Below, piece after piece: positions 1 to 64,000 of a DNA stretch of 64,000 bases. Location of the stretch: assembly GCA_043823745.1 (NCBI GenBank), contig JBDRAN010000003.1, positions 2,958 to 66,957 of the forward strand, given 5' to 3'. Position 1 is the stretch's first letter. Each line of letters starts with the position of its first letter. Under the pieces are notes generated by a model. That model was not told where the DNA came from. It saw only the letters and a list, made by a program, of their open reading frames with translations, and did not search any database. The position numbers were made by a program, and so were the translations under genes. This DNA comes from Candidatus Omnitrophota bacterium. GTDB taxonomy: Bacteria > Omnitrophota > Gorgyraeia > Duberdicusellales > 4484-171.

Positions 1-2
1 AT

Positions 3-146
3 GCAGGGAAAATTAGTCATGAAGTTGCGGAAGCGTTAGCACTTGAAGAATATGAAAAGTATCGTGTTACTCAGGACAAAAACTATGTTTCCGACTTTGA
101 CCGCGAAGTGAAAAAATTATTAGATTCTAAAAAGAAAAAATCATGA
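3..146 (+). CDS. 3' end of a gene truncated by the window start (C-terminal 47 aa ...ALEEYEKYRVTQDKNYVSDFDREVKKLLDSKKKKS); possibly RhuM-family-like
   Basis: Open frame from the window edge to TGA at 144-146. The C-terminal sequence resembles RhuM-family tails, but the assignment is weak. Confidence 0.3.
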   Translation, partial: AGKISHEVAEALALEEYEKYRVTQDKNYVSDFDREVKKLLDSKKKKS

Positions 147-605
147 CATTCTTACACGTAGACACATTAGTCCAGCAGACAACCGCCGATTACCTGAAAA
201 GTAGAATACCGGGGCCACCTATGGAAATAAAAGTCAACAGAGAAAATAATCCCCTGACGGTTCCTCGTTGTAAAAGAATCAAATAAAAACATTTTTAAAA
301 ATCCGACCGCTCGTCAAATATCTTAAGAGGCACTGGAACAAAGCCACCCACAACGAGATACCGGGGCCGACGCCTTAGTCTCCGGGCCGCCAAAGGCTGT
401 TCCGCAATGACTTAACAGCCTTGATAGCGGTTTTGTGATCAATGCCTAGAATTTTGCCTATCTTTAGGTATGACATACCCAATAAGTGTAATTCGGTCGC
501 TTTTTGGGCTAATTTCTGGTATAGATGAGGTTGTTTAACAGGGGGTATTTTAATATTGGCCAGGATCTCAGCAATGTTTCGAATTGGTTGCGACCGGGTC
601 CACCA

Positions 606-725
606 GTTTAATTTTGCGTGGCAAAATTAAACAGAGCAATTGAGCAATCGAAAATAGAAAATAGATAAAAAAGTACCGCATCAATTGCGGTCTATTCTCG
701 ATTTTCTATTGATCAAAATCGGCAA
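606..725. repeat. Structured repeat element, copy A: 12-bp stem hairpin (gtttaattttgc-gtg-gcaaaattaaac) + conserved 27-mer agagcaattgagcaatcgaaaatagaa + imperfect inverted partner
   Basis: A second copy lies at 28211-28370. The conserved 27-mers are identical. The hairpin stems differ by a compensatory A:T to G:C change. Confidence 0.6.
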
Positions 726-825
726 CGCCTTTACAAAAAGAAAAGTCAACTCGTCCATCGTCCCTCTTCCTATATTCTTTTTTAATCCGCACTTTTCCCA
801 CGCATATAATTATTTTTTTCTTCTC

Positions 826-854
826 TTGACCAACGCAAAAAACTTTATATAATG
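826..854 (+). promoter_or_regulatory. Sigma-70-like promoter for trxA (TTGACC-N17-TATAAT)
   Basis: ttgaccaacgcaaaaaactttatataat immediately upstream of the trxA leader. Confidence 0.5.
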
Positions 855-908
855 AATTTTTGTCGAAACAAACATCGCGACTACACCGTTCGTAAAAGAG
901 GGGGCACT

Positions 909-1226
909 ATGGAGGTGGCAATAACCAGTAAGAACTTTGCAACCGAAGTCATTGAATCAAAAATACCTGTCTTAATTGATTTTTGGGCTCCCTGGTGCGG
1001 CCCCTGTAAAATAATAGCACCGAATATTGAAGCGGTTGCGAAAGAGCAAAAAGGAAAAATTAAAGTTTGTAAAATTAACGTTGACGAAGCCCCTGATGTT
1101 GCGACCAAATTTACCGTAATGAGCATTCCCACGGTAATGATTTTTAAGGGCGGAAAGGTGATGGAAAAAAAAGTCGGTTCCCTGAGCAAGCGCGACTTGG
1201 ATAAATTGATTCAACCATACCTTTGA
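909..1226 (+). CDS. trxA: Thioredoxin
   Basis: WCGPC active-site motif and thioredoxin fold-length (105 aa). RBS AGAGGGGG lies before ATG 909. The ORF-track start at 852 lacks an RBS. Confidence 0.9.
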   Translation: MEVAITSKNFATEVIESKIPVLIDFWAPWCGPCKIIAPNIEAVAKEQKGKIKVCKINVDEAPDVATKFTVMSIPTVMIFKGGKVMEKKVGSLSKRDLDKLIQPYL

Positions 1227-1310
1227 TATTACTACCTTACTACCTTGCGATGCAAAAAAAGCTTGCATTTTAAAAAGGTAGTTACTATAATAGATAAAAG
1301 GAGGTGCATT

Positions 1311-1685
1311 ATGGGTTCAAAAAAGTTTGTAGGTCTTATGGTAGTCGCTCTTTTAATCGCGTCCTTCTGTGTTCCCGCCTTTGCTCAAAGCAAAAAGGAA
1401 TACATGGACCAACTTTCCGCCGCACGCTCAACCTTTATATCTGAGCGCGACAAACTGCATGACCAGGACCGGACACTACGGGTCAGCTGGCATAACGAAA
1501 GAGCGGAATTATACAAGCAGCTGAAAGCAAATCCTGGCGATAGGGCAATCCAGGGACAGATCAATGATGGCGCAAAGAAATTTTTAGCCGACAAGAAAGA
1601 TGTATATCAGAGGCTCGAGCAGCAGCGGAAAGACTGGCTTCAAGCTAAGAAAGAAATAGGCAGTCAAATCAAAAGCGCATCTTAA
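1311..1685 (+). CDS. Secreted hypothetical protein (signal peptide, Lys/Gln-rich helical)
   Basis: RBS AAGGAGG precedes ATG 1311. The N-terminus KKFVGLMVVALLIASFCVPAFA has a signal-peptide pattern. Confidence 0.55.
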   Translation: MGSKKFVGLMVVALLIASFCVPAFAQSKKEYMDQLSAARSTFISERDKLHDQDRTLRVSWHNERAELYKQLKANPGDRAIQGQINDGAKKFLADKKDVYQRLEQQRKDWLQAKKEIGSQIKSAS

Positions 1686-1710
1686 TACTCTTTTTTATGA
1701 CATCATACGC

Positions 1711-1748
1711 ACCCCAGCTCTTCATGAGCTGGGGTGTTTTTGTTTTCA
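1711..1748 (+). terminator. Rho-independent terminator
   Basis: accccagctc-ttcat-gagctggggt followed by gtttttgtttt. Confidence 0.8.
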
Positions 1749-1873
1749 TACGCACGTTCGCGCTATCGGTACACGGAAGTATGCTTTCCTAAAAGAATTT
1801 GCATTATGCGTCCAGTCACTATATAATAGGTTTTCAGATGCGCATGAGCGCTCTATTACAAAGGGGGATAACG

Positions 1874-2218
1874 ATGTCTGAAGAAAAAAAAGATCTTGGA
1901 CCAACATCGACTGGAATGCAGGCTAATATTGCGGGGCTCCTGTGTTACCTGGTCGGCTTTATCACCGGTATTGTGTTTTATCTTGTTGAGAAAAACAATA
2001 AATTTGTCAGATTTCACGCTATGCAATCAATTATCGCGTTCGGATTCCTTTTCGTAATGGCTACCTTATTGCCGTGGATTCCGGTTATCGGCTGGATACT
2101 AACGCCGGTACTCTGGGTCGTTAACTTAGTGCTCTGGATCGTTTTAATGATAAAGGCATACCAGGGCGAGCTTTTTAAATTACCGATAGCGGGGGATATA
2201 GCCGAGAAAAATTCCTGA
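1874..2218 (+). CDS. DUF4870-like small membrane protein
   Basis: RBS AAGGGGG precedes ATG 1874. Two to three TM helices and an FHAMQS motif typical of DUF4870. Confidence 0.55.
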   Translation: MSEEKKDLGPTSTGMQANIAGLLCYLVGFITGIVFYLVEKNNKFVRFHAMQSIIAFGFLFVMATLLPWIPVIGWILTPVLWVVNLVLWIVLMIKAYQGELFKLPIAGDIAEKNS

Positions 2219-2276
2219 CGCCAAACGGCCGCTCACATACCGATACGCAGAACGTCCGTCTACTCATAAGATTTTG

Positions 2277-2304
2277 TTGACAAAAAAAGAGCTGCTGCTA
2301 TACT
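2277..2304 (+). promoter_or_regulatory. Sigma-70-like promoter of the hydrogenase operon (TTGACA-N16-TATACT)
   Basis: ttgacaaaaaaagagctgctgctatact. Confidence 0.5.
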
Positions 2305-2332
2305 AGGTGAAATTTTTTATTTTTACCCACTA

Positions 2333-2350
2333 TTGTGAATTAATTCACAA
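2333..2350 (+). promoter_or_regulatory. Perfect 18-bp palindrome TTGTGAATTAATTCACAA (CRP/FNR-family type TGTGA-N6-TCACA site) abutting the first hydrogenase gene
   Basis: The palindrome is perfect. It lies between the putative -10 element and ATG 2351. Confidence 0.55.
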
Positions 2351-3379
2351 ATGCAGGAAAAAACGAACGTATTCATTTCTGAAGAAAACTTCATAAAGCT
2401 CTTGGAAAGCCTTTCGCGCGAATACCGGGTGGTTTCCCCGCAAGGAACAGAGAACTTTATGTGGCAAGAAACAACCGCCGCCACGCATAAACCCTATCGC
2501 GCTATCAGTTCCATACGACAATTCCTTATCCCGCCCGTCGAATGGCTCAGCGATTATTTTAAAAACGACTCCGGATCCCATAAGCCCTACTGCATCGTCA
2601 ATGCAAAAAATTGCGATCTCGCATCGCTGGCGACACATGATTTCGTATTCCTGGGAGAGACTCCCGACCAGCGCTACATGGAAATGCGCGAACGCAACCT
2701 CATTATTTCAAGCGACTGTACGTCTTTTAAAAATGTCTGTTTTTGTCTGGCGCTCGATATAAAGCCTTATCCTGAAAAACTTTTTGACCTCAATCTATCG
2801 CCTATCAAAAACGGCTATCTGGTTGAAATCGGCTCAACCAAAGGCCGCGAGACTGTTACCGCTAACCCGGCGCTGTTCCAGGAACCATTAGACGCACAGA
2901 TGCTTGCCCGTCAAGAGATTCGAAAAGAGGTGAATGAACGACTCTGGTATCATCTGAAGTCACAAAATCTTCCTCCAAAACAAGAACTACACCGCTTGAT
3001 AAAAAATGGCTACGAGCATGGAGTCTGGCAGGAAGAATCGACCCGCTGTGTTGAATGTGGCGCGTGTATCATGAATTGCCCCACCTGCCACTGCTTTTTG
3101 CTTTTTGACCAAAAAAAAGAACAGGGTTACCTGAGGGGAAGGGTCTGGGATGGGTGCCAATTAAAAAATTTTACGCGCGTTGCCGGAGGCGCGAATCCGC
3201 TTAAAATGCGCAGCCACCGGCTTCGTAACCGCTATATCAAGAAATTTGAGTTTTTCCCTGATATCATGAACGCATATGCCTGTACCGGCTGTGGACGTTG
3301 CATCGAATGCTGCTCCGGTAAGATCGATTTGCGCCATATCTTTAAGTGTCTGGCCGGAACAGAACCCATAAAAACGTAA
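2351..3379 (+). CDS. FeS subunit, sulfhydrogenase beta (HydB) / anaerobic sulfite reductase AsrA-like
   Basis: Two ferredoxin-type motifs, CVECGACIMNCPTCHC and CTGCGRCIECC. The N-terminal region is typical of HydB/AsrA. It is immediately followed by a HydG/AsrB-like gene. Confidence 0.7.
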   Translation: MQEKTNVFISEENFIKLLESLSREYRVVSPQGTENFMWQETTAATHKPYRAISSIRQFLIPPVEWLSDYFKNDSGSHKPYCIVNAKNCDLASLATHDFVFLGETPDQRYMEMRERNLIISSDCTSFKNVCFCLALDIKPYPEKLFDLNLSPIKNGYLVEIGSTKGRETVTANPALFQEPLDAQMLARQEIRKEVNERLWYHLKSQNLPPKQELHRLIKNGYEHGVWQEESTRCVECGACIMNCPTCHCFLLFDQKKEQGYLRGRVWDGCQLKNFTRVAGGANPLKMRSHRLRNRYIKKFEFFPDIMNAYACTGCGRCIECCSGKIDLRHIFKCLAGTEPIKT

Positions 3380-3385
3380 ATTGTA

Positions 3386-4201
3386 ATGAAAAACATCTAT
3401 TTACCCAAAAAAGTTACGATTACCAAAATTATCGAAGAAACACCGACAATTAAAACATTTGTCTTTAAGCCTGAGTCCGAGTTTTCTTTTTTAACAGGCC
3501 AATTTGTGGAGTTAACATACCCGGGTGCGGGAGAAGCTCCTTTCACACCTTCTTCCGATCCCAGTAGAAAGGATGCATTTGAAATAACAATCATGAAGGT
3601 AGGTACGGTAACTGAGTTATTCCACCGGGCACAGCCGGGAGACGTTCTGGGTATACGCGGACCCTACGGTAAAGGCTACCCCCTGGATACGTTTAAAGGG
3701 AAAGAATTATTGATCGTCGGCGGAGGAGTAGGCCTTGCGCCACTACGCTCTCTTATCTACGCGCTCTATCAACGCATCAATGATTTCAAAAAAATTGTTA
3801 TCTGTTACGGCGCACGCACCCCTCAGGATATCATCTATAAATACCAGATCGATGAGTTCAAGAAGCAAAAAAATGTCGAATTTCGCTTGACCGTCGACAA
3901 GGGGGATCCGGCCTGGAAGGGAAATGTAGGCCTGGTTACCTCGATTCTTACGAATCTACCGATTAATATAAAGGAAGCAGTAGGTATTGTCTGCGGCCCC
4001 CCGATTATGATGAAATTCGCCAACTTAAAACTTCTTGAGCTGGGCTTTGAAACTACAAATATTTATCTTTCTCTGGAGAAAAACATGAGCTGCGGCCTTG
4101 GTAAGTGCGGACATTGCCGCCTCGGCAAATATTACATCTGTAAGGACGGTCCGGTATTTCGCTATGAAGATATTAAGAACATTCACGATGCCTGGGATTA
4201 A
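3386..4201 (+). CDS. FAD/NAD(P)H-binding 2Fe-2S subunit, sulfhydrogenase gamma (HydG) / AsrB / PyrK-like
   Basis: FNR-like FAD-binding barrel, GGGVGLAPL NAD(P)-binding motif and a C-terminal CGLGKCGHCRLG...C 2Fe-2S motif. Confidence 0.8.
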   Translation: MKNIYLPKKVTITKIIEETPTIKTFVFKPESEFSFLTGQFVELTYPGAGEAPFTPSSDPSRKDAFEITIMKVGTVTELFHRAQPGDVLGIRGPYGKGYPLDTFKGKELLIVGGGVGLAPLRSLIYALYQRINDFKKIVICYGARTPQDIIYKYQIDEFKKQKNVEFRLTVDKGDPAWKGNVGLVTSILTNLPINIKEAVGIVCGPPIMMKFANLKLLELGFETTNIYLSLEKNMSCGLGKCGHCRLGKYYICKDGPVFRYEDIKNIHDAWD

Positions 4202-4349
4202 ATCGCTACAGACTGCAAGCCACAAGATTAAAATCCTGTAGCCTGTCCCGTTTCCTATATCGATAGAGCGGGTGCGGGACGCCCCGATCCTTATTATATG
4301 TTTTAGGGGTAACGGGGCTGAAGCTTGTAACCTGAAGCATAAAGAATTT

Positions 4350-4850
4350 ATGAAAAAATTATTTCTCGATTTAGAAAAATGCGACGCCTGCCCCGAGTGT
4401 GTGGTGAAATGCAGCTATATCTACCATCCGCAGAATAACGGCATCGGGAGCATTCGGGAGCTTGCGACCTTCGCGCTGATTTGTCATCGCTGCGAAGAAG
4501 CTCCCTGTGTGAACTCCTGTTATCATAAGGCGCTCGAAAAAGAAACCGATGGTATCGTGCGAAGAGCTAAGATGCTGTGCACCTCATGCAAAACCTGCAG
4601 CATCGCCTGTCCGTTTGGCGTAATATTTCCTGATTTTCTGCAATATCTTGATTCACGCTGCGACTTTTGCATTGGAAAGAAAACTGAACCGGCATGCATA
4701 CTCACATGCCCGTATCACGCGATAGAAACGCGAGAAATAGAGAATGAAGATATCACCCAGGGGATTTATCTTGTTTCTGATATGCTGGCGGTAAAACACC
4801 CCAGGAAATGGTTCCTGGACGACAAGGCGCTCTATATTAAAAAAAGATAA
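4350..4850 (+). CDS. Multi-cluster 4Fe-4S ferredoxin subunit (HycB/HyfA-like)
   Basis: Four Cys-rich cluster motifs: CDACPECVVKC, CHRCEEAPCVNSC, CTSCKTCSIACP and CDFCIGK...C. Start moved to MKKLF at 4350. Confidence 0.7.
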   Translation: MKKLFLDLEKCDACPECVVKCSYIYHPQNNGIGSIRELATFALICHRCEEAPCVNSCYHKALEKETDGIVRRAKMLCTSCKTCSIACPFGVIFPDFLQYLDSRCDFCIGKKTEPACILTCPYHAIETREIENEDITQGIYLVSDMLAVKHPRKWFLDDKALYIKKR

Positions 4851-4852
4851 CG

Positions 4853-5791
4853 ATGTGCCCACGATACCTTCTATATTTTAACTATCTCATTTTTCCCGGA
4901 ATTCTTTTTTCCCTCTTTATGGGGGGTATGGGCTGGTGGTTTGAGCGGAAGCTTACCGCGCGCTTTCAATATCGCGTAGGCCCTCCCTGGTATCAAAGCT
5001 TCATGGATGCAGCCAAACTATTCGTTAAAGAAACACTCATACCTGACAATGCGCTTAAACCCCTCTTTATTGCCGCCCCCATCATAAGTTTCTCCGCGGC
5101 GGCAACTTTTACGGTGCTCGTGGGACAAATTTATTTTACCGGCACAAACCCGGTCGCTGACGCAATCGTTCTCTTATATCTTTTGGTCATACCGCCGCTT
5201 TTTGTAATACTGGGCGCATTTTCATCGCGCAATCCCTTAGCACTGACCGGCGCGGCGCGGGAAATAAAAATGATGCTTGCCTATGAGTTTATTTTTATTA
5301 CGGTTCTTGTCATCGTCATTATTAAATCGGGCGGCTCAATCTTATTTTCCGATATCATCAGTGCCCAAAGCGCTACGCACATGCATATCGCGAGTTTCTC
5401 CGGTGCCATTGCGTTTTTTCTTGGGATTTTTTATATTCAAGCGAAATTGGGAATCGTGCCTTTTGACGTGGCGGAGGCGGAACAAGAAATTATGGCCGGG
5501 ACCATGATTGAATATTCAGGCTCGCTTCTTGGACTGTATCGGCTCGCGAAAATGTTCCTTTATTTTTCACTACCGCTTTTTATCACCATCCTGCTTTTTT
5601 CCGGAACACAGACCACCCTTATCGGAAAAATACTGCACCTTGTAATCGTCTATGGCGTAATAATGCTGATCGTTTCGGTCATAAAGAATATTAATCCGCG
5701 GGCGCGGGTCAAAGATGCCTTGGGATTTTTTTGGTTTTTCTTATTTCCCCTGGGCCTTGTCGGGATTATACTGGCTATGAACGGACTTTAA
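4853..5791 (+). CDS. Membrane subunit, NuoH/HycD/MbhM family
   Basis: NuoH signature ERKLTARFQYRVGP and eight TM helices. Confidence 0.85.
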   Translation: MCPRYLLYFNYLIFPGILFSLFMGGMGWWFERKLTARFQYRVGPPWYQSFMDAAKLFVKETLIPDNALKPLFIAAPIISFSAAATFTVLVGQIYFTGTNPVADAIVLLYLLVIPPLFVILGAFSSRNPLALTGAAREIKMMLAYEFIFITVLVIVIIKSGGSILFSDIISAQSATHMHIASFSGAIAFFLGIFYIQAKLGIVPFDVAEAEQEIMAGTMIEYSGSLLGLYRLAKMFLYFSLPLFITILLFSGTQTTLIGKILHLVIVYGVIMLIVSVIKNINPRARVKDALGFFWFFLFPLGLVGIILAMNGL

Positions 5792-6214
5792 ATGGGCTTA
5801 AAAGAACTCATACTTACTAAATCGCTCTGGGTATTCCACTTAAGCGTGGGCAGTTGTAACAACTGCGACATCGAAATTATTGACTGCCTTACTCCGCGTT
5901 TCGATATTGAGCGACTCGGTATGCAGCTTGCCGCAAGCATCAGACATGCCGATGTGCTGCTCGTTACCGGCGCGCTTAACAAAAAATCGACGCCGATGCT
6001 TAAAAACCTCCTTACGCAGGCACCAAAGCCCTGTTTTGTGGTTGCGGTAGGAACGTGCCCGTGCTCTCGACATATGTTTAAAAACAGTTATAATACCGTA
6101 GCCGCCCTCGATGAAGTGATACCCGTTGATCTTTACATCCCGGGTTGCCCGCCCAAACCCGAAGCGATTATCGCGGGAGTGGCAAAACTTATCAAGAAGG
6201 TGACGCGAAAATGA
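5792..6214 (+). CDS. [NiFe] hydrogenase group-4 small subunit (NuoB/HycG/MbhJ-like)
   Basis: Proximal 4Fe-4S cysteines (CNNC...C...GCPP) of the NuoB fold. Confidence 0.9.
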   Translation: MGLKELILTKSLWVFHLSVGSCNNCDIEIIDCLTPRFDIERLGMQLAASIRHADVLLVTGALNKKSTPMLKNLLTQAPKPCFVVAVGTCPCSRHMFKNSYNTVAALDEVIPVDLYIPGCPPKPEAIIAGVAKLIKKVTRK

Positions 6215-6645
6215 TACAAGAACAAGTCAAAGAAAAGTTAGGAAAAAAAACAACCGACTGGAAGGCAACCAGCAGCCGCAGGATATACTTTACGATCGCG
6301 CAGAAAGATATCAGCGACGTTGGAAAAATCCTGCATAAAGATATGAACATGCGCCTCGCCACGATTAGCGGAGTGGATGAGCAGACGCACTTCGAACTTA
6401 TCTATCACTTCAGCCACGATGCAACAGGAGAGCTGTTCAATGTACGCGTATTGTTAACCGACCGAAAAAATCCATGCATCGATTCACTCTCGACACTCTT
6501 TGAGGCTGCTGACTGGTCAGAACGTGAAATCCATGAGATGCTCGGCATTGATTTTAAGGGGCATCTCAATCTCAAACATCTCTTATTAAACGACGCCTGG
6601 CCCCAGGGAAAATATCCGTTACGAAAGGATTATGTCAATGAGTGA
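6211..6645 (+). CDS. NuoC-like 30 kDa subunit (HycE N-domain/MbhK-like)
   Basis: ATGA overlap with the upstream gene. NuoC-family sequence with FELIYHF and DWSEREIHEMLGI motifs. Confidence 0.8.
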   Translation: MIQEQVKEKLGKKTTDWKATSSRRIYFTIAQKDISDVGKILHKDMNMRLATISGVDEQTHFELIYHFSHDATGELFNVRVLLTDRKNPCIDSLSTLFEAADWSEREIHEMLGIDFKGHLNLKHLLLNDAWPQGKYPLRKDYVNE

Positions 6646-7825
6646 AAAAAAAGTAATACCCATCGGCCCCTATCATCCGCTCCAGGAAGAGCCTGAATTT
6701 TTTAAGCTCATCGTTGAGGGCGAACGCGTTACGGAGCTTATCATCGAGATCGGCTACAACCATCGCGGTATCGAGAAACTGGCGGAGTCAAAACACTGGG
6801 ACCAAGTTGCGTTCGCGGTGGAGCGCATCTGCGGTATATGCTCAACGTCGCATCCCTTTGCCTATGTCTTGGCGGTCGAGGACCTCCTGGGCATTGCCGT
6901 CCCTGAGCGTGCCAGCTACATCCGCATGATCATCGATGAAATGCAGCGTCTCCATTCCCATCTCTTATGGCTTGGCTTGGCCGGCCACTTTATCGGCTAC
7001 AACACTATTTGGATGTGGGCATGGAAAGCGCGAGAGCCGATCCTTGATCTTTTTGAACACATCACCGGCAACCGCCAGCATTATGCAATGATGAAAATAG
7101 GAGGAGTTCGCCGTGATATCAGAGAAGAGGACTATCCGGCGATACATAAAGCGCTTAAGGAACTCTATCCTACGCTTACCATGTTTGCCAAAGCTGTTAA
7201 CGATGACCCGGTAATACAGAAGCGCACCAAAGATGTCGGTATTTTAACAAAAGAGAAAGCGATTTCCTTTGGCGCGCTGGGCCCCATTGCCCGCGCTTCC
7301 GGCGTTGATATTGATGTCCGTCGAGATGACCCCTACGCGCTCTACGCGAACGTAAATTGGTCGGTCGTAGTCAAAGACAGTGGCGACATCTATGATAAGG
7401 TTCTGGTACGGATCCTTGAGATGTTTGAATCCTGTTCTATTATCCAGCAGTGCGTAACCAAGATCCAACCAGGCCCCATAGAGACGGAAGTCAGGGATAT
7501 ACCGCCGGGAGAAGGCATCGGCAGGGTAGAGGCCCCGCGTGGCGAATGCTTCCATTACGTAAAAAGCGACGGTACCAACAGGCCGGTACGCCATAAAATA
7601 AGAGCGCCCTCCTTGATGAATGTTCCTACTAACCTGGTTACTGTTCCCGGGTATACTATTTCTGACGCAGCGATCACTCTGGCAGCGGTGGACCCCTGTT
7701 ACTGTTGCACCGAACGAAGCGCTGCATTCAGCAAAAACGGCAAAAAAATATTTACCGGCGAAGAACTCGTTGCGCTCTCAATCGAAAAAACAAACCAACT
7801 ACGTAAACAGTATGATAACCAATAA
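6632..7825 (+). CDS. [NiFe] hydrogenase large (catalytic) subunit, group 4 (NuoD fold)
   Basis: N-terminal RICGICSTSH and C-terminal DPCYCCTER Ni-Fe ligand motifs. A roughly 30-aa C-terminal extension follows, the usual maturation-protease substrate. Confidence 0.9.
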   Translation: MSMSEKKVIPIGPYHPLQEEPEFFKLIVEGERVTELIIEIGYNHRGIEKLAESKHWDQVAFAVERICGICSTSHPFAYVLAVEDLLGIAVPERASYIRMIIDEMQRLHSHLLWLGLAGHFIGYNTIWMWAWKAREPILDLFEHITGNRQHYAMMKIGGVRRDIREEDYPAIHKALKELYPTLTMFAKAVNDDPVIQKRTKDVGILTKEKAISFGALGPIARASGVDIDVRRDDPYALYANVNWSVVVKDSGDIYDKVLVRILEMFESCSIIQQCVTKIQPGPIETEVRDIPPGEGIGRVEAPRGECFHYVKSDGTNRPVRHKIRAPSLMNVPTNLVTVPGYTISDAAITLAAVDPCYCCTERSAAFSKNGKKIFTGEELVALSIEKTNQLRKQYDNQ

Positions 7826-9437
7826 TCTATTCCTGGTTGATCCGCTCTCCATATTAATAAGCATTTGTATCTGCTTCTTTACGGTTATCCTCTTTATCTT
7901 TTCGCTCGGCTTCATAAAAACGCAAAGATTTACATATTACACCTGGTTCTTCGCAACTGCCGTAGCCTCCCTTGGTGTTGTTCTCTCAAACCATCTTATC
8001 GCTATTCTCGTCTTCTGGGGATTCCTTGGCCTCGCAATTTTTAAGCTCATTAACGTGTGCCCAGATGCAGAGGCCGCCCGTGCCGCAAAAAAAACATTGA
8101 TTATCATTGGGGGAACTGACGCTTTCCTTTTACTCGGATTTCTTTTATACATGAAACTCGCTGCCTCTACATTTATCACCGGAACATCACTTGCAATACA
8201 CGACTCTCAAACGCTTCTAGCATTTCTCTGTATCGCGGCAGGCGCGTTTGCAAAAGCAGGGTGCATGCCGTTTCATACCTGGATTCCCGATACCGCGGCA
8301 AGTGCACCAGTGCCGGTCGTTGCCTACCTGCCGGCATCGCTTGATAAACTCCTGGGAATCTATCTCCTTATACGCATCGCCAAAGATACGTTTATACTGA
8401 ATGCAACTGCCCAAGGAATCCTTTTCCTTGTCGGGTCAATGACCATTTTATGCGCGGTAATGATGGCGCTCGTTCAACACAATATTAAGCGACTCCTGGG
8501 CTACCATGCGGTATCTCAAGTTGGCTACATGATTCTTGGGATCGGCTGCGCGAGCCCCCTTGGGTTTGCCGCAGCACTTTTTCATATGATTAATCACGCG
8601 ATATATAAATCATGCCTATTCCTCGCTGCCGGAAATGTGGAAAAGCAAACGGGAGCAACCGAAATGGATAAGTTGGGCGGACTAGCAAAGTATATGCCGA
8701 TAACGTTTATTGTTACCTTAATTGCTTCCTTTTCCATTTCAGGCATTCCGCCGTTTAACGGCTTTGTCTCAAAATGGATGGTCTATCAGGGCCTGATAGA
8801 GTTCGCGCAAAGAATCACTTCACTGAAACTACAGATCCTTGCGATTGGAGGCCTGGTTATCGCGCTGGCAGGTTCGAGCTTAACGCTTGCCTCATTCTTA
8901 AAATTAAACTATGGCGTATTTTTAGGAAGCCCGCGCGCGAAAACAAAAGAAGCACGTACAATGCTTCTGATCGCGCCCGTTATTCTTGCCGGCCTCTGTG
9001 TCATTTTCGGAATTTTTTCTCGATACCTGATAATGCCTGTTCTTGTCAGCAGCGTAGGCTATTTTATCTTACCGGGGCTTTGGAACCCCCTCTTAATCAC
9101 TACACTCATTGTCGCGGGCATACTCATCGGCTTTATCTTATTCACTTTTACCGGGAAAAAATTGCGGCAAAGCCCCTCGTTTATCGGCGGAGAACCGCTT
9201 GCGCCAGCAGAGGAAGTCCGGATTGAGGATTTTTATAATACAATAAGAGAATTACGAATACTGAAACGTATTTATCGGCTGGCCGAAGAGAAATTCTTTG
9301 ATATATACGACCAAAGCTCAAATTTTGTTTTCGGAATAGGCAGGTTTTTCCAGTATCTGCATAACGGCGTTTTGCCGACTTATCTAGTCTGGACGCTTTT
9401 AGGCATGATCGGCTTGTTTTTTGTGCTGCTAAGATAA
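7812..9437 (+). CDS. Antiporter-like membrane subunit (MrpA/MrpD/NuoL family)
   Basis: Fourteen or more TM helices and NuoL/MrpD-type conserved motifs. The start at 7812 overlaps the large-subunit stop. Confidence 0.8.
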   Translation: MITNNLFLVDPLSILISICICFFTVILFIFSLGFIKTQRFTYYTWFFATAVASLGVVLSNHLIAILVFWGFLGLAIFKLINVCPDAEAARAAKKTLIIIGGTDAFLLLGFLLYMKLAASTFITGTSLAIHDSQTLLAFLCIAAGAFAKAGCMPFHTWIPDTAASAPVPVVAYLPASLDKLLGIYLLIRIAKDTFILNATAQGILFLVGSMTILCAVMMALVQHNIKRLLGYHAVSQVGYMILGIGCASPLGFAAALFHMINHAIYKSCLFLAAGNVEKQTGATEMDKLGGLAKYMPITFIVTLIASFSISGIPPFNGFVSKWMVYQGLIEFAQRITSLKLQILAIGGLVIALAGSSLTLASFLKLNYGVFLGSPRAKTKEARTMLLIAPVILAGLCVIFGIFSRYLIMPVLVSSVGYFILPGLWNPLLITTLIVAGILIGFILFTFTGKKLRQSPSFIGGEPLAPAEEVRIEDFYNTIRELRILKRIYRLAEEKFFDIYDQSSNFVFGIGRFFQYLHNGVLPTYLVWTLLGMIGLFFVLLR

Positions 9438-9443
9438 ATTTTT

Positions 9444-9983
9444 ATGGAACTGCATATATTATTATTATTTATGATTATTGGTGCAATTGTGGCGATTGAA
9501 GCTCGGGATCTCTTGTCGAGCGTAATTGCCATAGGCGCGGTAGGTTTTGCATTATGTTTAGCTTTCTTGGTTTTAAAAGCGCCAGATTTAGCGATTACCC
9601 AGTTAGTAGTGGAGATTCTTTGTTTGATTATTTTAATCCGCGCAACCATTAAGAGAGATTTACCTTTGACTATTGAAGGCCGTTGGATCTTTAACACACT
9701 TTCGACGTTAGCGTTCATTGCGGTATTTCTTTTCTTCGCCTATAATGCGCTGCAAGAATTACCGGCTTTTGGAAATCCCATCATGAGGGTGGTACAGAAA
9801 TATTTTGAAGAAGGGGTTAGTAAAACCGGGGCGGTAAACCTCGTTACGGCTGTAATCCTTGATTTTAGAGCCTATGATACCTTAGGCGAAGCCACGGTAT
9901 TATTTACTTCGGTAATCGGCATTATGGCAGTTTTGCGCCAACGGGGAAGAAAAAAAATAGAGGAGACCGAGGATGATCGATAA
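9444..9983 (+). CDS. Mrp/Mbh membrane subunit (MnhB N-domain-like, DUF4040)
   Basis: Polytopic small subunit in a conserved Mrp-module position. Confidence 0.55.
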   Translation: MELHILLLFMIIGAIVAIEARDLLSSVIAIGAVGFALCLAFLVLKAPDLAITQLVVEILCLIILIRATIKRDLPLTIEGRWIFNTLSTLAFIAVFLFFAYNALQELPAFGNPIMRVVQKYFEEGVSKTGAVNLVTAVILDFRAYDTLGEATVLFTSVIGIMAVLRQRGRKKIEETEDDR

Positions 9984-10422
9984 TCCTAAAACAGGGATGT
10001 CTTTAATTGTAAAGACCATTACCCGCCTAACCATAGGCTTGATACTAATTTTTGGCATCTATATTGTTTTACACGGCCATCTCTCTCCGGGGGGCGGATT
10101 TGCGGGAGGCGTAATTATTGCTCTTTCTTTTGTGCATCTTATGCTTGCGTTTGGCAAAGAGGCAGCGCTCAGCAAGATTACCAAAAATACCGCCGCCAGT
10201 TTAGAAAGTATCGGCGCTCTAATGTTTTTGTCTATAGCTTTATTGGGATTTTTGGGAGGATCATTTTTTCTAAATTTCATCGGCAAAGGGAAACCATTTC
10301 ATTTATTGAGCGCCGGAACTATTCCTTTAAGTAATATAGCAATCAGCTTAAAAGTGGGAGTAGGATTGTTTGCGATATTTTTAGCATTAACAGTACTAGA
10401 AGGGGTAAAGAAGAAAGATTGA
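9973..10422 (+). CDS. MrpB/MnhB-like subunit
   Basis: MnhB signature HGHLSPGGGFAGG. Confidence 0.7.
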   Translation: MIDNPKTGMSLIVKTITRLTIGLILIFGIYIVLHGHLSPGGGFAGGVIIALSFVHLMLAFGKEAALSKITKNTAASLESIGALMFLSIALLGFLGGSFFLNFIGKGKPFHLLSAGTIPLSNIAISLKVGVGLFAIFLALTVLEGVKKKD

Positions 10423-10475
10423 CCAATACGACTACTTGTACGGGTCAATGGCGCCAGAGGTAGCCAGCAAGAATC

Positions 10476-10814
10476 ATGAGCCTTTATTTTTTATGTTTAG
10501 CTTTATTTTGCGTGGGCCTTTACGGGGTGCTACGCAAACGAAACCTGGTTAAAATAATCATAGGCTTAGGAATCATAGAATATTCCATGAACCTATTTTT
10601 TGTTTTATTAGGTTACCGCGCGCACGGCCGCGCGCCCATTGACGCACAAGATCAAAACATTTTAACTATGGTTGATCCGCTCCCTCAAGCATTAGTGCTT
10701 ACCTCGATCGTCATCGGTTTAGGGGTTACGGCGTTAGTTATTTCGATCGCGGTCAGGATTTATGAAAAATACGGCACCTTTGATATCACAAAAATAAAAA
10801 AACTTAAAGGTTAA
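10476..10814 (+). CDS. MrpC/NuoK-like subunit
   Basis: Three-TM protein of about 110 aa with a NuoK-like profile. Confidence 0.7.
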   Translation: MSLYFLCLALFCVGLYGVLRKRNLVKIIIGLGIIEYSMNLFFVLLGYRAHGRAPIDAQDQNILTMVDPLPQALVLTSIVIGLGVTALVISIAVRIYEKYGTFDITKIKKLKG

Positions 10815-12320
10815 ATGCATAACGCAAACATTATTCCTTTTTTTGTCATTATACCGCTCCTGTGCGCCTTTTTGGTTTCTCTTTTAGGTAGATACTTAAA
10901 ACGTACTTTTGTTCATTCGCTCTCAGTGATCTCCTGCTTTTTGCTGATGCTTCTTTCTTTTTACAGCCTGTATATTTTACGCAGCAACCCGACTTTGGTT
11001 TATAAAATTGGCGGGTGGCTTCCGCCCTTTGGTATTTGCATGGTCTTAGACGGCTTAAGCTGTTTTATGCTGATAACCGTAAATCTGGTTGCTTTCTTTG
11101 TCTGTATATATTCGCTGAGCTATATGGAAAAATATACGGATAAGCCAAAGTTTTATACTTTGTTTTTCTTAATGCTGACCGGCATGAACGGCTTAATTGT
11201 AACCGGGGACTTATTCAATCTCTTTGTCTTCTTAGAAATTGCTTCAATCGCTAGTTACGCATTAGTTGCTTTCGGCACCGAGGCAGAGGAACTCGAAGCA
11301 GCTTTTAAATATACCATTATGGGCTCGGTTGCTTCCAGTTTCATTTTCATCGCAATTGCGTTCTTGTACGGCTTTACTTCCACCCTGAATATGGCTGATA
11401 TGGCGCAGATTTTAAGCGCAAAACCAAATACGTTCCTTATTCCTTTTGTGTCTGTGCTTTTTTTAATGGGTTTTGGGTTAAAGGCAGCCCTGGTGCCTTT
11501 TCATGCCTGGCTTCCCGATGCGCACCCTTCCGCGCCTGCCTCGATATCTGCTATGCTTTCAGGCGTTTTAATCAAGGCTTTGGGTGTGTATGCGTTAGTG
11601 CGTATTTTCTTTAATATTATTGGTGTTACCAACGGTTTCCTCTCGACTTTAATGTTTTTGGGGGCACTTTCAATGCTGGTGGGAGTAATTTTAGCGCTTT
11701 CCCAATGGGATTTAAAAAGGCTCCTCGCATACCACTCCATAAGCCAAATTGGCTATGTAGTGTTAGGTATTGGCTTAGGCACGCCCTTGGGGATATTGGG
11801 CGGCTTGTTTCATCTCTTTAATCATTCCATATTTAAATCTCTGCTTTTTTTAAACGCTGGGGCGATAGATTATGCTACGGGCACACGCGAGTTAAAGGAA
11901 ATGTCCGGCCTAAAAGAAAAAATGCCTATAACCTCTAATACTAATCTCATTGCCTCAATGTCTATTGCGGGAATCCCGCCGTTTAACGGTTTCTGGAGCA
12001 AACTTATCATTATTTTAGCCTGCGTGGAAACGGGCCATATTGGTTATGCGATCGCAGCAGTGCTTGGCTCTATTTTAACCTTAGCAAGTTTTATGAAAGT
12101 ACAAAAGTTTGCCTTCTTAGGTACACTGAGAGAAAAATATAAAAATATTACAGAAGTTCCTTTTACGATGAAGGTATCTATGATTTGTTTAGCCATAATA
12201 TGCATTTCCGGCGGACTTTTATTATTGCCGTCTTTTAAGTTTTTCCTTAATGGCGCCGTCAATACAGTGTTGGAAAGCAGAAACTATGCCACACTAGTTT
12301 TTGAAGCAGCTTTAAAATGA
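10815..12320 (+). CDS. Antiporter-like subunit (MrpD/NuoN family)
   Basis: About 500 aa and 14 TM helices, with the conserved PFHAWLPDAH motif. Confidence 0.8.
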   Translation: MHNANIIPFFVIIPLLCAFLVSLLGRYLKRTFVHSLSVISCFLLMLLSFYSLYILRSNPTLVYKIGGWLPPFGICMVLDGLSCFMLITVNLVAFFVCIYSLSYMEKYTDKPKFYTLFFLMLTGMNGLIVTGDLFNLFVFLEIASIASYALVAFGTEAEELEAAFKYTIMGSVASSFIFIAIAFLYGFTSTLNMADMAQILSAKPNTFLIPFVSVLFLMGFGLKAALVPFHAWLPDAHPSAPASISAMLSGVLIKALGVYALVRIFFNIIGVTNGFLSTLMFLGALSMLVGVILALSQWDLKRLLAYHSISQIGYVVLGIGLGTPLGILGGLFHLFNHSIFKSLLFLNAGAIDYATGTRELKEMSGLKEKMPITSNTNLIASMSIAGIPPFNGFWSKLIIILACVETGHIGYAIAAVLGSILTLASFMKVQKFAFLGTLREKYKNITEVPFTMKVSMICLAIICISGGLLLLPSFKFFLNGAVNTVLESRNYATLVFEAALK

Positions 12321-12811
12321 AAAGCAGAATTGTATTATTCATTTTTGGTTATGTTATTTGGATGCTTTTAGGCTGGTCGCTTGATTTTGCCAACGCTGTA
12401 GTGGGTATTTTTGTAGCAGGGCTTGTTGCTATGTTAACCGGTGATATGTTTAGCCGCAGGCCACATCACTTTAGCCACCTCAGTAGATATTTATGGTTTG
12501 CGTATTATGTTCCGTTATTTCTCTGGGAATGCCTTAAGGCAAATATTGATGTAGCCCTGCGGGTAAGTAATCCAAGATTACCCATCAATCCCGGTATCGT
12601 CAAGGTTAAAACAACGTTAAAATCAGATACTGCCCTTACTTTTCTGGCAAACTCCATTACGCTTACGCCGGGCACTTTTTGCGTAGATATAAACCCTAAA
12701 GAGAGCATTCTCTACATCCATTGGCTTCACGTTAAATCCCAAGATCAACAGAAGGCAACACAACTAATTGTAGATAAATTTGAGAAGGTTTTAAAAAAAA
12801 TATTTGAATAA
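12317..12811 (+). CDS. MrpE/MnhE-like subunit
   Basis: Size, TM pattern and position match MnhE. Confidence 0.6.
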   Translation: MKSRIVLFIFGYVIWMLLGWSLDFANAVVGIFVAGLVAMLTGDMFSRRPHHFSHLSRYLWFAYYVPLFLWECLKANIDVALRVSNPRLPINPGIVKVKTTLKSDTALTFLANSITLTPGTFCVDINPKESILYIHWLHVKSQDQQKATQLIVDKFEKVLKKIFE

Positions 12812-13182
12812 TGAAATTAAAATATACATATCTTAGCTGGTGCTTAGGGTTATTAGCTATATCCACGATATTATTTTTTATCAGTTTCTACCCGGTACCG
12901 TCACTCCTACGATGGCAATCACCAATACTTTCGCGCTGCTTTTTCATCTTAATGATGTGCTTCGGCATATGTTTGTGGCGGATAATACGGGGGCCAACTG
13001 CGGCTGACCGGGCAGTGGCTATAGATACTATTGGTATTTTGATTGTAGGCTTTTGCGCCATTCTCAGTATCTCCACTGCAAGAGATTGGTATATTGATAT
13101 TGCGATTGCCTGGGCACTGCAAAGTTTTATCGGAGCGCTCGCTTTGGCTAAATACTTGGAAGGCAAAGGGTTTGATGAATAG
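12811..13182 (+). CDS. MrpF/MnhF-like subunit
   Basis: Small three-TM protein in the MrpF position. Confidence 0.55.
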   Translation: MKLKYTYLSWCLGLLAISTILFFISFYPVPSLLRWQSPILSRCFFILMMCFGICLWRIIRGPTAADRAVAIDTIGILIVGFCAILSISTARDWYIDIAIAWALQSFIGALALAKYLEGKGFDE

Positions 13183-13226
13183 TACTGTCCACGCGCTATA
13201 AGACGAGATGTAAAACGGAGAAAACG

Positions 13227-13565
13227 ATGAACGAAATTATCGGATACATATTTATCGTAGTCGGGTTAGCTTTTGATATATTTGGCTGTGTCGGCCTAAT
13301 CCGCCTTCCTGATGTATACACCCGTCTGCAAGCAACTACCAAATGCGTTACGTTAGGCACGTGCAGTATTCTTGTGGGCACCATCATTATCAAAGGTTTT
13401 ACGGGCACCGGAATAAAGGCTTTTTTATGCATAATATTTTTGCTTTTAACTGCTCCCGTTGCCGCACATGCGCTTTCTCGCGGCGCGCACGCGGCGGGAG
13501 TAAAACTCTGGGAAAAATCAGTTTGCGATAAATACGCTGATGATAAAAAAACAAAGAAAATCTAA
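13227..13565 (+). CDS. MrpG/MnhG-like subunit
   Basis: MnhG signature LIRLPDVYTRLQATTKCVTLG. Confidence 0.75.
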   Translation: MNEIIGYIFIVVGLAFDIFGCVGLIRLPDVYTRLQATTKCVTLGTCSILVGTIIIKGFTGTGIKAFLCIIFLLLTAPVAAHALSRGAHAAGVKLWEKSVCDKYADDKKTKKI

Positions 13566-13581
13566 ATTGAACGGGTAAGAT

Positions 13582-14184
13582 ATGAAATATCCAAAATTAA
13601 GAGAAATCAAGGGCGCGTTACAATCTTTATTTACGAAAGCCTATACCGCAAAGTTTCCCTTTGCGCCCCATACGCCTTCTGCGCATTTTCGGGGAAAACC
13701 TTATTATGATGAAGAAAAATGTATCGGCTGCACTGCGTGCGTCAATGTCTGCCCATCCGGAGCATTGAGCTTTGATGATGAAAGCTCCAAGGAAAACGCC
13801 CTGCGGAGACTTACCGTGCGTTGGGATATCTGTATCGAATGCGGCCAGTGCCAGCTTAATTGTCCGACCGAAGAAGGTATAAAGCTTTCTGGGGAGTTTG
13901 ATATCTCGACCACCGAAAAGCGGGATGATCTGCATCAAAATATCGAAAAAGAAATGGTAATCTGCGAACATTGCAACAGTCCGATTGCATGCAAAGACCA
14001 CATTGTCTGGACCATACAAAAATTAGGGCCACTCTACACCACCAACACTTCCCTAATAAACTTTCAGCAACAATCTCTCCAGGCCGGCGATACAATTCCA
14101 AAAAAAGAAAACACCATCGGACGATCCGATCGTTTTAAGGTCCTGTGCCCGGCCTGCCGCAGAGAAGCAGTGTTTAGTTCATAA
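13582..14184 (+). CDS. NuoI-like 2x[4Fe-4S] subunit (HycF/EchF/MbhN-like) with a Cys-containing C-terminal extension
   Basis: CIGCTACVNVCP and CIECGQCQLNCP motifs. The extension carries extra CEHC...C and CPAC cysteines. Confidence 0.8.
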   Translation: MKYPKLREIKGALQSLFTKAYTAKFPFAPHTPSAHFRGKPYYDEEKCIGCTACVNVCPSGALSFDDESSKENALRRLTVRWDICIECGQCQLNCPTEEGIKLSGEFDISTTEKRDDLHQNIEKEMVICEHCNSPIACKDHIVWTIQKLGPLYTTNTSLINFQQQSLQAGDTIPKKENTIGRSDRFKVLCPACRREAVFSS

Positions 14185-14227
14185 ACGCTAATTACCGCTA
14201 ATCTAAAAACGCTAATAACCGCTAATA
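14185..14227 (+). repeat. Direct repeat aacgctaatWaccgctaat x2 (CGCTAAT motif family)
   Basis: Related inverted copies occur at 18268-18320 and 21130-21150. Confidence 0.6.
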
Positions 14228-14241
14228 AAAAAATCACGCCC

Positions 14242-15345
14242 ATGCAAAAAACGCCCCGATGTCTGGCTTTCGATCTCGGTAAGGTGATTTTTGATTTTGA
14301 CTATACGGTTGCGCTCGAACGCATCAAGAATGACATCACGGTGCCCATCGAAAAGGTGCTGGATGAAGTCTTTATGAATAATTGTTTCCTTGATTTTGAA
14401 AAAGGGCTCGTTTCAGACAAAGAGTTTTACGCGCAATTTATCCGTACCTTCGGCTCATCGATTTCCTATGGTAGATTCGTTGATATCTGGTCTGATATTT
14501 TTACTCCTAAACAGGAAATTATCACGCTCCTGGGCCGGCTGCGTCTGCTATACCCGCTGTACCTGGTCTCAAACATCAATGAATTGCACTACGAACATCT
14601 ATACCGCAAACACCCCGATGTTTTTGGCCTTTTCAATGGGCTCCTGCTTTCCTATCAATTAAAATCACTAAAGCCGGAAGAGAAATTTTACGCGCATCTA
14701 AAAAAAGTAAGCGGTTGCGAATACCGGGAAATCGTCTATGTTGACGACCGCAAAGATTTAATTGACGCCGCGCAAAAACTTAACCTTGCCTGTATACTGT
14801 TCCAGGATTTCACGACGCTTCTTGAGGGCCTCGTGCAGGCGGGAATAGAAATTCCTACTGGCGCTGAAGCGAATACGCTCACCAGGCTACGAAACACTCT
14901 CTCCGGCGCAAAACGCCCACTCATTGTCGGTATCGGAAACACGATGCGCGCTGACGATGGGGCAGGTGCCGTGATTGCTGCGACACTTGTTGGCGCCATC
15001 AACATCACCGTCATCAACGCCGGCGCATCAATTGAAAATTATCTTGGAAAAATTGACCATTACAATCCTGACTGCGTCATTATTGTTGATGCGGCTGAGT
15101 TCCAGGAACATGAACGCTTCGCGCTGTATGACGTAGGTATGCTACAAAACATCTCTTTACATCTTACACATGACTCGTCGCTGAAACTGGCTCTTACCTA
15201 CTTGCAAAATATAAAACCCTCTGATATACTGATTTTGACGATTAGGCCAAAAACATTCACACTCGGCGCGCCGATGAGTGCTGACGTACATACGACCGTG
15301 GAAATTCTTAATACATTTTTCTTAAATAATTTTCGATTATCATGA
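14242..15345 (+). CDS. Fusion protein: N-terminal HAD-superfamily hydrolase domain + C-terminal hydrogenase maturation endopeptidase (HycI/HybD family)
   Basis: The N-terminal half has DxD-type HAD motifs (FDLGKVIFDFDYT, YVDDRKD). The C-terminal roughly 150 aa carry a HycI-like GIGNTMRADDGAGAV motif and look HycI-like throughout. Confidence 0.7.
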   Translation: MQKTPRCLAFDLGKVIFDFDYTVALERIKNDITVPIEKVLDEVFMNNCFLDFEKGLVSDKEFYAQFIRTFGSSISYGRFVDIWSDIFTPKQEIITLLGRLRLLYPLYLVSNINELHYEHLYRKHPDVFGLFNGLLLSYQLKSLKPEEKFYAHLKKVSGCEYREIVYVDDRKDLIDAAQKLNLACILFQDFTTLLEGLVQAGIEIPTGAEANTLTRLRNTLSGAKRPLIVGIGNTMRADDGAGAVIAATLVGAINITVINAGASIENYLGKIDHYNPDCVIIVDAAEFQEHERFALYDVGMLQNISLHLTHDSSLKLALTYLQNIKPSDILILTIRPKTFTLGAPMSADVHTTVEILNTFFLNNFRLS

Positions 15346-15716
15346 AGCGTCTTATACTCATTCTTATGGTAGTGCCTATGCTTTGTTCAGGCTGTATACC
15401 CCTTTTAGTGGGGGCCGGCGTCGTAACCGGGTATTCGTTAAGTAATGACGCTGCGATCGGAAACCTTTCGGTTCAATATGACCGCCTCTGGAAGCGCTGC
15501 GAACTAACACTTGAAAAAATGCAAGCAACGATCCTAGAAGCCAAACAATCAAAAGGCCTCATCAAGGCACGTATGTCGGATAATGATGTAACGATTAGAA
15601 TCGACACCATTGACAACGCAAACCAGCGCTTACGGGTCTCTGCGCGGCGGTTCATGATGCCCAAACCACAATTTGCCCAAAAAGTCTTCTTTAAAATCAC
15701 CGAAAACCTTAAGTGA
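15342..15716 (+). CDS. Lipoprotein, hypothetical
   Basis: Signal peptide with a Cys lipobox (MLCSGC). Confidence 0.5.
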   Translation: MKRLILILMVVPMLCSGCIPLLVGAGVVTGYSLSNDAAIGNLSVQYDRLWKRCELTLEKMQATILEAKQSKGLIKARMSDNDVTIRIDTIDNANQRLRVSARRFMMPKPQFAQKVFFKITENLK

Positions 15717-16507
15717 AAGAACTACTTCTTGCATTTAGCCTCCTGTTTGCTGCCTGCACTCCGGAACTAACCACAAAACCATCAGAAGTAATTTCAAATT
15801 ATAATGATGTTGGGGTTCTTGAAGTAATCGACGGCGACACCATTAAGCTTGCCGACGGAAAACTTCTGCGTTATATCGGGATTGACACTCCGGAAACCCG
15901 CATCAAAAAAGGAAACCGTTTCATCTATTCCCCCCAGCCGGGAGCGGTAGAAGCAACTACGTTTAATAAATCACTGGTGTCCGGAAAAAAGGTACGTATT
16001 GAGTTTGATGTGCAAAAAACCGACAAATATGGCAGGCTCCTTGGATACTGCTACGTCGGTGATACGTTCGTCAATGCCCGACTGATAGAGGAGGGTTACG
16101 CCGTCCTTTTAACCTATCCGCCGAACGTCAAATACGCTGATCTTTTCGTAAAGCTTCAGAAACAAGCACGCGAGGCCCGGCGCGGCCTCTGGGGAGCCTA
16201 TGCGGTCATTGATCATGCCCAGGCACACCGCTTCATCAACCAGGTACGCACCGTCCGCGGGACTGTGCTCAATACGCATCTTACAAAAAAATGCATGCTG
16301 TTGAATTTTGGAAGTAACTATAAAGACGACTTCACCATTGTCATTTTTGCCAACTCATATCGATTTTTCGAAAAAGCCGGTATCGACCCGCTAACCTTTT
16401 ATAAAGGGAAAACCGTCCAGGCCACCGGCAGAATCCGCTCCTATAACGGCCCGGAAATCATTGCAAATGGCCCGCTGGATATAGAAGTCGTGGGGGCTTC
16501 TTCATAA
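15713..16507 (+). CDS. Secreted thermonuclease (SNase/staphylococcal-nuclease-like) lipoprotein
   Basis: Lipobox AAC and the SNase core motifs VIDGDTIKL...IDTPET...KYGRLL. Confidence 0.75.
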   Translation: MKELLLAFSLLFAACTPELTTKPSEVISNYNDVGVLEVIDGDTIKLADGKLLRYIGIDTPETRIKKGNRFIYSPQPGAVEATTFNKSLVSGKKVRIEFDVQKTDKYGRLLGYCYVGDTFVNARLIEEGYAVLLTYPPNVKYADLFVKLQKQAREARRGLWGAYAVIDHAQAHRFINQVRTVRGTVLNTHLTKKCMLLNFGSNYKDDFTIVIFANSYRFFEKAGIDPLTFYKGKTVQATGRIRSYNGPEIIANGPLDIEVVGASS

Positions 16508-16657
16508 AATCACTGTTACAGGATTCTATTTACCCCCCCCTCAATACTGTACCTTGATACCTGACACTTCAATATTTAATAAACTACTTACGCCGAAAAA
16601 ATACATTTGCAACCCCTCTCGAATTACATGCATTTTTTCGGCATACCTCGACGTAAT

Positions 16658-16719
16658 CTGAAATTTGCCTTAAAATTACAGGCAAATTTCAGCCCCACAG
16701 GGCGTCCCTGGGGGACAGC
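16658..16719 (+). repeat. 13-bp perfect hairpin (ctgaaatttgcct...aggcaaatttcag) followed by a diverged copy of the 26-nt repeat unit (cagccccacagggcgtccctgggggacagc)
   Basis: The 29-nt segment matches the tandem-array unit at 28992-29101 with about 4 mismatches. Confidence 0.55.
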
Positions 16720-16825
16720 GTCGACCCCTGTTCAAGCTACGGGTGGGGCAGAAAATGCCCCCATCTTCATCGAAGTTCTCGGTGCATTTTCTGGGTAAAA
16801 AGATTTTACTTAAAAAAATAAAATT

Positions 16826-16840
16826 TTAGTGTATAATATG
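16826..16840 (+). promoter_or_regulatory. Extended -10 promoter (TGTATAAT) upstream of glyQS
   Basis: tagtgtataat lies about 95 nt upstream of ATG 16934. Confidence 0.4.
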
Positions 16841-16933
16841 GCTTCCTTTGGGGGGAGGCAGGTTTACCACTGCTAAAAGGTACAGGCACTCCCTGGCACA
16901 CTTTTTCAATAACCACACACAATAAAAGAAAAA

Positions 16934-18277
16934 ATGGCTGAAGACAAACTGACGAAAATAGTATCTCTTTGCCGCAGGCGGGGTTTTGTATTCGGGGGTT
17001 CAGAGATCTACGGTGGCCTTGCGAGCTTCTGGGATTACGGACCCCTGGGGGTAAGGCTTAAGAAGAAAATCAAGGATGTCTGGTGGGATACCTACGTAAA
17101 CCGCCGCAACGACATCGTCGGCCTTGATTCCAGTATCATCATGCATGAAGATGTTTTCCGTGCCTCCGGCCACTTGGAAGGTTTTGCTGACTTGCTGGTT
17201 GATTGCCCGGGATGTAAGAAACGCTTTCGCCTTGATAAGCTTGAAAAAATTTCAGAAAACCTTTATTCCTGCCCTGATTGCAGCGCCAAAATCGATACTC
17301 AAAAAAGTAAAGCGCGTAAATTTAACCTCATGCTTAAAACCAACGTCAGCGCGACCGAAGATGAACCAACCTACGGTTACCTGCGACCTGAAACCGCACA
17401 GGGCATTTTTACTAACTTTGCGAATGTGCTCGATACCACTCACAAAAAACTCCCCTTAGGCATCGCACAAATCGGAAAAGCCTTCAGAAACGAAGTAACT
17501 ACGGGGAGCTTTATCTTCCGAATGAAAGAATTCGAGCAAATGGAAATTGAGTACTTTGTTAACCCGCACGATTCCGACGAATACTACCGCCAATGGGTCA
17601 CGGAACGCTTTACCTTTTACGTTGAAAAAATCGGCTTGAGCAAGGAAAACTTACGGCTGCGCGAGCATGGCAAAGAAGAGCTTGCGCATTACGCTAAATC
17701 CTGCACCGATATCGAATTCAATTTTCCGTTTGGCTGGAGCGAGCTCGAGGGAATTGCGAACCGCGGAAACTTCGATTTAACCGAACATTCACGGGTAAGC
17801 AAAAAAGATCTTTCTTACTACGACGACCAGAAAAAAGAACGATTTGTCCCTTTTGTCATCGAACCTTCCAGCGGCGTGGACAGAACGTTCTTTGCGGTAA
17901 TCAGCGACGCCTACTATGAAGAAGTGGTCAAAGATAAAGTACGCGTGGTATTGAAGTTTAAACCCTCGATGGCCCCGTACACTGCGGCAGTATTTCCCTT
18001 ACTTAAAAATCGGCCGGAGCTGGTCGAACTTGCAAAAAATATTTTTTGTGATATAAAAGAAAAATTCCCTGCCGTATACGATGATTCCGGCGCGATCGGG
18101 AAACTTTATCGCCGGCAGGATGAAATCGGAACGCCATTCTGTATTACCGTTGACGTAGAAAGCCTGAATGACGGTAAAATCACCGTCCGCGACCGCGACA
18201 GCATGCAACAGGAACGTATCGCTGCGGATAAAGTATTAGAATTTCTTGTGGAAAAAGTAACTAACGCTTACCATTAG
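16934..18277 (+). CDS. glyQS: Glycine--tRNA ligase, alpha2 homodimeric type
   Basis: Class II aaRS motifs over 447 aa, similar throughout to the archaeal/eukaryotic-type GlyRS. Confidence 0.9.
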   Translation: MAEDKLTKIVSLCRRRGFVFGGSEIYGGLASFWDYGPLGVRLKKKIKDVWWDTYVNRRNDIVGLDSSIIMHEDVFRASGHLEGFADLLVDCPGCKKRFRLDKLEKISENLYSCPDCSAKIDTQKSKARKFNLMLKTNVSATEDEPTYGYLRPETAQGIFTNFANVLDTTHKKLPLGIAQIGKAFRNEVTTGSFIFRMKEFEQMEIEYFVNPHDSDEYYRQWVTERFTFYVEKIGLSKENLRLREHGKEELAHYAKSCTDIEFNFPFGWSELEGIANRGNFDLTEHSRVSKKDLSYYDDQKKERFVPFVIEPSSGVDRTFFAVISDAYYEEVVKDKVRVVLKFKPSMAPYTAAVFPLLKNRPELVELAKNIFCDIKEKFPAVYDDSGAIGKLYRRQDEIGTPFCITVDVESLNDGKITVRDRDSMQQERIAADKVLEFLVEKVTNAYH

Positions 18278-18329
18278 CGGTAATTCGCGCTTTAAATTAG
18301 CGTAAATTAGCGTCCAAAAGGAGGACACC

Positions 18330-21098
18330 ATGGCAAAGAAGTACGTTTATTTTTTCGGCGACGGCAAAGCCGACGGAAACGAAAGCTTGAAAAATCTCTT
18401 AGGGGGCAAAGGGGCCAATCTTGCTGAAATGGCAGGTCATAAGAGCCTGCGCTTACCGGTTCCCCCGGGCTTTACCCTGACCACCGACGTATGCACCTGT
18501 TTTTATGATAACAAACGCACATATCCGAAAGGTCTTCGCGAGGATGTTGCTCGGGCGCTTGCGCGCGTTGAGAAAATCATGGGTAAGGAATTCGGCGGCC
18601 TCGCCAACCCCTTGCTTGTTTCGGTCCGTTCCGGCGCCCGCAAATCAATGCCGGGAATGATGGAAACAGTTTTAAACGTCGGTCTTACCGAAAAGACCAT
18701 TCCGGCGCTCATCAAGCAAACCGGTAATGAGCGTTTTGTCTATGACGCGTACCGGCGCTTGATCGCGATGTATTCTGATGTAGTTATGGAAAAAGCGGCA
18801 GGCATTGAACCTGAAGGCGATGACATGGGCATTCGCAAGCAGCTTGAAAAAATCATGGCCCAAATGAAAAAAGAAAAAAATGTGAAACTTGATACGGACT
18901 TATCCGCCGCTGATTTAAAAATTCTCTGCGGACTCTTTAAGAAAAAAGTCAAAGAAATCTTAAAAAAAGATTTTCCGGATGAGCCCCTGGAACAGCTCTG
19001 GGGCGGCATTTCGGCTGTATTTCTTTCCTGGAACGGCAAACGCGCAATAAGCTACCGCAGAATCGAGAATATTCCTGATGAGTGGGGGACCGCGGTAAAC
19101 GTACAGGCCATGGTCTTCGGCAATATGGGCAATGACTCCGCAACCGGCGTTGCCTTTACCAGAAATCCCGGAAACGGAGAAAATACTTTTTACGGGGAAT
19201 ATCTGGTTAACGCCCAGGGAGAAGACGTTGTCGCCGGCATCCGTACACCTGCTCCAGTCAATGAAAGCTCAAAGAGCGAACACAACAAGGAATTAGTCAG
19301 CCTTGAGAAGGGGATGCCTAAGCTCTACAAACAGCTATATGACATCAGAAACCGCCTGGAGCAGCATTACCGGGATATGCTTGACATCGAATTTACGATC
19401 GAAAAAGGCCGCCTCTTTATGCTTCAGTGCCGGGTCGGAAAACGTAACGGCCCTGCGGCAATACGCATGGCGGTCGATATGCTCAAAGAAAAACTAATTA
19501 GCAAAAACGAAGCGATTATGCGAGTAACTCCTGCGCAGCTTGATGAATTGCTACATCCGATTATCGACCCTAAAGAAGAAGCAACCCGCAAACCTCTCGT
19601 TAAAGGTCTTCCCGCAGGGCCAGGTGGGGCAAACGGCATGATTGTTTTTACGGCGAACGATGCAGTCACATGGGCTAAAGCAGGGAAAAAAGTAATTCTC
19701 GTCAGAGAAGAAACGAACCCTGAAGATGTCGAGGGTATGCGCGCGGCGCAAGCGATTCTTACGGCGCGCGGCGGTATGACTTCGCATGCGGCATTAGTCG
19801 CCCGCGGTTGGGGAAAATGCTGTATCGTCGGTTGCGGCGCACTCCATGTTGAAAGCGAAGCGAAAGTCTTAAAAGCCGGCGATAAAACACTCAAGGAAGG
19901 CGACTGGATTACCTTAAACGGCACCAAAGGAAACGTGTATGAAGGACAATTACGCATGATCGATGCTACTGAGGAAAATAAAGTCCTCATGGAATTTCTT
20001 AAAATCTGCGATGGAGCGCGGAAGCTTAACGTTCGCGCTAACGCCGATACCCCTGAAGATGCCCGAAGAGCCCGATCGTTCGGCGCCGAAGGGATCGGTC
20101 TGTTCAGAACCGAGCATATGTTCTATGGCAAAGGCTCTGAACAGCCCCTCTTTTTACTACGCAAAATGATTGTCTCAAAAAATGAAGCTGAACGTCGCAA
20201 AGCACTTGCCGAACTCTATCCTTTTGTTAAAATTGACATCAAAGGAACACTTGAAGCAATGAAGGACCTTCCGGTTACCATCCGTATGATCGATCCACCG
20301 CTGCATGAGTTTGTTCCGCGTGAAGAAAAACAGCAGAAGGAGTTGGCGCAAAGTTTGAATATCGACTTGGATGAATTCAAAAAACGGGCTGACGCGCTGC
20401 ACGAATCAAACCCGATGATGGGTCACCGCGGCGTACGCCTCGGCGTAACCTATCCGGAAATCACCGAAATGCAAATTCGCGCTATCCTTGAATCAGCGGC
20501 GGAGCTCCTTGCGCAAGGTATTAAGGTTGACGCGGAAATCATGATTCCGGTAGTCAGCACCGTTAAAGAATTACATGACCAGCTCGTTATTGCCAAAAAG
20601 ATTTATCAAGAGGTGCTTAAAAAATACTCTTTAAAGAAAATCAACCACATGTTCGGCACCATGATCGAGATCCCGCGAGCCGCGCTAACCGCGGATGAGA
20701 TAGCGGGTGTGGCGGAATTTTTCTCATTCGGCACCAACGACCTTACCCAAATGAGTTTTGGCTTTTCTCGCGACGATATGGGAGGATTTTTTCCTGCGTA
20801 CATGGAAAAGGGAATACTCCCCGATGATCCGTTCCAGACTATCGACCAACAAGGCATCGGCCAATTGATCAAAATTGGTATTGAGCGGGGCAGAAGCACC
20901 CGCAAGAACCTGAAAGTAGGTATTTGCGGCGAACACGGGGGAGACCCCCGTTCCATTGAATTCTGCCACGCGGTAGGCATGAATTACGTTTCCTGCTCGC
21001 CCTTCCGGGTTCCTATTGCGCGACTCGCTGCGGCGCAGGCTGCTCTTAAGGAAGCACACGCGAAGGGTTCAACGAAGAAAAAATCTAAGAAAAAATAG
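18330..21098 (+). CDS. ppdK: Pyruvate, phosphate dikinase
   Basis: PPDK-like over 922 aa. Catalytic His region GGMTSHAALVARGWGKCCIVGC and PEP-utilising C-terminal domain. Lys-rich tail. Confidence 0.95.
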   Translation: MAKKYVYFFGDGKADGNESLKNLLGGKGANLAEMAGHKSLRLPVPPGFTLTTDVCTCFYDNKRTYPKGLREDVARALARVEKIMGKEFGGLANPLLVSVRSGARKSMPGMMETVLNVGLTEKTIPALIKQTGNERFVYDAYRRLIAMYSDVVMEKAAGIEPEGDDMGIRKQLEKIMAQMKKEKNVKLDTDLSAADLKILCGLFKKKVKEILKKDFPDEPLEQLWGGISAVFLSWNGKRAISYRRIENIPDEWGTAVNVQAMVFGNMGNDSATGVAFTRNPGNGENTFYGEYLVNAQGEDVVAGIRTPAPVNESSKSEHNKELVSLEKGMPKLYKQLYDIRNRLEQHYRDMLDIEFTIEKGRLFMLQCRVGKRNGPAAIRMAVDMLKEKLISKNEAIMRVTPAQLDELLHPIIDPKEEATRKPLVKGLPAGPGGANGMIVFTANDAVTWAKAGKKVILVREETNPEDVEGMRAAQAILTARGGMTSHAALVARGWGKCCIVGCGALHVESEAKVLKAGDKTLKEGDWITLNGTKGNVYEGQLRMIDATEENKVLMEFLKICDGARKLNVRANADTPEDARRARSFGAEGIGLFRTEHMFYGKGSEQPLFLLRKMIVSKNEAERRKALAELYPFVKIDIKGTLEAMKDLPVTIRMIDPPLHEFVPREEKQQKELAQSLNIDLDEFKKRADALHESNPMMGHRGVRLGVTYPEITEMQIRAILESAAELLAQGIKVDAEIMIPVVSTVKELHDQLVIAKKIYQEVLKKYSLKKINHMFGTMIEIPRAALTADEIAGVAEFFSFGTNDLTQMSFGFSRDDMGGFFPAYMEKGILPDDPFQTIDQQGIGQLIKIGIERGRSTRKNLKVGICGEHGGDPRSIEFCHAVGMNYVSCSPFRVPIARLAAAQAALKEAHAKGSTKKKSKKK

Positions 21099-21158
21099 AA
21101 CGAGTCATCACGCTAAGCGCATACACGCGTATGCGCTTAGCGTAATTTAGAAAAGCCT

Positions 21159-21983
21159 ATGGAAGCAATAAAAGCATACCTCGACAGAATCAAGCATATT
21201 CCTGTTCTCACCGAGAAGGAAGAAATACTTCTTATCAATCAGGCCAAAAAAGGCAACCGCGAAGCACGGCGTAAAATCATTAACTCAAACTTAAAGCTTG
21301 TCGTTAATATCGGTAAACATTATGCTCATTTTGATTTACCCCTCATGGATCTGATCGCTGAAGGAAATATCGGCCTCATGCGCGCGATCGATAAATTCAA
21401 CACCACCCGTGGCTACCGTTTTTCAACCTACGCCGCATGGTGGATTCGCCAGGGGATCACCCGCGCGATCATTGACCAGGGAAAAACTATCCGTATTCCG
21501 GTTTATATGAGCGAACTTATTTCTAAGTACAAGAAACAGCGAGAAGCGATCTGGCAAAAGTCAAAAAGCGAACCGTCGCGCGAGGAGATCGCCAAGAAAC
21601 TGCGTCTTCCCATGGAAAAAGTCGGCGAAATTGAAATGTGGATACAGAAAAAAGCTTCCCTGGAGGCTCCGGTCGGAGAAGATGGGGAATCGCAGCTGGG
21701 CGATTTCCTCGAAAGCAAGGACTATGCGGATACCGAGCACGAAGTGGCAAAATTCTTCGATCGGGAACGTGTCAACCACTTACTTGATTTTGTTTCCGAG
21801 CGCGAACGTAAAGTTCTTGATCTGCGATTCGGCATCACCGACGGCCGAACGCACACGCTGGCTGAAGTCGCCACGTCTCTGGCCGTATCGCGCGAACGTG
21901 TGCGTCAGATAGAAAAGGATGCGCTTGATAAATTAAGGAAATTCGCCACCGAAGAACAGAAACGAGAATTACAATCCCCTTAA
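21159..21983 (+). CDS. RNA polymerase sigma factor, sigma-70 family (regions 2-4, no region 1.1)
   Basis: The -10 recognition helix region YAAWWIRQGITRAI and a region-4 HTH. Confidence 0.9.
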   Translation: MEAIKAYLDRIKHIPVLTEKEEILLINQAKKGNREARRKIINSNLKLVVNIGKHYAHFDLPLMDLIAEGNIGLMRAIDKFNTTRGYRFSTYAAWWIRQGITRAIIDQGKTIRIPVYMSELISKYKKQREAIWQKSKSEPSREEIAKKLRLPMEKVGEIEMWIQKKASLEAPVGEDGESQLGDFLESKDYADTEHEVAKFFDRERVNHLLDFVSERERKVLDLRFGITDGRTHTLAEVATSLAVSRERVRQIEKDALDKLRKFATEEQKRELQSP

Positions 21984-21996
21984 GAAAGGAGCCCTC

Positions 21997-22518
21997 ATGA
22001 AACTCGAACAATCAATACGCAGTATCCCTGACTTTCCCAAAAAAGGAATTCTATTCCGCGATATAACCACGCTCTTAAATAACAAAAAGGCCTTCAAGGC
22101 TGCCATTGACGGGCTAACCAAGGCACTCAAGGGTAAAAAAATTGAATATATCGTCGCAGCGGAATCTCGTGGCTTTATCTTTGGCGGGGCACTCGCATAC
22201 AAGCTTGGCTGCGGTTTTGTCCCGGTACGTAAACCAGGTAAATTACCCGGACCGACACAATCCTATACCTATGAGCTTGAATATGGAAAAGATGCTCTTG
22301 AAATCCATCGGGACGCGTTTCCCCGTAATGCGCGTGTCTTAGCCCTTGATGATCTGCTGGCCACCGGGGGAACAGCCACCGCACTTATAAAGCTTTCAGA
22401 AAAACTGGGAGCAAAAGTGGTTGCAGTCGCTTTTCTTATTGAACTGGTTGATCTTAAAGGCCGCGAGAAATTCAAAGGCTATCCCATTTATTCCATGATA
22501 AAATTTAAGGGCGCCTAG
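21997..22518 (+). CDS. apt: Adenine phosphoribosyltransferase
   Basis: PRPP-binding motif VLALDDLLATGGT. 173 aa. Confidence 0.9.
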   Translation: MKLEQSIRSIPDFPKKGILFRDITTLLNNKKAFKAAIDGLTKALKGKKIEYIVAAESRGFIFGGALAYKLGCGFVPVRKPGKLPGPTQSYTYELEYGKDALEIHRDAFPRNARVLALDDLLATGGTATALIKLSEKLGAKVVAVAFLIELVDLKGREKFKGYPIYSMIKFKGA

Positions 22519-22904
22519 TCTTTACCTCGTTAGAGAAAACCGCCGCCATTAAAGATTCATATGAGAATTTTAAAAAAGCATATCTTCTTTTACATGAACT
22601 TTTAGATGAGGTTAAGCCAGCGGAATTAAATAGTAGAATTTTTGCCGCTGCTTTAATGATAGTAGGCGGCATTCTTACCTGGGCTTATGGAAATTATTGG
22701 ATTTAATTTGGCAAATTATCCTTTCTATTCCGCGACATTAACGTAAAATCCTACCGTAGTCTCTGTTCTATAGCATTAAAGTCTTGCTAGATTTTTATTG
22801 GTAGTTAATTCGTTTTATTACTCTTGAGCAACCTCTGTCAGACGATATTATTTATTCGTCGATTTTATCTTTTGCCTCCAATACATATGAGGAGGACATT
22901 TTAA

Positions 22905-22954
22905 TTGACATTGCATTTTTTTTTGCTATTATAAATAGAAGTAATTTCTATTTA
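22905..22954 (+). promoter_or_regulatory. fur promoter (TTGACA-N16-TATTAT) overlapped by the 9-5-9 palindrome TAAATAGAA-gtaat-TTCTATTTA
   Basis: The palindrome at 22932-22954 overlaps the -10 element and +1, a classical autoregulatory operator position. Confidence 0.55.
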
Positions 22955-22965
22955 AGGAGGCAGTA

Positions 22966-23379
22966 TTGGATCAGTTTTTGGAAAAACTCAAAGAAGGCGG
23001 GTTTAAGCTCACGCCGCGCAGGCAGGCAATAATAGAGCTTTTTGTCGATTGCGACACCCACCTGACCCCCGAAGAAGTCTGGAATAAGCTTCAGAAGCAG
23101 TTTGAGCGATGCGGCCTTCCAAGTGTTTACCGTAACCTTGAAAGCCTTGTTGAGTGCGGCGTATTGACAAGGATCCAGCAGTCTGACCGTAAAAAGCACT
23201 ATGGGTTATGCTCAGCAAGCCACGGCCATCACCACCATCATATTACCTGTGTTAAATGCGGCAAAGTAGAGGATATAAAAGGCTGCGCTATCGATGGAGC
23301 GAAGAAAATCAAGGGGTATAAGGTGGTGAGTCATTTTATGCAGGTTAACGGCGTATGTGTCGGTTGTTCTAAAGAGTAA
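22966..23379 (+). CDS. fur: Fur-family metalloregulator
   Basis: TTG start after RBS AAGGAGG. Winged HTH, HHHHH metal site plus CxxC...CxxC, as in Fur (QHHHDH...CxxC). Confidence 0.85.
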   Translation: MDQFLEKLKEGGFKLTPRRQAIIELFVDCDTHLTPEEVWNKLQKQFERCGLPSVYRNLESLVECGVLTRIQQSDRKKHYGLCSASHGHHHHHITCVKCGKVEDIKGCAIDGAKKIKGYKVVSHFMQVNGVCVGCSKE

Positions 23380-23392
23380 TTTTTTTTAAATT

Positions 23393-23416
23393 CTAAATAG
23401 AAATTACTTCTATCTA
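23393..23416 (+). promoter_or_regulatory. Second copy of the operator palindrome (TAAATAGAA-attac-TTCTATCTA), downstream of fur and upstream of the metal-uptake genes
   Basis: Reverse-orientation copy of the 23-mer at 22932-22954 with one mismatch. Confidence 0.5.
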
Positions 23417-23546
23417 ATGTGTGCTAATACTGCGGGAACACCGGCTTATGTGGGTTGTTTTATAGCGTTGTTATATTGAAAATGTGGCAATGGATCGCCG
23501 CGCTATGCAAAAGCGTGCGCAAGGAAATTGAGAAGGGACAGCTTAA

Positions 23547-24182
23547 ATGTTTTCAAAAATAATTCATGAATTAAAGGCGCATGCCCCATTTACTTTATTT
23601 GGCGCTTCAACGGGTATCGTTCTGATGTTTGTGTTTCGCAATATACCCCATGAAGCGACTCACAATCTGTTCTATGTATTTCATCCGCTTCATATTTGCT
23701 TAAGCGCTGTTGTTACAACAGCGCTTTATAGAAGATATCTTTCCGATGAGGCACCGGGAATAAAGATGTTTTTGAAAGTGTTTGCGGTTGGTTATGTGGG
23801 TTCAGTGACTATCGGGACATTAAGTGATTCCTTGATCCCTTTTTGGGGCGAGACGTTGCTTAATATGCCTCATCGGCATGTTCATATTGGCTTTGTCGAG
23901 AAATGGTGGCTAATCAATCCCCTTGCGATTATCGCGATTATCATTGCCTATAATAAGCCGGTAACGAAATTTCCGCATGCCGGACATGTTCTTATCAGCA
24001 CGTGGGCATCGCTATTTCATATGCTGATGGCGGTTGACCACGATCACGCGGTGCCGTATTTCGGCATATTCATTTTTTTGTTTTTAGCGGTATGGATACC
24101 CTGCTGTTTCAGCGATATCGTTTTTCCTTTATTGTTCGTGCGGAATAAAAATGTCCCGGTTTCCTGCGGGCAGTGTAAATAA
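23547..24182 (+). CDS. His-rich six-TM membrane protein, putative metal permease
   Basis: Six predicted TM helices with intramembrane His clusters (HPLH, HRHVH, FHMLMAVDHDH). Confidence 0.45.
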   Translation: MFSKIIHELKAHAPFTLFGASTGIVLMFVFRNIPHEATHNLFYVFHPLHICLSAVVTTALYRRYLSDEAPGIKMFLKVFAVGYVGSVTIGTLSDSLIPFWGETLLNMPHRHVHIGFVEKWWLINPLAIIAIIIAYNKPVTKFPHAGHVLISTWASLFHMLMAVDHDHAVPYFGIFIFLFLAVWIPCCFSDIVFPLLFVRNKNVPVSCGQCK

Positions 24183-24213
24183 CGGTTTAACTAAGAGGAG
24201 GAGAGAGGTGAGT

Positions 24214-26277
24214 ATGAGGAAAAGTTTTGGTCTTGTGACCGCGGCACTTATTTCGTCGCAAAGTATTTTAGGCAATATTGCATTCGCCCAGACAACCGTG
24301 TTTGATTTAGGGCAGGTGGTTGTTTCTGAAGACAAAGATAAAGAAGAAAAGCTGACCATCGAAGAAAAGACGAAGATCAGCCAGAGAACGCTTAAGTCTC
24401 ACAAGGTCGTTGACCTCGCCGAGATATTATCGGATGAGATGGTCGAGGCTTCCATGGTTCGTAAGAGCGGCTATGGCAACGAGGTCGGATTAAGAGGTTT
24501 CACTAAGAGCAATCTGCGGTTTACTTTGGATAATACGCTGATTGAGGGTTCCTGCGGAAGCCGCAAGGACCCGCCGCTTTCTCATATCAACTTGTTGACT
24601 ATAAAGAGAATAGAAGTTAAACAAGGGCCTTATGATGTCAGCGTTCCCGGAGCTTTGGGAGGCGATATCAACGTTATCACAAAAGAAACCCAAAAAGGCA
24701 TCCACGGAGAGGTGCTTTCGAAGTTTGGTTCTTTCGGTTATTTAAGTCAAGGCGGATATGTGACTGGAGGAGGTGATTTTTTACAGGGGTTGTTCGGATA
24801 CAATTATTCTAAATCCGGGCAATATAAAGACGGCGCCGGAAACAAGTTGAGCAGTTTTAACCCGGCTTACAATGATGACGGCAAAAGCATGGATGCTTTC
24901 AAGAAGAATGATTTCTGGGGCAAGGTTTCACTCAAACCCGCCGAAAATCAAAACTTGCTTCTTTCGTCGTCGTATGGCGAGGCCAGCGATATCATGACGC
25001 CTCGTGTTGCCATGGATACCGAAAAGGAAAAGACGTATCTTAATAAGGTCGAATATACGTTCGATGATCTTAGTTCTATTTCCGAGCAATTGAAGCTGTC
25101 TGCCTACTATAACCGCGTTGAACATTATCCTTACGGTAAATATAGGACAGGGGGCGTTAACAACCGAAGAATAGAGGCGATTTCAGCGATTACCGGTGCG
25201 CAAATTGAGAATAAAACACCCAGCGAGTTGGCCGTTTTTACCTACGGGACTGACTTTTATCATCGGAATTGGTACGGCGATGTATTTAACAGGAGTACCG
25301 GAGCAATAGTAAACGATGAATTGTTCCCGGATGTCAACGAGCTTGATTTCGGGTTATATGTTAAGGCAGAGCGGGATATTGGTAAGCTGTCCGCGACTGC
25401 TGGGCTACGAATGGATGTTTTTCATTCAAAGGCAAACGAGGATTCAAAATTCAGCAAGGCCATGACCGATACTAACGCGCAGACTGATGTTTTACCCAGC
25501 GCGAACGTGTTTTTGAAATATTTTTTACAGGAGGATACGAATATTTTCGGCGGGGTCGGATTAACGAACCGTATGCCTACGACAGTTGAGCGCTATGTTC
25601 AGGAAGGCGCTGGGTATTATGGCAACCCAGATCTTAAGCCGTCGCGCAATCTTGAAACCGATCTTGGATTTGAAACCAAACTTATGGAGCGGTTGAAATT
25701 CAAAACAAAAGGTTTTTACAGCTATCTGCCTGATTATATCTATCAGCAGGCAAGTGGCGGCGTCAAAACTTATACGAATATCGACGCCTATATGTTTGGA
25801 GGCGACGCGACAGCTACGTATGACTTGTCGCAGGGTTTCGCGGTCGAAGGCGGAGTGGCCTATCAGCGCGGCAGGAAGCTCGACCAACCGGCAGGAAACA
25901 ACGATAAGGATCTGGCTGAAATTTGCCCGCTTAAGACAAAACTCGCCTTGAATTACGATAAGAATGGTTTCTTTGCTAAATATGAGTGGGTGCATTCCGA
26001 ACAAAGTAAAGATATTGACCGTGACGCTGGAGAAACGCCTCTTAAAGGATGGGATGTGTTTAACTTCAGGGCGGGGTATCAATTTACCGAGAAGGAAGGT
26101 AAGCTGTCGCTCTTAAGCGGACTCAGCCTGAACTTCGGCATTGACAACATGTTTGATATGAAATACGCGGTGGCGAATTCCTATGAATACGACCCGACTG
26201 ATCCTATCGGAACGAATATCAAGATAGTCAATGAGCCGGGCAGGTTTATCTACGGCAGTTTATCATACCGGTTTTAA
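24214..26277 (+). CDS. TonB-dependent outer-membrane receptor
   Basis: Signal peptide, TonB-box-like DLGQVVV, plug + beta-barrel length, terminal aromatic residue (..SYRF). RBS GAGGAGG precedes ATG 24214. Confidence 0.85.
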   Translation: MRKSFGLVTAALISSQSILGNIAFAQTTVFDLGQVVVSEDKDKEEKLTIEEKTKISQRTLKSHKVVDLAEILSDEMVEASMVRKSGYGNEVGLRGFTKSNLRFTLDNTLIEGSCGSRKDPPLSHINLLTIKRIEVKQGPYDVSVPGALGGDINVITKETQKGIHGEVLSKFGSFGYLSQGGYVTGGGDFLQGLFGYNYSKSGQYKDGAGNKLSSFNPAYNDDGKSMDAFKKNDFWGKVSLKPAENQNLLLSSSYGEASDIMTPRVAMDTEKEKTYLNKVEYTFDDLSSISEQLKLSAYYNRVEHYPYGKYRTGGVNNRRIEAISAITGAQIENKTPSELAVFTYGTDFYHRNWYGDVFNRSTGAIVNDELFPDVNELDFGLYVKAERDIGKLSATAGLRMDVFHSKANEDSKFSKAMTDTNAQTDVLPSANVFLKYFLQEDTNIFGGVGLTNRMPTTVERYVQEGAGYYGNPDLKPSRNLETDLGFETKLMERLKFKTKGFYSYLPDYIYQQASGGVKTYTNIDAYMFGGDATATYDLSQGFAVEGGVAYQRGRKLDQPAGNNDKDLAEICPLKTKLALNYDKNGFFAKYEWVHSEQSKDIDRDAGETPLKGWDVFNFRAGYQFTEKEGKLSLLSGLSLNFGIDNMFDMKYAVANSYEYDPTDPIGTNIKIVNEPGRFIYGSLSYRF

Positions 26278-26286
26278 GAGAGGACA

Positions 26287-26886
26287 ATGATGGCGAATTT
26301 TATTATTAAAGGCGGGTTTTTTATATGGCCGATTCTATTGTGTTCTGTTGTTTCGTTAGCGGTGATATTGGAGCGGCTTCGCTATTTTCACCGGACATGC
26401 GCCAGAAATAAGAATCTGCCTGAGCGGACGCAGGCGCTTATTAATTCCAAGAAGCCCGACGAAGCGTACGCGCTATGCGAAAAAGACGGAAGTTTTATCG
26501 GGCGTTTTCTGGCGGTCGGCATCAAGATCATTGACCGTCCGGCAGAGGAAAAAGGCAAGATACTTCGCCGCGCCGGATCCCGGGAGCTTGAAGAAGGCGA
26601 AAAGCATTTGAGAATTCTTTCCGTGATCGGGAATATCGCCACTTTGCTGGGGTTATTAGGTACCGTCACCGGGATGATTCAAACCTTTATTAAAATTGAG
26701 TCTTCCGGAGGGACAGCAGAAGTCGCCATACTGGCCGGTGGCATATGGGAGGCGCTTCTTACGACCGCGGCAGGGTTAAGCGTGGCTATTCCAACCCTTG
26801 TTTTGTATCACTATTTTGAAGGGATCGTTGACGGCCGCGCGGTACAGTATAAAAACATAGCCGCGGATATATTTAATCTGCATTAG
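26287..26886 (+). CDS. exbB: MotA/TolQ/ExbB proton channel
   Basis: Three-TM MotA/ExbB topology with a conserved C-terminal half. Confidence 0.85.
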   Translation: MMANFIIKGGFFIWPILLCSVVSLAVILERLRYFHRTCARNKNLPERTQALINSKKPDEAYALCEKDGSFIGRFLAVGIKIIDRPAEEKGKILRRAGSRELEEGEKHLRILSVIGNIATLLGLLGTVTGMIQTFIKIESSGGTAEVAILAGGIWEALLTTAAGLSVAIPTLVLYHYFEGIVDGRAVQYKNIAADIFNLH

Positions 26887-26901
26887 TTATGGGAGGTCGC
26901 A

Positions 26902-27327
26902 TTGAGTTCATTTGAATTGGAGCGGCGAAGGCGCGCGGATAACAATTTAAATATCGCCCCTTTGATCGATATAGTTTTTTTGCTTCTGATTTTCTTTGTG
27001 TTTTCATCTCATTTTATATCACACAAAGGATTCAAGGTAAAACTGCCCAAGGCAGTGCATGCCCAGATGCAGAAAAACGAACAAGTGACGGTTTTTATCA
27101 ATAAGGAAGGCGATATTTTTTTGAATGACGCAAAGGTTCAGTTTGATAATCTTACGGCGTCAATCAGGTCTGAGTTAAGCCGGGCAAATTCAAAGACAGT
27201 AGTTATCAAGGCCGACGAGAATGTTTCATTGGGATTAGCCGTCAAGGTGATGGATAACGCCAAGGAGGCAAACACGGACAGCCTTGTGATATCCACTAAA
27301 ACGGCAAACGATGAAAAAAATAAATGA
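26902..27327 (+). CDS. exbD: ExbD/TolR biopolymer transport protein
   Basis: TTG start after a GGGAGG RBS. N-terminal TM NIAPLIDIVFLLLIFF. Confidence 0.85.
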   Translation: MSSFELERRRRADNNLNIAPLIDIVFLLLIFFVFSSHFISHKGFKVKLPKAVHAQMQKNEQVTVFINKEGDIFLNDAKVQFDNLTASIRSELSRANSKTVVIKADENVSLGLAVKVMDNAKEANTDSLVISTKTANDEKNK

Positions 27328-27901
27328 TCTGCATGCCTGTATTCTTATCTCGCTTACCGTGCATACCGGACTCGTCGGATCCGGCGTTTTCCATTTTAAT
27401 CCTGTTAAACAAGAAAAGCCTTTTGAGGTCGCATTTGAAGTCGAAGAAGAAATATTGCCTGAGCAATATGAGGTTAAAGAAGAAAAAAAAATAGAAAGTC
27501 CGGTTCTTGAAAAGGAAGAGGTTATTGAGCCGGTACCGGAGGAATCAATAGCCGAACAACCTCCGGAACCTAAAGAAAGCGATGATGAGCTTAAAAAATC
27601 CCTTCTTAGATATCAAGACAGCATCAAGCAGAAAATCCAACAGGAGAGGCAGTATCCTCGATGGGCGCTTCGCGTAGGGCAACAAGGGGATGCGCGGATA
27701 ACTTTTTCTGTTTTATCCTCCGGCCAGATGAAGAATTTGAAACTACTTAAATCATCCGGTTTTGAGGAGCTTGATAAAGAAGCATTGGATGCTGTTAAGC
27801 GCGCTAACCCGTTTTTGTCATTTCCTGAAGCATTTAAGGATGATATAATAACTATTGAGTTGGACATTGTTTTTCATATTACAAACAAATCGACTGATTA
27901 G
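27311..27901 (+). CDS. tonB: TonB energy transducer
   Basis: N-terminal TM, Glu/Pro/Lys-rich linker and a TonB C-terminal domain. Confidence 0.8.
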   Translation: MKKINDLHACILISLTVHTGLVGSGVFHFNPVKQEKPFEVAFEVEEEILPEQYEVKEEKKIESPVLEKEEVIEPVPEESIAEQPPEPKESDDELKKSLLRYQDSIKQKIQQERQYPRWALRVGQQGDARITFSVLSSGQMKNLKLLKSSGFEELDKEALDAVKRANPFLSFPEAFKDDIITIELDIVFHITNKSTD

Positions 27902-28137
27902 CTTACGCTATCTTTTAGAATAGGTTTTTAACTATATATAAAAACCTTGCCCTTCATTCATTTTCTTATATAATCGAACATTAAGGAACGCAGCCGAACT
28001 AGGCTGCGTACTTACTTAGTGTAGTGAAAACGTCAGTGGTTTTGGTCAAAATAGTCCAATTTCCTACAAAATACTACAAAATGAGCAAACGCGAAATCAT
28101 AGTAAAAACCTAACAAAATCAATATAAATTACCGTTT

Positions 28138-28210
28138 GCCCCTATAGCTCAAAAGGATAGAGCGCGGCCCTCCTAAGGCTGAAATCCCTGTTCGATTCAG
28201 GGTGGGGGCA
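28138..28210 (+). tRNA. tRNA-Arg (anticodon CCU)
   Basis: The cloverleaf folds by hand: acceptor GCCCCTA/TGGGGGC, D-arm GCTC..GAGC, anticodon loop CTCCTAA, T-arm CCCTG-TTCGATT-CAGGG. No encoded CCA. Confidence 0.85.
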
Positions 28211-28370
28211 GTTTGATTTTGCCCCTGCAAAATCAAACAGAGCAATTGAGCAATCGAAAATAGAACAATAGAAAAAATAAAAGCTCCATTGCGACCGAGG
28301 ACGTAATGTCCGAGGGAGTGCCGAGGCCTCCGGACGAAGCCGGTCTAATGTTCAATTGTTCGATTGTTCA
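28211..28370. repeat. Structured repeat element copy B (hairpin gtttgattttgc-ccct-gcaaaatcaaac + conserved 27-mer), immediately 3' of tRNA-Arg
   Basis: See copy A at 606-725. The hairpin stem shows compensatory substitutions. Confidence 0.6.
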
Positions 28371-28488
28371 AAACTAATATACGGCATTTATATCTGAAAA
28401 ACTCTCTGTTTATTAAAAGGCTATTGGCTTCGCTGAAAAATTCTTCTCCTGCGCTCTACGCTATGCGATACACGAATAGATAAAAAAC

Positions 28489-28517
28489 TTGACAAGAAAA
28501 TTTGCCTGGGATATAAT
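28489..28517 (+). promoter_or_regulatory. Consensus sigma-70 promoter TTGACA-N17-TATAAT
   Basis: ttgacaagaaaatttgcctgggatataat. It drives the riboswitch leader. Confidence 0.75.
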
Positions 28518-28559
28518 CCAGTTGCTCTTTAAAATTTAGAAGCAAACGTTTGCGGTGCT

Positions 28560-28720
28560 TGTAAACCTCGGCAGAGAACGCAGTTCTTTGACGGGTAAAG
28601 CTTAATAGGGAACTCCGTGAAAATCGGAGACACTCCCGGTGCTGTAAAGGAGGACGAACGGCGCAATGATGCCACTATCTCGTGTTACACGGATGGAAAG
28701 GCGCGCCTAGTAGAATGAAT
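28560..28720 (+). promoter_or_regulatory. Cobalamin (AdoCbl) riboswitch #1
   Basis: Conserved core GGGAAC..CGTGAAAATC..CCCGGTGCTGTAAAGG..GCCACT matches the B12 element consensus (B12 box GCCACT at 28671-28676). Confidence 0.8.
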
Positions 28721-28823
28721 CCTATAGTCAGAAGACCTGCCGCAAAAAAAGTAATCTATTTTTAGGTTTTACGCGGAAATAATAACCTAAATTTTTACTT
28801 TCGGGATAAGAAACCAGGGTGCA

Positions 28824-28854
28824 CCCCGACGCAAATGACGCGTCGGGGTTTTTT
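28824..28854 (+). terminator. Rho-independent terminator, probably the riboswitch expression platform
   Basis: ccccgacgc-aaatgac-gcgtcgggg + TTTTTT. Confidence 0.75.
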
Positions 28855-28855
28855 A

Positions 28856-29130
28856 ATGAGACAGCAGCTTTTTCAGAGCGAAGCGATAGAAAAACTGCGT
28901 AGTCGAATTAACCCCGTCGAACGCGCCAAAATTATCTTGCGTACAACGTACGCGTGAAAATTTTGGCGTACGCGGTGAGACGGGGTGATGAGACAGCCCC
29001 TCTGGGCGTCCCTGGAGGACAGCCCCTCTGGGCGTCCCTGGAGGACAGCCCCTCTGGGCGTCCCTGGAGGACAGCCCCTCTGGGCGTCCCTGGAGGACAG
29101 CAGCGTTTTCAGAGCGACGCGATAGAAAAT
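28856..29130 (+). repeat. Compound repeat: 4.x tandem copies of a 26-nt unit (gacagcccctctgggcgtccctggag, 28992-29101) nested between approximately 35-nt direct repeats (gagacagcagcNttttcagagcgaMgcgatagaaaa at 28856-28894 and 29095-29130)
   Basis: Period 26 nt, so non-coding. The track ORF 28954..29166 is repeat-generated. Confidence 0.85.
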
Positions 29131-29186
29131 TACCCTAAGGAAAGTTTAACCCAAATTTTTCATTAGAAAAATTTGCCCGACGGGCA

Positions 29187-29403
29187 GCCCTTTCAAAAGA
29201 AAGGGCTGGGTTAACCCCGCCCCAATTTTATTGAGCGGCGGAGCATTAAGGGAAAACATTGATTCTATTGATTAAGTTTATGTTTAAACAATAACCCCTT
29301 ATTTATAAAATCGGGGCGGCCATCCTTAATATTCATATTAAGGTAGGCAAAACCACAGCCCTTTTCCGAAGGGCTGGGTCCAGCCCATTTACAAATGGGC
29401 TGT
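29187..29403 (+). repeat. Three hairpins sharing the stem cagccc/gggctg (29187-29210, 29355-29375, 29381-29402) plus the perfect palindrome ccttaatattcatattaagg (29316-29335)
   Basis: Each hairpin was checked by reverse complementarity. Confidence 0.6.
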
Positions 29404-29552
29404 GATTTACCTGCACCTTTTTGGTGCGAACTTATTTGTTGCAATAACAACAGTGTACGCAAGTTACAAAGCTTCTGCATTTCTAATGCAAATTTTGGGT
29501 TTAAGGTTATTTGATAGGCGCCATAAAAACATTTAAAGGGGGGGTGATTGGG

Positions 29553-29669
29553 ATGGAGAAGAAACCGCGCAAGATAAAGAAAAACGTTATTGCCTGTCGT
29601 AAAAAGTGTAAAGCGACCGGCGCAGGCTTATCGCATTATGTACTCTTGGAGAAGGAGAATAAATCTTAA
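29553..29669 (+). CDS. Small ORF, 38 aa (MEKKPRKIKKNVIACRKKCKATGAGLSHYVLLEKENKS): candidate precursor/leader peptide
   Basis: Strong RBS AAAGGGGGGG sits 8 nt upstream. The stop overlaps the ATG of the downstream rSAM gene (TAATG). Not in the ORF track, which omits ORFs under 60 aa. Confidence 0.45.
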   Translation: MEKKPRKIKKNVIACRKKCKATGAGLSHYVLLEKENKS

Positions 29670-31069
29670 TGTTGCAAAAAATAATAGGTATGAAAACTCA
29701 AACCTATTTCAATACGGGCGAAGGGGATAGCATCCAACCCATAGACATCGGCCACAGAGATTATACTTGTTTAGTTTCCGCCGATACGGCATTCTGGGCG
29801 CTGGTTAGAAAAGATAGATTGGCCAGCGCCCAGGCCGGCTCGTCGCTCTTAAGCGAATATCGTAAAAAAGCGAAGACCTTCTTGGGCGGAATGAACACGT
29901 TGCGGTTTAAATTAAAACCTTCAGCCGTATATTTTAATCCTACCGACAGATGCAACCTCGATTGTTGTTATTGTTATATTCCCGCAGACTTACGTAAAAA
30001 TGGTACGCATATGTCCGCCCTAAAGCTTTCGAAAGCGCTCGGGATTCTTAAGAATTATTTTAAGCCCAGTCTTTCACGGGGCCAGAAACCTCAGATCATT
30101 TTTCATGGGGCTGAACCACTACTTAATAAACAAGCTGTTTTTACCGCAATAGACAGATATGAGAAAGATTTTCGTTTTGGCATTCAGACGAACGGAACAC
30201 TTTTGGACGGTAACGCGCTGGAATTCTTGACTTCACGAGGCATAAGCATAGGCCTTTCTCTTGATGGTCACATACATAGCGTAGCCGATCGATTGAGACG
30301 GAACTGGAATGGTGAAGGCGTTTCCCGAAAAGTCATTGAGGTGATGAGCCGGCTTAAAGGGTATCGTAATTATTCCGTTATCTGCACCGTAACACGAAAA
30401 AATATGTCCTCACAGGCCAAGATAGTCGAGTTTTTTCATCGCATGGAAGTACCAATGTGCATGCTCAATCCCGTTCGTTGCACGCTCCCCGGCGGCTATA
30501 AGCAAAAGCCATCAGACGAAAAAGCCGCGACGCATTATCTGAAAGCCTTGGATCACGCCTACAATCTCTACCAGAAGTCCAACCGTAAACTGGTGGTGGC
30601 AAACTTCGCGAATGTTCTGATAAGTATTCTCGCGCCCACAGCCAGGCGGCTTATGTGTGATATCTCCCCATGTGGGGCGGGAAGATGTTTCTTCGCAATT
30701 TCGAGCAAGGGTAACATGTTCCCCTGCAGCGAATTTATAGGAATAAAGAAGTTTAGAGGCGGCAATATTTTTAGGGATGATATCCGTGCAGTCTTAAAGA
30801 CGGCGCCGTTCAAATCTGTTACCGAAAGACGCATTGAAGATATTACTCCCTGTTCGCGCTGCGCTATCCGTCATTTTTGCGGTGCGCCATGTCCCGCTGA
30901 AGCTTGGACTATAAACGGCTCAATGGTTTCAAGAGGCGCGTTCTGCAGGTTCTACGAAGAACAGGTACGATACGCGTTTAGAGTAATCGCCGATAATAAA
31001 GAAGGCGCGTACTTATGGGATGAGTGGGATAAGGATACGCTTACGACATTCGATATTACAAGAAAATAA
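29669..31069 (+). CDS. Radical SAM enzyme with C-terminal SPASM/twitch domain and an approximately 95-aa N-terminal extension
   Basis: CNLDCCYC (CX3CX2C) at residues 97-104. C-terminal Cys-rich CDISPCGAGRCF...CSEF...CSRCAIRHFCGAPC. RBS AAGGAG. Confidence 0.8.
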   Translation: MLQKIIGMKTQTYFNTGEGDSIQPIDIGHRDYTCLVSADTAFWALVRKDRLASAQAGSSLLSEYRKKAKTFLGGMNTLRFKLKPSAVYFNPTDRCNLDCCYCYIPADLRKNGTHMSALKLSKALGILKNYFKPSLSRGQKPQIIFHGAEPLLNKQAVFTAIDRYEKDFRFGIQTNGTLLDGNALEFLTSRGISIGLSLDGHIHSVADRLRRNWNGEGVSRKVIEVMSRLKGYRNYSVICTVTRKNMSSQAKIVEFFHRMEVPMCMLNPVRCTLPGGYKQKPSDEKAATHYLKALDHAYNLYQKSNRKLVVANFANVLISILAPTARRLMCDISPCGAGRCFFAISSKGNMFPCSEFIGIKKFRGGNIFRDDIRAVLKTAPFKSVTERRIEDITPCSRCAIRHFCGAPCPAEAWTINGSMVSRGAFCRFYEEQVRYAFRVIADNKEGAYLWDEWDKDTLTTFDITRK

Positions 31070-31089
31070 CAGGGATTGAGATTATTTGT

Positions 31090-31731
31090 ATGACAAGATT
31101 AATTTTGATACGTCATGGCGTAACCGAATGGAATAGAGAGAAACGTTACTGCGGCCATAAAGATATAGGTTTAAATAACGAAGGTAAGTCTCAGGTTACG
31201 TTGTTATCTCACAGGCTTAATGCGGTCGGATTCGATAAAGTATATTGCAGCAATAGGAAACGTGCGATACAGACCGCGCGAATACTCTTTAAGCAGATAA
31301 AAATAATCCCGGATCGAGGTTTACGCGAAATCAATTTCGGTGTTCTTGAAGGATTAAAGCATGAAGAAATTATGGAAAAGTACGCAGATATATACAAGAA
31401 GTGGCTAAAGGATCCATTCAAAAACAGAATTCCTAAGGCAGAACCGATGAATGTTTTTAAAAAGAGAATCGAAAACGCCCTGTGGAATATCATCCGAGCT
31501 AATTCCGACAAGACGATTGCCGTTGTTTGCCATGGCGGAGTGATAGGCATGTTTGTGAACGAGATATTGAAGAATAGGAATTTCTGGCGCTACGTGCCAT
31601 CGCCGGCAAGCGTTACGGTAATAGAACATAAGGAAGGAAAGTCTAAATTAAAAAAGTTCAATGACACAACCCATCTTATGGCTTGCCCCGTTAGAAAGAC
31701 GGGGTTTTCTAACGGGGTAAATAATGAGTAA
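31090..31731 (+). CDS. cobC: Alpha-ribazole phosphatase (histidine phosphatase family)
   Basis: RHG catalytic motif (LIRHGVTEWN), 213 aa, in a cob context. Confidence 0.75.
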   Translation: MTRLILIRHGVTEWNREKRYCGHKDIGLNNEGKSQVTLLSHRLNAVGFDKVYCSNRKRAIQTARILFKQIKIIPDRGLREINFGVLEGLKHEEIMEKYADIYKKWLKDPFKNRIPKAEPMNVFKKRIENALWNIIRANSDKTIAVVCHGGVIGMFVNEILKNRNFWRYVPSPASVTVIEHKEGKSKLKKFNDTTHLMACPVRKTGFSNGVNNE

Positions 31732-32245
31732 AATGACTTTCATTTTAGGGGGCGCACGGAGCGGTAAGAGTCGATATGCCGCTGAAATAGCGAAAAAGCT
31801 TGGAAAGAAGACGATATTCATCGCTACAGCGGCTGCGCTGGATGATGAGATGAAAGAAAGGATACGCCTTCATAAAATTTCGAGGCCGAAGGGATGGGGC
31901 CTTATTGAGGAACCCATGGATTTAAGCGGTGTTATTGTCGGATTGAAGCCGACATACGATGTGGCAATAATCGACTGCATAGGATTGTGGGTCTGCAATC
32001 TTTTAATGGCCGACATGAAAGACGACGCGATAGAGAAAAGAATAAAGAAGCTGACAGGCAGCATTTTCAAAGCTAAAGCCGGTCTTGTCGTTATAGTATC
32101 AAATGAAGTGGGGGGAGGAATAGTTCCCGCGGATCCGCTATCGAGAAGATTCCGCGATCTGCTTGGGTTAGCGAATCAAATGATAGCGGCGAAAGCAGAA
32201 AGCGTTATTGTGATGCAGGCGGGAATACCGGTGAAAATAAAATAG
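31724..32245 (+). CDS. cobU: Bifunctional adenosylcobinamide kinase / adenosylcobinamide-phosphate guanylyltransferase
   Basis: P-loop GGARSGKS. About 170 aa, matching the CobU/CobP family. Confidence 0.85.
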   Translation: MSKMTFILGGARSGKSRYAAEIAKKLGKKTIFIATAAALDDEMKERIRLHKISRPKGWGLIEEPMDLSGVIVGLKPTYDVAIIDCIGLWVCNLLMADMKDDAIEKRIKKLTGSIFKAKAGLVVIVSNEVGGGIVPADPLSRRFRDLLGLANQMIAAKAESVIVMQAGIPVKIK

Positions 32246-32390
32246 ATAACACCCGGCCTTATCGCACCTTGGCATAAATGATTGCCAAGTACGCCCTTTC
32301 TGGGCAGGATAGGCCGGTAACGCAGAAAGCGGACACTCGCCCATCCAATTGGGCGAGGTGTGCGCACTTACTGTGCAAGGAGCTAAAATC

Positions 32391-33449
32391 ATGAAATTAT
32401 TGAACGAAACGCTTTCAAAAATTGAAAAAATAAACAATTCACTATCCAAAGAAACTCAAGGTAGGCTCGACAATCTGACCAAACCACAGGGAAGCCTCGG
32501 GAGGCTGGAGGATCTGGCCAAACAGATCGTGGAGATAACAGAAGCTAAAAATCCGAAACTAAAAAATAAGGTTATATTTATAATGGCCGGAGATCATGGT
32601 GTCGTTGAAAATAATGTGAGCGCTTTTCCCCAAGAAGTAACCTCTCAGATGGTATATAATTTTTTAAATGGCGGAGCGGGAATAAATGTGCTGGCAAAAC
32701 ACGTGGGCGCACGAGTCGTTGTCGTTGATATGGGGGTAGTATGCGAGCTTAAGAACAACCAGGCTCTTGTAATAAAAAAGGTAAATTATGGCACAAAAAA
32801 TATGGCAAAGGGCCCTGCGATGTCAAAAGACGAGGCTATCAAATCCATTGAAAATGGCATAGAAGCATTCAAGGGAGAACTGCCGAACGGAATAGATATA
32901 GTTGGGACAGGGGATATGGGTATCGGAAACACTACTCCTTCAAGCGCTGTTGTCTCTGCGATAACCGGACGGAACGTAGAAGAGGTGACGGGCAGGGGCA
33001 CCGGGATCGATGACAAAACCTTGGCCTGCAAAATTGCCGCCATCAAAGAAGCTTTGAACGTAAATAAGCCGGATCCAAAAGACGGAATAGATATCTTGTC
33101 TAAAGTGGGTGGATTCGAGATCGGTGGATTAATAGGAGTAATGCTGGCAGCCGCGGCGCATAGGATACCGGTGGTAATAGACGGATTTATTTCAGGGGCG
33201 GCTGCCTTGATAGCGTATACAATAGAGCCGAAAGCCAAAGATTACATGATAGCTGCCCATTGCTCGGTCGAGCAAGGCCATAAAGCCGCGCTCGCATTCT
33301 TAGGGCTTAAACCCGTCCTTGATTTAAACTTAAGGCTGGGAGAGGGAACCGGAGCGGCATTGGCTATAAACATAATAGAGGCCGGCACTAAAATATTAAA
33401 TGAGATGGCGACGTTTGAAAGCGCCGATGTTTCCAAAAAGGACGAATGA
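32391..33449 (+). CDS. cobT: Nicotinate-nucleotide--dimethylbenzimidazole phosphoribosyltransferase
   Basis: CobT motifs GDMGIGNTT and E...GEGTGA. RBS GGAG precedes ATG 32391. Confidence 0.85.
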   Translation: MKLLNETLSKIEKINNSLSKETQGRLDNLTKPQGSLGRLEDLAKQIVEITEAKNPKLKNKVIFIMAGDHGVVENNVSAFPQEVTSQMVYNFLNGGAGINVLAKHVGARVVVVDMGVVCELKNNQALVIKKVNYGTKNMAKGPAMSKDEAIKSIENGIEAFKGELPNGIDIVGTGDMGIGNTTPSSAVVSAITGRNVEEVTGRGTGIDDKTLACKIAAIKEALNVNKPDPKDGIDILSKVGGFEIGGLIGVMLAAAAHRIPVVIDGFISGAAALIAYTIEPKAKDYMIAAHCSVEQGHKAALAFLGLKPVLDLNLRLGEGTGAALAINIIEAGTKILNEMATFESADVSKKDE

Positions 33450-34189
33450 AAAGATTTCTAATCGCTTTACAGTTTTTAACCATCCTTCCTTTTAGTATTA
33501 AGGGAAAAATAGAAAAGGAAGATTTTGGCAGATCTCTTGTCTATTTTCCAATAGTCGGTCTTTTATTAGGTTTTTTTCTGGCGAGCATAGCTTATATTTC
33601 ATTATCTCTTCCGCCTATGGTTAGAAGCATCTTAATTCTGGTTGTATGGATGGTCATAACCGGCGGAATACATTTAGACGGGTTTGCGGATACCTGCGAC
33701 GGTTTTTACGGAATTCGCCCCAGGGAAGAGATTTTAAAAATAATGCGGGACAGCCGCATCGGAACTATGGGCGCTGCAGGCCTTGCGATGCTCCTACTCT
33801 TTAAATTCGCGATACTCTCGAGCATCCGGCCGGAAGATTTATGGAAGATTTTGGTAATAACGGTAGTATTCGCCCGATGGTCCCAGGTATTTGCCTGCTC
33901 TATGTCCGGATACGCGCGAGATGACGGCAAAGCCAAATATTTTATAGAATATGCGAAGAAGAGTCATATGTTCATAGGAGCTTTATTTATACTACTTCTC
34001 AATGGGTTTCTTATGGGTATAAAAGGCATGATCTTATTCGTTATCTTGTCAGCGGTGATATTTTTATTCATAAAATATGCGGAAAGAAAAATTGGCGGCA
34101 TGACAGGAGATACGATCGGCGCGACGAACGAAATTGCTGAGGCATCGGCGCTAATATTTAGCTTAATATTATTAAATTATAAAATATGA
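33446..34189 (+). CDS. cobS: Adenosylcobinamide-GDP ribazoletransferase (cobalamin synthase)
   Basis: Polytopic membrane protein with CobS motifs LTILP and DGFADT. Confidence 0.85.
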   Translation: MKRFLIALQFLTILPFSIKGKIEKEDFGRSLVYFPIVGLLLGFFLASIAYISLSLPPMVRSILILVVWMVITGGIHLDGFADTCDGFYGIRPREEILKIMRDSRIGTMGAAGLAMLLLFKFAILSSIRPEDLWKILVITVVFARWSQVFACSMSGYARDDGKAKYFIEYAKKSHMFIGALFILLLNGFLMGIKGMILFVILSAVIFLFIKYAERKIGGMTGDTIGATNEIAEASALIFSLILLNYKI

Positions 34190-35241
34190 TCGATAAAATT
34201 CATGGCGGAAATTGTTTAAAGCGAAACATCATTGATTTCAGCGTGAACACAAATCCATTGGGTTTACCGAAAGGATTATCCGGTATTATTTCAAAGAATA
34301 CCGATTGTGTCTTGCGTTATCCGGAACCTTCTTCAGAACGATTAAAGCGAAAATTGGCGGCATTGCATGCCGTAGGGCCGGAAAACATCGCCATAGGTAA
34401 CGGTTCCATAGAACTCATCTATCTTGTCCCCAGAGTTTTAAAAATAAAAAATGCGCTTATAATCACGCCAACATTCAGCGAATATGAATTCGCCGTCAAA
34501 TCTAACGGCTCGACGCCTGTATTTTTCAATGTTTGCGAAAAAGACGATTTTAATATTGAGTGCGGCAAGATAGCAAAACGCCTGCCGCGCCGCGGCGCCT
34601 TCTTCTTGTGCAACCCGAATAATCCGACAGGCACCATGCTGCATAGTAATGATGTCCTATTTTTGTCTCGCCTTTCCAGAAAACACAAAAGCCCTTTGAT
34701 ACTCGATGAGGCGTTCATTGAATTCACCGGAGAATCAAAAAGAACAACCATAGTGTCAGAGGCGATTAAAAACGAATTTTTAATTATTTTAAGATCGCTG
34801 ACTAAATTCTTCGCCATGCCGGGCTTAAGGCTGGGGTACGCCATAGGGCATAAAAGGATAATCGAGAAAATCGTTAAACTTCAATATCCATGGAATGTGA
34901 ATGGCCTGGCACAACGTGCGGGGGAAAAGGTCTTGGCTGATAAAGAGTATATTGATCAAACCCGACTGTTTGTCGCCAAAGAACGGCACTATCTGCTCGA
35001 AAGTTTAAATAATATAAAAGGAGTAAAGGCTTATCCATCATTAGCAAACTTCATTTTATGTAAGTTGCACAATGCATCAATCCAAAGCTCCAAAGAATTA
35101 ACCCGGCGATTGTTGTGCAACAACATCTATGTCCGCGACTGTAGCAATTTTAGGGGATTGAGTAATAAGTTTTTCAGGGTAGCGGTAAGAAAAAGAGATG
35201 ATAACGATCTGCTGGTAAATAGTATGAAAAAGGTACTTTGA
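34186..35241 (+). CDS. cobD: L-threonine-O-3-phosphate decarboxylase (class I/II aminotransferase fold)
   Basis: N-terminal IHGGN motif and a PLP-lysine region, in a cob context. Confidence 0.75.
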   Translation: MIDKIHGGNCLKRNIIDFSVNTNPLGLPKGLSGIISKNTDCVLRYPEPSSERLKRKLAALHAVGPENIAIGNGSIELIYLVPRVLKIKNALIITPTFSEYEFAVKSNGSTPVFFNVCEKDDFNIECGKIAKRLPRRGAFFLCNPNNPTGTMLHSNDVLFLSRLSRKHKSPLILDEAFIEFTGESKRTTIVSEAIKNEFLIILRSLTKFFAMPGLRLGYAIGHKRIIEKIVKLQYPWNVNGLAQRAGEKVLADKEYIDQTRLFVAKERHYLLESLNNIKGVKAYPSLANFILCKLHNASIQSSKELTRRLLCNNIYVRDCSNFRGLSNKFFRVAVRKRDDNDLLVNSMKKVL

Positions 35242-36767
35242 TGAACCACGCGAAAACACTGCATATCTGCGGGACAGGTTCAGGCGTAGGTAAGAGCGTT
35301 ATTGTGAGCGCTTTGTGCAGGATCCTTTTACAGGATGGCTACAGAGTTTGTCCGTTCAAAGCGCAGAATATGGCCCTCAATTCTTTTGTGACCAAGGAAG
35401 GCGGTGAGATAGGCAGAGCTCAAGCCTTTCAGGCCGAAGCTTGCCGTATTGAGCCACATGTTGACATGAATCCTATATTGATGAAACCTACCGCTGATAA
35501 GCATGCACAAGTGATAGTTCATGGGAAACCCGTAGGAAATATGAGCGCGCTTCGCTATGTGAGTCATAAGAAACGGTTATCTAAAGAGGTGTTTAACTCA
35601 TTCGACAGGCTTAGTAAAAAATATGAATTGATAGTAATGGAGGGCGCCGGAAGTCCTGCCGAGATAAACTTAAAGTCTCACGATATTGTTAATCTCAAAA
35701 TGGCGCGCTACGCCGCCGCGCCTGTGATTTTAGTTGGTGATATTGATAAAGGCGGTGTTTTCGCGTGGCTTGTCGGAACACTTGAGCTACTGGAAAGAGA
35801 AGAACGAAAACAGATAAAAGGGTTTATAATCAATAAATTTAGGGGAGACGCAAAGCTTTTAAAACCCGGAATAGATTTTTTGGAAAAAAGAACGGGCATA
35901 AAAGTCCTTGGAATCATTCCGTACTTTCATCCATCAGGTCGAAATAGCATAAAGATTTCAGAGGAGGATTCAGTACCTCTGGATAATTTTGAAAGTGTAG
36001 ATAGGCCCGCTCGGTGCAAACTTAATATTGATGTAATATATCTTCCGCATATATCTAATTTTACCGATTTTGACGCATTGGAGAGGGAGCCGGATGTAAA
36101 TCTACGGTATATAAAAAGCCCTGAGTCATTAAACAGGGCGGATATTATTATAATTCCTGGTACGAAGAATACGACAAGTGACCTGCGGTATCTAAAGGAA
36201 GCGGGATTCGCAGAAAAGATAAGTAGTGTTATGGGGAATGATAAAACCGCCGTCTTAATAGGAATATGCGGTGGATTTCAGATACTGGGCACAAGGATAC
36301 GTGATCAACACCGAATCGAATCCCGTCAAAAAGAAACAAACGGACTGGGAATATTGGAGATGGAAACGGTCTTCGGCAAAGATAAAGTTCTTTCGCAGGT
36401 TAAAGCAAAAGAAGCATCTTCAGGGTTAGAGGTATCAGGCTATGAGATACACCACGGTAAATCACGAAATATCAGAACTTATATGCCGGCTTTCAACATT
36501 ATAGAACGCAAAGGAAAAGTTGCCCGCGACGCTGATGGTATAGTTGCAATGACTGGCAGGATATATGGAACCTACATACATGGAATATTTGACGCGGATA
36601 CTTTCAGAAGAAATTTTTTAAACAGAATAAGATTAAAAAAAGGATGGAATGTTTTGTCTAATAAGGCCAGCTTTAATCCCGACCGTGAGCTGGATAAGTT
36701 AGCCAACCTTGTTCGGAAGAATATGGACATGAAATATCTCTATAGCGTATTAAAAAACGGAGTCTAG
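35238..36767 (+). CDS. cobQ: Cobyric acid synthase
   Basis: CobQ/CbiP N-terminal ATPase domain (GTGSGVGKS) plus a C-terminal glutamine amidotransferase domain (GICGGFQ). Confidence 0.9.
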   Translation: MMNHAKTLHICGTGSGVGKSVIVSALCRILLQDGYRVCPFKAQNMALNSFVTKEGGEIGRAQAFQAEACRIEPHVDMNPILMKPTADKHAQVIVHGKPVGNMSALRYVSHKKRLSKEVFNSFDRLSKKYELIVMEGAGSPAEINLKSHDIVNLKMARYAAAPVILVGDIDKGGVFAWLVGTLELLEREERKQIKGFIINKFRGDAKLLKPGIDFLEKRTGIKVLGIIPYFHPSGRNSIKISEEDSVPLDNFESVDRPARCKLNIDVIYLPHISNFTDFDALEREPDVNLRYIKSPESLNRADIIIIPGTKNTTSDLRYLKEAGFAEKISSVMGNDKTAVLIGICGGFQILGTRIRDQHRIESRQKETNGLGILEMETVFGKDKVLSQVKAKEASSGLEVSGYEIHHGKSRNIRTYMPAFNIIERKGKVARDADGIVAMTGRIYGTYIHGIFDADTFRRNFLNRIRLKKGWNVLSNKASFNPDRELDKLANLVRKNMDMKYLYSVLKNGV

Positions 36768-36768
36768 G

Positions 36769-37719
36769 ATGCGGATCGTTTATATTCTCGTGTCATATCT
36801 ATTAGACCTCGTATTCGGAGATCCGCCCTCATTTCCGCATCCGGTAAGGGGAATCGGCTGGGTTATCAAGAAATTAGAAGGGCCGTTCAGATATATTGTT
36901 AAAAATGAACGCATAGCCGGCGTTTTTTTCGCCTGTACGATAATAATCTTGATATGGCTCATAACTTTTACGGTAACGCAGACGGCATATTTTTTTAATA
37001 ATTATCTTGGCGCTATTATTTCGATAATCATTATTTATACTTCATTATCGGTAAAGGACCTAGGCATAGAAAGTCTGGCAGTCTTTAGTGCGTTAAAAGA
37101 CGGAAATCTGAATAAAGCGAGGACAGCTCTTTCTAAAATAGTGGGAAGGGATACGTCAAATCTGGACGAATGGGAAATAATAAGGGCTACAGTAGAGACT
37201 GTCGCCGAAAATATCGTTGATGGCATAATCTCGCCTCTATTGTATGCCTTTTTGGGCGGCGCTTCCCTCGCTATGGCATATAAAGCTATTAATACGTTGG
37301 ACTCTATGGTCGGTTATAAAAATAAGCGGTATATAAATTTTGGATGGGCGTCTGCGAAGATCGATGATATTGCTAATTTTATTCCGGCTAGGCTAGGAGT
37401 AATATTTTTGTGTCTGGCAAGTTGGATAAGCGGCCATAATCCCATCAAGGCATGGAATATTGCAATACGTGATGGAGCGAAGAATCCCAGCCCTAATAGC
37501 GGTCTTCCTGAAGCAGCTATTGCCGGCGCCCTTGGAGTTCGATTGGGGGGATTGAATTATTATAATTCGACAGCGGTTCAGAAATCATATATAGGAGATG
37601 ATATTAATTCTTTAGATAAATCACATATAAAAGAAGCCGTCAAGATTGTTTACATCACATCTGGTCTATTTGTAATTACAGGAGCGGTTTTATTCTGGTT
37701 GATATGTAAACCCCGTTAG
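36769..37719 (+). CDS. cbiB: Adenosylcobinamide-phosphate synthase
   Basis: CbiB/CobD membrane-protein motifs (HPVRGIG...). Confidence 0.85.
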   Translation: MRIVYILVSYLLDLVFGDPPSFPHPVRGIGWVIKKLEGPFRYIVKNERIAGVFFACTIIILIWLITFTVTQTAYFFNNYLGAIISIIIIYTSLSVKDLGIESLAVFSALKDGNLNKARTALSKIVGRDTSNLDEWEIIRATVETVAENIVDGIISPLLYAFLGGASLAMAYKAINTLDSMVGYKNKRYINFGWASAKIDDIANFIPARLGVIFLCLASWISGHNPIKAWNIAIRDGAKNPSPNSGLPEAAIAGALGVRLGGLNYYNSTAVQKSYIGDDINSLDKSHIKEAVKIVYITSGLFVITGAVLFWLICKPR

Positions 37720-37756
37720 AGAACTTCATTCTCTAACGGGGTAAAGGGAGACTCTC

Positions 37757-38404
37757 ATGAAAGTAATTTCTTTGTGGAGCGGCGGCAAAGATAGTTGTTT
37801 TGCCTGTTATAAGGCAAAATTGCAGGGGTATCAAATAACCTCGGTCATTAATTTTACGAGCTCTGATGGAATCAATTCCGTATCACATGGTTTATCAGCC
37901 GATATTATACAAAGACAGGCAGACCTAATTGATATCCCTCTCTTACAAAAAGCTATGCCTCAAAAAGGCTACAGGAATGCATTTAAAGTATTATTTGAAG
38001 AACTTAAAGCAAAAGAAGGTGTAGAGGGAATTGTTTTCGGGGATATTTATTTACAGGAGCACAGGGATTGGATAGATAAAGTATGTGATGAATTAAAGGT
38101 AGAGGCGATTTTGCCGATATGGACAAAAGACACTGAGAGATTAGTTAAAGAAATTATCGATTCAGGATTTAAGTCAATTATAGTTTCGGCGAATAAAGAT
38201 ATTCTTGGAGAACAATGGTTAGGCCGTGAAATTAATAGCAGGTTTCTAAAAGACCTAAAGGCTATAGGAAATATAGATCTCTGCGGAGAAAAAGGCGAAT
38301 TCCATACATTTGTCTATGACGGCCCACTATTTAAGGAAAAGGTCAAATTTAATAAAGGCAATAAGACGTTGCGGGATAATCGATGGTTTTTGGAGGTTCT
38401 TTAA
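37757..38404 (+). CDS. PP-loop N-type ATP pyrophosphatase, Dph6/MJ0570 family
   Basis: SGGKDS PP-loop at residues 8-13 and the family motif GEFHTFV. Confidence 0.65.
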   Translation: MKVISLWSGGKDSCFACYKAKLQGYQITSVINFTSSDGINSVSHGLSADIIQRQADLIDIPLLQKAMPQKGYRNAFKVLFEELKAKEGVEGIVFGDIYLQEHRDWIDKVCDELKVEAILPIWTKDTERLVKEIIDSGFKSIIVSANKDILGEQWLGREINSRFLKDLKAIGNIDLCGEKGEFHTFVYDGPLFKEKVKFNKGNKTLRDNRWFLEVL

Positions 38405-39267
38405 TGAGAAAATCTGGTCTTCTTGTGCCGATCTTTTTTGCCGCATTCACGTTCCAGACCATATTCGTCGATGGTGCGTACGCTTCAGAAAACCATCCAA
38501 AAAAAATAATCTCTTTGGCACCATCCATAACCGAGGGGTTATATTTGCTGGGAGCGGAGAATATCCTTGTCGGCAATACGACTTACTGTGTGACTCCGCC
38601 TGCGGCGCGATACAAGGAAAAGGTCGGATCTATAACCAAGGTAGATTTAGAAAAGATCGTCGGATTAAAACCCGATTTGGTGTTGGCTACATCTCTTACA
38701 AATCCTAAAACGATTCAAAAGCTTAGAAGCTTAGGCATAGAAGTAAAATTATTTCCAGCGCCAAAAAATTTCACGTCTCTGTGTGATGAGTTTTTGGAAT
38801 TGGGCAAGGCGGTAGGCAGAGAGCCGGAGGCAAAGGAGATTGTCAAAGTGGCAGAGGGAAAGGTCGCTGAGATAAAGTCCAGGACTGCTACGCTTATGAA
38901 GCCGAAAGTTTTTATCGAAATTGGAACGAAACCTCTTTTTACCGCGAACAAGGACTATATCATCAATGATTTCGTGAAGCTGACCGGTGGAAAAAACATT
39001 GCCGAAGACTCGAAGATCGGCGTTTACAGCAAAGAAGAAGTTTTAAGAAATAATGTCGATGTAATACTCATCGTGACGATGGGTTTTGTGGGTGAGACGG
39101 AAAAAGAAGCGTGGCAGAAGTTTAAAATGTTGAATGCCGTAAAACACGATAGGATCTATATTATCGATTCGCAAAAGATATGCGGACCCACACCCGTGAC
39201 TTTTGCCAAAACCCTGGAAGAGATAAGTTTCCTCCTTCATCCGGAGCTATTGAAGAAGAAAAGATGA
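38404..39267 (+). CDS. btuF: Periplasmic corrinoid-binding protein of ABC transporter (BtuF/TroA-like)
   Basis: Signal peptide and a cluster-A SBP fold, in a btuCD context. Confidence 0.75.
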   Translation: MRKSGLLVPIFFAAFTFQTIFVDGAYASENHPKKIISLAPSITEGLYLLGAENILVGNTTYCVTPPAARYKEKVGSITKVDLEKIVGLKPDLVLATSLTNPKTIQKLRSLGIEVKLFPAPKNFTSLCDEFLELGKAVGREPEAKEIVKVAEGKVAEIKSRTATLMKPKVFIEIGTKPLFTANKDYIINDFVKLTGGKNIAEDSKIGVYSKEEVLRNNVDVILIVTMGFVGETEKEAWQKFKMLNAVKHDRIYIIDSQKICGPTPVTFAKTLEEISFLLHPELLKKKR

Positions 39268-40274
39268 ATAAGAGAACAATACGCTGGACAACACAGATAC
39301 TAATATTGGGAGGAGCGCTTTTTCTTATAGCGGCGCTGTCATTATGTCTGGGTTCTGCCGCTTTATCGGTTCAGACAGTCATCCGTTCTATTTTTAGTGG
39401 TTACAATACTACAGAATCTAATATTCTTTTTGAAATCCGCCTGCCGCGTATCATTTTGGGGTTTGCCATTGGCGGCGCGTTAAGCCTGGCTGGTGTTATT
39501 CTGCAAGGGCTTTTCCGAAATCCATTGGTAGAACCATATACAATGGGTATTTCCGGGGGAGCGGCTTTGGGAGTTAGCTTGGCCATTATCTTAAAATTAT
39601 ATCAGTCGATGGGTCTAGCGACATTACCGTTTGCCGGTTTTTTGGGAGCGGCTCTCGTTATTATGCTGATATACGCTATAAACATCAGAAAAAAGACGTT
39701 AAAGATACAGGGCCTGCTTCTGACTGGTGTTATGATAAGTTTCATATCATCGTCTTTTATAATGCTTATTATGGCTATTTCGCGTACTGAGGATCTTCAC
39801 GGCATTGTCTTTTGGATAATGGGTTCCCTGGAAGAACCAAGCTGGTTTCTTATAAAATTAATGCTCTTTACGTCTTTAGCGGGATTAGCCGTGTCGTATA
39901 TCTTCTGGAAGGACCTAAACGCGTTACGTTTGGGAGAAGAGGAAGCCGTGCATCTGGGAATCAATACGGAAAGAGCAAAAAGAGCGCTTTTTGTGCTGGC
40001 ATCGCTCCTTACCGGATGTGCTGTTTCTGTTGGCGGAATTATCGGTTTTGTCGGTTTGATTATTCCGCATCTTATGCGTATGTTTATAGGTTCTGATCAT
40101 AGGGCCCTTCTGGTGGGCTCATTTTTAGGCGGAGCGGGTTTTCTCATCTTCTGCGATACTTTGGCTAGGATAATTGTCACGCCTTCCGAGTTGCCCGTAG
40201 GTGTAATTACCGGCATATTAGGAGGAAGTTTCTTTATTTACGCTTTAACTAAGAGGGGAAAATCGATTGCTTGA
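39264..40274 (+). CDS. btuC: ABC permease, FecCD/BtuC family
   Basis: Nine to ten TM helices and FecCD-family motifs. Confidence 0.85.
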   Translation: MNKRTIRWTTQILILGGALFLIAALSLCLGSAALSVQTVIRSIFSGYNTTESNILFEIRLPRIILGFAIGGALSLAGVILQGLFRNPLVEPYTMGISGGAALGVSLAIILKLYQSMGLATLPFAGFLGAALVIMLIYAINIRKKTLKIQGLLLTGVMISFISSSFIMLIMAISRTEDLHGIVFWIMGSLEEPSWFLIKLMLFTSLAGLAVSYIFWKDLNALRLGEEEAVHLGINTERAKRALFVLASLLTGCAVSVGGIIGFVGLIIPHLMRMFIGSDHRALLVGSFLGGAGFLIFCDTLARIIVTPSELPVGVITGILGGSFFIYALTKRGKSIA

Positions 40275-41070
40275 AATAAAGGATTTGACGTGCGGTTACG
40301 ATAAGAGATTTCATCTTAGAGGGATAAATCTCGTGATTGAAGAAGGCGGTTTCTTCGGAATAATAGGGCCGAATGGATCCGGTAAAACAACGCTTTTGCG
40401 GGCTATAACGCGTGTCCTTGAGCCGGAAAGCGGAGAAGTGTTTCTTAGGGGAAAAAACATAAGGCAGATAGATTTTAGGGAGCTGGCGAGAACGATAGCG
40501 GTTGTTTCTCAGAACGTCTCTACTGATGAGCTCAACGTAAGGGAGTTCGTTCTTCTTTCGAGAATACCTCATTATAAAGGCCTTCAGTTTCTAGAGACAA
40601 AACACGATGAAGAGATCGCAGACAGGGCGATGGCCCTAACAGACACGCTTAAATTTAAAGATAGGTTGATGTCACAGATAAGCGGAGGCGAAAGGCAGCT
40701 TGTCCTTATCGCGCGCGCTTTGGCGCAAGAGCCGAAATTCCTTCTTCTGGATGAACCCACATCGCATCTTGACATAACGCATCAGGTTCGCATTCTCGAT
40801 CTCTTAAAAAAATTAAATAAAGAATTATCCCTTACCGTGATAATAGTTTTGCATGATTTGAATCTTGCCAGTGAATATTGTGACAGGATAGCGCTTCTAT
40901 CTGGTGGTGCCGTTTATAAAGAAGGTCTGCCGCAAGATGTCTTGGATTACAAGACTATCGAAAATGTTTATAAGACCGTAGTCGTTGTGGAGAAGAATCC
41001 GGTTTCCTCAAAGCCTTATGTCCTTCTCGTTTCTGAAGAAGAGAGAGAAAAACGAAGAAAAAAACAATGA
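40267..41070 (+). CDS. btuD: ABC ATPase, BtuD/FecE family
   Basis: Walker A GPNGSGKTT, ABC signature LSGGERQ and Walker B LLLDEP. TTG start. Confidence 0.85.
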   Translation: MLEIKDLTCGYDKRFHLRGINLVIEEGGFFGIIGPNGSGKTTLLRAITRVLEPESGEVFLRGKNIRQIDFRELARTIAVVSQNVSTDELNVREFVLLSRIPHYKGLQFLETKHDEEIADRAMALTDTLKFKDRLMSQISGGERQLVLIARALAQEPKFLLLDEPTSHLDITHQVRILDLLKKLNKELSLTVIIVLHDLNLASEYCDRIALLSGGAVYKEGLPQDVLDYKTIENVYKTVVVVEKNPVSSKPYVLLVSEEEREKRRKKQ

Positions 41071-41594
41071 GGCAGGGATTAATCCAGATTTATACGGGCG
41101 ATGGGAAAGGAAAGACTACTGCAGCGGTCGGCCTTGCCGTGCGGGCACGAGGACACAATTTTAAGGTTGGGTATATTTTCTTTTTTAAGGATCCTAAAAA
41201 GTTTGGGTACGCTGAAATCAGGCTTTTAAAGAAGCTGGGAGTAAAGGTCTTTGGTTTTTCTCATAAGCATCCGCATTTTTACAAGAATCTCGGCTCAAAC
41301 AGCGTACGCCGCGAATGCCTAAAGGGAATGAACTTCATCAAAAAGATATGCCACGCGGGAAGCTACGATCTTCTTATCCTTGACGAGATACTTATTGCTC
41401 TGCGCGACGGATTCCTGAGCGAAAATGAAATACTTGAGATCATGACGTTAAAGCCTCCCGACATGGAGTTGGTTATGACCGGCAGAGGCGCTACAGGCAA
41501 CATCATTAAGAAAGCGGATTTGGTGAGCGTCATTGAGAAAAAAAAGCATTATCTTGATAAAGGAGTAACAAAGAGGAAAGGTATTGAGTTTTAA
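41067..41594 (+). CDS. cobO: Cob(I)yrinic acid a,c-diamide adenosyltransferase
   Basis: IQIYTGDGKGKTTAAVG signature of CobA/CobO/BtuR. Confidence 0.85.
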   Translation: MRQGLIQIYTGDGKGKTTAAVGLAVRARGHNFKVGYIFFFKDPKKFGYAEIRLLKKLGVKVFGFSHKHPHFYKNLGSNSVRRECLKGMNFIKKICHAGSYDLLILDEILIALRDGFLSENEILEIMTLKPPDMELVMTGRGATGNIIKKADLVSVIEKKKHYLDKGVTKRKGIEF

Positions 41595-41689
41595 TAATGA
41601 AACAAACCGATAAAAGGAGGAGAAGGGAAGGATTTTTCTGAGGTATTGATTGCAGCGCATGGGTGTAATACACCGTATGAAAAAATTAT

Positions 41690-41815
41690 CCAGAATCTGT
41701 CCGGATAGACAAAGGAATTGGAGGTGCGATCCCTTTGGCTGCCCCGCAACGGTAATCTTCGGTTAATTCCCGAAGGAGCCCGGTCGATTGTCTATAGCGG
41801 AAGTATTCTCGAGGG
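41690..41815 (+). promoter_or_regulatory. Cobalamin riboswitch #2 (upstream of btuB)
   Basis: AAAGGAA..GGAGGTGCGATCC..GGCTGCCCCGCAACGGTAA matches the B12-element core. Confidence 0.6.
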
Positions 41816-41824
41816 AGAAGAATT

Positions 41825-43831
41825 ATGAAAAAAAGAATATTTATTTTAGTTGGAATGCTAATAGTGGCCACAACCACCGGCGTCTGCGCCGAAGAGAACA
41901 GATTTATTTATAACAAAGCCATTGAATTGAAGCCGATAACGGTGACTGTGTCAAGAACAGCGAGAACGATATCAGAGTCGCCGGCAAGCGTGAGCATTGT
42001 TACTAACCGCGATATAGCGCAGACTAATGCGAAGAGCGTGGCTGACTTGCTGAAAAGTATCGAAGGAATATATATGTATGATCCTTCCGGAGTCGGAGCT
42101 ACCGGGGCAGTGGTCAATATGCGCGGTTTTTATGGCGGCATGTCGAGCCATCAACTCGTGTTAGTAGACGGAATACCGCAAAATAAAGGCAAAGACAAGC
42201 TGATTGATTGGGATTTGCTTTCTATGGATAACATAGAGAGTATCGAGATTGTACGCGGGCCTGCCTCCGCTTTGTACGGAGATAATGCCATGTCCGGCGT
42301 AATAAATATTATTACCAAGAAGCCGAAGGATAAGCCTGAGTCAAAATTTCTCGCTTCTTATGGAAGTTTTAATACCCAGGAGTACGAGACGTCAACTTTG
42401 GGGACGTACAAGCAACTCGGGTATTTTATGGGAGCAAGTTATAAAACCAGCGATGGGTTTCGCAGACATGGTGATTATGACAAGACGCATGTTGGCGGGA
42501 AGTTAGACTACACGATTAATGATGCTCAGGCTTTAAAACTGTCGTTAGATTATTCCCAAAAAGAAAGAGGTGCTCTTTCGTGGGCATTGACTGAAGCTCA
42601 GATTGCGCAGGACCGTCGTCAAGCGCGCCCGGGTACCAAAAATGATAAAAGCGAAGAAACGAAAGGTGACGTAAGCATTGTGCACGCCTGGGATGTAAGT
42701 GACCAGGTAAACACAGAAGCGACATTTTATTATAAATACGACGATGCAAATTCGTTTTACACAAGCGGTTCCGCTGAAAGCACAAAGAGAGAGCAGCTTG
42801 ATGATGAAGATGTCTATGGCCTCTTACTGAAAGGCGGCTTAAAGCAAGAGATTCTAGGCTTACGGCATGAATTTACCGGAGGGGTTGATCTTGAAAGAGA
42901 TAATTTTGATTACGAGGAATATAATGCGCCGTATCAACAAAGAGGATCGCTGCGCAGTGATTACGAGGTAAGAAGAGATAAAATTGGTCCTTTTCTACAA
43001 GATGAAATTAAGCTTATCGATCCTTTGCGTCTTATTGCCGGGGTAAGGTATGATCGGGTTAATTTTGATTTTGACGATAAGAGAACTCTCGTTAACTCAA
43101 AGAAAGAAAAGATGTCTAAAGTAACTCCACGATGCGGCATGGTATATATGTATCAAAGAGACTCAAGCCTCTATGTAAACTATGCTCAGGCTTTCAGAAC
43201 CCCGACAATAGGGCAGATGTTTACGTACGCCAGCTCAGCTAATCCCGATTTAAAACCAGAAGATGCGACAAACTATGAAATCGGATTGCATCACCGCATT
43301 AGCGAGCTCTTGAGGACAAACGTTAGCTTTTACTGGATGGAGCTGGATAATGAAATCTGGTATGATTATGCTACCAATAAATATCAGAATTATGGCAAGA
43401 CATCACATAAAGGTATAGAAACGAGTTTAGATTTTAAAATAGTTAAATGGTTATCGGGTTTTGCGAATTACACCTATTCGCGGGCAAAAAACAAAGCCGG
43501 AAGTTATAGCGGGAAATATCTGACCAATATCCCCATGCACAAGGCAAGTTCAGGATTACATTGCACCAGCAAGTTCGGGTTGAGTTGGGATTTAGCCGTT
43601 ACCTATGTTGGCAGCTCCTATATCGATTCGACAAACAACAACAAACTTTCAAGTTTTACTACGGCAGATACTAAAGTAAGCTATGAATATAAAGCAATGA
43701 ATGTTTTCTTAGCAATCGATAATCTGTTTGCTAAAAAATTCAATTCGTATGGCTTTGTAAGCGGTAATACGAAATATTTTAATCCGGCTCCGGAAAGAAC
43801 ATTCACGTTAGGGGCCGAAGTTAAATTTTAG
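41825..43831 (+). CDS. btuB: TonB-dependent outer-membrane receptor, probable corrinoid receptor
   Basis: Signal peptide, plug and barrel, terminal ...AEVKF. Sits behind a cobalamin riboswitch. Confidence 0.8.
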   Translation: MKKRIFILVGMLIVATTTGVCAEENRFIYNKAIELKPITVTVSRTARTISESPASVSIVTNRDIAQTNAKSVADLLKSIEGIYMYDPSGVGATGAVVNMRGFYGGMSSHQLVLVDGIPQNKGKDKLIDWDLLSMDNIESIEIVRGPASALYGDNAMSGVINIITKKPKDKPESKFLASYGSFNTQEYETSTLGTYKQLGYFMGASYKTSDGFRRHGDYDKTHVGGKLDYTINDAQALKLSLDYSQKERGALSWALTEAQIAQDRRQARPGTKNDKSEETKGDVSIVHAWDVSDQVNTEATFYYKYDDANSFYTSGSAESTKREQLDDEDVYGLLLKGGLKQEILGLRHEFTGGVDLERDNFDYEEYNAPYQQRGSLRSDYEVRRDKIGPFLQDEIKLIDPLRLIAGVRYDRVNFDFDDKRTLVNSKKEKMSKVTPRCGMVYMYQRDSSLYVNYAQAFRTPTIGQMFTYASSANPDLKPEDATNYEIGLHHRISELLRTNVSFYWMELDNEIWYDYATNKYQNYGKTSHKGIETSLDFKIVKWLSGFANYTYSRAKNKAGSYSGKYLTNIPMHKASSGLHCTSKFGLSWDLAVTYVGSSYIDSTNNNKLSSFTTADTKVSYEYKAMNVFLAIDNLFAKKFNSYGFVSGNTKYFNPAPERTFTLGAEVKF

Positions 43832-43959
43832 GCTAACAATAATGAGAAAGCAGGCCATGAATACTACCTCATGCCCGGTTTAACGCTGACCAACGGAATA
43901 AGGCTGGAGTTCTAGATGCCCCGCCTTATCACAATTCTCAACTTTTGCGGTTCTTTTTC

Positions 43960-43990
43960 GCGTGTTTTACTTGCTATCTTTACGTGTTAT
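43960..43990 (+). promoter_or_regulatory. Extended -10 promoter (TGATATAAT) upstream of the anti-sigma gene
   Basis: ttacttgctatctttacgtgttatgatataat. Confidence 0.4.
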
Positions 43991-44017
43991 GATATAATTT
44001 TGGAATAACGATTAATC

Positions 44018-44329
44018 ATGAATTGCGAGGAAGTTAAAGCAATTATCCCTGCTTACATTAATCACAGCGCTTCCGAAAAGGACATTGGAAGTGTTGAGGA
44101 GCATCTGTGTATTTGCAATGACTGCCGGCAATTTTTAAGCCAAACGATCGACAAACAACCTCATTACCCGCCGCCCAAGGAAACCCCCGTCGTGGCACAC
44201 GAATCACCCGTGGAAGAAGAAACCCCAAAGGCGACAACGGCAAGTAAAATCGGAGTATGGGAATATACGATTTTAGGCGTGGGGGTTCTGGTGCTTGGTT
44301 TCTTTATCTATCTTTTCATAAAAGGCTAA
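44018..44329 (+). CDS. zf-HC2-type anti-sigma factor with C-terminal TM anchor (orphan)
   Basis: N-terminal MNCEEVKAIIPAYIN...HLCICNDC (HxxxCxxC) and a C-terminal hydrophobic helix. Confidence 0.55.
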   Translation: MNCEEVKAIIPAYINHSASEKDIGSVEEHLCICNDCRQFLSQTIDKQPHYPPPKETPVVAHESPVEEETPKATTASKIGVWEYTILGVGVLVLGFFIYLFIKG

Positions 44330-44336
44330 AATCACG

Positions 44337-45083
44337 ATGAAATTTCTACTTTTTGGAATACTGCAGGGGCTTACTGAATTTTTGCCTGTTAGTAGTTCAG
44401 GCCACCTGTATTTACTTAAAAGAATCATTGGGGAGCAAGCAAACCTTTTTGCTTTTTTCATCCTGCTGCATGCGGCAACGCTTGCGGCAACAATTATTTT
44501 CTTCTTTAAACAAATCATCTCACTCTGCGCCAAAAAGCGCCTCTTGCTTCAGATTGCAGTTATTACTGCCGTAACCGGAACCATGGGCCTGGCCATCAAG
44601 CACTTCTTTGAGCCCTGGTTTGACAAAAAGATTCTCTTATCCGGCTGCATCCTGACAAACGCGCTCATCCTTTTTTCGGCGCGACCAACCAACGATTCAC
44701 CTAAAAAAACAGCTGAAACTATGACCGTAAAAGATTCGCTTCTTATCGGCCTCATGCAAGGCATATCCGCATTTCCGGGCATATCGCGATCAGGAAGCAC
44801 CATAACCGCTTTCTTGCGCCGGGGCTTCGCGCCGCAGGAAGCGTTTACCTTATCATTTGTCGCTTCGATACCGGTAATTCTGGCCGCGTTTATTCTTGAA
44901 ATAAAAGAACTTCCCAATCTTACCGTACACACCGGCACAAAAGGAATTATCGCCGGTTGCCTTGCCGCAGCCGCCACCGGCCTGCTTGCGCTGATCGTAC
45001 TCAAGCGCCTCGTGGTTAATGCGCGCTTTAAAAACTTTTCATATTATTGTTTTACACTTTTTATCATAAGTTTATTCCTATGA
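44337..45083 (+). CDS. uppP: Undecaprenyl-diphosphatase
   Basis: UppP/BacA signature LTEFLPVSSSGH and eight TM helices. Confidence 0.9.
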   Translation: MKFLLFGILQGLTEFLPVSSSGHLYLLKRIIGEQANLFAFFILLHAATLAATIIFFFKQIISLCAKKRLLLQIAVITAVTGTMGLAIKHFFEPWFDKKILLSGCILTNALILFSARPTNDSPKKTAETMTVKDSLLIGLMQGISAFPGISRSGSTITAFLRRGFAPQEAFTLSFVASIPVILAAFILEIKELPNLTVHTGTKGIIAGCLAAAATGLLALIVLKRLVVNARFKNFSYYCFTLFIISLFL

Positions 45084-45799
45084 AGATCAATATTCGCACC
45101 AAAGACAACATTGTCATACTTGACCTTGAAGGTAATATCGATATTAACTCTTCTGAATTCATCGAAACCGTCGGCTGGTCTTTAGTGACCAAATCAAAGA
45201 ATGTTCTCTGTAATTTCGAAGGAGTTAATCTCATTGATTATGTGGGTATTTCGATTATCGCCGTTGCCTATAAAAACGTTTTAAACCATAAGGGGCAACT
45301 TAAAATCTACAATGTTCCCACCCATGTGCGTAAACTCTTTTCAATCGTAGGCCTTGACCGGGTATTTGATTACTTTGAAAGCGAAGAGCTTGGCTTAAAA
45401 AGCTTCCGGGAAGAAAACACCTTTGCCGCCATCATCAATAAACACCTGCGCCGGCGCTTCAAACGCATCCCCTGTAAGGGCAACATCGAATATAGACAGA
45501 AGTTTTCAGCCCGTGGCGGCACCCACCGGGGAAAAATTATCAATTTAAGCGCAATCGGAGTTTTTATTATCGCCGATAAATTATTTCCGATCGGGGAAAT
45601 ACTGACCGTCAAACTTGAACTTACCTCAACCCCCGGCATCATCGAGGTTGATGCTAAAGTGGTCTGGGTGGCAGATCAAGAGATACAGCCCCTTGAATCA
45701 CCGGCAATGGGCTTTGAATTTTATAATATTGATCTCGGAAAACAGGATCAAATCATCCAATTTGTCGAAAAAAATCTTGCTTCAAGCGGCCTTGAGTGA
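45080..45799 (+). CDS. STAS (anti-sigma-factor antagonist) domain fused to a PilZ c-di-GMP-binding domain
   Basis: SpoIIAA-like N-terminal domain. The C-terminal domain has PilZ motifs RRRFKR (RxxxR) and NLSAIGVF (D/NxSxxG). ATG 45080 overlaps the uppP stop. Confidence 0.65.
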   Translation: MKINIRTKDNIVILDLEGNIDINSSEFIETVGWSLVTKSKNVLCNFEGVNLIDYVGISIIAVAYKNVLNHKGQLKIYNVPTHVRKLFSIVGLDRVFDYFESEELGLKSFREENTFAAIINKHLRRRFKRIPCKGNIEYRQKFSARGGTHRGKIINLSAIGVFIIADKLFPIGEILTVKLELTSTPGIIEVDAKVVWVADQEIQPLESPAMGFEFYNIDLGKQDQIIQFVEKNLASSGLE

Positions 45800-45811
45800 A
45801 ATAATGCCTTT

Positions 45812-46195
45812 ATGATTACAGCAAAAACACTCCTTACAAGAACGTTCGTACTAATCCTCTTGGTAGTGACGCTGTCCGGATGCGGAGGACGCATCGGCGC
45901 GCTTCTGGACCTTGGCGCCAATGAAAAACTGAAACGTAAAACCGTACGGGAAGAAACCGAAAGCTACGAAGCGATAAAAAAAGCTCTGCTACAAGGTTCC
46001 CTCAAAAAAGACATGACGCACGCAGAGGTTCTGCGCCGGTATGGCAGGCCCGTGTTAACCTACCCTGAACGTGACGGCAGCACGCGCCTGGTATACAAAG
46101 CTACCGCGAGCGACTGGATTAAAGGGGAAAAGATATACCTTTTTTTTGAGCCGCGCAATACGTTCGTGCGCGCCGAGTGTGTTAATTGCTCTTAA
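45812..46195 (+). CDS. Lipoprotein, hypothetical
   Basis: Signal peptide with LSGC lipobox. Confidence 0.5.
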   Translation: MITAKTLLTRTFVLILLVVTLSGCGGRIGALLDLGANEKLKRKTVREETESYEAIKKALLQGSLKKDMTHAEVLRRYGRPVLTYPERDGSTRLVYKATASDWIKGEKIYLFFEPRNTFVRAECVNCS

Positions 46196-46210
46196 CGAAA
46201 TTCGCGCCCC

Positions 46211-46684
46211 ATGTTTTCAAAAGCAATAGCTCACATAACGTCGATCCTTACACATCACGAATTTATCCATGTGGGAACCTGTGATTTTTCCGGCCGCCCC
46301 AATGTTGCGCCAAAATTCTTTCTGGTAATACATAAAAAAAATCTCGTCCTTGTTGACTACACTATCGGGAAAACCTATGTCAACTTACAAAAAAACCCGT
46401 CAGCCTCCTTAGGAATCATGGATCTTGAAACCTTAACCGGCTATCAAGTTAACGGCCCTGCCAGCCTTATTGAGAGGGGACTCCGCTACCGCACGCTTCT
46501 TGCAGTGCTTGAAAAAAGAAAAATGAATTTCTCGGTCCGGCGTATTGCCGAAGGCGTTCGCGCTGAAAAAAAGCATACGGGCCTGGAGCTAGAATTCCCG
46601 ACGCGTGTTGTTTTTTACCGAATAGCGATAAAAGAAATTGTAACCATTGGCCCAAAAGGTACTCTGAATAGAAAACACGTTTAA
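46211..46684 (+). CDS. Pyridoxamine 5'-phosphate oxidase-like FMN-binding split-barrel protein
   Basis: Size and sequence pattern match the PNPOx-like family. Weak. Confidence 0.45.
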   Translation: MFSKAIAHITSILTHHEFIHVGTCDFSGRPNVAPKFFLVIHKKNLVLVDYTIGKTYVNLQKNPSASLGIMDLETLTGYQVNGPASLIERGLRYRTLLAVLEKRKMNFSVRRIAEGVRAEKKHTGLELEFPTRVVFYRIAIKEIVTIGPKGTLNRKHV

Positions 46685-46711
46685 TGTAGATAACCAAAAA
46701 AGGGGGGTACG

Positions 46712-46912
46712 ATGAAGATCAGTGTCAGCCGGATTAAAATCTTTCGGATCAAAAACCGACGCGGCTATGCAGCGCTCTGCCAGAGCCATCTCACCGAAGG
46801 AAAAACGATCTTTGAGGCTTACGCTCGAATGCTTAAGGCGTTACGCCGCTCGAAGGTAACCGTTACCGGAAACCTGACTAATATCAAACGCCTTCTGGTG
46901 TCCATGGATTAG
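46712..46912 (+). CDS. Small hypothetical protein (66 aa)
   Basis: Strong RBS GGGGGG precedes the ATG. Confidence 0.4.
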   Translation: MKISVSRIKIFRIKNRRGYAALCQSHLTEGKTIFEAYARMLKALRRSKVTVTGNLTNIKRLLVSMD

Positions 46913-46931
46913 CAAGATCGATCAACTGCCC

Positions 46932-47621
46932 ATGAAAAGCCCTTTTCGTGCATTCCTTGCGTTATTTTGCGTCTCAGTCGCGATTCACATTCCGTGTGCT
47001 TGCGCCGAAACACTACACTATCAGGAAACTACCGGCACTGTCAACCAAGACGTAACTTGGGAAATTCAACAAAGCGAAACACTTACCAGACTCATCGCTA
47101 CTAAGCCAACCGAAAACTCCGCAATCGAACAAGACCACAAGCTCGGAATCGTTTCTTGGAGTTTTACCAATACCGACGAAGGAACGTCTCTTAAGGCGCG
47201 GCGCCTCAATAATATCATCCGTATCGAAGGTACCTTTAAGAAAAAGTTTATTAAGAAAGAAAATAAAATTGACGAGGCAACCTGGTGCCAACCGGTCGCG
47301 TTCGCACTTATTCCTTTTGCCGACTCCACGCAGGAATCTCTAACATTCTGGTCAATAAATCAAAAAAATATGAAGGCCTTTAAAATGAGGGCGCAAACAC
47401 AGGGCTTTGAAACCATCACGATCAACCAAGACCCACACCACCCCCGTACAATAGCGGCAAAGAAAATTAGAGTATCCCTGGCACAAGGACCGGTTTCAAA
47501 ACTCTGGCACTCCTACTACTGGTTTCACAAAGATAACGGAACTTTCCTCAAATACCAGGGCTCAAACGGCCCTCCCGGAACCCCGGAAACAATCACCATC
47601 CTTAAGGAACCAAGCCCGTAA
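46932..47621 (+). CDS. Secreted hypothetical protein
   Basis: Signal peptide ending AIHIPCACA. Confidence 0.5.
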   Translation: MKSPFRAFLALFCVSVAIHIPCACAETLHYQETTGTVNQDVTWEIQQSETLTRLIATKPTENSAIEQDHKLGIVSWSFTNTDEGTSLKARRLNNIIRIEGTFKKKFIKKENKIDEATWCQPVAFALIPFADSTQESLTFWSINQKNMKAFKMRAQTQGFETITINQDPHHPRTIAAKKIRVSLAQGPVSKLWHSYYWFHKDNGTFLKYQGSNGPPGTPETITILKEPSP

Positions 47622-47793
47622 ATCATGCGGTTTTTCTACAGCGCTTAAGGAATCTGAACTTAACCTTCGTAGCCTCTAGGTGCAATTTATTATATTTACA
47701 AATCACGATTACCATGCTATACTCTTTTTGTGTTTTTTAGTGTTTTATTGTCAACCATAAAACACAAAATCCGTATAAAGGAGGTCCTCAAGC

Positions 47794-47991
47794 ATGATTA
47801 AACGCGGACGGCCCAATAAGCCGGTAAAGTATACCAAGACCATCAATGTCCGACTTACCCACGACCAATGGGTTGAGGTGCTTAACTGGTCACAAAAGGC
47901 GCATCTGGAGCCTTCAGTGTATATCAGAAAGATTCTCCTTGATTTCCTGAGCATAAAGGATCAACCCGTTCATACGGTAACCAAGAAATAA
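47794..47991 (+). CDS. MobC-like ribbon-helix-helix mobilisation/relaxosome accessory protein (orphan)
   Basis: INVRLTHDQWVEVLNWSQKAHLEPSVYIRKILLD matches the MobC/RHH pattern (VRLTxEE...SEYIR). RBS AAAGGAGG. Confidence 0.5.
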   Translation: MIKRGRPNKPVKYTKTINVRLTHDQWVEVLNWSQKAHLEPSVYIRKILLDFLSIKDQPVHTVTKK

Positions 47992-48198
47992 CAAACTCCT
48001 CAAAACCACCATCCCGGGACCCCAATGAAACTTACCCTTTTCTGTCTTAACGAGACAGAAAAGGGTTTAGTTGAATTGTCCCGCCGAGTTCACAAAAATT
48101 ATCGAAGAGATTTTTTGTGTATTAAGACGAGGCGGGATGTCTCTAGCTTTTAATTTAGTTAAATTCTTCTCTCGGCTACAGAGGAGAAAGATAGAAGA

Positions 48199-48231
48199 CC
48201 TGATTGGCTAATCTCAATCAGGGCTTTTTTA
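48199..48231 (+). terminator. Rho-independent terminator
   Basis: cctgattg-gctaatct-caatcagg + gctttttta. Confidence 0.7.
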
Positions 48232-48634
48232 TGTCCGAGGGAACTAAAGACTTGGGGTGACAAACGAAAAACTGTGATTCCCCTCTTTAGTCAAGGAGTT
48301 TTTAAGTTAGGGGTAAGCTCTTTGTTGAAACACTTCTGTAAACTATACTAAGATTTCAGCTGATTCATTCTCTGGTGGGCCGAATAAAGTTATTCTAAAC
48401 TCGCCTAGGAGTGGGAGCCACTTTTTAGGGCTAGACTCAACCGTTCAGCCCTTTTATCATCCAATATGATTCCTGTGTCCAAAATTCTGTCTCCAATGGG
48501 TTATTGCATGGCATCAAGGCAAAAGTTTTTCTTGCTTTTTCCACCGTGGAGGCATAGAATTTATTTAATTATATATATGTGTGTAAATATATACTGATTC
48601 GGTGGGAGGATTACGTTATATAAAGGCATCTCCT

Positions 48635-48862
48635 ATGCTTGCAAAAAATATACGCAGAATCAGATTAAGAAAAGGTTTGTCACAGGAAAAGCTGGCTCGG
48701 TTAGCCGATATCGCTCTTAATACATTGGCTAAAATTGAGTCTAGACGGTCGAAGGAACCGACCATCGGTACTATTACAAAAATAGCAAGAGCGTTGGATA
48801 TTTCGCTTGATGAGTTGGTTACAGGGAAGAAATTTGGATCTTCTTCTCAATTAAGCCAGTGA
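48635..48862 (+). CDS. XRE-family HTH transcriptional regulator
   Basis: Cro/C1-type HTH (LSQEKLARLADIALNTLAKIE). Confidence 0.75.
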   Translation: MLAKNIRRIRLRKGLSQEKLARLADIALNTLAKIESRRSKEPTIGTITKIARALDISLDELVTGKKFGSSSQLSQ

Positions 48863-48868
48863 TCTAAA

Positions 48869-49336
48869 ATGGCAGAATTTATTGATGTGAATACCGGGGA
48901 AGTTGAAGTCTCCTCTCAGCCAGTGGTATTGCGGGCAATGGCAATAGGGTCTTGTGTTGTTGTGGTTGCCTTTGACCGCGGCAGAAAAATGGGCGGCTTG
49001 GCTCATATTATGTTGCCGGGAAGGGCGCCTGAAAGAGAAGACAAAGACAAGGCAAAATACACTGAAGATGCTATTGATGAGCTGCTCATAAAGTTGAAAA
49101 ATCTCGGTGTCAAGAGAGAGGATTTAGAGATAAGCGTTGTTGGCGGGGCAGACCTGCTGGGCGAGAGTTCTATTTCCGAGTTGATTGCGAGTTCTGTTTT
49201 GGATTATTTGAGAAGCTTAGGCATAGAGCCAAGACAACAGAGTTTGGGAGGAACACAGCGCAGAAGCGTATCTTTCGGTATCGGTTCGGGAAAGATACTC
49301 TATACAGAAGGCGACAGCCAAGAAAAAGAATTGTAG
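48869..49336 (+). CDS. cheD: Chemoreceptor glutamine deamidase CheD
   Basis: CheD motifs GSCVVV and AHIMLP. 155 aa. Confidence 0.75.
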   Translation: MAEFIDVNTGEVEVSSQPVVLRAMAIGSCVVVVAFDRGRKMGGLAHIMLPGRAPEREDKDKAKYTEDAIDELLIKLKNLGVKREDLEISVVGGADLLGESSISELIASSVLDYLRSLGIEPRQQSLGGTQRRSVSFGIGSGKILYTEGDSQEKEL

Positions 49337-49347
49337 GAGAAATCGCC

Positions 49348-50001
49348 ATGAAGAACTATAAGGTTTCAGAGGGATTGGCAATCTTTATAGCCATAGCAGG
49401 CTCACTAGTTATGTTGGGTTGGATTTTTAATATAGGTATTTTAAAAAGCATCTTGCCTGTGTGGGTGACCATGAAGGCCACCACTGCTTTATCTTTTATT
49501 TTAAGCGGTATCACCGTGTATTTCATTGCCAAATCGCAGCAGAAAAGCTCAGGCGCCACGTTGGTAATTCTTCCTATCTCTACAATGCTTCTTCTGCTTT
49601 TAATGGTAACGCATTTGTCGGCAACGTGTTTGGGGCTCAGTTTAGGCCTGGATGGTTTATTCGTCAAAGAGTCAAATGGAGTGGTAATGAGTGTGGCGCC
49701 TGGCAGGCCGTCTCTAGCTACCATGATTGAATTTATTTTAATAGCAGTGGCAGGAGTTTTAACCATGCTTAATCCAGCTAAATTAAAAGCGTGGCTCGTA
49801 TTTTTAGGATGGGTAGTTATGTTTATCGGCAGTATGGCAGTGATAGGCTACATTTTTAGGATACCCGTCCTCTATTATTATATTGAGGGAGTAAGCACGG
49901 CCATGGCCTGTCATACCTCTATTTTGTTTGTGCTGTCAGGCCTTAGTTTGGTTTTCTCAGGAATCAAAAAGCAAGTTGTCTCTCAGGTGAGGGATGACTA
50001 A
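49348..50001 (+). CDS. Polytopic membrane protein (6-7 TM), possible detached sensor module
   Basis: Entirely hydrophobic helices with no soluble domain. Lies immediately upstream of a sensor kinase. Confidence 0.45.
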   Translation: MKNYKVSEGLAIFIAIAGSLVMLGWIFNIGILKSILPVWVTMKATTALSFILSGITVYFIAKSQQKSSGATLVILPISTMLLLLLMVTHLSATCLGLSLGLDGLFVKESNGVVMSVAPGRPSLATMIEFILIAVAGVLTMLNPAKLKAWLVFLGWVVMFIGSMAVIGYIFRIPVLYYYIEGVSTAMACHTSILFVLSGLSLVFSGIKKQVVSQVRDD

Positions 50002-50176
50002 GTGCTTTTTCTGTAAACTTGCGTTTGAAAAAAACACAAGTTTCTGTTTATTCAGTTTACTCCACTTCGCCTAGATACTGGAAAATTTTCTTCGATAATT
50101 TTCCGGAGCTCAGTGGAGTCAATTCAACTAAGGGCTTTTAAGAGCTGCCTTTGGCAGCCTTAAAGCCCAAGTTTCA

Positions 50177-53062
50177 TTGAGGAGATCGAATATGCCAATA
50201 AGACGAAGACTGGTTATTCTGTTTTTATTTATAGCAATAATTCCGGTTCTCTTTGTTGGTTTATTAGCCTTCTCTAATACCAAAGATGAATTGCTAATAG
50301 CAAGGAGAGAAAGATTAGGAGTGATTGCGGATTTAAAAGTAGATAAAATTGAGAGTATTTTTGATAATTTAAAAGACAATATGCGGATAGCGCAGGATTA
50401 TCTTAACATTAAAACCAATCTGCCTGTAGTGACAAAGCATTCTCAAGATAGATCGAATCCCGAATATATTAAGACCAAGGCAATGCTTGATGGACAACTG
50501 CACACTTGGTTAACATTCAGAGAAAGCGTGATTGACTTTCTGCTGGTTAGCCCTGAGGGCAAGGTTGTTTATGCCGCTAATGATAGGCATGAAAAAGAAC
50601 ATCTGGACAAGCCTTTGTGGGATCCGGAAGGAGTGGCTTTTGAGGAAGGCAAGAAAGGCATTTATTTAAGCGATGTTTTTAGAACTCTGGACCCTGGCTT
50701 AGGTTATGATTTTGGAATGTTTATTACCGCGCCCGTATATGACTTTGAAAAAAGATTTATTGGAGTCATTGCTTTTGAGGTTAATATGGCGCTGGTGTAC
50801 GATTATATCAAAGGCACAACCGGATTAGGCGAAACCGGTGAAACCCTCATTGTGCAGAAAAGAACCAGCCGCCAGGGTACGCCGGGCTATGAAGGCAGAG
50901 ACGGCGAATACGCATTATTTTTAAATCCCACCCGTTATGACAGTGACGCGGCTTTTAATAAGGTAATTTTTATAGGAGATAATCAAGCGGTACCGGCTCA
51001 GCGGGCAGCCAAGGGTGAAAACGGCCATGGAGTCGCGATTGATTATCGCGGAAAAGAAGCATTGACGAGTTGGCGTTATATTCCTTCTTTAAACTGGGGC
51101 CTGGTAGTAAAAATGGATATGCAGGAAATTTTGGCTCCGATCAATGCTTTAAGAAATTTAATTATTATCATTTGTATAATTGTTGGGGCGATAGTCGGGA
51201 TTATTGCTCTAGTTATCTCAAAGTCAATTTCTGACCCCATACATAGCCTGCACAAAGGGACGGAGATAATCGGAAGCGGCAATTTAGACTATAAAGTAGG
51301 CACAGACGTCAAAGATGAAATCGGTCAGCTCTCCAGGGCTTTTGACCAAATGACAGACAAGTTAAAAGCGCAGATAGAAGAAACAAGAGCGGCAAACCAG
51401 CAGTTGCGCGCCAGTAATCAGCAATTACGTGCCACAGAGCAGCAGCTACGGGCGGGTAATCAACAACTCAGGGCAAGCGAGCAGCAATTACGGGCTAGCG
51501 GACAGCAACTAAGAGCATTAAATGAACAGCTGAGAGCGAGCGAGCAACAGCTTCAAGCTGCAAATCAACAGTTAAGGGCGAATGAACAGCAACTTCGCGC
51601 CGAAATCACCGAGCGCAAGAAGGTAGAAGTGAAAATAAGAGAGGCAGATATTCAGCTGCGCACGGTGTTAGAGACAACCCAAGAAGGAATTACCTTTAGC
51701 GATGAAGCGGGTTATTTTCATATCTACAACAAAGGAATGGAAAATCTCACCGGCTATACCCAAGAAGAGGCCAATAGCTGCGGTGATTTTACCAAGTTCA
51801 TCTATCCTGACCCCCAAGAGCAGGAAAAGGCGTATAGCGGGCTTAGAGAGCTTTTAGAAAAAGGAACCAGCCGCGAGGCAGATGTAACCATTACTACTAA
51901 AGCTCGACAAAAAAAGCATATTCTGATAACCTCAACTATAGTTCTTTACAAAGAGCGTGAGATGTTTTTAAGTACGTATCGCGATATAACCGAGCGCAAG
52001 AAGATGAATGAGCAGTTGTTGGCTTCCGCAGAAGAGTGGAGGACGACATTCGACTCGATTTCCGACATGGTTTCAATCATTGATAGAGATTACAAGATTA
52101 TCAGAGTGAATAAATCTTTTGCTGATAGGCTTAAGATGAAACCAAAAGATATCATTGGCAAAACCTGTTATGAGCTGTTCCATGGAACGAGCGAACCTCT
52201 TCTTGCCTGCCCTCACAAAATTACTTTAGAGACAAAAATGCCGCAACGCAGCGAGTACTTTGAGCCGAATCTTGGCATATACCTAGAAGTAACAACCTCG
52301 CCGATTTTTAATGAAAAAAGCGACATAATTGCTTCCGTCCATATCGCAAGAGATATTTCTCAGCGTAAAAAAATGGAGAAAAACCAACGGCTCGCAGAGC
52401 TGGGTAAGCTTGTGGCTGACATGGCGCACGAGGTAAACAATCCCCTTATGATCATCTCCGGGAATGCCCAGCTTTCCCTGCTTGATGGAACGCTTAATGA
52501 AGAGATTAAGAACAATCTTAAAATTATCCACGAAGAATGCAACAAGGCAAAGGATATTATCCAGAGGCTTCTTAAGTTCTCAAGGCCAAGCAAGGGTGAA
52601 CTAAAGGAAACGGATATCAACCAGAGTATCGAGTCTGTCGCAAAGCTCGTAGAACACCAATTTAGCTTAAGCAATGTAATAATAAAGAAAGACTTAAAGC
52701 TCGGCCTTCCCGCCATTGTAATAGATGAAAAACAGATCCAGGAAGTGCTCATGAACCTGCTTAACAACGCGCGCGATGCTATGCCAGGAGGAGGAACTAT
52801 TGATATAAGCACCTCTTTAGTGCAAGATTTTCTCAGAATAGATATTCAAGATTCAGGCATGGGTATGGACGAAAAGACTCTCTCCAGGATATTTGAACCG
52901 TTCTTTACCACTAAGGAGAAGGGAACAGGCTTGGGGCTTCCTGTATGTTATGGAATCATAAAAGCTCATAACGGAGAATTAAAGCTGGAAAGCCAGCTGG
53001 GCAAGGGTACCACCGCGACGGTACTGTTGCCTATTAGGGGGGGGGTGAAGAGTAATGCCTAA
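50177..53062 (+). CDS. Sensor histidine kinase: TM-dCache-TM-HAMP-(10x heptad coiled coil)-PAS-PAS-HisKA-HATPase_c
   Basis: H-box MAHEVNNPL, G-boxes GTGLGL. Two TM segments flank an approximately 280-aa periplasmic domain. The 21-nt x10 repeat lies at 51390-51600. Confidence 0.85.
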   Translation: MRRSNMPIRRRLVILFLFIAIIPVLFVGLLAFSNTKDELLIARRERLGVIADLKVDKIESIFDNLKDNMRIAQDYLNIKTNLPVVTKHSQDRSNPEYIKTKAMLDGQLHTWLTFRESVIDFLLVSPEGKVVYAANDRHEKEHLDKPLWDPEGVAFEEGKKGIYLSDVFRTLDPGLGYDFGMFITAPVYDFEKRFIGVIAFEVNMALVYDYIKGTTGLGETGETLIVQKRTSRQGTPGYEGRDGEYALFLNPTRYDSDAAFNKVIFIGDNQAVPAQRAAKGENGHGVAIDYRGKEALTSWRYIPSLNWGLVVKMDMQEILAPINALRNLIIIICIIVGAIVGIIALVISKSISDPIHSLHKGTEIIGSGNLDYKVGTDVKDEIGQLSRAFDQMTDKLKAQIEETRAANQQLRASNQQLRATEQQLRAGNQQLRASEQQLRASGQQLRALNEQLRASEQQLQAANQQLRANEQQLRAEITERKKVEVKIREADIQLRTVLETTQEGITFSDEAGYFHIYNKGMENLTGYTQEEANSCGDFTKFIYPDPQEQEKAYSGLRELLEKGTSREADVTITTKARQKKHILITSTIVLYKEREMFLSTYRDITERKKMNEQLLASAEEWRTTFDSISDMVSIIDRDYKIIRVNKSFADRLKMKPKDIIGKTCYELFHGTSEPLLACPHKITLETKMPQRSEYFEPNLGIYLEVTTSPIFNEKSDIIASVHIARDISQRKKMEKNQRLAELGKLVADMAHEVNNPLMIISGNAQLSLLDGTLNEEIKNNLKIIHEECNKAKDIIQRLLKFSRPSKGELKETDINQSIESVAKLVEHQFSLSNVIIKKDLKLGLPAIVIDEKQIQEVLMNLLNNARDAMPGGGTIDISTSLVQDFLRIDIQDSGMGMDEKTLSRIFEPFFTTKEKGTGLGLPVCYGIIKAHNGELKLESQLGKGTTATVLLPIRGGVKSNA
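51390..51600 (+). repeat. In-frame 21-nt tandem repeat x10 encoding A-x-x-QQLR heptads
   Basis: The nucleotide units are imperfect copies. The peptide is QQLRASNQQLRATEQQLRAGNQQLRASEQQLRASGQQLRALNEQLRASEQQLQAANQQLRANEQQLRAE. Confidence 0.85.
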
Positions 53063-53429
53063 GATTTTGGTGGTAGACGACGAAGAGCGGATAGCCGATA
53101 TTATGGAGAAATATCTGTCCATGAACGGGTTTGAGGTCATAAAAGCGATAGGCGGCGAAAAAGCGCTTGAGATCTTGCAATCTGATACCAAAATAGACCT
53201 GATGCTTTTAGATATGAAGATGCCTAAGGTTAACGGCATAGATGTTATACGCAGGGTGAAAGAATTAGGCAAGGGATTTCCTATCCTGCTTCTTACCGGT
53301 TCAATTGACGTGCAGACATATCTCGATGAACCGAAAGACTTAGGATTCAGCGAAGAGGACGTGCTCTATAAACCGGTTGATTTGTCCGTATTGCTGGAAA
53401 AGGTCAAGGAAAGGTTGGGCATTATATAA
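53055..53429 (+). CDS. Single-domain response regulator (CheY-like receiver)
   Basis: DD...D...T...K receiver residues. 124 aa. Confidence 0.85.
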   Translation: MPKILVVDDEERIADIMEKYLSMNGFEVIKAIGGEKALEILQSDTKIDLMLLDMKMPKVNGIDVIRRVKELGKGFPILLLTGSIDVQTYLDEPKDLGFSEEDVLYKPVDLSVLLEKVKERLGII

Positions 53430-53470
53430 AAGCAGCATTACCGGTAAAAAGATGAAGTTTTAGCCGTCTT

Positions 53471-54609
53471 GTGAGAGCGGGCGCTATGAGCGAAGAACTG
53501 CAAAAAAAGAAAATCCTGATCGCCGATGACGAGGAAAGGGTCGTAAAGATACTTAAGGCCCTATGCGAAAATCTGGGATACGAGACTATCGAGGCAAGAG
53601 ACGGGAAGGAGGCTATTGATATGACATTGAAACAAATACCCGATCTTGTTCTCATGGATGTGGCTATGCCGCAGAAAGATGGATTTGAAGCGACGCGTAT
53701 ACTTAAAGGCAGCGCCCAAACGAAGCATATCCCCGTGCTTATCCTGAGTGCGCGATATTCAAGAGAGGATATCCTGCGCGGCATATCAATAGGCACCGAC
53801 GATTATTTGTTGAAGCCGATAGATTTAGACGAACTTTCCTTGAGGATAAAGAATCATCTCACGATAAAAGAATACCACGATCTCCTTGTGCGGCATAATG
53901 AAATTCTTGAAAAACAAGTTGAAAAAAGAACAAAGGGCCTTATGCGGACCCTGGAAAGACTGGATAAGGCGCATTCCAAGATCAAGGAAAGTTATATAGA
54001 CACAATACAAAAACTCTCCCGCGCCGCAGAATATAAAGACGAAGAGACCGGCGAGCATATAAAGAGGATAGGCCTTTATACGGGCATAATTGCCGAAAAG
54101 ATGGTATGGCTGAGCGGTTCAGGGAGCTTATACGTTATGCTTCTCCTATGCACGACATAGGTAAAGTCGGTGTGCCGGAAAGAATACTGCTTAAGCCCGG
54201 CCCGCTTACGCCTCAGGAGTGGGAGATTATGACCACACATACTACGATCGGAGCCCGCATTTTACACGGCTCAGACTCGCCGTTTTTAAAAATGGCTGAA
54301 GAGATAGCATTATCCCACCATGAAAGATGGATTGGCGGAGGTTATCCTCAAGGGTTAAAGGGCGACAAAATCCCTTTTTCTGCAAGGATAACGAATATAG
54401 CGGACCAGTATGATGCCCTGCGCAGCAGACGGCCATATAAGAGCGCGCTTGGCCACGCAAAAGTTGTTTGCGTACTTACCAAAGGAGATGGCCGGACCAT
54501 GCCTGAACATTTTGACCCTACTGTGCTTGATGTTTTTATAAAAAATGACGGATTATTTGCTGAAGTATTTGAAGATAGCATATCAAAAAAGGGAGATGGC
54601 ATTGCCTAA
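53471..54609 (+). pseudogene. REC + HD-GYP response regulator (c-di-GMP phosphodiesterase, RpfG-like) interrupted by a -1 frameshift near 54110
   Basis: Frame A (53471-54160) encodes the REC domain and the start of the HD domain (ETGEHIKRIG). Frame B (54106-54609) continues with HDIGK ... HHERWIGGGYP. Restoring one G in aagatgG(g)tatggctgag fuses the two frames. Confidence 0.7.
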
Positions 54610-54648
54610 AAACAGCGTAGCACAAGAGACAGGAATGAGATCATTATC

Positions 54649-55911
54649 ATGATAGATAATCAGTTACAGGCCGAACTTATACAAAAATACCGGCTGGCCG
54701 GAAGGATCAGGTTCATAAGCTCTTCTCTTCTCTTTGCCTTTCTTTTGCTGATGAAGTTTATGGGCGGCTACTCTTATATTAATCCCGCCCTATCAGCGCT
54801 TATCTTTGTAGAAGCGGCCTTAAATCAACCGTATAACTTCTTTATTAAAAGAGTAAACCTGCATAGATTCAAATACTATCAGATGCTAACCGACATAATA
54901 GCTATCTCCTGGGTATTATACTATATAGGAGGAATTGAAGCGTCTGTAGTGATAATGGCTTATTGTGCGGTTATTCTTTGGGCCGGAGTTGTCTCAAGCA
55001 CCGCGGCAGTCTTTTTTGCCGCAATTGCTTCTTGTTTCTTTTTGTCTTTGGTTGTGCTTTTAAAATATGATATGCCGACACCGCAGGTACTTGGCTTGCT
55101 CATCGGCAACGTATCATTTCTATTTGCATTTGGATATTTCAGCGCACGCTCATCAGCCGCGATAAAGGACCTTCAAAGGAAAAGACAGGAGGAGTCGTTG
55201 CGGTATACCCACAGGCTCTCCACAACAGGGTATCTTGTAGGGAAGACCGCTCATGACATACGGAGCTGTCTTGCCGGCATCAGAGCGAACGTCCAGGTTT
55301 TGCTGAGTTTAGGGAAACAAAATGACGAAGAAAAGAAGTTTTTAAACTCCGTCGAATATTTTGAGAAAAAGGGCGCTGACTTGATCCAGAGGCTCGTCGA
55401 ATTTTCGCAGAAACCAACTGAAGAATATATGACGGTTGATATAAATTCAATTATTGAGGAAGCCTTGAAATTAACAGAGCCGCTGGTGAAATATTCCAAG
55501 ATGACGGTTGAAAAAGAGTTTGAGCAAAGTATTATGCCTAAGATCGCCGCGGACAAGGGCCAGATGCTGGAAGTTTTTGTGGTTTTGATATTAAACTCAT
55601 TAGATTCTATATCGACTAAGCCAAAAGGAGGGATTCTTACTGTAAAGACCAGGCTTTGTAAAGAAAAGGATGTTGTGGAGATTGTCTTTTCTGATACCGG
55701 TATTGGAATACGGCAGGATGATTTGAGGCGGATTGGCGAGCCCTTTTTTAGCACAAAAATACCCGGGGAAAGCTCCGGCTTGGGCATGGCTACCGCCTAC
55801 GACATAATCTCAAGGCACAAAGGGAAGATCGCCGTTAAAAGTATTCCCGGCGAAAGCGCAGTATTTACTATTAGTCTGCCTGTTGAACAATTGACAAAGA
55901 CTACGCTTTAA
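54649..55911 (+). CDS. Membrane sensor histidine kinase (6 TM + HisKA + HATPase_c)
   Basis: H-box KTAHDIRSCL. N/G boxes SDTGIGI and GLGMA. Confidence 0.8.
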   Translation: MIDNQLQAELIQKYRLAGRIRFISSSLLFAFLLLMKFMGGYSYINPALSALIFVEAALNQPYNFFIKRVNLHRFKYYQMLTDIIAISWVLYYIGGIEASVVIMAYCAVILWAGVVSSTAAVFFAAIASCFFLSLVVLLKYDMPTPQVLGLLIGNVSFLFAFGYFSARSSAAIKDLQRKRQEESLRYTHRLSTTGYLVGKTAHDIRSCLAGIRANVQVLLSLGKQNDEEKKFLNSVEYFEKKGADLIQRLVEFSQKPTEEYMTVDINSIIEEALKLTEPLVKYSKMTVEKEFEQSIMPKIAADKGQMLEVFVVLILNSLDSISTKPKGGILTVKTRLCKEKDVVEIVFSDTGIGIRQDDLRRIGEPFFSTKIPGESSGLGMATAYDIISRHKGKIAVKSIPGESAVFTISLPVEQLTKTTL

Positions 55912-55972
55912 ACAGAAGCGAAGCGTTAATGTCAAGAGATGAAATACATTTGTAGTATCGAATAGGTTTAGC

Positions 55973-57121
55973 ATGTATAAAATATTAATCGTTGACGATG
56001 GTATAGAGATCAGGAAATTATTAGGCGCCTATTTTGCTAAGGTCGGCTATTCGACCACGACCCTGGAAAGCGCGCTGCTCGGTCTGGATATCCTGTCCAA
56101 AGAGAGTTTCGACGCCCTTATCAGCGATATTGCTATGCCGTTTATGAACGGAGTAGAGTTTGCTAAAAGAGCAAAGAAGCTTTGTCCCAATCTTGCTGTC
56201 CTTTTATTAACGGGATACGGAGCGCTCGACACGGCTCAAGAAGCGATAAGGATAGGCATCAATGATTATTTAACAAAGCCGGTTGATTTGGAAAAGATCA
56301 AAGATTCCGTAGATAAGGCTATAGCTGCTATGAAGGAAAAAAAGCAAAGAGCTGAATATTACAATCAAGTGCTTTATGAGTTCAAGGAGGGCAAAGAAAA
56401 ATTAGCCTCTATGCAATCAGAGTTCATGACTTTAATAAGCCATGAATTAAGAACACCCGTAACGGTATTATCAGATGGTTTTAGTCTTTTAAAAGATTTT
56501 GCCGCTGTTCCTAGTGGCGAAAATGGTAAGACGTTAAGCGAAAAAGATAAGTCCGCAATTTTTTCAGGCATAGAGAGAAGTAACCGCAGGCTGATAAAGA
56601 TTATTGAAGATATAAATTATTACATGGACCTTTGCAGGGGCCATATAGAGTTGAATATGGCAAAGGTGAACGTAAAGAATTTCTTAGAGGAGAATTTTAA
56701 CGCCTTCAAACATGTCGTGCCGGAGAATAAGGCGATTTTGAAAAAAGATTTTGTGGCGGAACATGCGCTCGTTGCTATCGATAAGGATAAATTTTCTGAC
56801 CTATTGGCCCGCATTATACACAACGCAGCGTATCATAACGGCGAGGGGACAGAGATTATTATCAGACTGCGCGAAGAGGGAAAAAATGGGCACTACATGG
56901 CGGCAATTACTATATCCGATAATGGAAACGGCATTGAGAATAACACGTTAGAAAGAATATTCATGCCGTTTGTCGCAGGTGATCTGGCGCATCATCATAA
57001 AGGTCTCGGGTTGGGGCTTGCCATATGTAAAAAAATCATAGATCTGCATAATGGCAACATAACGCTAACGAGTGAGAAAGAAAAAGGCACGAATGTCGTC
57101 ATCACACTTTGTACGGCATAG
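55973..57121 (+). CDS. Hybrid REC-histidine kinase
   Basis: N-terminal receiver (DDG...D...T...K) followed by HisKA (ISHELRTP) and HATPase_c (GLGLGLAICKKI). Confidence 0.8.
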   Translation: MYKILIVDDGIEIRKLLGAYFAKVGYSTTTLESALLGLDILSKESFDALISDIAMPFMNGVEFAKRAKKLCPNLAVLLLTGYGALDTAQEAIRIGINDYLTKPVDLEKIKDSVDKAIAAMKEKKQRAEYYNQVLYEFKEGKEKLASMQSEFMTLISHELRTPVTVLSDGFSLLKDFAAVPSGENGKTLSEKDKSAIFSGIERSNRRLIKIIEDINYYMDLCRGHIELNMAKVNVKNFLEENFNAFKHVVPENKAILKKDFVAEHALVAIDKDKFSDLLARIIHNAAYHNGEGTEIIIRLREEGKNGHYMAAITISDNGNGIENNTLERIFMPFVAGDLAHHHKGLGLGLAICKKIIDLHNGNITLTSEKEKGTNVVITLCTA

Positions 57122-57138
57122 GCTACAGCGTATATCAT

Positions 57139-57621
57139 ATGAATTATAATGACGAAGAACGCCTACAATCGCTTATTATTCGCTACCAACAGAAAGTCTT
57201 TGCATTGGTGTTCTATTTGATAGGCGGCGATCAGGATAAGACTTACGACATTTGCGCATCAAGTTTTGCCGAGGCAGCGCGCGTACGCTCGTCCCTGGAA
57301 CACGAAGAGGCATTTCTAATTACGCTTATAGGTATTGCTATTGAAAGATCCCGCGCCGCGAAAACAATCCCTGTTTCTAATGAGCTTGGCCTGTTGGAGC
57401 TTCCCGATGCGGAAAAAGGACCTCTTCGCATGGTATTAAAGGCCCTTCGGGCATTGGACTTTGACGCAAAGGCGTTAGTGCTTTTACGGGATCAGCTAAA
57501 TCTTTCTTATAGCGAGATCGCAGCAATCATGCGGAGTTCTGAAAGTACTACGAGGCCTAAAGTAACCCAGGCGCGCGCCCGGCTTAGAAAAATGATCGAG
57601 GATACATTGCATTATGCATAA
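57139..57621 (+). CDS. ECF-type sigma factor (sigma-70 regions 2 and 4)
   Basis: Region-4 HTH LSYSEIAAIMRSSESTTRPKVTQARARLRK. No SD sequence. The alternative TTG start is at 57109. Confidence 0.6.
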   Translation: MNYNDEERLQSLIIRYQQKVFALVFYLIGGDQDKTYDICASSFAEAARVRSSLEHEEAFLITLIGIAIERSRAAKTIPVSNELGLLELPDAEKGPLRMVLKALRALDFDAKALVLLRDQLNLSYSEIAAIMRSSESTTRPKVTQARARLRKMIEDTLHYA

Positions 57622-59059
57622 TGAAATTAATATGAGTTGTGATGACATTAAGAAAAAACTACAGCCCTTCTTGGATGATCTGCTCGCAGAAGACGAGTAT
57701 AAGGCCTTTTCCGCCCATATCGACAATTGCGGCAAATGCAGCGAGCACGTACGGTCTATTGGCGCATTATCAAATCAACTATGGAAATTGGGCAAAGTCA
57801 GAGTTCCGGAAGATCTCGGCTCTACAATAATGTATAAGCTCACTCACCCTAAAGAAAAAACCCAACCATCTAAATTTGTAATATCAAAAAAGCATATTGT
57901 TATAGGTTCTATTTTGGTTTTATTAGCAATTACGGCTTTTTTCGGAATTAATTATTTTAGAAATCAACAACACCCCCATGATAGAGAAAATATCCCTATA
58001 ATCAGAACAGAGATAGTTCGTACACAAAAACCTCCGAGTGATAGTGAAGCACAATCGCTCCTTAAACAGCTAGAGATAATTGCGGCTAAGTTGGGGATTT
58101 CCGGAAAAGATAAAGCTCCCGACGTAGACCTTGAGAAAGAAAGCGTTGTTGATAAAAAGGGTTTAGTCGCAGAAGAGCCCCAAATTAATAACAAAGTTGT
58201 GGTTCCAAAGATAAGACCATTACACTGGCATTTTTGTTATTCTCAAAAGGTTGAGACCGCGCAATCACAAAAGGAAATACAGCGGATTGAGCTAAGAATA
58301 GAGCAGGAACTCAAGAAAAAAGAAGCACTAAATACAGAAATAGAACATTTAAGGGAACAAATTCGCCAGACAGGGCGTGGACAGCATTATTCTGAAGATA
58401 TTCAAGAAACCGTATCGAAGCAGAAACCACAATTAGAGGTTGAATTACAAAAAAGACTGGATAACCTGGAAGAACTGGATATTAATGTAAAGCACCTTGA
58501 AGAAGAAAAACAGAAATTAGAATCTGCATTACGCCAAAGCGTTGAGGAAAAACGCCGAAATGAATCTGAGCGCAAAAGGAAACTATTCAACGCCCTTACC
58601 GCTCTTGGTATTGGGCCGGACTATCAAAAACATGATGTCTTAGTTTTCACCGGTTCAGGCGAGAAAATCGAAGGCGTTATTGAACAGATTCTGTTTATTT
58701 CTGAAAATTCGTCTAATTTTCGTAATTTTACGACCAATGTCCTTACAGTACCGGATAAAGAAAACAGGGTTTCTATCTATCTTGAACATGATGAGGCTGG
58801 GCCTCTCCATTGGCATATCGATCCTATCATACCAAGCAAAAAAACCAATACACTTGATATTATAAAAGAACTCAGCAACACAATTGATTATGAATCAGAT
58901 GAATTATTGATTCTATCTATTCCTGAACCAGAAATTGAGAAATTGCGCAACCGAATACAGGCTACCGGGGTTTCTCTTTCAGAGTATGGTTCTATGGAAT
59001 CGCAAAAAAGGACTTTAAGCAGCGGTCCTGTAACTATATCAATTTATTTTACGAAATGA
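57614..59059 (+). CDS. Anti-sigma factor (zf-HC2 HxxxCxxC, one TM) with a long periplasmic coiled-coil/C-terminal domain
   Basis: HIDNCGKCSEH, TM IVIGSILVLLAITAFF, then a Glu/Lys-rich coiled coil. An alternative ATG is at 57632. Confidence 0.6.
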   Translation: MHNEINMSCDDIKKKLQPFLDDLLAEDEYKAFSAHIDNCGKCSEHVRSIGALSNQLWKLGKVRVPEDLGSTIMYKLTHPKEKTQPSKFVISKKHIVIGSILVLLAITAFFGINYFRNQQHPHDRENIPIIRTEIVRTQKPPSDSEAQSLLKQLEIIAAKLGISGKDKAPDVDLEKESVVDKKGLVAEEPQINNKVVVPKIRPLHWHFCYSQKVETAQSQKEIQRIELRIEQELKKKEALNTEIEHLREQIRQTGRGQHYSEDIQETVSKQKPQLEVELQKRLDNLEELDINVKHLEEEKQKLESALRQSVEEKRRNESERKRKLFNALTALGIGPDYQKHDVLVFTGSGEKIEGVIEQILFISENSSNFRNFTTNVLTVPDKENRVSIYLEHDEAGPLHWHIDPIIPSKKTNTLDIIKELSNTIDYESDELLILSIPEPEIEKLRNRIQATGVSLSEYGSMESQKRTLSSGPVTISIYFTK

Positions 59060-59068
59060 GGATTAATT

Positions 59069-59833
59069 ATGGCAAAAATTCTTATTGTAGATGATGAAGC
59101 CCGTATCAGGGAACTTCTTCGAAAAGCCCTTACGAGAGAAGGACACGAGGTTGTTAGTGTTCCTTCAACCGAGCAGTCATTGGAGCTTATCTTTAAAGAG
59201 CCATTTGACCTTTTGCTTTTAGATGTTAGGCTCTCCAGAGAATCCGGCCTTTCTGTTTTAAGGAAGGTCAGAGAATACCAAAAAGAAGTTCCAATAGTGG
59301 TTTATTCAGGTGCCATTACGCCTGAACTTGATAAAGAAGCGAGAGAAGCCGGCGCGAATGAAGTATTAAGTAAAGATATTGATGTGCTTCAGCTTGTAGC
59401 GCAAATAGGAAAGATTGTAAATGCTAAAAACAGGATTTTTCAGAAACCTCTTACAAAGGAAGAAAAATCACTTCTTGTTGTTGATGATGAAGAAGGCATC
59501 CGCCGAGTCTTGAGAGAGTTTTTTGTGCGTAAGGGGTATAAAGTTTTTGAGGCAGAAAACGGTGAGAAGGCACTTGGGCTTGCACGTTCTGAAAAAATAT
59601 CAGCAGTTTTATTAGACATGAAAATGCCGGGCATGAATGGTATAGAAACACTAAAGAGGCTCTTAGAGATTAATCCTAAACTTGGCGTTGTTATGACTAC
59701 TGCGGTGGAAGATGAAGATAAGGTCAAAAAAGCGTTAGAATTAGGGGCATATAGCTACGTATTGAAGCCTTGCGATTTTATGTATCTTGAGCTCGTGGTG
59801 ATGTCGAAGTTGGTTATAGCTGGAAGTGATTAG
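59069..59833 (+). CDS. Tandem receiver (REC-REC) response regulator without output domain
   Basis: Two complete receiver domains (ILIVDDE...D...; LLVVDDEEG...D...K). Confidence 0.8.
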   Translation: MAKILIVDDEARIRELLRKALTREGHEVVSVPSTEQSLELIFKEPFDLLLLDVRLSRESGLSVLRKVREYQKEVPIVVYSGAITPELDKEAREAGANEVLSKDIDVLQLVAQIGKIVNAKNRIFQKPLTKEEKSLLVVDDEEGIRRVLREFFVRKGYKVFEAENGEKALGLARSEKISAVLLDMKMPGMNGIETLKRLLEINPKLGVVMTTAVEDEDKVKKALELGAYSYVLKPCDFMYLELVVMSKLVIAGSD

Positions 59834-59856
59834 AAGTTACTAAAAAAGAGAAAACC

Positions 59857-60224
59857 GTGGCTAAGAAAATATTGGTTATTGATGACGAGGAAAATATTTG
59901 CTCGCTGGTAAGCACATTTCTCGAGAAAAAGGGATACGCTGCCGTAACGGCAAGGAAGGCATCAAAATCGCTCAGCATCGTAGGCCGGATTTAATACTTC
60001 TCGATATTAACATGCCTAAGATGGACGGCTTTGCGGTTTTAGATAAACTCAAAAATTCCGAAAAGACAGTAGCTATTCCGGTGATAATGCTTACCGGAAG
60101 AGGCGATGATGAATCTAAAGTGAAAGCCTCAGGCCTATATTCGGAATATTATATAACCAAACCTTTTGACCTGGAAGAATTAGACGCTAAAATAAAACAG
60201 ATATTTGAAATAAGAGGCGAGTAG
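59857..60224 (+). pseudogene. CheY-like receiver gene with a frameshift near 59935
   Basis: A GTG-start frame gives MAKKILVIDDEENICSLVSTFLEKKGYAAVTA and then stops. A second frame continues NGKEGIKIAQHRRPDLILLDINMPKMDGF... to 60224. Confidence 0.6.
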
Positions 60225-60944
60225 GGATTTTATCAATATGTACGAGGTTATCACGAAATGATATCAGAGATTGATGCCGTATAAACCCCCCTTAAGACAC
60301 AAAAAACACGGCCTTAAACGGAAAAAGCCCATAAAAAGAGTGTCGATTTCCTATCACAACTATAGTCAGGAAAGCACCCTTAGTCATCCAAGGAAGGATA
60401 CCTAAAGGGACTGTCGCGAAACGCGTCAGTCCCCGATTACAACGATTAATTCGTGATTACAATGATTGAAAATATTAGTGTTTTAATCGCTGTAATCTTT
60501 TTTAATCTATGGAATCAGGCGCTGTTGCATAATAGCACCAGCGCCCTAAAATACTTCAGAGAAAGTACCCCTAAAGAATAACCGGGAACCAGACCAGAAA
60601 CAAACACTTCCGAGTAGCCCTAAAAACGCTTATCCATTGAGAAAGAACGACCACCCTATATACTTCCTATAATATACATTATGTTACCTTTTTTGTATGG
60701 TCTTTTCTCCCCTATCCACTTGTGGTGCAAATAGTTGTGTAAATAATATAAAATGCTGTGAATTCGGTCTTCCATACTTACCGGTCTCTTTCTTTCTTCT
60801 CCTTTACTCGATTGATCTGCTATTTGGCCTAACCACATACTCTTTATTAAACACAAGCCACCTAAGACACCATCTCTCCATATCAATGCAATCTAGGGGT
60901 ATCCAGAGGCTAGTTTGAGGGTCTCTGTGGGTGGTCAAAAAAGC

Positions 60945-60973
60945 AAAAAGCGGGATTTTGATCCCGCTTTTTT
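60945..60973. terminator. Bidirectional rho-independent terminator (A-run/hairpin/T-run)
   Basis: aaaaa-gcgggat-tttg-atcccgc-tttttt. Confidence 0.65.
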
Positions 60974-60981
60974 CTTCTTCA

Positions 60982-61006
60982 CAAAAAAAGGGCCGATAAG
61001 GGCCCG
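60982..61006 (-). terminator. Minus-strand terminator for the convergent operon
   Basis: Minus strand reads gggccc-ttatc-ggccc followed by TTTTTTT. Confidence 0.55.
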
Positions 61007-61214
61007 TAAACCCGATTTGCAACCCAGCCGCCATAATAGCCATCTCGGTGCCTAACTTGCCCATCATGGGCACATCCACTTAAAGAGCAACGGCTTCCGG
61101 AGCTACTTTAGGCCTGTGGCTTTGCGCCCCCCGATTTCTCGAGGTTTACCCTTATCGGCAATTTAGATATACTATATTTTTTGGAAAGTTTCAAGGAAGA
61201 ATGAAAATAAGAAT

Positions 61215-61676
61215 TTAACGCCTGTGCAGCGTGCGAAAATATTGAGTTATGGTAAGTACCATAAGTACGAGAATATAAGAAACTATCCCGCAGCAGGCAG
61301 CCACGACACAATAGCCAACGATAACCGGGAAAATTATTTTTAAGGCGGCTAGGCTGAATAGTTTAACAAAATGAAAATCCCTGAAAAAAACAACCCAGTT
61401 TATGCGCACCGTCTCATAATCAAATCCGGTTATTCGCGCACCGACGGTAACCGAGAATGCAAAGATAACCAGACTGAGCCATGTATTGGTAAGAAGGCCT
61501 CCCAGGAGCGCGCTCGCGCGATTAACCCGAAATAACGTCGCAAGAAATAATGCCGCCAAGGGTCCGGTGCCCGGAAGAATACCCGAGAAAACACCGATAC
61601 CAAAGCCGGCGGCCACCCGCTGAGGGGTATCATTAACTTTAAAAAGCTTCTTAAAAAACGTTCGTATAAATTTCAT
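61215..61676 (-). CDS. DUF2062-family membrane protein
   Basis: Conserved DUF2062 N-terminal pattern (RVAAGFGIGVFSGILPGTG...) and 3-4 TM helices. Confidence 0.55.
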   Translation of the reverse strand: MKFIRTFFKKLFKVNDTPQRVAAGFGIGVFSGILPGTGPLAALFLATLFRVNRASALLGGLLTNTWLSLVIFAFSVTVGARITGFDYETVRINWVVFFRDFHFVKLFSLAALKIIFPVIVGYCVVAACCGIVSYILVLMVLTITQYFRTLHRR

Positions 61677-61747
61677 TTTTTTGCCGTCTCCCCCCCCTCA
61701 CTTATTGAGCCCCCGCTCTTTTAGGGTAAGAAAATTATACCACTCCT

Positions 61748-62701
61748 CTACAGCAACTCATCTAACGCTTCAGGGGTAAAATGAACACCGGCTAAGTCCT
61801 CGCGACTCTCATACTCTTGCACCCAGCCACGTAACCCCAGCTCTTCAACCTGGTCACGGATAGCCTGATACTCGTGGCGACGAATGCGCTCGGTCAAACG
61901 CGGATACACTGAAGCTTTATGGTAGGGCTGGTATTGAAACATCACGCTCACCAGGGCTCTCGGAAGGTGTTCTTTGAGCCAGGCAATCACGGCGAGGCTT
62001 TCATCGACATGCCCCGGCAAAACGAGATGCCGCACAATAATGCCGCTGCGTAACAGGTCGCCATCCCATAGCGCCGTTTGCGCCTGCGCAGACATGGCAA
62101 TGATCGCTTCCTGATTTATACGGGGGTAATCCGGGGCTGCCGAATAACTCTTCGCCGTTTCAGGCCTTATGTATTTCATATCAGGAAGATAAATATCAAC
62201 AATGCCTTCAAGAAGCCGAATGATTGCGGGACTTTCGTAGCCTGACGTATTGTACACAATGGGGCTGGCAAGCCCCTGGGCTAAGGCCATATCCAATGCC
62301 TCTACTATCTGGGGTAGCAGGTGGGTTGGAGTCACCAGATTAATATTATGTGCTCCCTTTTTCTCGAGACTGAGCATAACATGGGCTAATTCCCGGGTGC
62401 TCAAAATCCTGCCGGCACCTTGATGCGAAAACCTATAATTCTGACAATACACGCATTGCAGGTTACAACCTGAAAAAAATATAGTCCCGCTCCCGCCTAT
62501 ACCGCTTATCGCCGGCTCCTCCCCATGATGAAGGAACGCGGTATACACGCGCATCTCCCCTGCCAGGCCACAGGCACCCCGCTCCCCTTTCCCGCGATTA
62601 ACCCGACAGCTACGGGGGCATATATCGCAGGAAGATAACCGTTCCCGCAATCCGGAACGGATTGCCGCAACGCGCTGTATTTTATCATTTCTTGAGCACA
62701 T
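61748..62701 (-). CDS. Radical SAM enzyme, PflA-like, AmmeMemoRadiSam-system type
   Basis: CNLQCVYCQN (CX3CX2C) preceded by an accessory N-terminal CDICPRSC...GAC motif and GGSGTIFFSGC. Confidence 0.65.
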   Translation of the reverse strand: MCSRNDKIQRVAAIRSGLRERLSSCDICPRSCRVNRGKGERGACGLAGEMRVYTAFLHHGEEPAISGIGGSGTIFFSGCNLQCVYCQNYRFSHQGAGRILSTRELAHVMLSLEKKGAHNINLVTPTHLLPQIVEALDMALAQGLASPIVYNTSGYESPAIIRLLEGIVDIYLPDMKYIRPETAKSYSAAPDYPRINQEAIIAMSAQAQTALWDGDLLRSGIIVRHLVLPGHVDESLAVIAWLKEHLPRALVSVMFQYQPYHKASVYPRLTERIRRHEYQAIRDQVEELGLRGWVQEYESREDLAGVHFTPEALDELL

Positions 62702-63221
62702 CGTGAATTTGAGCCCGGTACAATTCTCTTATCGTATGAAAAAGTGCCAGGTGGCTTTGGCTCTTATAATCAGGATAGGTCGTAGGAAAGCTGCAGAACG
62801 CTTTATCCTGGTAACAAAGGGTTACCTCGGCATAAATCCCTTTTCCCAGGTATAAACGGTGGTAAAAATCCTTCGTTGTGGCAAGAACAAGTTTTGCCTC
62901 ATTGAGATAGCCCGGATCGATATTAACGCTCCGGCGCTTCTGACGCGCATAGGTGCGCTCAATCCTCATCGAAGCTATTTTGAGCACGACAAGGTATTCC
63001 GGATTACGCAGGCGCCGAAAAACAATGAACCTGCGAAAAAGCGGCTTACCCATTTCATGACAATAATACTCGGTAAAGGTGAATTCAAAACGTTCGCTTT
63101 CATAATCAAGCGCGCCGCCAATTTTTATAAGTTCTTTTTTTGCCTTTTGATAGAGATCTTCGCTGGTATAGATGAGGCTTGCGAAAAATTTTACCGGCAA
63201 GGGAAAATGCCTTGTAAGCAT
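62685..63221 (-). CDS. Conserved hypothetical protein (possibly DUF4416-like)
   Basis: An ORF of 178 aa whose stop overlaps the rSAM start. No recognisable motif. Confidence 0.35.
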   Translation of the reverse strand: MLTRHFPLPVKFFASLIYTSEDLYQKAKKELIKIGGALDYESERFEFTFTEYYCHEMGKPLFRRFIVFRRLRNPEYLVVLKIASMRIERTYARQKRRSVNIDPGYLNEAKLVLATTKDFYHRLYLGKGIYAEVTLCYQDKAFCSFPTTYPDYKSQSHLALFHTIRELYRAQIHDVLKK

Positions 63222-63605
63222 TTATGCGTTAGCGGTAGGAAAAACCGATCGGTGATGAACGTGACTATTAATATAAGAAACGAGAGCTTTGCGGTCAGAT
63301 TCTTTTATGTCGTTAAAATAGATGCCGACATGATACGCGTATTTACCATTATCGCGTACATGCTCCGTGCGGACTACAACACCCTGGCAGCGGATCTTTT
63401 TAACGGTTGAGCGTCCGCGGGCGTTGGCGAGCGGAATCAAAATAATAATGGCAAGCTTGGTCATCGCCTCAAAGGGCTTGCTGACCGCGCAGTAAACCCC
63501 GTTACCACTGATATTCTTGGTCTCCGTAACCACGTCAAAATCGACGTCAGAAAGCTTCAGAGACACCGATTTGATAATTCGAGGATATTGTCGTTTATCT
63601 TTCAT
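63222..63605 (-). CDS. PilZ-domain protein
   Basis: RQYPR (RxxxR) and NISGNGVYC (D/NxSxxG) motifs. Confidence 0.7.
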   Translation of the reverse strand: MKDKRQYPRIIKSVSLKLSDVDFDVVTETKNISGNGVYCAVSKPFEAMTKLAIIILIPLANARGRSTVKKIRCQGVVVRTEHVRDNGKYAYHVGIYFNDIKESDRKALVSYINSHVHHRSVFPTANA

Positions 63606-63613
63606 GCGAATAT

Positions 63614-63760
63614 TTAGGCGGGCTGCTTCTTCTTTTTCAAGAATTCCTTAAAGCAGGATTTATTGCAGAAATAACCGCTGTCCCGATAGTACCAGGAGAC
63701 TCGTTTCATAGACTTGTTACAGCTTAAACAATTTTTTCTTTTTTCCTCGGTTTTTGCCAT
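63614..63760 (-). CDS. Small Cys-rich zinc-ribbon-like protein, 48 aa (MAKTEEKRKNCLSCNKSMKRVSWYYRDSGYFCNKSCFKEFLKKKKQPA)
   Basis: CxxC...CxxxC pattern. Lies between two PilZ genes. Below the ORF-track cutoff. Confidence 0.35.
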   Translation of the reverse strand: MAKTEEKRKNCLSCNKSMKRVSWYYRDSGYFCNKSCFKEFLKKKKQPA

Positions 63761-63766
63761 AGTATT

Positions 63767-64000
63767 TTATGCGTTATACATTTTGCTCAATAAACGCGTG
63801 AGGGCGCCCTTGCTTGATTCACTCACCTCGACGAACTGTAACCCCGCGGAGTAACGATCCGCGACACTCTCTTTCGCACACCAAACTACCTTCGCTTTTA
63901 TATCAACAATCGCATCGATAAGGTTAATGTTAAGCTTGAATGTCTCTCCACATGCGAGAAAATCATTACTCACGATACGCACGCCTGTGGCGCTTAAATC
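63767..64000 (-). CDS. PilZ-like protein; the ORF runs off the window end
   Basis: The reading frame stays open to the window edge. The sequence has PilZ C-terminal-domain character. Confidence 0.4.
   Translation of the reverse strand, partial: DLSATGVRIVSNDFLACGETFKLNINLIDAIVDIKAKVVWCAKESVADRYSAGLQFVEVSESSKGALTRLLSKMYNA

What the first reader, a model, noticed from the sequence alone, without database searches (positions are those of the whole stretch)
29553..31069. Translationally coupled 38-aa peptide gene + RRE-like/rSAM/SPASM enzyme as the first genes of a riboswitch-led corrinoid operon
- The small ORF (MEKKPRKIKKNVIACRKKCKATGAGLSHYVLLEKENKS) has a strong SD sequence.
- Its stop overlaps the ATG of a radical SAM enzyme. 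That enzyme carries a roughly 95-residue N-terminal extension before CX3CX2C and a C-terminal SPASM/twitch Cys cluster.
- This is the canonical architecture of peptide-modifying (RiPP) maturases.
- It sits 20 nt upstream of cobC-cobU-cobT-cobS and appears to share their transcript.
- It is therefore either (a) a novel RiPP-like system co-regulated by B12, or (b) an AhbD/NirJ-like SPASM enzyme acting on a corrinoid/tetrapyrrole, with the small ORF as a regulatory leader.
- I do not recognise either arrangement as a described cobamide-pathway component.
Basis: partly seen in the sequence, partly recalled or inferred. Interest (0 to 1): 0.8.

Follow-up and report, generated by a model that had tools for sequence, protein, structure and literature searches.

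The report
B12-regulated CbpA peptide and CbpB maturase
The small gene and the radical SAM enzyme gene are real and linked to vitamin B12 genes, but they belong to a curated and named family (CbpA peptide, CbpB maturase) whose chemistry and role nobody appears to have worked out.

Summary
A 38-aa ORF (29553-29669) with a strong ribosome-binding site ends in TAATG, which starts a 466-aa radical SAM/SPASM protein (29669-31069). That gene ends 20 nt before cobC-cobU-cobT-cobS-cobD-cobQ-cbiB-btuFCD-cobA.

It is not new. NCBIfam scores the enzyme 667.6 bits on TIGR04163 (CbpB, cutoff 375) and the peptide 41.1 bits on TIGR04164 (CbpA, cutoff 35). These exact sequences are already in GenBank under those names, from a Candidatus Omnitrophota MAG.

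Comparison with about 85 related loci shows:
- CbpA is present in 79 of 81 loci, conserved over about 25 residues, and evolves as coding sequence.
- Only one Cys is conserved.
- 41 of 66 loci have a cobalamin riboswitch within 400 nt upstream of cbpA, including stand-alone pairs such as the one in cultured Fundidesulfovibrio putealis.
- Most of the rest sit inside cob/btu operons.

In this window the riboswitch lies about 800 nt upstream, separated from cbpA by a repeat-rich insertion. An RRE fold for the N-terminal domain could not be shown. The AhbD/anSME reading is rejected.

The product and its function are unknown, and I found no paper on the family. My best guess is an intracellular cross-linked peptide used when B12 is scarce.

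The parts
28489..28517 (+). sigma-70-type promoter-like site, TTGACA-17-TATAAT (12 of 12)
   Evidence: it lies 19 nt upstream of the riboswitch aptamer
28536..28758 (+). cobalamin riboswitch aptamer (RF00174)
   Evidence: 92.2 bits (gathering score 31.5), E 2.6e-22, full model 1-189
28823..28855 (+). intrinsic-terminator-like hairpin (10 pairs, 8 of them G-C) plus a U-run; presumed expression platform of the riboswitch
   Evidence: the hairpin is in both the MFE and the centroid fold
28856..29505 (.). non-coding spacer of about 650 nt, absent from the closest relatives; holds a 26-nt x4.2 perfect tandem array (28992-29101), 34-nt direct repeats (28860-28893 and 29096-29129) and GC-rich hairpins
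   Evidence: no Rfam family; no Pfam hit for its ORFs
29540..29548 (+). Shine-Dalgarno-like GGGGGTGAT for cbpA
   Evidence: read; L001 has AAGGAGGTG at the same place
29553..29669 (+). cbpA, 38-aa modified-peptide precursor (TIGR04164)
   Evidence: 41.1 bits, cutoff 35; GenBank MFH1875392.1, named CbpA; conservation; coding periodicity
29669..31069 (+). cbpB, radical SAM/SPASM peptide-modifying enzyme (TIGR04163); alternative start at 29690 (Met8)
   Evidence: 667.6 bits, cutoff 375
29669..29950 (+). conserved N-terminal domain of CbpB (residues 1-94), predicted as three strands then helices; presumed peptide-binding, RRE fold not shown
   Evidence: pLDDT 70-83 over residues 13-75 of the domain model; no significant fold or Pfam match
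29951..29974 (+). CX3CX2C radical SAM cluster motif (C95, C99, C102)
   Evidence: invariant
30656..30946 (+). SPASM region with nine invariant Cys (330-426), enough for two auxiliary [4Fe-4S] clusters
   Evidence: aligns with the SPASM domains of CteB 5WGG and anSME 4K36
31090..31731 (+). cobC-like histidine phosphatase (probable alpha-ribazole phosphatase)
   Evidence: TIGR03162 at 146.9 bits, just under the cutoff of 162.9
31724..32245 (+). cobU
32349..33449 (+). cobT
33446..34189 (+). cobS
34186..35241 (+). cobD (threonine-phosphate decarboxylase)
   Evidence: TIGR01140 at 302.7 bits, cutoff 290.55
35238..36767 (+). cobQ (cobyric acid synthase)
36769..37719 (+). cbiB
37757..38404 (+). Dph6-like PP-loop ATP pyrophosphatase (PF01902); direct neighbour of cbpAB in eight related loci
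38383..41070 (+). btuF-btuC-btuD-like corrinoid ABC importer
41067..41594 (+). cobA-type corrinoid adenosyltransferase
41825..43831 (+). TonB-dependent receptor (BtuB-like)

Best explanation
This is an ordinary member of the curated CbpA/CbpB pair: a short ribosomal peptide and its radical SAM/SPASM maturase.

Proposed mechanism.
1. CbpA is translated. This is inferred from codon-position conservation.
2. CbpB binds CbpA, probably through its conserved 90-residue N-terminal domain. This is inferred.
3. CbpB cleaves SAM at the CX3CX2C cluster and uses two SPASM auxiliary clusters to install an intramolecular cross-link in the near-invariant segment R-K-x-C-K-A-x-G-T-G-L-S-H-Y-(I/V)-L-(M/L)-D-K.
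4. My preferred chemistry is a thioether from the single invariant Cys, about 0.35. A carbon-carbon or carbon-nitrogen link involving the invariant His and the neighbouring aromatic residue is the alternative.
5. No protease, exporter or third gene travels with the pair. The product therefore probably stays in the cell uncleaved, as is assumed for SCIFF.

Regulation and role. Expression is switched off by cobalamin through a riboswitch, and the pair is often embedded in cobamide salvage and nucleotide-loop operons. The modified peptide therefore most likely acts in corrinoid acquisition or late assembly when B12 is scarce, about 0.5. One possibility is a small corrinoid- or cobalt-handling factor that uses the invariant His.

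What is shown and what is inferred.
- Shown: family membership, conservation of the peptide, and the link to the riboswitch and to cob genes.
- Inferred: that CbpA is the substrate, the chemistry, and the cellular role.
For: Membership.
- TIGR04163 scores 667.6 bits (cutoff 375) and TIGR04164 scores 41.1 bits (cutoff 35).
- The identical sequences are named CbpB and CbpA in GenBank.
- Homologues named CbpB occur in Omnitrophota, Elusimicrobiota, Nitrospirota, Armatimonadota, Chloroflexota and other groups at 62-88% identity.

Peptide.
- A CbpA-like ORF lies upstream of cbpB in 79 of 81 loci that have upstream DNA.
- The database holds 670 peptide clusters, with an almost invariant 25-residue core and one Cys in 102 of 120 peptides.
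- Entropy is 1.48 bits at the third codon position against 0.60 and 0.40 at positions 1 and 2.

Enzyme kind.
- The next-best NCBIfam models are all peptide maturases or anSME: PapB 142.7, DynA 124.1, anSME 112, HxsB 110.5, SCIFF maturase 108.1 bits.
- The best solved relative is the SCIFF thioether synthase CteB (5WGG, E 3e-34). The alignment starts at CbpB residue 86 and CteB residue 99, so the two N-terminal domains are of similar size.

B12 link.
- The riboswitch is in the window.
- Rfam finds a riboswitch directly upstream of cbpA in 18 of 20 loci tested, in L001 and L004, and in the stand-alone pair of cultured F. putealis, 76 nt upstream.
- An nhmmer profile finds one within 400 nt in 41 of 66 loci.
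- 27 of 43 loci of at least 8 kb carry cob/btu genes.
- Only 4 of the 66 loci show neither link.

Self-contained module. No gene family recurs in more than 2 of 21 stand-alone loci within 4 kb on either side.
Against: - No experiment or paper on this family was found in seven full-text searches. The substrate, chemistry and role are therefore all inference.
- The full-length AlphaFold model was poor, with pLDDT 57.6.
- In this window the riboswitch is 795 nt away, beyond its own terminator and a repeat-rich insertion. A weak promoter-like site lies inside the spacer at 29283-29311. B12 control of this particular copy is therefore unproven.
- Stand-alone riboswitch-controlled pairs would fit a B12-sparing function equally well.
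- The Ser-to-Ala and Tyr-to-Phe variants argue against chemistry that needs those side-chain hydroxyls.
Confidence: 0.65

Rival explanations
1. B12-sparing function. CbpAB is not part of cobamide metabolism. It is a B12-independent substitute for some B12-dependent process, and cobalamin represses it for the same reason it represses metE or nrdDG.
For: Many pairs stand alone with their own riboswitch and no cob genes within 8 kb. Examples are L037, L060, L074, L078, L086, L088, L094, L097-L099 and F. putealis L103. By established knowledge, cobalamin riboswitches commonly control B12-independent isozymes.
Against: In many lineages the pair sits inside cob/btu operons between biosynthetic genes, for example cbiB-cobD-cbpAB-btuFCD or cbpAB-cobC-U-T-S. 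That placement is unusual for isozyme genes. No known B12-dependent reaction is replaced by a 35-aa peptide.
Confidence: 0.18
2. Peptide-derived small molecule. CbpA is sacrificed, like PqqA or MftA, to make a cofactor or cobamide building block from its conserved G-L-S-H-Y residues, such as a ligand or linker precursor.
For: The peptide is extremely conserved across phyla, which is typical of cofactor precursors rather than antibiotics. It is linked to nucleotide-loop genes. The operon shows no lower-ligand synthesis gene and no threonine kinase.
Against: No peptidase or further tailoring enzyme travels with the pair, whereas the PQQ and mycofactocin systems need several. The Tyr-to-Phe and Ser-to-Ala variants exist. 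Conservation extends over 25 residues, not only a short core.
Confidence: 0.1
3. First reader's option (b). The enzyme is an AhbD/NirJ- or anSME-like SPASM enzyme that acts on a corrinoid or tetrapyrrole, or on a protein, and the small ORF is only a regulatory leader.
For: SPASM enzymes of the AhbD/NirJ type do act on tetrapyrroles (established knowledge). The gene lies in a corrinoid operon.
Against: AhbD scores 59.2 against a cutoff of 500, and anSME 112 against 349. The ORF is conserved at the amino-acid level with third-position variation. It is retained even where it lies 60-370 nt from cbpB and far from any riboswitch. A leader peptide for attenuation would not keep a 25-residue invariant sequence across more than eight phyla.
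Confidence: 0.04
4. Secreted natural product. CbpA is matured into an exported peptide, for example an antimicrobial or a scavenger of corrinoid or cobalt.
For: The architecture is RiPP-like. The operon also encodes TonB-dependent and ABC uptake systems that could re-import a loaded scavenger.
Against: There is no exporter, leader peptidase or immunity gene with the pair. No double-glycine or other leader-cleavage motif was seen. The core is invariant rather than diversifying.
Confidence: 0.06

Closest known systems
NCBIfam/TIGRFAMs TIGR04163 (rSAM_cobopep, 'peptide-modifying radical SAM enzyme CbpB') with TIGR04164 (cobo_pep, 'modified peptide precursor CbpA')
   Same: Both proteins pass the curated equivalog cutoffs. 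They are adjacent and co-oriented, and they lie next to cobalamin genes. The identical sequences already carry these names in GenBank.
   Different: Nothing differs at the family level. Specific to this copy are a stop/start overlap, which is possible in only 23 of 79 loci, and a 650-nt repeat-rich insertion between riboswitch and cbpA.
SCIFF peptide with its maturase (TIGR03974; CteB, PDB 5WGG/5WHY)
   Same: It is a widely conserved two-gene module: a short, highly conserved peptide plus a radical SAM/SPASM enzyme with an N-terminal extension. It has no dedicated protease or exporter and its physiological role is unknown. CteB is the best solved-structure match (E 3e-34).
   Different: SCIFF has six Cys and CbpA has one conserved Cys. 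The SCIFF model scores only 108 bits against a cutoff of 425. SCIFF is not known to me to be B12-regulated (my own knowledge). CteB's RRE is established, CbpB's is not.
PapB ranthipeptide maturase (NF047865) and DynA dynobactin maturase (NF041298)
   Same: These are the next-best NCBIfam models, at 142.7 and 124.1 bits. PapB makes Cys-to-Asp/Glu thioethers, and CbpA has an invariant Cys and a conserved Asp. DynA links His to a Tyr beta-carbon, and CbpA has an invariant His next to Tyr. The chemistry of PapB and DynA is from my own knowledge.
   Different: Both score far below their cutoffs of 340 and 450. The substrates are unrelated in sequence. Those systems make secreted natural products.
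PqqA/PqqE(/PqqD) and MftA/MftC cofactor systems
   Same: A conserved short peptide is modified by a radical SAM/SPASM enzyme for a housekeeping rather than an antibiotic purpose.
   Different: Those systems need an RRE protein plus peptidases and further enzymes in the cluster. CbpAB travels alone. No PqqD match was found.
anSME and AhbD/NirJ SPASM enzymes
   Same: They share the radical SAM plus SPASM fold.
   Different: They score below the cutoffs, at 112 of 349 and 59 of 500. They have no N-terminal domain and no partner peptide.

Membership tests
CbpB (TIGR04163, rSAM_cobopep) | Full-length match to the equivalog HMM at or above the curated cutoff of 375 bits | tested here: met
   667.6 bits, E 6.6e-201, residues 23-449 on model positions 2-428 of 428
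CbpA (TIGR04164, cobo_pep) | Match to the 25-position peptide HMM at or above 35 bits | tested here: met
   41.1 bits, residues 12-35 on model positions 1-24 of 25
CbpA/CbpB pair | Peptide gene immediately upstream of the maturase gene on the same strand | tested here: met
   Window; 79 of 81 related loci
CbpA/CbpB pair | Association with cobalamin genes or regulation. That the 'cobo' in the model names stands for this is my reading of the names. | tested here: met
   cobC-U-T-S-D-Q follow 20 nt downstream. The riboswitch is upstream. 62 of 66 related loci are linked by riboswitch or cob/btu genes.
Radical SAM superfamily | CX3CX2C motif and Radical_SAM domain | tested here: met
   C95, C99 and C102 are invariant. 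PF04055 scores 53.3 bits.
SPASM subgroup (two auxiliary clusters) | C-terminal seven- or eight-Cys SPASM motif | tested here: met
   PF13186 scores 27.3 bits (cutoff 21.5). Nine Cys at 330-426 are invariant. The region aligns to the SPASM domains of CteB and anSME. Cluster content itself cannot be tested here.
RRE-dependent RiPP maturase | PqqD-like RiPP recognition element (three strands plus three helices) that binds the leader | tested here: inconclusive
Sactipeptide/ranthipeptide synthase | Formation of a Cys thioether to a backbone or side-chain carbon | not testable with these tools
   The only support is similarity to PapB and CteB and one invariant Cys.
Anaerobic sulfatase maturase | Equivalog HMM TIGR03942 at or above 349 bits | tested here: not met
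   112 bits
AhbD heme b synthase / NirJ-like | Equivalog HMM TIGR04545 at or above 500 bits | tested here: not met
   59.2 bits
Cobalamin-riboswitch-controlled operon | RF00174 aptamer with an expression platform directly upstream of the first gene | tested here: inconclusive
   The aptamer scores 92.2 bits and a terminator is present. It lies 795 nt from cbpA, with no gene but a 650-nt insertion in between. Relatives have a gap of about 100 nt. Transcription was not tested.

The most novel reading that the evidence does not exclude
The CbpB-modified CbpA peptide is an unrecognised, widely distributed component of anaerobic cobamide salvage or late assembly. It could be a His-bearing cross-linked mini-chaperone for incomplete corrinoids or cobalt, or a peptide-derived precursor, perhaps working with the Dph6-like PP-loop ATPase that neighbours it in some lineages. 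That would add a ribosomal peptide to the B12 pathway.
Probability: 0.35. Interest if true: 0.7.

Novelty: already known. Interest (0 to 1): 0.35.

Why it matters
The locus itself is a rediscovery. The family has curated models and names, and this exact gene pair is already annotated in GenBank.

The open part is the biology. This is a 30-40-aa peptide with an almost invariant 25-residue core. It is kept next to a very conserved radical SAM/SPASM enzyme in at least eight bacterial phyla and is placed under cobalamin riboswitch control even when it stands alone. I found no published chemistry or function for it.

If the product acts in corrinoid handling, it would be a new type of player in B12 metabolism of anaerobes and of uncultured groups such as Omnitrophota. 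The system is small, with two genes. It also occurs in a cultured sulfate reducer, so it can be tested directly.

Tried and rejected
- Literature: seven full-text searches found nothing relevant. Terms included TIGR04163/4, cobopep, CbpB with radical SAM and cobalamin, SPASM with riboswitch, and GLSHY.
- AlphaFold on the full-length protein with a 15-sequence alignment gave a poor model, pLDDT 57.6. I did not use it for fold search.
- Pfam at E up to 10 on the N-terminal 100 residues found no PqqD.
- A regex heuristic for the B12 box plus GCCACTG was too strict and missed the window's own riboswitch. I replaced it with an nhmmer profile built from Rfam-verified hits and cross-checked that with Rfam.
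- The genome-contig scan with the single protein returned only 4 true orthologous loci. The metagenome scan with an alignment gave 80.
- A search for a conserved third gene around stand-alone pairs found none.
- The AhbD/anSME reading was rejected on HMM scores.
- The leader-peptide-only reading was rejected on coding periodicity.
- I compared the glycyl-radical 'spare part' motif and the DxHxxG B12-binding motif by eye with CbpA and with the CbpB N-terminus. Neither fits.
Full report
**1. The observation**

- An ATG ORF at 29553-29669 encodes MEKKPRKIKKNVIACRKKCKATGAGLSHYVLLEKENKS.
- It is preceded by GGGGGTGAT at 29540-29548, an 8-of-9 match to the Shine-Dalgarno consensus.
- Its TAA stop overlaps an ATG (TAATG) that opens a 466-aa ORF at 29669-31069.
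- That protein has C95-X3-C99-X2-C102 after 94 N-terminal residues. Pfam finds Radical_SAM (53.3 bits) and SPASM (27.3 bits).
- Nine C-terminal Cys are invariant among 15 homologues.
- Twenty nucleotides after its stop, a co-directional, tightly packed series begins: cobC-like, cobU, cobT, cobS, cobD, cobQ, cbiB, a Dph6-like PP-loop ATPase, btuF, btuC, btuD, cobA and a TonB-dependent receptor.
- These are genes for nucleotide-loop assembly, late amidation and salvage or uptake, not for corrin-ring synthesis.
- A cobalamin riboswitch (RF00174, 92.2 bits) lies at 28536-28758 on the same strand. A perfect TTGACA-17-TATAAT promoter-like site precedes it. A strong terminator-like hairpin with a U-run follows it at 28823-28855.

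**2. Corrections to the observation**

*Distance to the riboswitch.* The aptamer ends 795 nt before cbpA.
- In the closest relatives (L001, L023, L026, L027) the gap is 107-144 nt. The usual value across loci is about 100 nt.
- The extra 650 nt or so (28856-29505) is non-coding. It contains a perfect 26-nt x4.2 tandem array, a pair of 34-nt direct repeats and several GC-rich hairpins.
- It matches no Rfam family, and its ORFs match no Pfam family.
- No gene and no strong plus-strand terminator intervene. Read-through from the riboswitch is therefore plausible, but it is inferred.

*Start of the enzyme.* Starts at 29669, 29672 and 29690 are all possible.
- The closest relatives can only start at the equivalent of Met8, and the TIGR04163 model begins at residue 23.
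- An overlapping start is possible in 23 of 79 loci. Other loci have gaps of 1-24 nt or 60-370 nt.
- Close linkage is therefore conserved, but the overlap is not.

*Cysteines.* Only the second Cys of the peptide is conserved. 102 of 120 peptides have a single Cys.

**3. What it is**

- NCBIfam places the enzyme in TIGR04163, 'peptide-modifying radical SAM enzyme CbpB', at 667.6 bits against a cutoff of 375.
- It places the peptide in TIGR04164, 'modified peptide precursor CbpA', at 41.1 bits against a cutoff of 35.
- An exact-sequence look-up shows that both proteins of this window are already in GenBank. They are MFH1875393.1 and MFH1875392.1, from a Candidatus Omnitrophota MAG contig of 134,862 nt, and they carry exactly those names.
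- Homologues at 62-88% identity carry the same name in Omnitrophota, Elusimicrobiota, Nitrospirota, Armatimonadota, Chloroflexota and others.
- Peptides named CbpA also occur in Planctomycetota, Desulfovibrionaceae, Syntrophales, Nitrospinota and Actinobacteria. There are 670 clusters in total.
- The finding is therefore a correct rediscovery of a curated family.

**4. Comparative evidence**

I collected 4 orthologous loci from genomes, 80 from metagenomes and the locus of cultured Fundidesulfovibrio putealis.

*The peptide.*
- A CbpA-like ORF lies upstream of cbpB in 79 of the 81 loci that have upstream DNA.
- The two exceptions are identical in sequence and look frameshifted.
- The consensus is K-D-V-I-A-x-R-K-x-C-K-A-x-G-T-G-L-S-H-Y-(I/V)-L-(M/L)-D-K-K.
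- Arg, Cys, Gly-x-Gly-Leu and His are essentially invariant. Rare variants have Ser-to-Ala or Tyr-to-Phe.
- Over 79 distinct nucleotide versions, entropy at codon positions 1, 2 and 3 is 0.60, 0.40 and 1.48 bits. That is the signature of a translated gene under purifying selection, not of a regulatory leader.

*The riboswitch.*
- Rfam finds a cobalamin riboswitch directly upstream of cbpA in 18 of 20 loci tested and in L001 and L004.
- In F. putealis the pair stands alone among unrelated genes, and the riboswitch lies 76 nt upstream.
- A profile built from these hits finds one within 400 nt in 41 of 66 loci.
- In eight loci two riboswitches sit back to back. One faces cbpAB and the other faces a divergent cobC-U-T-S-D-Q-cbiB-cobA operon.
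- Where no riboswitch is seen, cbpAB usually lies in mid-operon behind cob or btu genes.

*Overall link to B12.*
- Of 43 loci of at least 8 kb, 27 carry cob/btu genes.
- Only 4 of the 66 loci show neither kind of link.

*No third partner.* No other gene family recurs around stand-alone pairs.

**5. Mechanism**

- The nearest models after CbpB are PapB (ranthipeptide thioether), DynA (dynobactin), anSME, HxsB, the SCIFF maturase and cyclophane-forming enzymes. All score far below their cutoffs.
- The best solved relative is the SCIFF thioether synthase CteB (5WGG, E 3e-34). The alignment starts at CbpB residue 86 and CteB residue 99, so the N-terminal domains are of similar size.
- I therefore propose that CbpB binds CbpA through its N-terminal domain and installs an intramolecular cross-link in the invariant core.
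- I favour a thioether from the single Cys, at about 0.35. A link involving the invariant His and the adjacent aromatic residue is the main alternative.
- The Tyr-to-Phe and Ser-to-Ala variants argue against chemistry that needs those hydroxyls.
- There is no peptidase or exporter, so the product probably acts inside the cell.
- B12 represses it and it is embedded in salvage and late-assembly operons. A role in corrinoid or cobalt handling under B12 scarcity is therefore the best guess, at about 0.5.
- A B12-sparing function is the main rival.

**6. The RRE claim**

- The N-terminal domain is strongly conserved.
- A domain-only AlphaFold model shows three strands followed by helices, with pLDDT 70-83 over residues 13-75. 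That is compatible with an RRE.
- Pfam PqqD does not match even at E up to 10.
- Foldseek gives nothing at E below 0.6.
- The claim is neither confirmed nor refuted.

**7. Rejected reading**

An AhbD/NirJ-like or anSME-like enzyme with a regulatory leader ORF is not supported. AhbD scores 59 bits against a cutoff of 500 and anSME 112 against 349. The ORF evolves as coding sequence.

**8. Novelty and interest**

- The family and this very locus are already named, so the finding is 'already known'.
- Seven full-text searches found no paper on CbpA or CbpB, or on a SPASM enzyme under a B12 riboswitch. The library is incomplete, so this is absence of evidence only.
- The open and testable question is what a B12-repressed, almost invariant modified peptide does in anaerobes from many phyla.
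- I score interest at 0.35. It is ordinary as a discovery, but it points to a two-gene system that appears to be unstudied.

Noticed in passing
window 28856-29505 (and 16688-16739): A non-coding insertion of about 650 nt lies between the riboswitch terminator and cbpA and is absent from the closest relatives. It has a perfect 26-nt x4.2 tandem array (28992-29101), 34-nt direct repeats at 28860-28893 and 29096-29129, and GC-rich hairpins at 29174-29218 and 29356-29405. A diverged copy of the 26-nt unit lies at 16688-16739. Its origin is unknown (REP-like or minisatellite), and so is its effect on riboswitch control.
   Followed up: partly
window 37757-38404; L028, L029, L031, L032, L033, L047, L072, L079: A Dph6-like PP-loop ATP pyrophosphatase (PF01902 Diphthami_syn_2, 174.5 bits) sits inside the cob/btu operon. 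In eight related loci it is the direct neighbour of cbpAB. Diphthamide synthesis modifies a histidine, and CbpA has an invariant His. No role for this family in B12 metabolism is known to me.
   Followed up: partly
L050, L061, L066, L067, L071, L085, L096, L097: Two cobalamin riboswitches lie back to back on opposite strands. One leads cbpAB and the other leads a divergent cobC-cobU-cobT-cobS-cobD-cobQ-cbiB-cobA operon.
   Followed up: yes
L034 about 1500-1620 and L035 about 7880-8000: The cbpA reading frame looks disrupted by frameshifts, while cbpB is intact at 64% identity. The two metagenome contigs are identical here. This could be a pseudogene or a sequencing error.
   Followed up: no
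window 610-659 and 28215-28265: A repeat of about 50-60 nt (39 nt of it at 97% identity) consists of a short hairpin followed by CAAACAGAGCAATTGAGCAATCGAAAATAG. One copy lies directly after tRNA-Arg(CCT) at 28137-28211. The other lies 27.6 kb upstream with no tRNA beside it.
   Followed up: partly
window 24151-27901: A TonB-dependent receptor followed by exbB-exbD-tonB lies just upstream of the tRNA and riboswitch. A second TonB-dependent receptor (41825-43831) closes the cob/btu operon. The region therefore looks like a corrinoid-uptake island.
   Followed up: no
window 31090-31731: The cobC-like histidine phosphatase scores 146.9 bits on TIGR03162, just below its cutoff of 162.9. Its assignment as alpha-ribazole phosphatase therefore rests on context.
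   Followed up: no
L099 6334-6379 (-) and 6489-6534 (+): Two Acido-Lenti-1 RNA matches (48 and 40.9 bits) lie just downstream of cbpB in one metagenomic locus.
   Followed up: no

Follow-up and report, generated by a model that had tools for sequence, protein, structure and literature searches.

What does a PP-loop ATP pyrophosphatase related to diphthine-ammonia ligase (Dph6) do in the middle of a bacterial cobamide operon? The question is raised by one gene in a 64,000-nucleotide stretch of DNA from a Candidatus Omnitrophota bacterium, the whole of which is referred to here as the window. Cobamide salvage and remodelling decide which microbes use which forms of B12 in communities, and three initiators of remodelling are known: CbiZ, CbiR and the CobS of Vibrio. 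Proteins of the DUF71-B12 subgroup have been tied to B12 by genome context since 2012, their reaction being putative, and bacterial members are routinely misnamed 'diphthine--ammonia ligase'.

The gene lies in a co-directional cobamide array

The open reading frame at 37757-38404 (+ strand) runs from ATG to TAA and encodes 215 amino acids. It belongs to an array of about 13 kb, entirely on the + strand and with overlaps or short gaps between genes, in the order cbpA, cbpB, cobC, cobU, cobT, cobS, cobD, cbiP, cbiB, DUF71, btuF, btuC, btuD, cobA/btuR and a TonB-dependent receptor gene. Three putative control elements precede the array on the same strand: a sigma-70-type promoter-like site (28489-28517; TTGACA-17-TATAAT, matching at 12 of 12 positions in a consensus scan), a cobalamin riboswitch aptamer (28536-28758; RF00174, 92.2 bits, E = 1.4e-21) and a terminator-like hairpin (28823-28849; a 10-bp stem with 8 GC pairs, followed by TTTTTT), which is probably the expression platform of the riboswitch.

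The array opens with cbpA, encoding a 'cobopeptide' precursor peptide (29553-29669; TIGR04164, 41.1 bits against a cut-off of 35), and cbpB, encoding a peptide-modifying radical SAM/SPASM enzyme (29669-31069; TIGR04163, 667.6 bits against 375). These are followed by genes for a CobC-like alpha-ribazole phosphatase of the histidine phosphatase family (31090-31731; TIGR03162, 146.9 bits, a little short of its 162.9 cut-off), the adenosylcobinamide kinase/guanylyltransferase CobU (31724-32245; NF004469, 180.9 bits against 161), the NaMN:DMB phosphoribosyltransferase CobT (32349-33449; TIGR03160, 458.7 bits against 319.3), the cobalamin-5'-phosphate synthase CobS (33446-34189; TIGR00317, 157.4 bits against 110) and the threonine-phosphate decarboxylase CobD (34186-35241; TIGR01140, 302.7 bits against 290.55). 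The actual start of cobT may lie slightly 3' of 32349. A full-length cobyric acid synthase, CbiP/CobQ, with both its synthetase and GATase_3 domains present, is encoded at 35238-36767 (NF001989, 633.8 bits; PF07685, E = 1.7e-55), and the adenosylcobinamide-phosphate synthase CbiB at 36769-37719 (PF03186, E = 1e-104; TIGR00380, 257.6 bits against 165.9).

The gap between cbiB and the DUF71 gene is 37 nt and carries an AGGGAG Shine-Dalgarno-like site. RNA folding placed a 14-bp perfect hairpin at 37710-37742 (+), across the cbiB stop codon and into this spacer (dG about -25 kcal/mol, z = -2.8, without a T-run). At its other end the DUF71 stop codon overlaps the likely btuF start, ATG 38404, as TAATG, with a GGAGG at 38392-38396; an alternative in-frame btuF start is ATG 38383. 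The btuF-like gene (38404-39267) encodes a periplasmic corrinoid-binding protein of the Peripla_BP_2 family (PF01497, E = 8.9e-33), whose top NCBIfam match is BtuF at a score below its cut-off. It is followed by a btuC-like permease gene (39264-40274; PF01032, E = 5.3e-92), a btuD-like ABC ATPase gene (40267-41070; PF00005, E = 7.9e-33) and cobA/btuR for the ATP:corrinoid adenosyltransferase (41067-41594; PF02572, E = 3.1e-50). The btuC reading frame opens at 39180, with a likely start at 39264 that gives 336 amino acids, the length of its relative in locus L086. The final gene (41825-43831), an open reading frame, encodes a TonB-dependent outer-membrane receptor, BtuB-like by position, and is syntenic with a gene in L086 whose product has Plug and TonB_dep_Rec domains. 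A 91%-identical relative has the identical gene order in a different genomic setting. Among the window reading frames scanned, there was no match to PF01955 (CbiZ).

The protein is a member of the DUF71-B12 subgroup

The only Pfam match of the 215-residue protein is PF01902 (Diphthami_syn_2; E = 2.9e-51), which covers profile positions 1-214 of 219 at 174.5 bits, against a gathering score of 23.2. This match is far above chance and identifies a full-length DUF71/COG2102 protein, an MJ0570-like N-type ATP pyrophosphatase. The sequence WSGGKDS at residues 7-13 includes the PP-loop SGGKDS (residues 8-13; 37778-37795, + strand), the ATP pyrophosphate-binding motif. Across 79 diverse homologues G10 and K11 of this loop are invariant, while S8, G9 and D12 are conserved in at least 90%. 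Near the C-terminus, CGEKGEFHTFV (residues 176-186) includes the DUF71-B12 signature GEKGEFHT (residues 177-184; 38285-38308, + strand). An AlphaFold2 (AF2) model (pLDDT 97.1) predicts the two-domain fold of the archaeal proteins PH1257 and PF0828; in Foldseek (E = 8.6e-18) it matched PH1257 (2d13) with a TM score of 0.88 and PF0828 (3rk1) with 0.86. Beyond these two Dph6-type structures the Foldseek matches were distant HUP-domain proteins; no solved DUF71-B12 structure was among them, and they gave no further hint of function.

The DUF71-B12 subgroup was defined by de Crécy-Lagard et al. (Biol Direct 2012; PMC3541065) on the basis of clustering with btuFCD and/or cbiB and a GE-x-GE-[FY]-H motif that stands in place of the catalytic Glu of Dph6. 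In their set, 75 of 102 members adjoin btu transporter genes and 18 of 102 adjoin cbiB, and a SEED subsystem exists for the subgroup (PMC3541065). A 2016 review gave its function as unknown, and in the literature up to 2026 we found no experimental characterisation, biochemical or genetic, of any DUF71-B12 protein. Both parts of the definition are found in the window. The gene sits between cbiB and btuF, with btuC and btuD following, and when GEKGEFHT is aligned with the GEGGEFETFV of PH1257 and PF0828, His183 falls at the position of Dph6 Glu188. The motif was matched 241 times in the 270 nearest proteins, with His at this site in 239, and H183 is invariant in the 79 diverse homologues. The second position of the signature is Lys (EKGEFH) and is variable within the His-motif group. 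The ATP-site residues common to both subfamilies, namely SGGKD, H44, T184 and the GE-x-GE core, are retained. In a neighbour-joining tree of 84 sequences, rooted on PF0828 and PH1257 and computed without bootstrap, the protein groups with its homologues from loci L004 and L017, within the His-motif set. From its sequence we therefore assign it to the DUF71-B12 subgroup of the DUF71/COG2102 (MJ0570/Dph6-like) PP-loop ATP pyrophosphatases. DUF71-B12 is widespread; our search returned 4265 representative clusters at E ≤ 0.001, from many phyla.

Several features separate the protein from Dph6 itself. It scored 144.7 bits against the NCBIfam Dph6 equivalog TIGR03679, below the cut-off of 197.3, and in place of the EGGE/D-x-E188 motif with its catalytic Glu, as in PF0828 and PH1257, it has GEKGEFH with His183. 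At thirteen positions the His-motif group shares a conserved residue that neither Dph6 structure has, among them Y72, where Dph6 has Glu, and H102, where it has Gln. Every residue predicted to bind EF-2 is different in the B12 subgroup, and bacteria lack both EF-2 diphthamide and dph genes (PMC3541065). Diphthine-ammonia ligase was rejected for this protein on the motif and cut-off evidence, and a tRNA/queuosine-type PP-loop enzyme on the evidence that PF01902 is its sole Pfam match.

A preliminary description of the locus had placed the protein among Dph6/MJ0570-like PP-loop enzymes on its SGGKDS and GEFHTFV motifs and had pointed to its tight packing between cbiB and btuF in a cob/btu operon. 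The PF01902 and Foldseek matches, the sequence, the spacing and the profile matches across the array uphold these points. The tree it called for places the protein among His-motif homologues and away from PF0828 and PH1257, and the orthology to tRNA/queuosine-type enzymes that it named as grounds for refutation was not seen. Its statement that the family had no assigned role in cobamide metabolism was mistaken: the subgroup was named in 2012 on the same kind of evidence (PMC3541065), and the B12 link of the family is thus already published.

Homologues recur beside cobamide genes across phyla

We surveyed 80 genome loci from many phyla, counting neighbours within 5 kb on the same strand. Cob-specific genes lie near DUF71 in 42 of the 80 loci, and cob or btu genes in 50, which answers in the affirmative the check on recurrence that the preliminary description had asked for. 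Cob/btu genes become sparser with distance, from 0.73 per flank at 0-2 kb to 0.07 at 8-10 kb, and all 52 of those in the nearest bin (0-2 kb) are co-oriented with DUF71. CobS (24 loci), CobT (20), CobU (18) and CobC (15) are the commonest neighbours, and direct adjacency of DUF71 to their genes is common. A TonB-dependent receptor is also recurrent (17 of 80), whereas cbiB falls within 5 kb in only 8 loci. In most B12-linked loci the cobamide genes close to DUF71 are limited to cobU/T/S/C and btu, and neither CbiP nor CbiB is in reach.

Amidation enzymes or parts of them often adjoin DUF71. Full-length CbiP is its direct neighbour in L001, L004, L059 and L074, and is one gene away in the window. 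A glutaminase-less N-terminal half of CobQ (CobQ-N) lies immediately 5' of DUF71, with gaps of -8 to +5 nt, in L084, L085, L087, L089, L090 and L091; when sampling began from the CobQ-N side, pairing with DUF71 was found at 4 of 6 places, two of which are isolated two-gene modules. A glutaminase-less Asn_synthase (AsnB-like) homologue adjoins DUF71 in L021, L042, L046 and L065; in L027 it is encoded on the other strand, at a distance of about 7 kb. In two cases, P0237 and L091, DUF71 is fused to a PduO-type corrinoid adenosyltransferase. With the window's CbiP as the sole probe, no CbiA-like match was found in any of the 80 loci. Other fusion partners (GNAT, VanY, rhodanese and DUF4116 repeats) were single cases without a B12 link.

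The remaining 30 loci have no B12 context. When 17 DUF71 loci lacking cob genes were scanned with Rfam for orphan cobalamin riboswitches, only L058 was positive, and the scan thus gives no ground for extending the B12 link to loci of the Chitinophagaceae, Betaproteobacteria or Methanosarcinales type. Synteny around DUF71 in the Chitinophagaceae was lineage-specific and judged uninformative. Clustering of the unlabelled neighbours at the surveyed loci gave no recurrent CbiZ-like family; it gave an archaeal-type CobT, a CobY-like nucleotidyltransferase and the AsnB-like protein.

A candidate role in the amidation of salvaged corrinoids

The explanation we regard as best, with a confidence slightly short of even, is that DUF71-B12 proteins are ATP-dependent, ammonia-dependent amidoligases for carboxylates of salvaged corrinoids. 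The ancestral chemistry of the family would be kept: ATP would bind at the SGGKDS loop, the carboxylate would be adenylated with release of PPi, and the acyl group would then be handed to ammonia or another amine. In place of diphthine on EF-2, the substrate would now be a carboxylate side chain on an imported, probably adenosylated, corrinoid, and the Glu-to-His change (H183), with the subgroup-specific residues Y72, D96, H102, W105 and C176, may re-shape the acceptor site. The enzyme would thereby complete or repair the amide set of incompletely amidated corrinoids, after which CbiP, CbiB and the nucleotide-loop enzymes could finish the cofactor. If so, B12 salvage would gain an enzymatic step and corrin amidation a third, unrelated solution.

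For this role we count, beside the family, subgroup and B12-context evidence above, the adjacency of CbiP, CobQ-N and AsnB-like proteins, the PduO-type fusions and the lack of CbiA-like matches in the 80 loci searched with the CbiP probe. Judged from sequence context, the CbiP/CobQ-N/AsnB-like neighbours and the fusions favour an amidoligase over the published proposal of a CbiZ-like amidohydrolase. Re-amidation, which the preliminary description had suggested, differs in mechanism from that published amidohydrolase/remodelling proposal; it suits the chemistry of a PP-loop enzyme better, and the neighbours and fusions lend it some support. A reviewer of the 2012 paper remarked that amidoligases of the PP-loop type have hardly ever been turned into amidohydrolases (PMC3541065). 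Against re-amidation we count the 2012 phyletic pattern, the anticorrelation with bacterial CbiZ and the CbiB genomes that have CbiZ or DUF71-B12 (PMC3541065), the lack of nearby CbiP or CbiB in most B12-linked loci and the 30 loci without B12 context. The Glu-to-His replacement at the catalytic site could also mean a different chemistry.

A more specific version, which we consider possible but doubtful, is that DUF71-B12 acts as an AMP-forming amidoligase together with CbiP or the CobQ-N half, and in some lineages with the AsnB-like protein. Together they would form an unrecognised, CbiA-independent re-amidation branch of B12 metabolism, serving repair or salvage, whose minimal form would be the CobQ-N/DUF71 module. 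Such a branch would let cells dispense with CbiA when they use imported corrinoids that are incompletely amidated or deamidated.

Alternative roles

The published alternative, which we think improbable, is a CbiZ-like role in which DUF71-B12 starts cobamide remodelling and CbiB uses the product (de Crécy-Lagard et al. 2012; PMC3541065). The protein would cleave Ado-pseudo-B12 or adenosylcobinamide to adenosylcobyric acid, or open another route of pseudo-B12 salvage; as a CbiZ analogue it would show, unusually, a PP-loop ATPase taken over for amide cleavage. In the 2012 genome set the subgroup is strictly anticorrelated with bacterial CbiZ and co-occurs with CbiB, and the replacement of Glu188 by His suggests altered chemistry (PMC3541065). 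Our loci add that btuD directly abuts cbiB, with DUF71 present, in the sampled Dehalococcoidia operons L012 and L027. In L088, a CbiR-family AP_endonuc_2 protein occupies the slot 3' of the CobQ N-half that DUF71 fills in L087 and L089-L091, which hints that DUF71 and a known family of remodelling enzymes may be interchangeable. However, it is hard to see how an ATP-consuming, adenylating PP-loop enzyme would hydrolyse an amide, and the ATP-site residues are all retained; the reviewer raised the hydrolysis problem, and the authors conceded that they had no sequence feature in support of their proposal (PMC3541065). Archaea, moreover, often have CbiZ and DUF71-B12 together (PMC3541065), and many DUF71 loci lack cbiB within 10 kb, though it could lie elsewhere in those genomes.

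Still harder to sustain, and unlikely in our estimate, is that DUF71-B12 works alongside the membrane protein CbiB, or bypasses it, as a soluble enzyme that uses ATP: it would adenylate the f-propionate of (adenosyl)cobyric acid and help to attach the aminopropanol(-phosphate) linker or some other amine. To our knowledge, CbiB is an integral membrane protein without a recognisable nucleotide-binding motif, and a reaction in which a carboxylate is adenylated and then attacked by an amine suits the DUF71 family. DUF71 is directly 3' of cbiB in the window, L086, L017 and L087, and 18 of 102 members adjoined cbiB in the 2012 set (PMC3541065). The 8 of 80 loci with cbiB within 5 kb speak against a general partnership, as do the isolated CobQ-N/DUF71 pairs with neither cbiB nor cobD nearby. 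Most CbiB-encoding organisms lack DUF71, and Salmonella makes AdoCbi-P without it.

We hold it very unlikely that the enzyme acts not on the corrin ring but in the branch that makes the lower ligand or nucleotide loop, where it might, for example, activate or amidate a carboxylated precursor (base or nucleotide) for CobT or CobS. The four commonest neighbours (CobS, CobT, CobU and CobC) belong there, but they are simply the commonest salvage genes, and where DUF71 is fused or tightly paired, its partners are corrin-side enzymes (PduO adenosyltransferase, CobQ and CbiP). We know of no carboxylate-bearing intermediate in that branch except the NaMN donor. Finally, the protein can hardly be a true Dph6, or a B12-unrelated enzyme in the operon by accident: NCBI names its close homologues 'diphthine--ammonia ligase' and its top-scoring NCBIfam match is Dph6_archaeal, but it misses the TIGR03679 cut-off, has His for Glu188 and recurs with cob/btu genes across phyla.

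Comparison with known systems

With Dph6 (EC 6.3.1.14; yeast YLR143W, archaeal PF0828 3RJZ/3RK0/3RK1 and PH1257 2D13) the protein shares its fold (TM 0.86-0.88), about 30% identity, the PP-loop SGGKDS, the GE-x-GE core and presumably, by analogy, an adenylate-forming step. It differs in the replacement of Glu188 by His183 and of the residues at Y72, H102 and other sites, in falling below the equivalog cut-off, and in lying in a cob/btu operon of a bacterial host, bacteria being reported to lack diphthamide.

CbiZ, the adenosylcobinamide/pseudo-B12 amidohydrolase (PF01955), occupies the same niche near corrinoid transporters and cbiB in salvage loci, and its functional interchangeability with DUF71-B12 was proposed in 2012 (PMC3541065). 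The two have no kinship in sequence or fold, PF01902 being the only Pfam family matched here, and CbiZ is an ATP-independent hydrolase whereas DUF71 has an intact ATP pyrophosphatase site.

CobQ/CbiP and CobB/CbiA carry out the type of reaction proposed for DUF71-B12, ATP-dependent amidation of corrin carboxylates, and are frequent direct neighbours of it. Their fold is unrelated, a DTBS-like synthetase with an acyl-phosphate mechanism plus a triad glutaminase, whereas DUF71 would, by analogy, be an AMP-forming PP-loop enzyme without a glutaminase. PF01656, PF13500 and PF07685 are absent from the protein, which is thus not of the CobQ/CbiP type; its neighbour at 35238-36767 is a genuine CbiP. 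NadE NAD synthetase, GuaA, the AsnB C-domain and QueC share the PP-loop and the adenylation of an oxygen followed by nitrogen attack, but belong to other Pfam families, and the C-terminal GE-x-GE-[FY]-H domain is unique to DUF71.

The closest comparison is with DUF71-B12 itself (for example, P. furiosus PF0295), a subgroup that is a bioinformatic prediction. The protein shares with it the GE-x-GE-[F/Y]-H signature, the residues of the PP-loop and the ATP site, a place in the genome beside btuFCD and cbiB, and the bacterial or archaeal second-copy distribution. Differences are the Lys at the variable second position of the signature, where the published E-N-G-E-F/Y-H has Asn, and the host, Candidatus Omnitrophota being a phylum absent from the 2012 distribution table (PMC3541065). 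The protein is an added member of a known, bioinformatically predicted family, and the window brings no new principle; the new leads of the present analysis are the neighbour and fusion patterns, which narrow the candidate experiments.

The DUF71 protein and its family assignment

The ORF at 37757-38404 (+ strand, ATG to TAA) encodes a 215-aa protein that the preliminary description had placed among Dph6/MJ0570-like PP-loop enzymes on the basis of SGGKDS and GEFHTFV motifs. Both motifs are present, at residues 7-13 (WSGGKDS) and 176-186 (CGEKGEFHTFV) as read from the sequence, and PF01902 (Diphthami_syn_2, formerly DUF71/ATP_bind_4) spans the protein over the whole profile (E = 2.9e-51) as its only Pfam family. 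An AlphaFold2 model built with 79 homologues (mean pLDDT 97.1) superimposed on the solved archaeal DUF71 proteins PH1257 (2D13; TM 0.88) and PF0828 (3RK1; TM 0.86), the sole close structures in a structure search. The ATP-site residues common to Dph6 (SGGKD, H44, T184 and the GE-x-GE core) are retained in the alignment. The protein's nearest database matches belong to metagenome-assembled genomes of Candidatus Omnitrophota.

De Crécy-Lagard et al. (Biol Direct 2012; PMC3541065) divided DUF71/COG2102 into Dph6, of archaea and eukaryotes, and "DUF71-B12", of bacteria and second archaeal copies, and based their definition of the latter on its clustering with genes for B12 transporters (75/102) and with cbiB (18/102) and on an ENGEF/YH motif replacing the EGGE/DxE188 of Dph6. 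The window protein reads EKGEFH, with His183 aligned opposite the Glu of PF0828 and PH1257. His occupied this position in 239 of 241 matches (120 closest clusters plus the 150 best 50%-identity representatives), and H183 was invariant in an alignment of 79 sequences. At 144.7 bits, the protein falls below the Dph6_archaeal equivalog cut-off of 197.3. A phylogeny, as the preliminary description had proposed, was run as a neighbor-joining tree without bootstrap; it placed the protein among other Omnitrophota His-motif sequences, away from both Dph6 structures. The window protein is DUF71-B12, not Dph6; the earlier placement in the Dph6-like family held. The earlier statement that this family had no assigned role in cobamide metabolism was wrong, since PMC3541065 had already named DUF71-B12. 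Close homologues carry the NCBI name "diphthine--ammonia ligase", very probably a mis-annotation because diphthamide is absent from bacteria (PMC3541065).

Operon organization and control elements

From 29553 to 43831 all genes lie on the + strand, overlapping or separated by short gaps, in the order cbpA/cbpB, cobC, cobU, cobT, cobS, cobD, cbiP, cbiB, the DUF71 gene, btuF, btuC, btuD, cobA/btuR and a TonB-dependent receptor gene. The tight packing noted previously was evident on both sides of the DUF71 gene: cbiB lies 37 nt upstream, and the stop codon forms a TAATG overlap with the probable start (ATG at 38404, preceded by GGAGG) of a BtuF-like binding protein. Upstream of the operon, a promoter-like site with a perfect TTGACA-17-TATAAT (28489-28517) is followed by a cobalamin riboswitch scoring 92 bits (28536-28758) and then by a hairpin that is GC-rich and has a T-run (28823-28849); up to the end of cobA we found no comparably strong terminator-like site on the + strand, other sites having at most 6 pairs. 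Together with the same-strand packing, these elements make co-transcription and B12 repression of the array likely. The order from cobC to the receptor gene is the same in a 91%-identical relative, which lacks cbpAB and has a different genomic setting.

The first genes of the operon (29553-31069) encode a CbpA precursor peptide (TIGR04164, "cobopeptide") and its radical SAM/SPASM maturase CbpB (TIGR04163); CbpB also occurs within three other cob/btu loci (L004, L017 and L029). The leader of about 700 nt between the riboswitch terminator and cbpA contains a perfect tandem repeat (28992-29101; 4.2 copies of the 26-nt unit GACAGCCCCTCTGGGCGTCCCTGGAG). A perfect 14-bp RNA hairpin without a T-run (37710-37742; about -25 kcal/mol, z = -2.8) crosses the cbiB stop codon just 5' of the DUF71 ribosome-binding site, and could serve in mRNA processing or stability, or in translational coupling.

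Recurrence with B12 genes across genomes

A pattern search across GTDB, with each species represented by one genome, gave 598 confirmed matches, of which the best 80 loci were kept; neighbors were detected by phmmer with the window's own proteins as probes. These 80 loci came from Omnitrophota, Chloroflexota/Dehalococcoidia, Nitrospirota, Bacteroidota, Planctomycetota, Desulfobacterota, Spirochaetota, Bathyarchaeia, Methanosarcinales and others. The recurrence with cob genes for which a neighborhood analysis had been suggested was borne out: among these best 80 of 598, 42 had a same-strand cob-specific gene no more than 5 kb away, rising to 50 when btu and TonB-receptor genes were included. 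CobS (24), CobT (20), BtuD (19), BtuF (19), CobU (18), the receptor (17) and CobC (15) were the commonest neighbors, with CbiB (8) and CbiP (7) rarer. Cob/btu genes thinned out with distance, at 0.73 per flank within 0-2 kb and 0.07 within 8-10 kb, and all 52 in the nearest bin were co-oriented with DUF71. The B12 link is not universal: clades in Methanosarcinales/Methanomicrobia, Chitinophagaceae and Betaproteobacteria had no B12 context, and only 1 of 17 scanned loci without such context had a cobalamin riboswitch.

Two cob/btu loci, in Omnitrophota and Reichenbachiella, each contain two His-motif DUF71 paralogues (L029:7663-8388 and 10251-10943; L077:9947-10651 and 13507-14229). The second copies cluster with each other in the neighbor-joining tree, which suggests sub-functionalization. 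In five loci (at about 10-13 kb in L034, L043, L052, L067 and L073; four Bathyarchaeia/Bathyarchaeota plus L067, labelled Sulfotelmatobacter), DUF71 is followed by genes for a CobT of archaeal type, for CobS and for a CobY-like nucleotidyltransferase; three of them have an endonuclease-IV-like AP_endonuc_2 gene nearby on the opposite strand.

Amidating-enzyme neighbors and proposed function

Full-length CbiP directly adjoins DUF71 in four loci (L001, L004, L059 and L074) and is one gene removed in the window. A second partner, CobQ-N, is the N-terminal synthetase half of the cobyric acid synthase CobQ without its glutaminase domain (about 280 aa, range about 265-298; L084, L085 and L087-L092, e.g. 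L087:7001-7840 and L089:4342-5175). It matches the model for cobyric acid synthase over positions 1-237 of 480, with PF01656 and PF13500 present and GATase_3 absent; all of its 120 best database matches had this N-half-only architecture. CobQ-N lies immediately 5' of a His-motif DUF71 gene in six loci (L084, L085, L087 and L089-L091; gaps of -8 to +5 nt), the pair standing alone in L089 and L090, and when sampling started from CobQ-N, DUF71 directly followed in 4 of 6 places. Finally, DUF71 directly adjoins a stand-alone homologue of asparagine synthetase (PF00733) that lacks the glutaminase domain, in three B12-uptake operons of Desulfobacterota and on one contig from Nitrososphaerales (L021:7219-8196, L046:2892-3875, L065:7997-8929, L042:727-1685); in a Dehalococcoidales locus the two are about 7 kb apart and on opposite strands (L027:13166-14095, - strand). 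These three newly observed associations point to ligase chemistry on corrin side chains. Fusions of DUF71 to a PduO-type corrinoid adenosyltransferase (P0237, L091) and to the Cys-rich PF04071 domain (P0178) fit this reading, as does the lack of any CbiA-like match near DUF71 in the 80 loci with the window CbiP as sole probe.

CobQ-N forms a large family, called "cobyric acid synthase" by its sources, whose loci are salvage-type, often with DUF71-B12 directly 3' of it. The L046 PF00733 homologue has a Cys-rich C-terminal tail. Directly 3' of btuF, CobQ-N and a DUF71::zf-like fusion in L085 (4420-7852) are nitrogenase-like genes for a NifH::NifD-like fusion (723 aa; its best matches, NifH and CfbC, score under the cut-offs) and for a protein resembling NifK/BchB, which could be a tetrapyrrole-reducing system tied to corrinoid uptake.

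We tentatively favor a model, essentially the first suggestion of the preliminary description, in which the enzyme would use ammonia and form AMP to amidate imported corrinoids, probably in adenosylated form, at one or more of their carboxylate side chains. From a phyletic anticorrelation with bacterial CbiZ, the authors of PMC3541065 suggested, with caution, that DUF71-B12 acts like CbiZ in the salvage of pseudo-B12. Such remodelling appears unlikely: it accords with that anticorrelation and with a new hint from a Spirochaetota cobT-S-U-C/TonB-receptor-btuFCD locus, where a CbiR-family AP_endonuc_2 TIM-barrel gene (L088:7846-8616) follows CobQ-N in the slot held elsewhere by DUF71, but a reviewer of that paper objected that PP-loop amidoligases hardly ever become amidohydrolases, and its authors conceded that sequence gives no support for a shift to hydrolase. 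That the protein activates the f-carboxylate as a partner or bypass of CbiB, next to whose gene it lies in the window, is doubtful given the low overall cbiB linkage. A role in the lower-ligand branch would agree with the commonest neighbor genes but offers no candidate carboxylate substrate, and we consider it improbable. A genuine Dph6, or chance placement, is effectively excluded by the His-for-Glu replacement, the sub-cut-off score and the recurrence with B12 genes.

Other features of the window

Just upstream of the cob locus (23547-27901) are a second TonB-dependent receptor and ExbB/ExbD/TonB-like genes, assigned from sequence, with a His-rich membrane protein of 211 aa ahead of them that matched nothing in Pfam or NCBIfam. 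A complex-I/group-4 NiFe-hydrogenase-like cluster (2351-12811; NADHdh, 49-kDa/NiFeSe large subunit, two Mrp-type antiporter subunits) has a HycI-like maturation protease encoded after it (14242-15345). Beyond the operon are a PilZ-STAS protein (45047-45799), several two-component genes (50-60 kb) and a c-di-GMP-I riboswitch (61015-61160, - strand; 62.3 bits) upstream of a - strand ORF at 59.9-61 kb.

Comparison with known systems

The association of DUF71 with B12 genes will not surprise a specialist. The literature searched contained no experimental study of any DUF71-B12 protein, and a 2016 review still entered the family as "function unknown, B12 salvage". The gene is a correct rediscovery of a published, predicted family, with a new member from Omnitrophota, and differs from the archaeal Dph6-type proteins PF0828 and PH1257 in carrying His183 where those have Glu.
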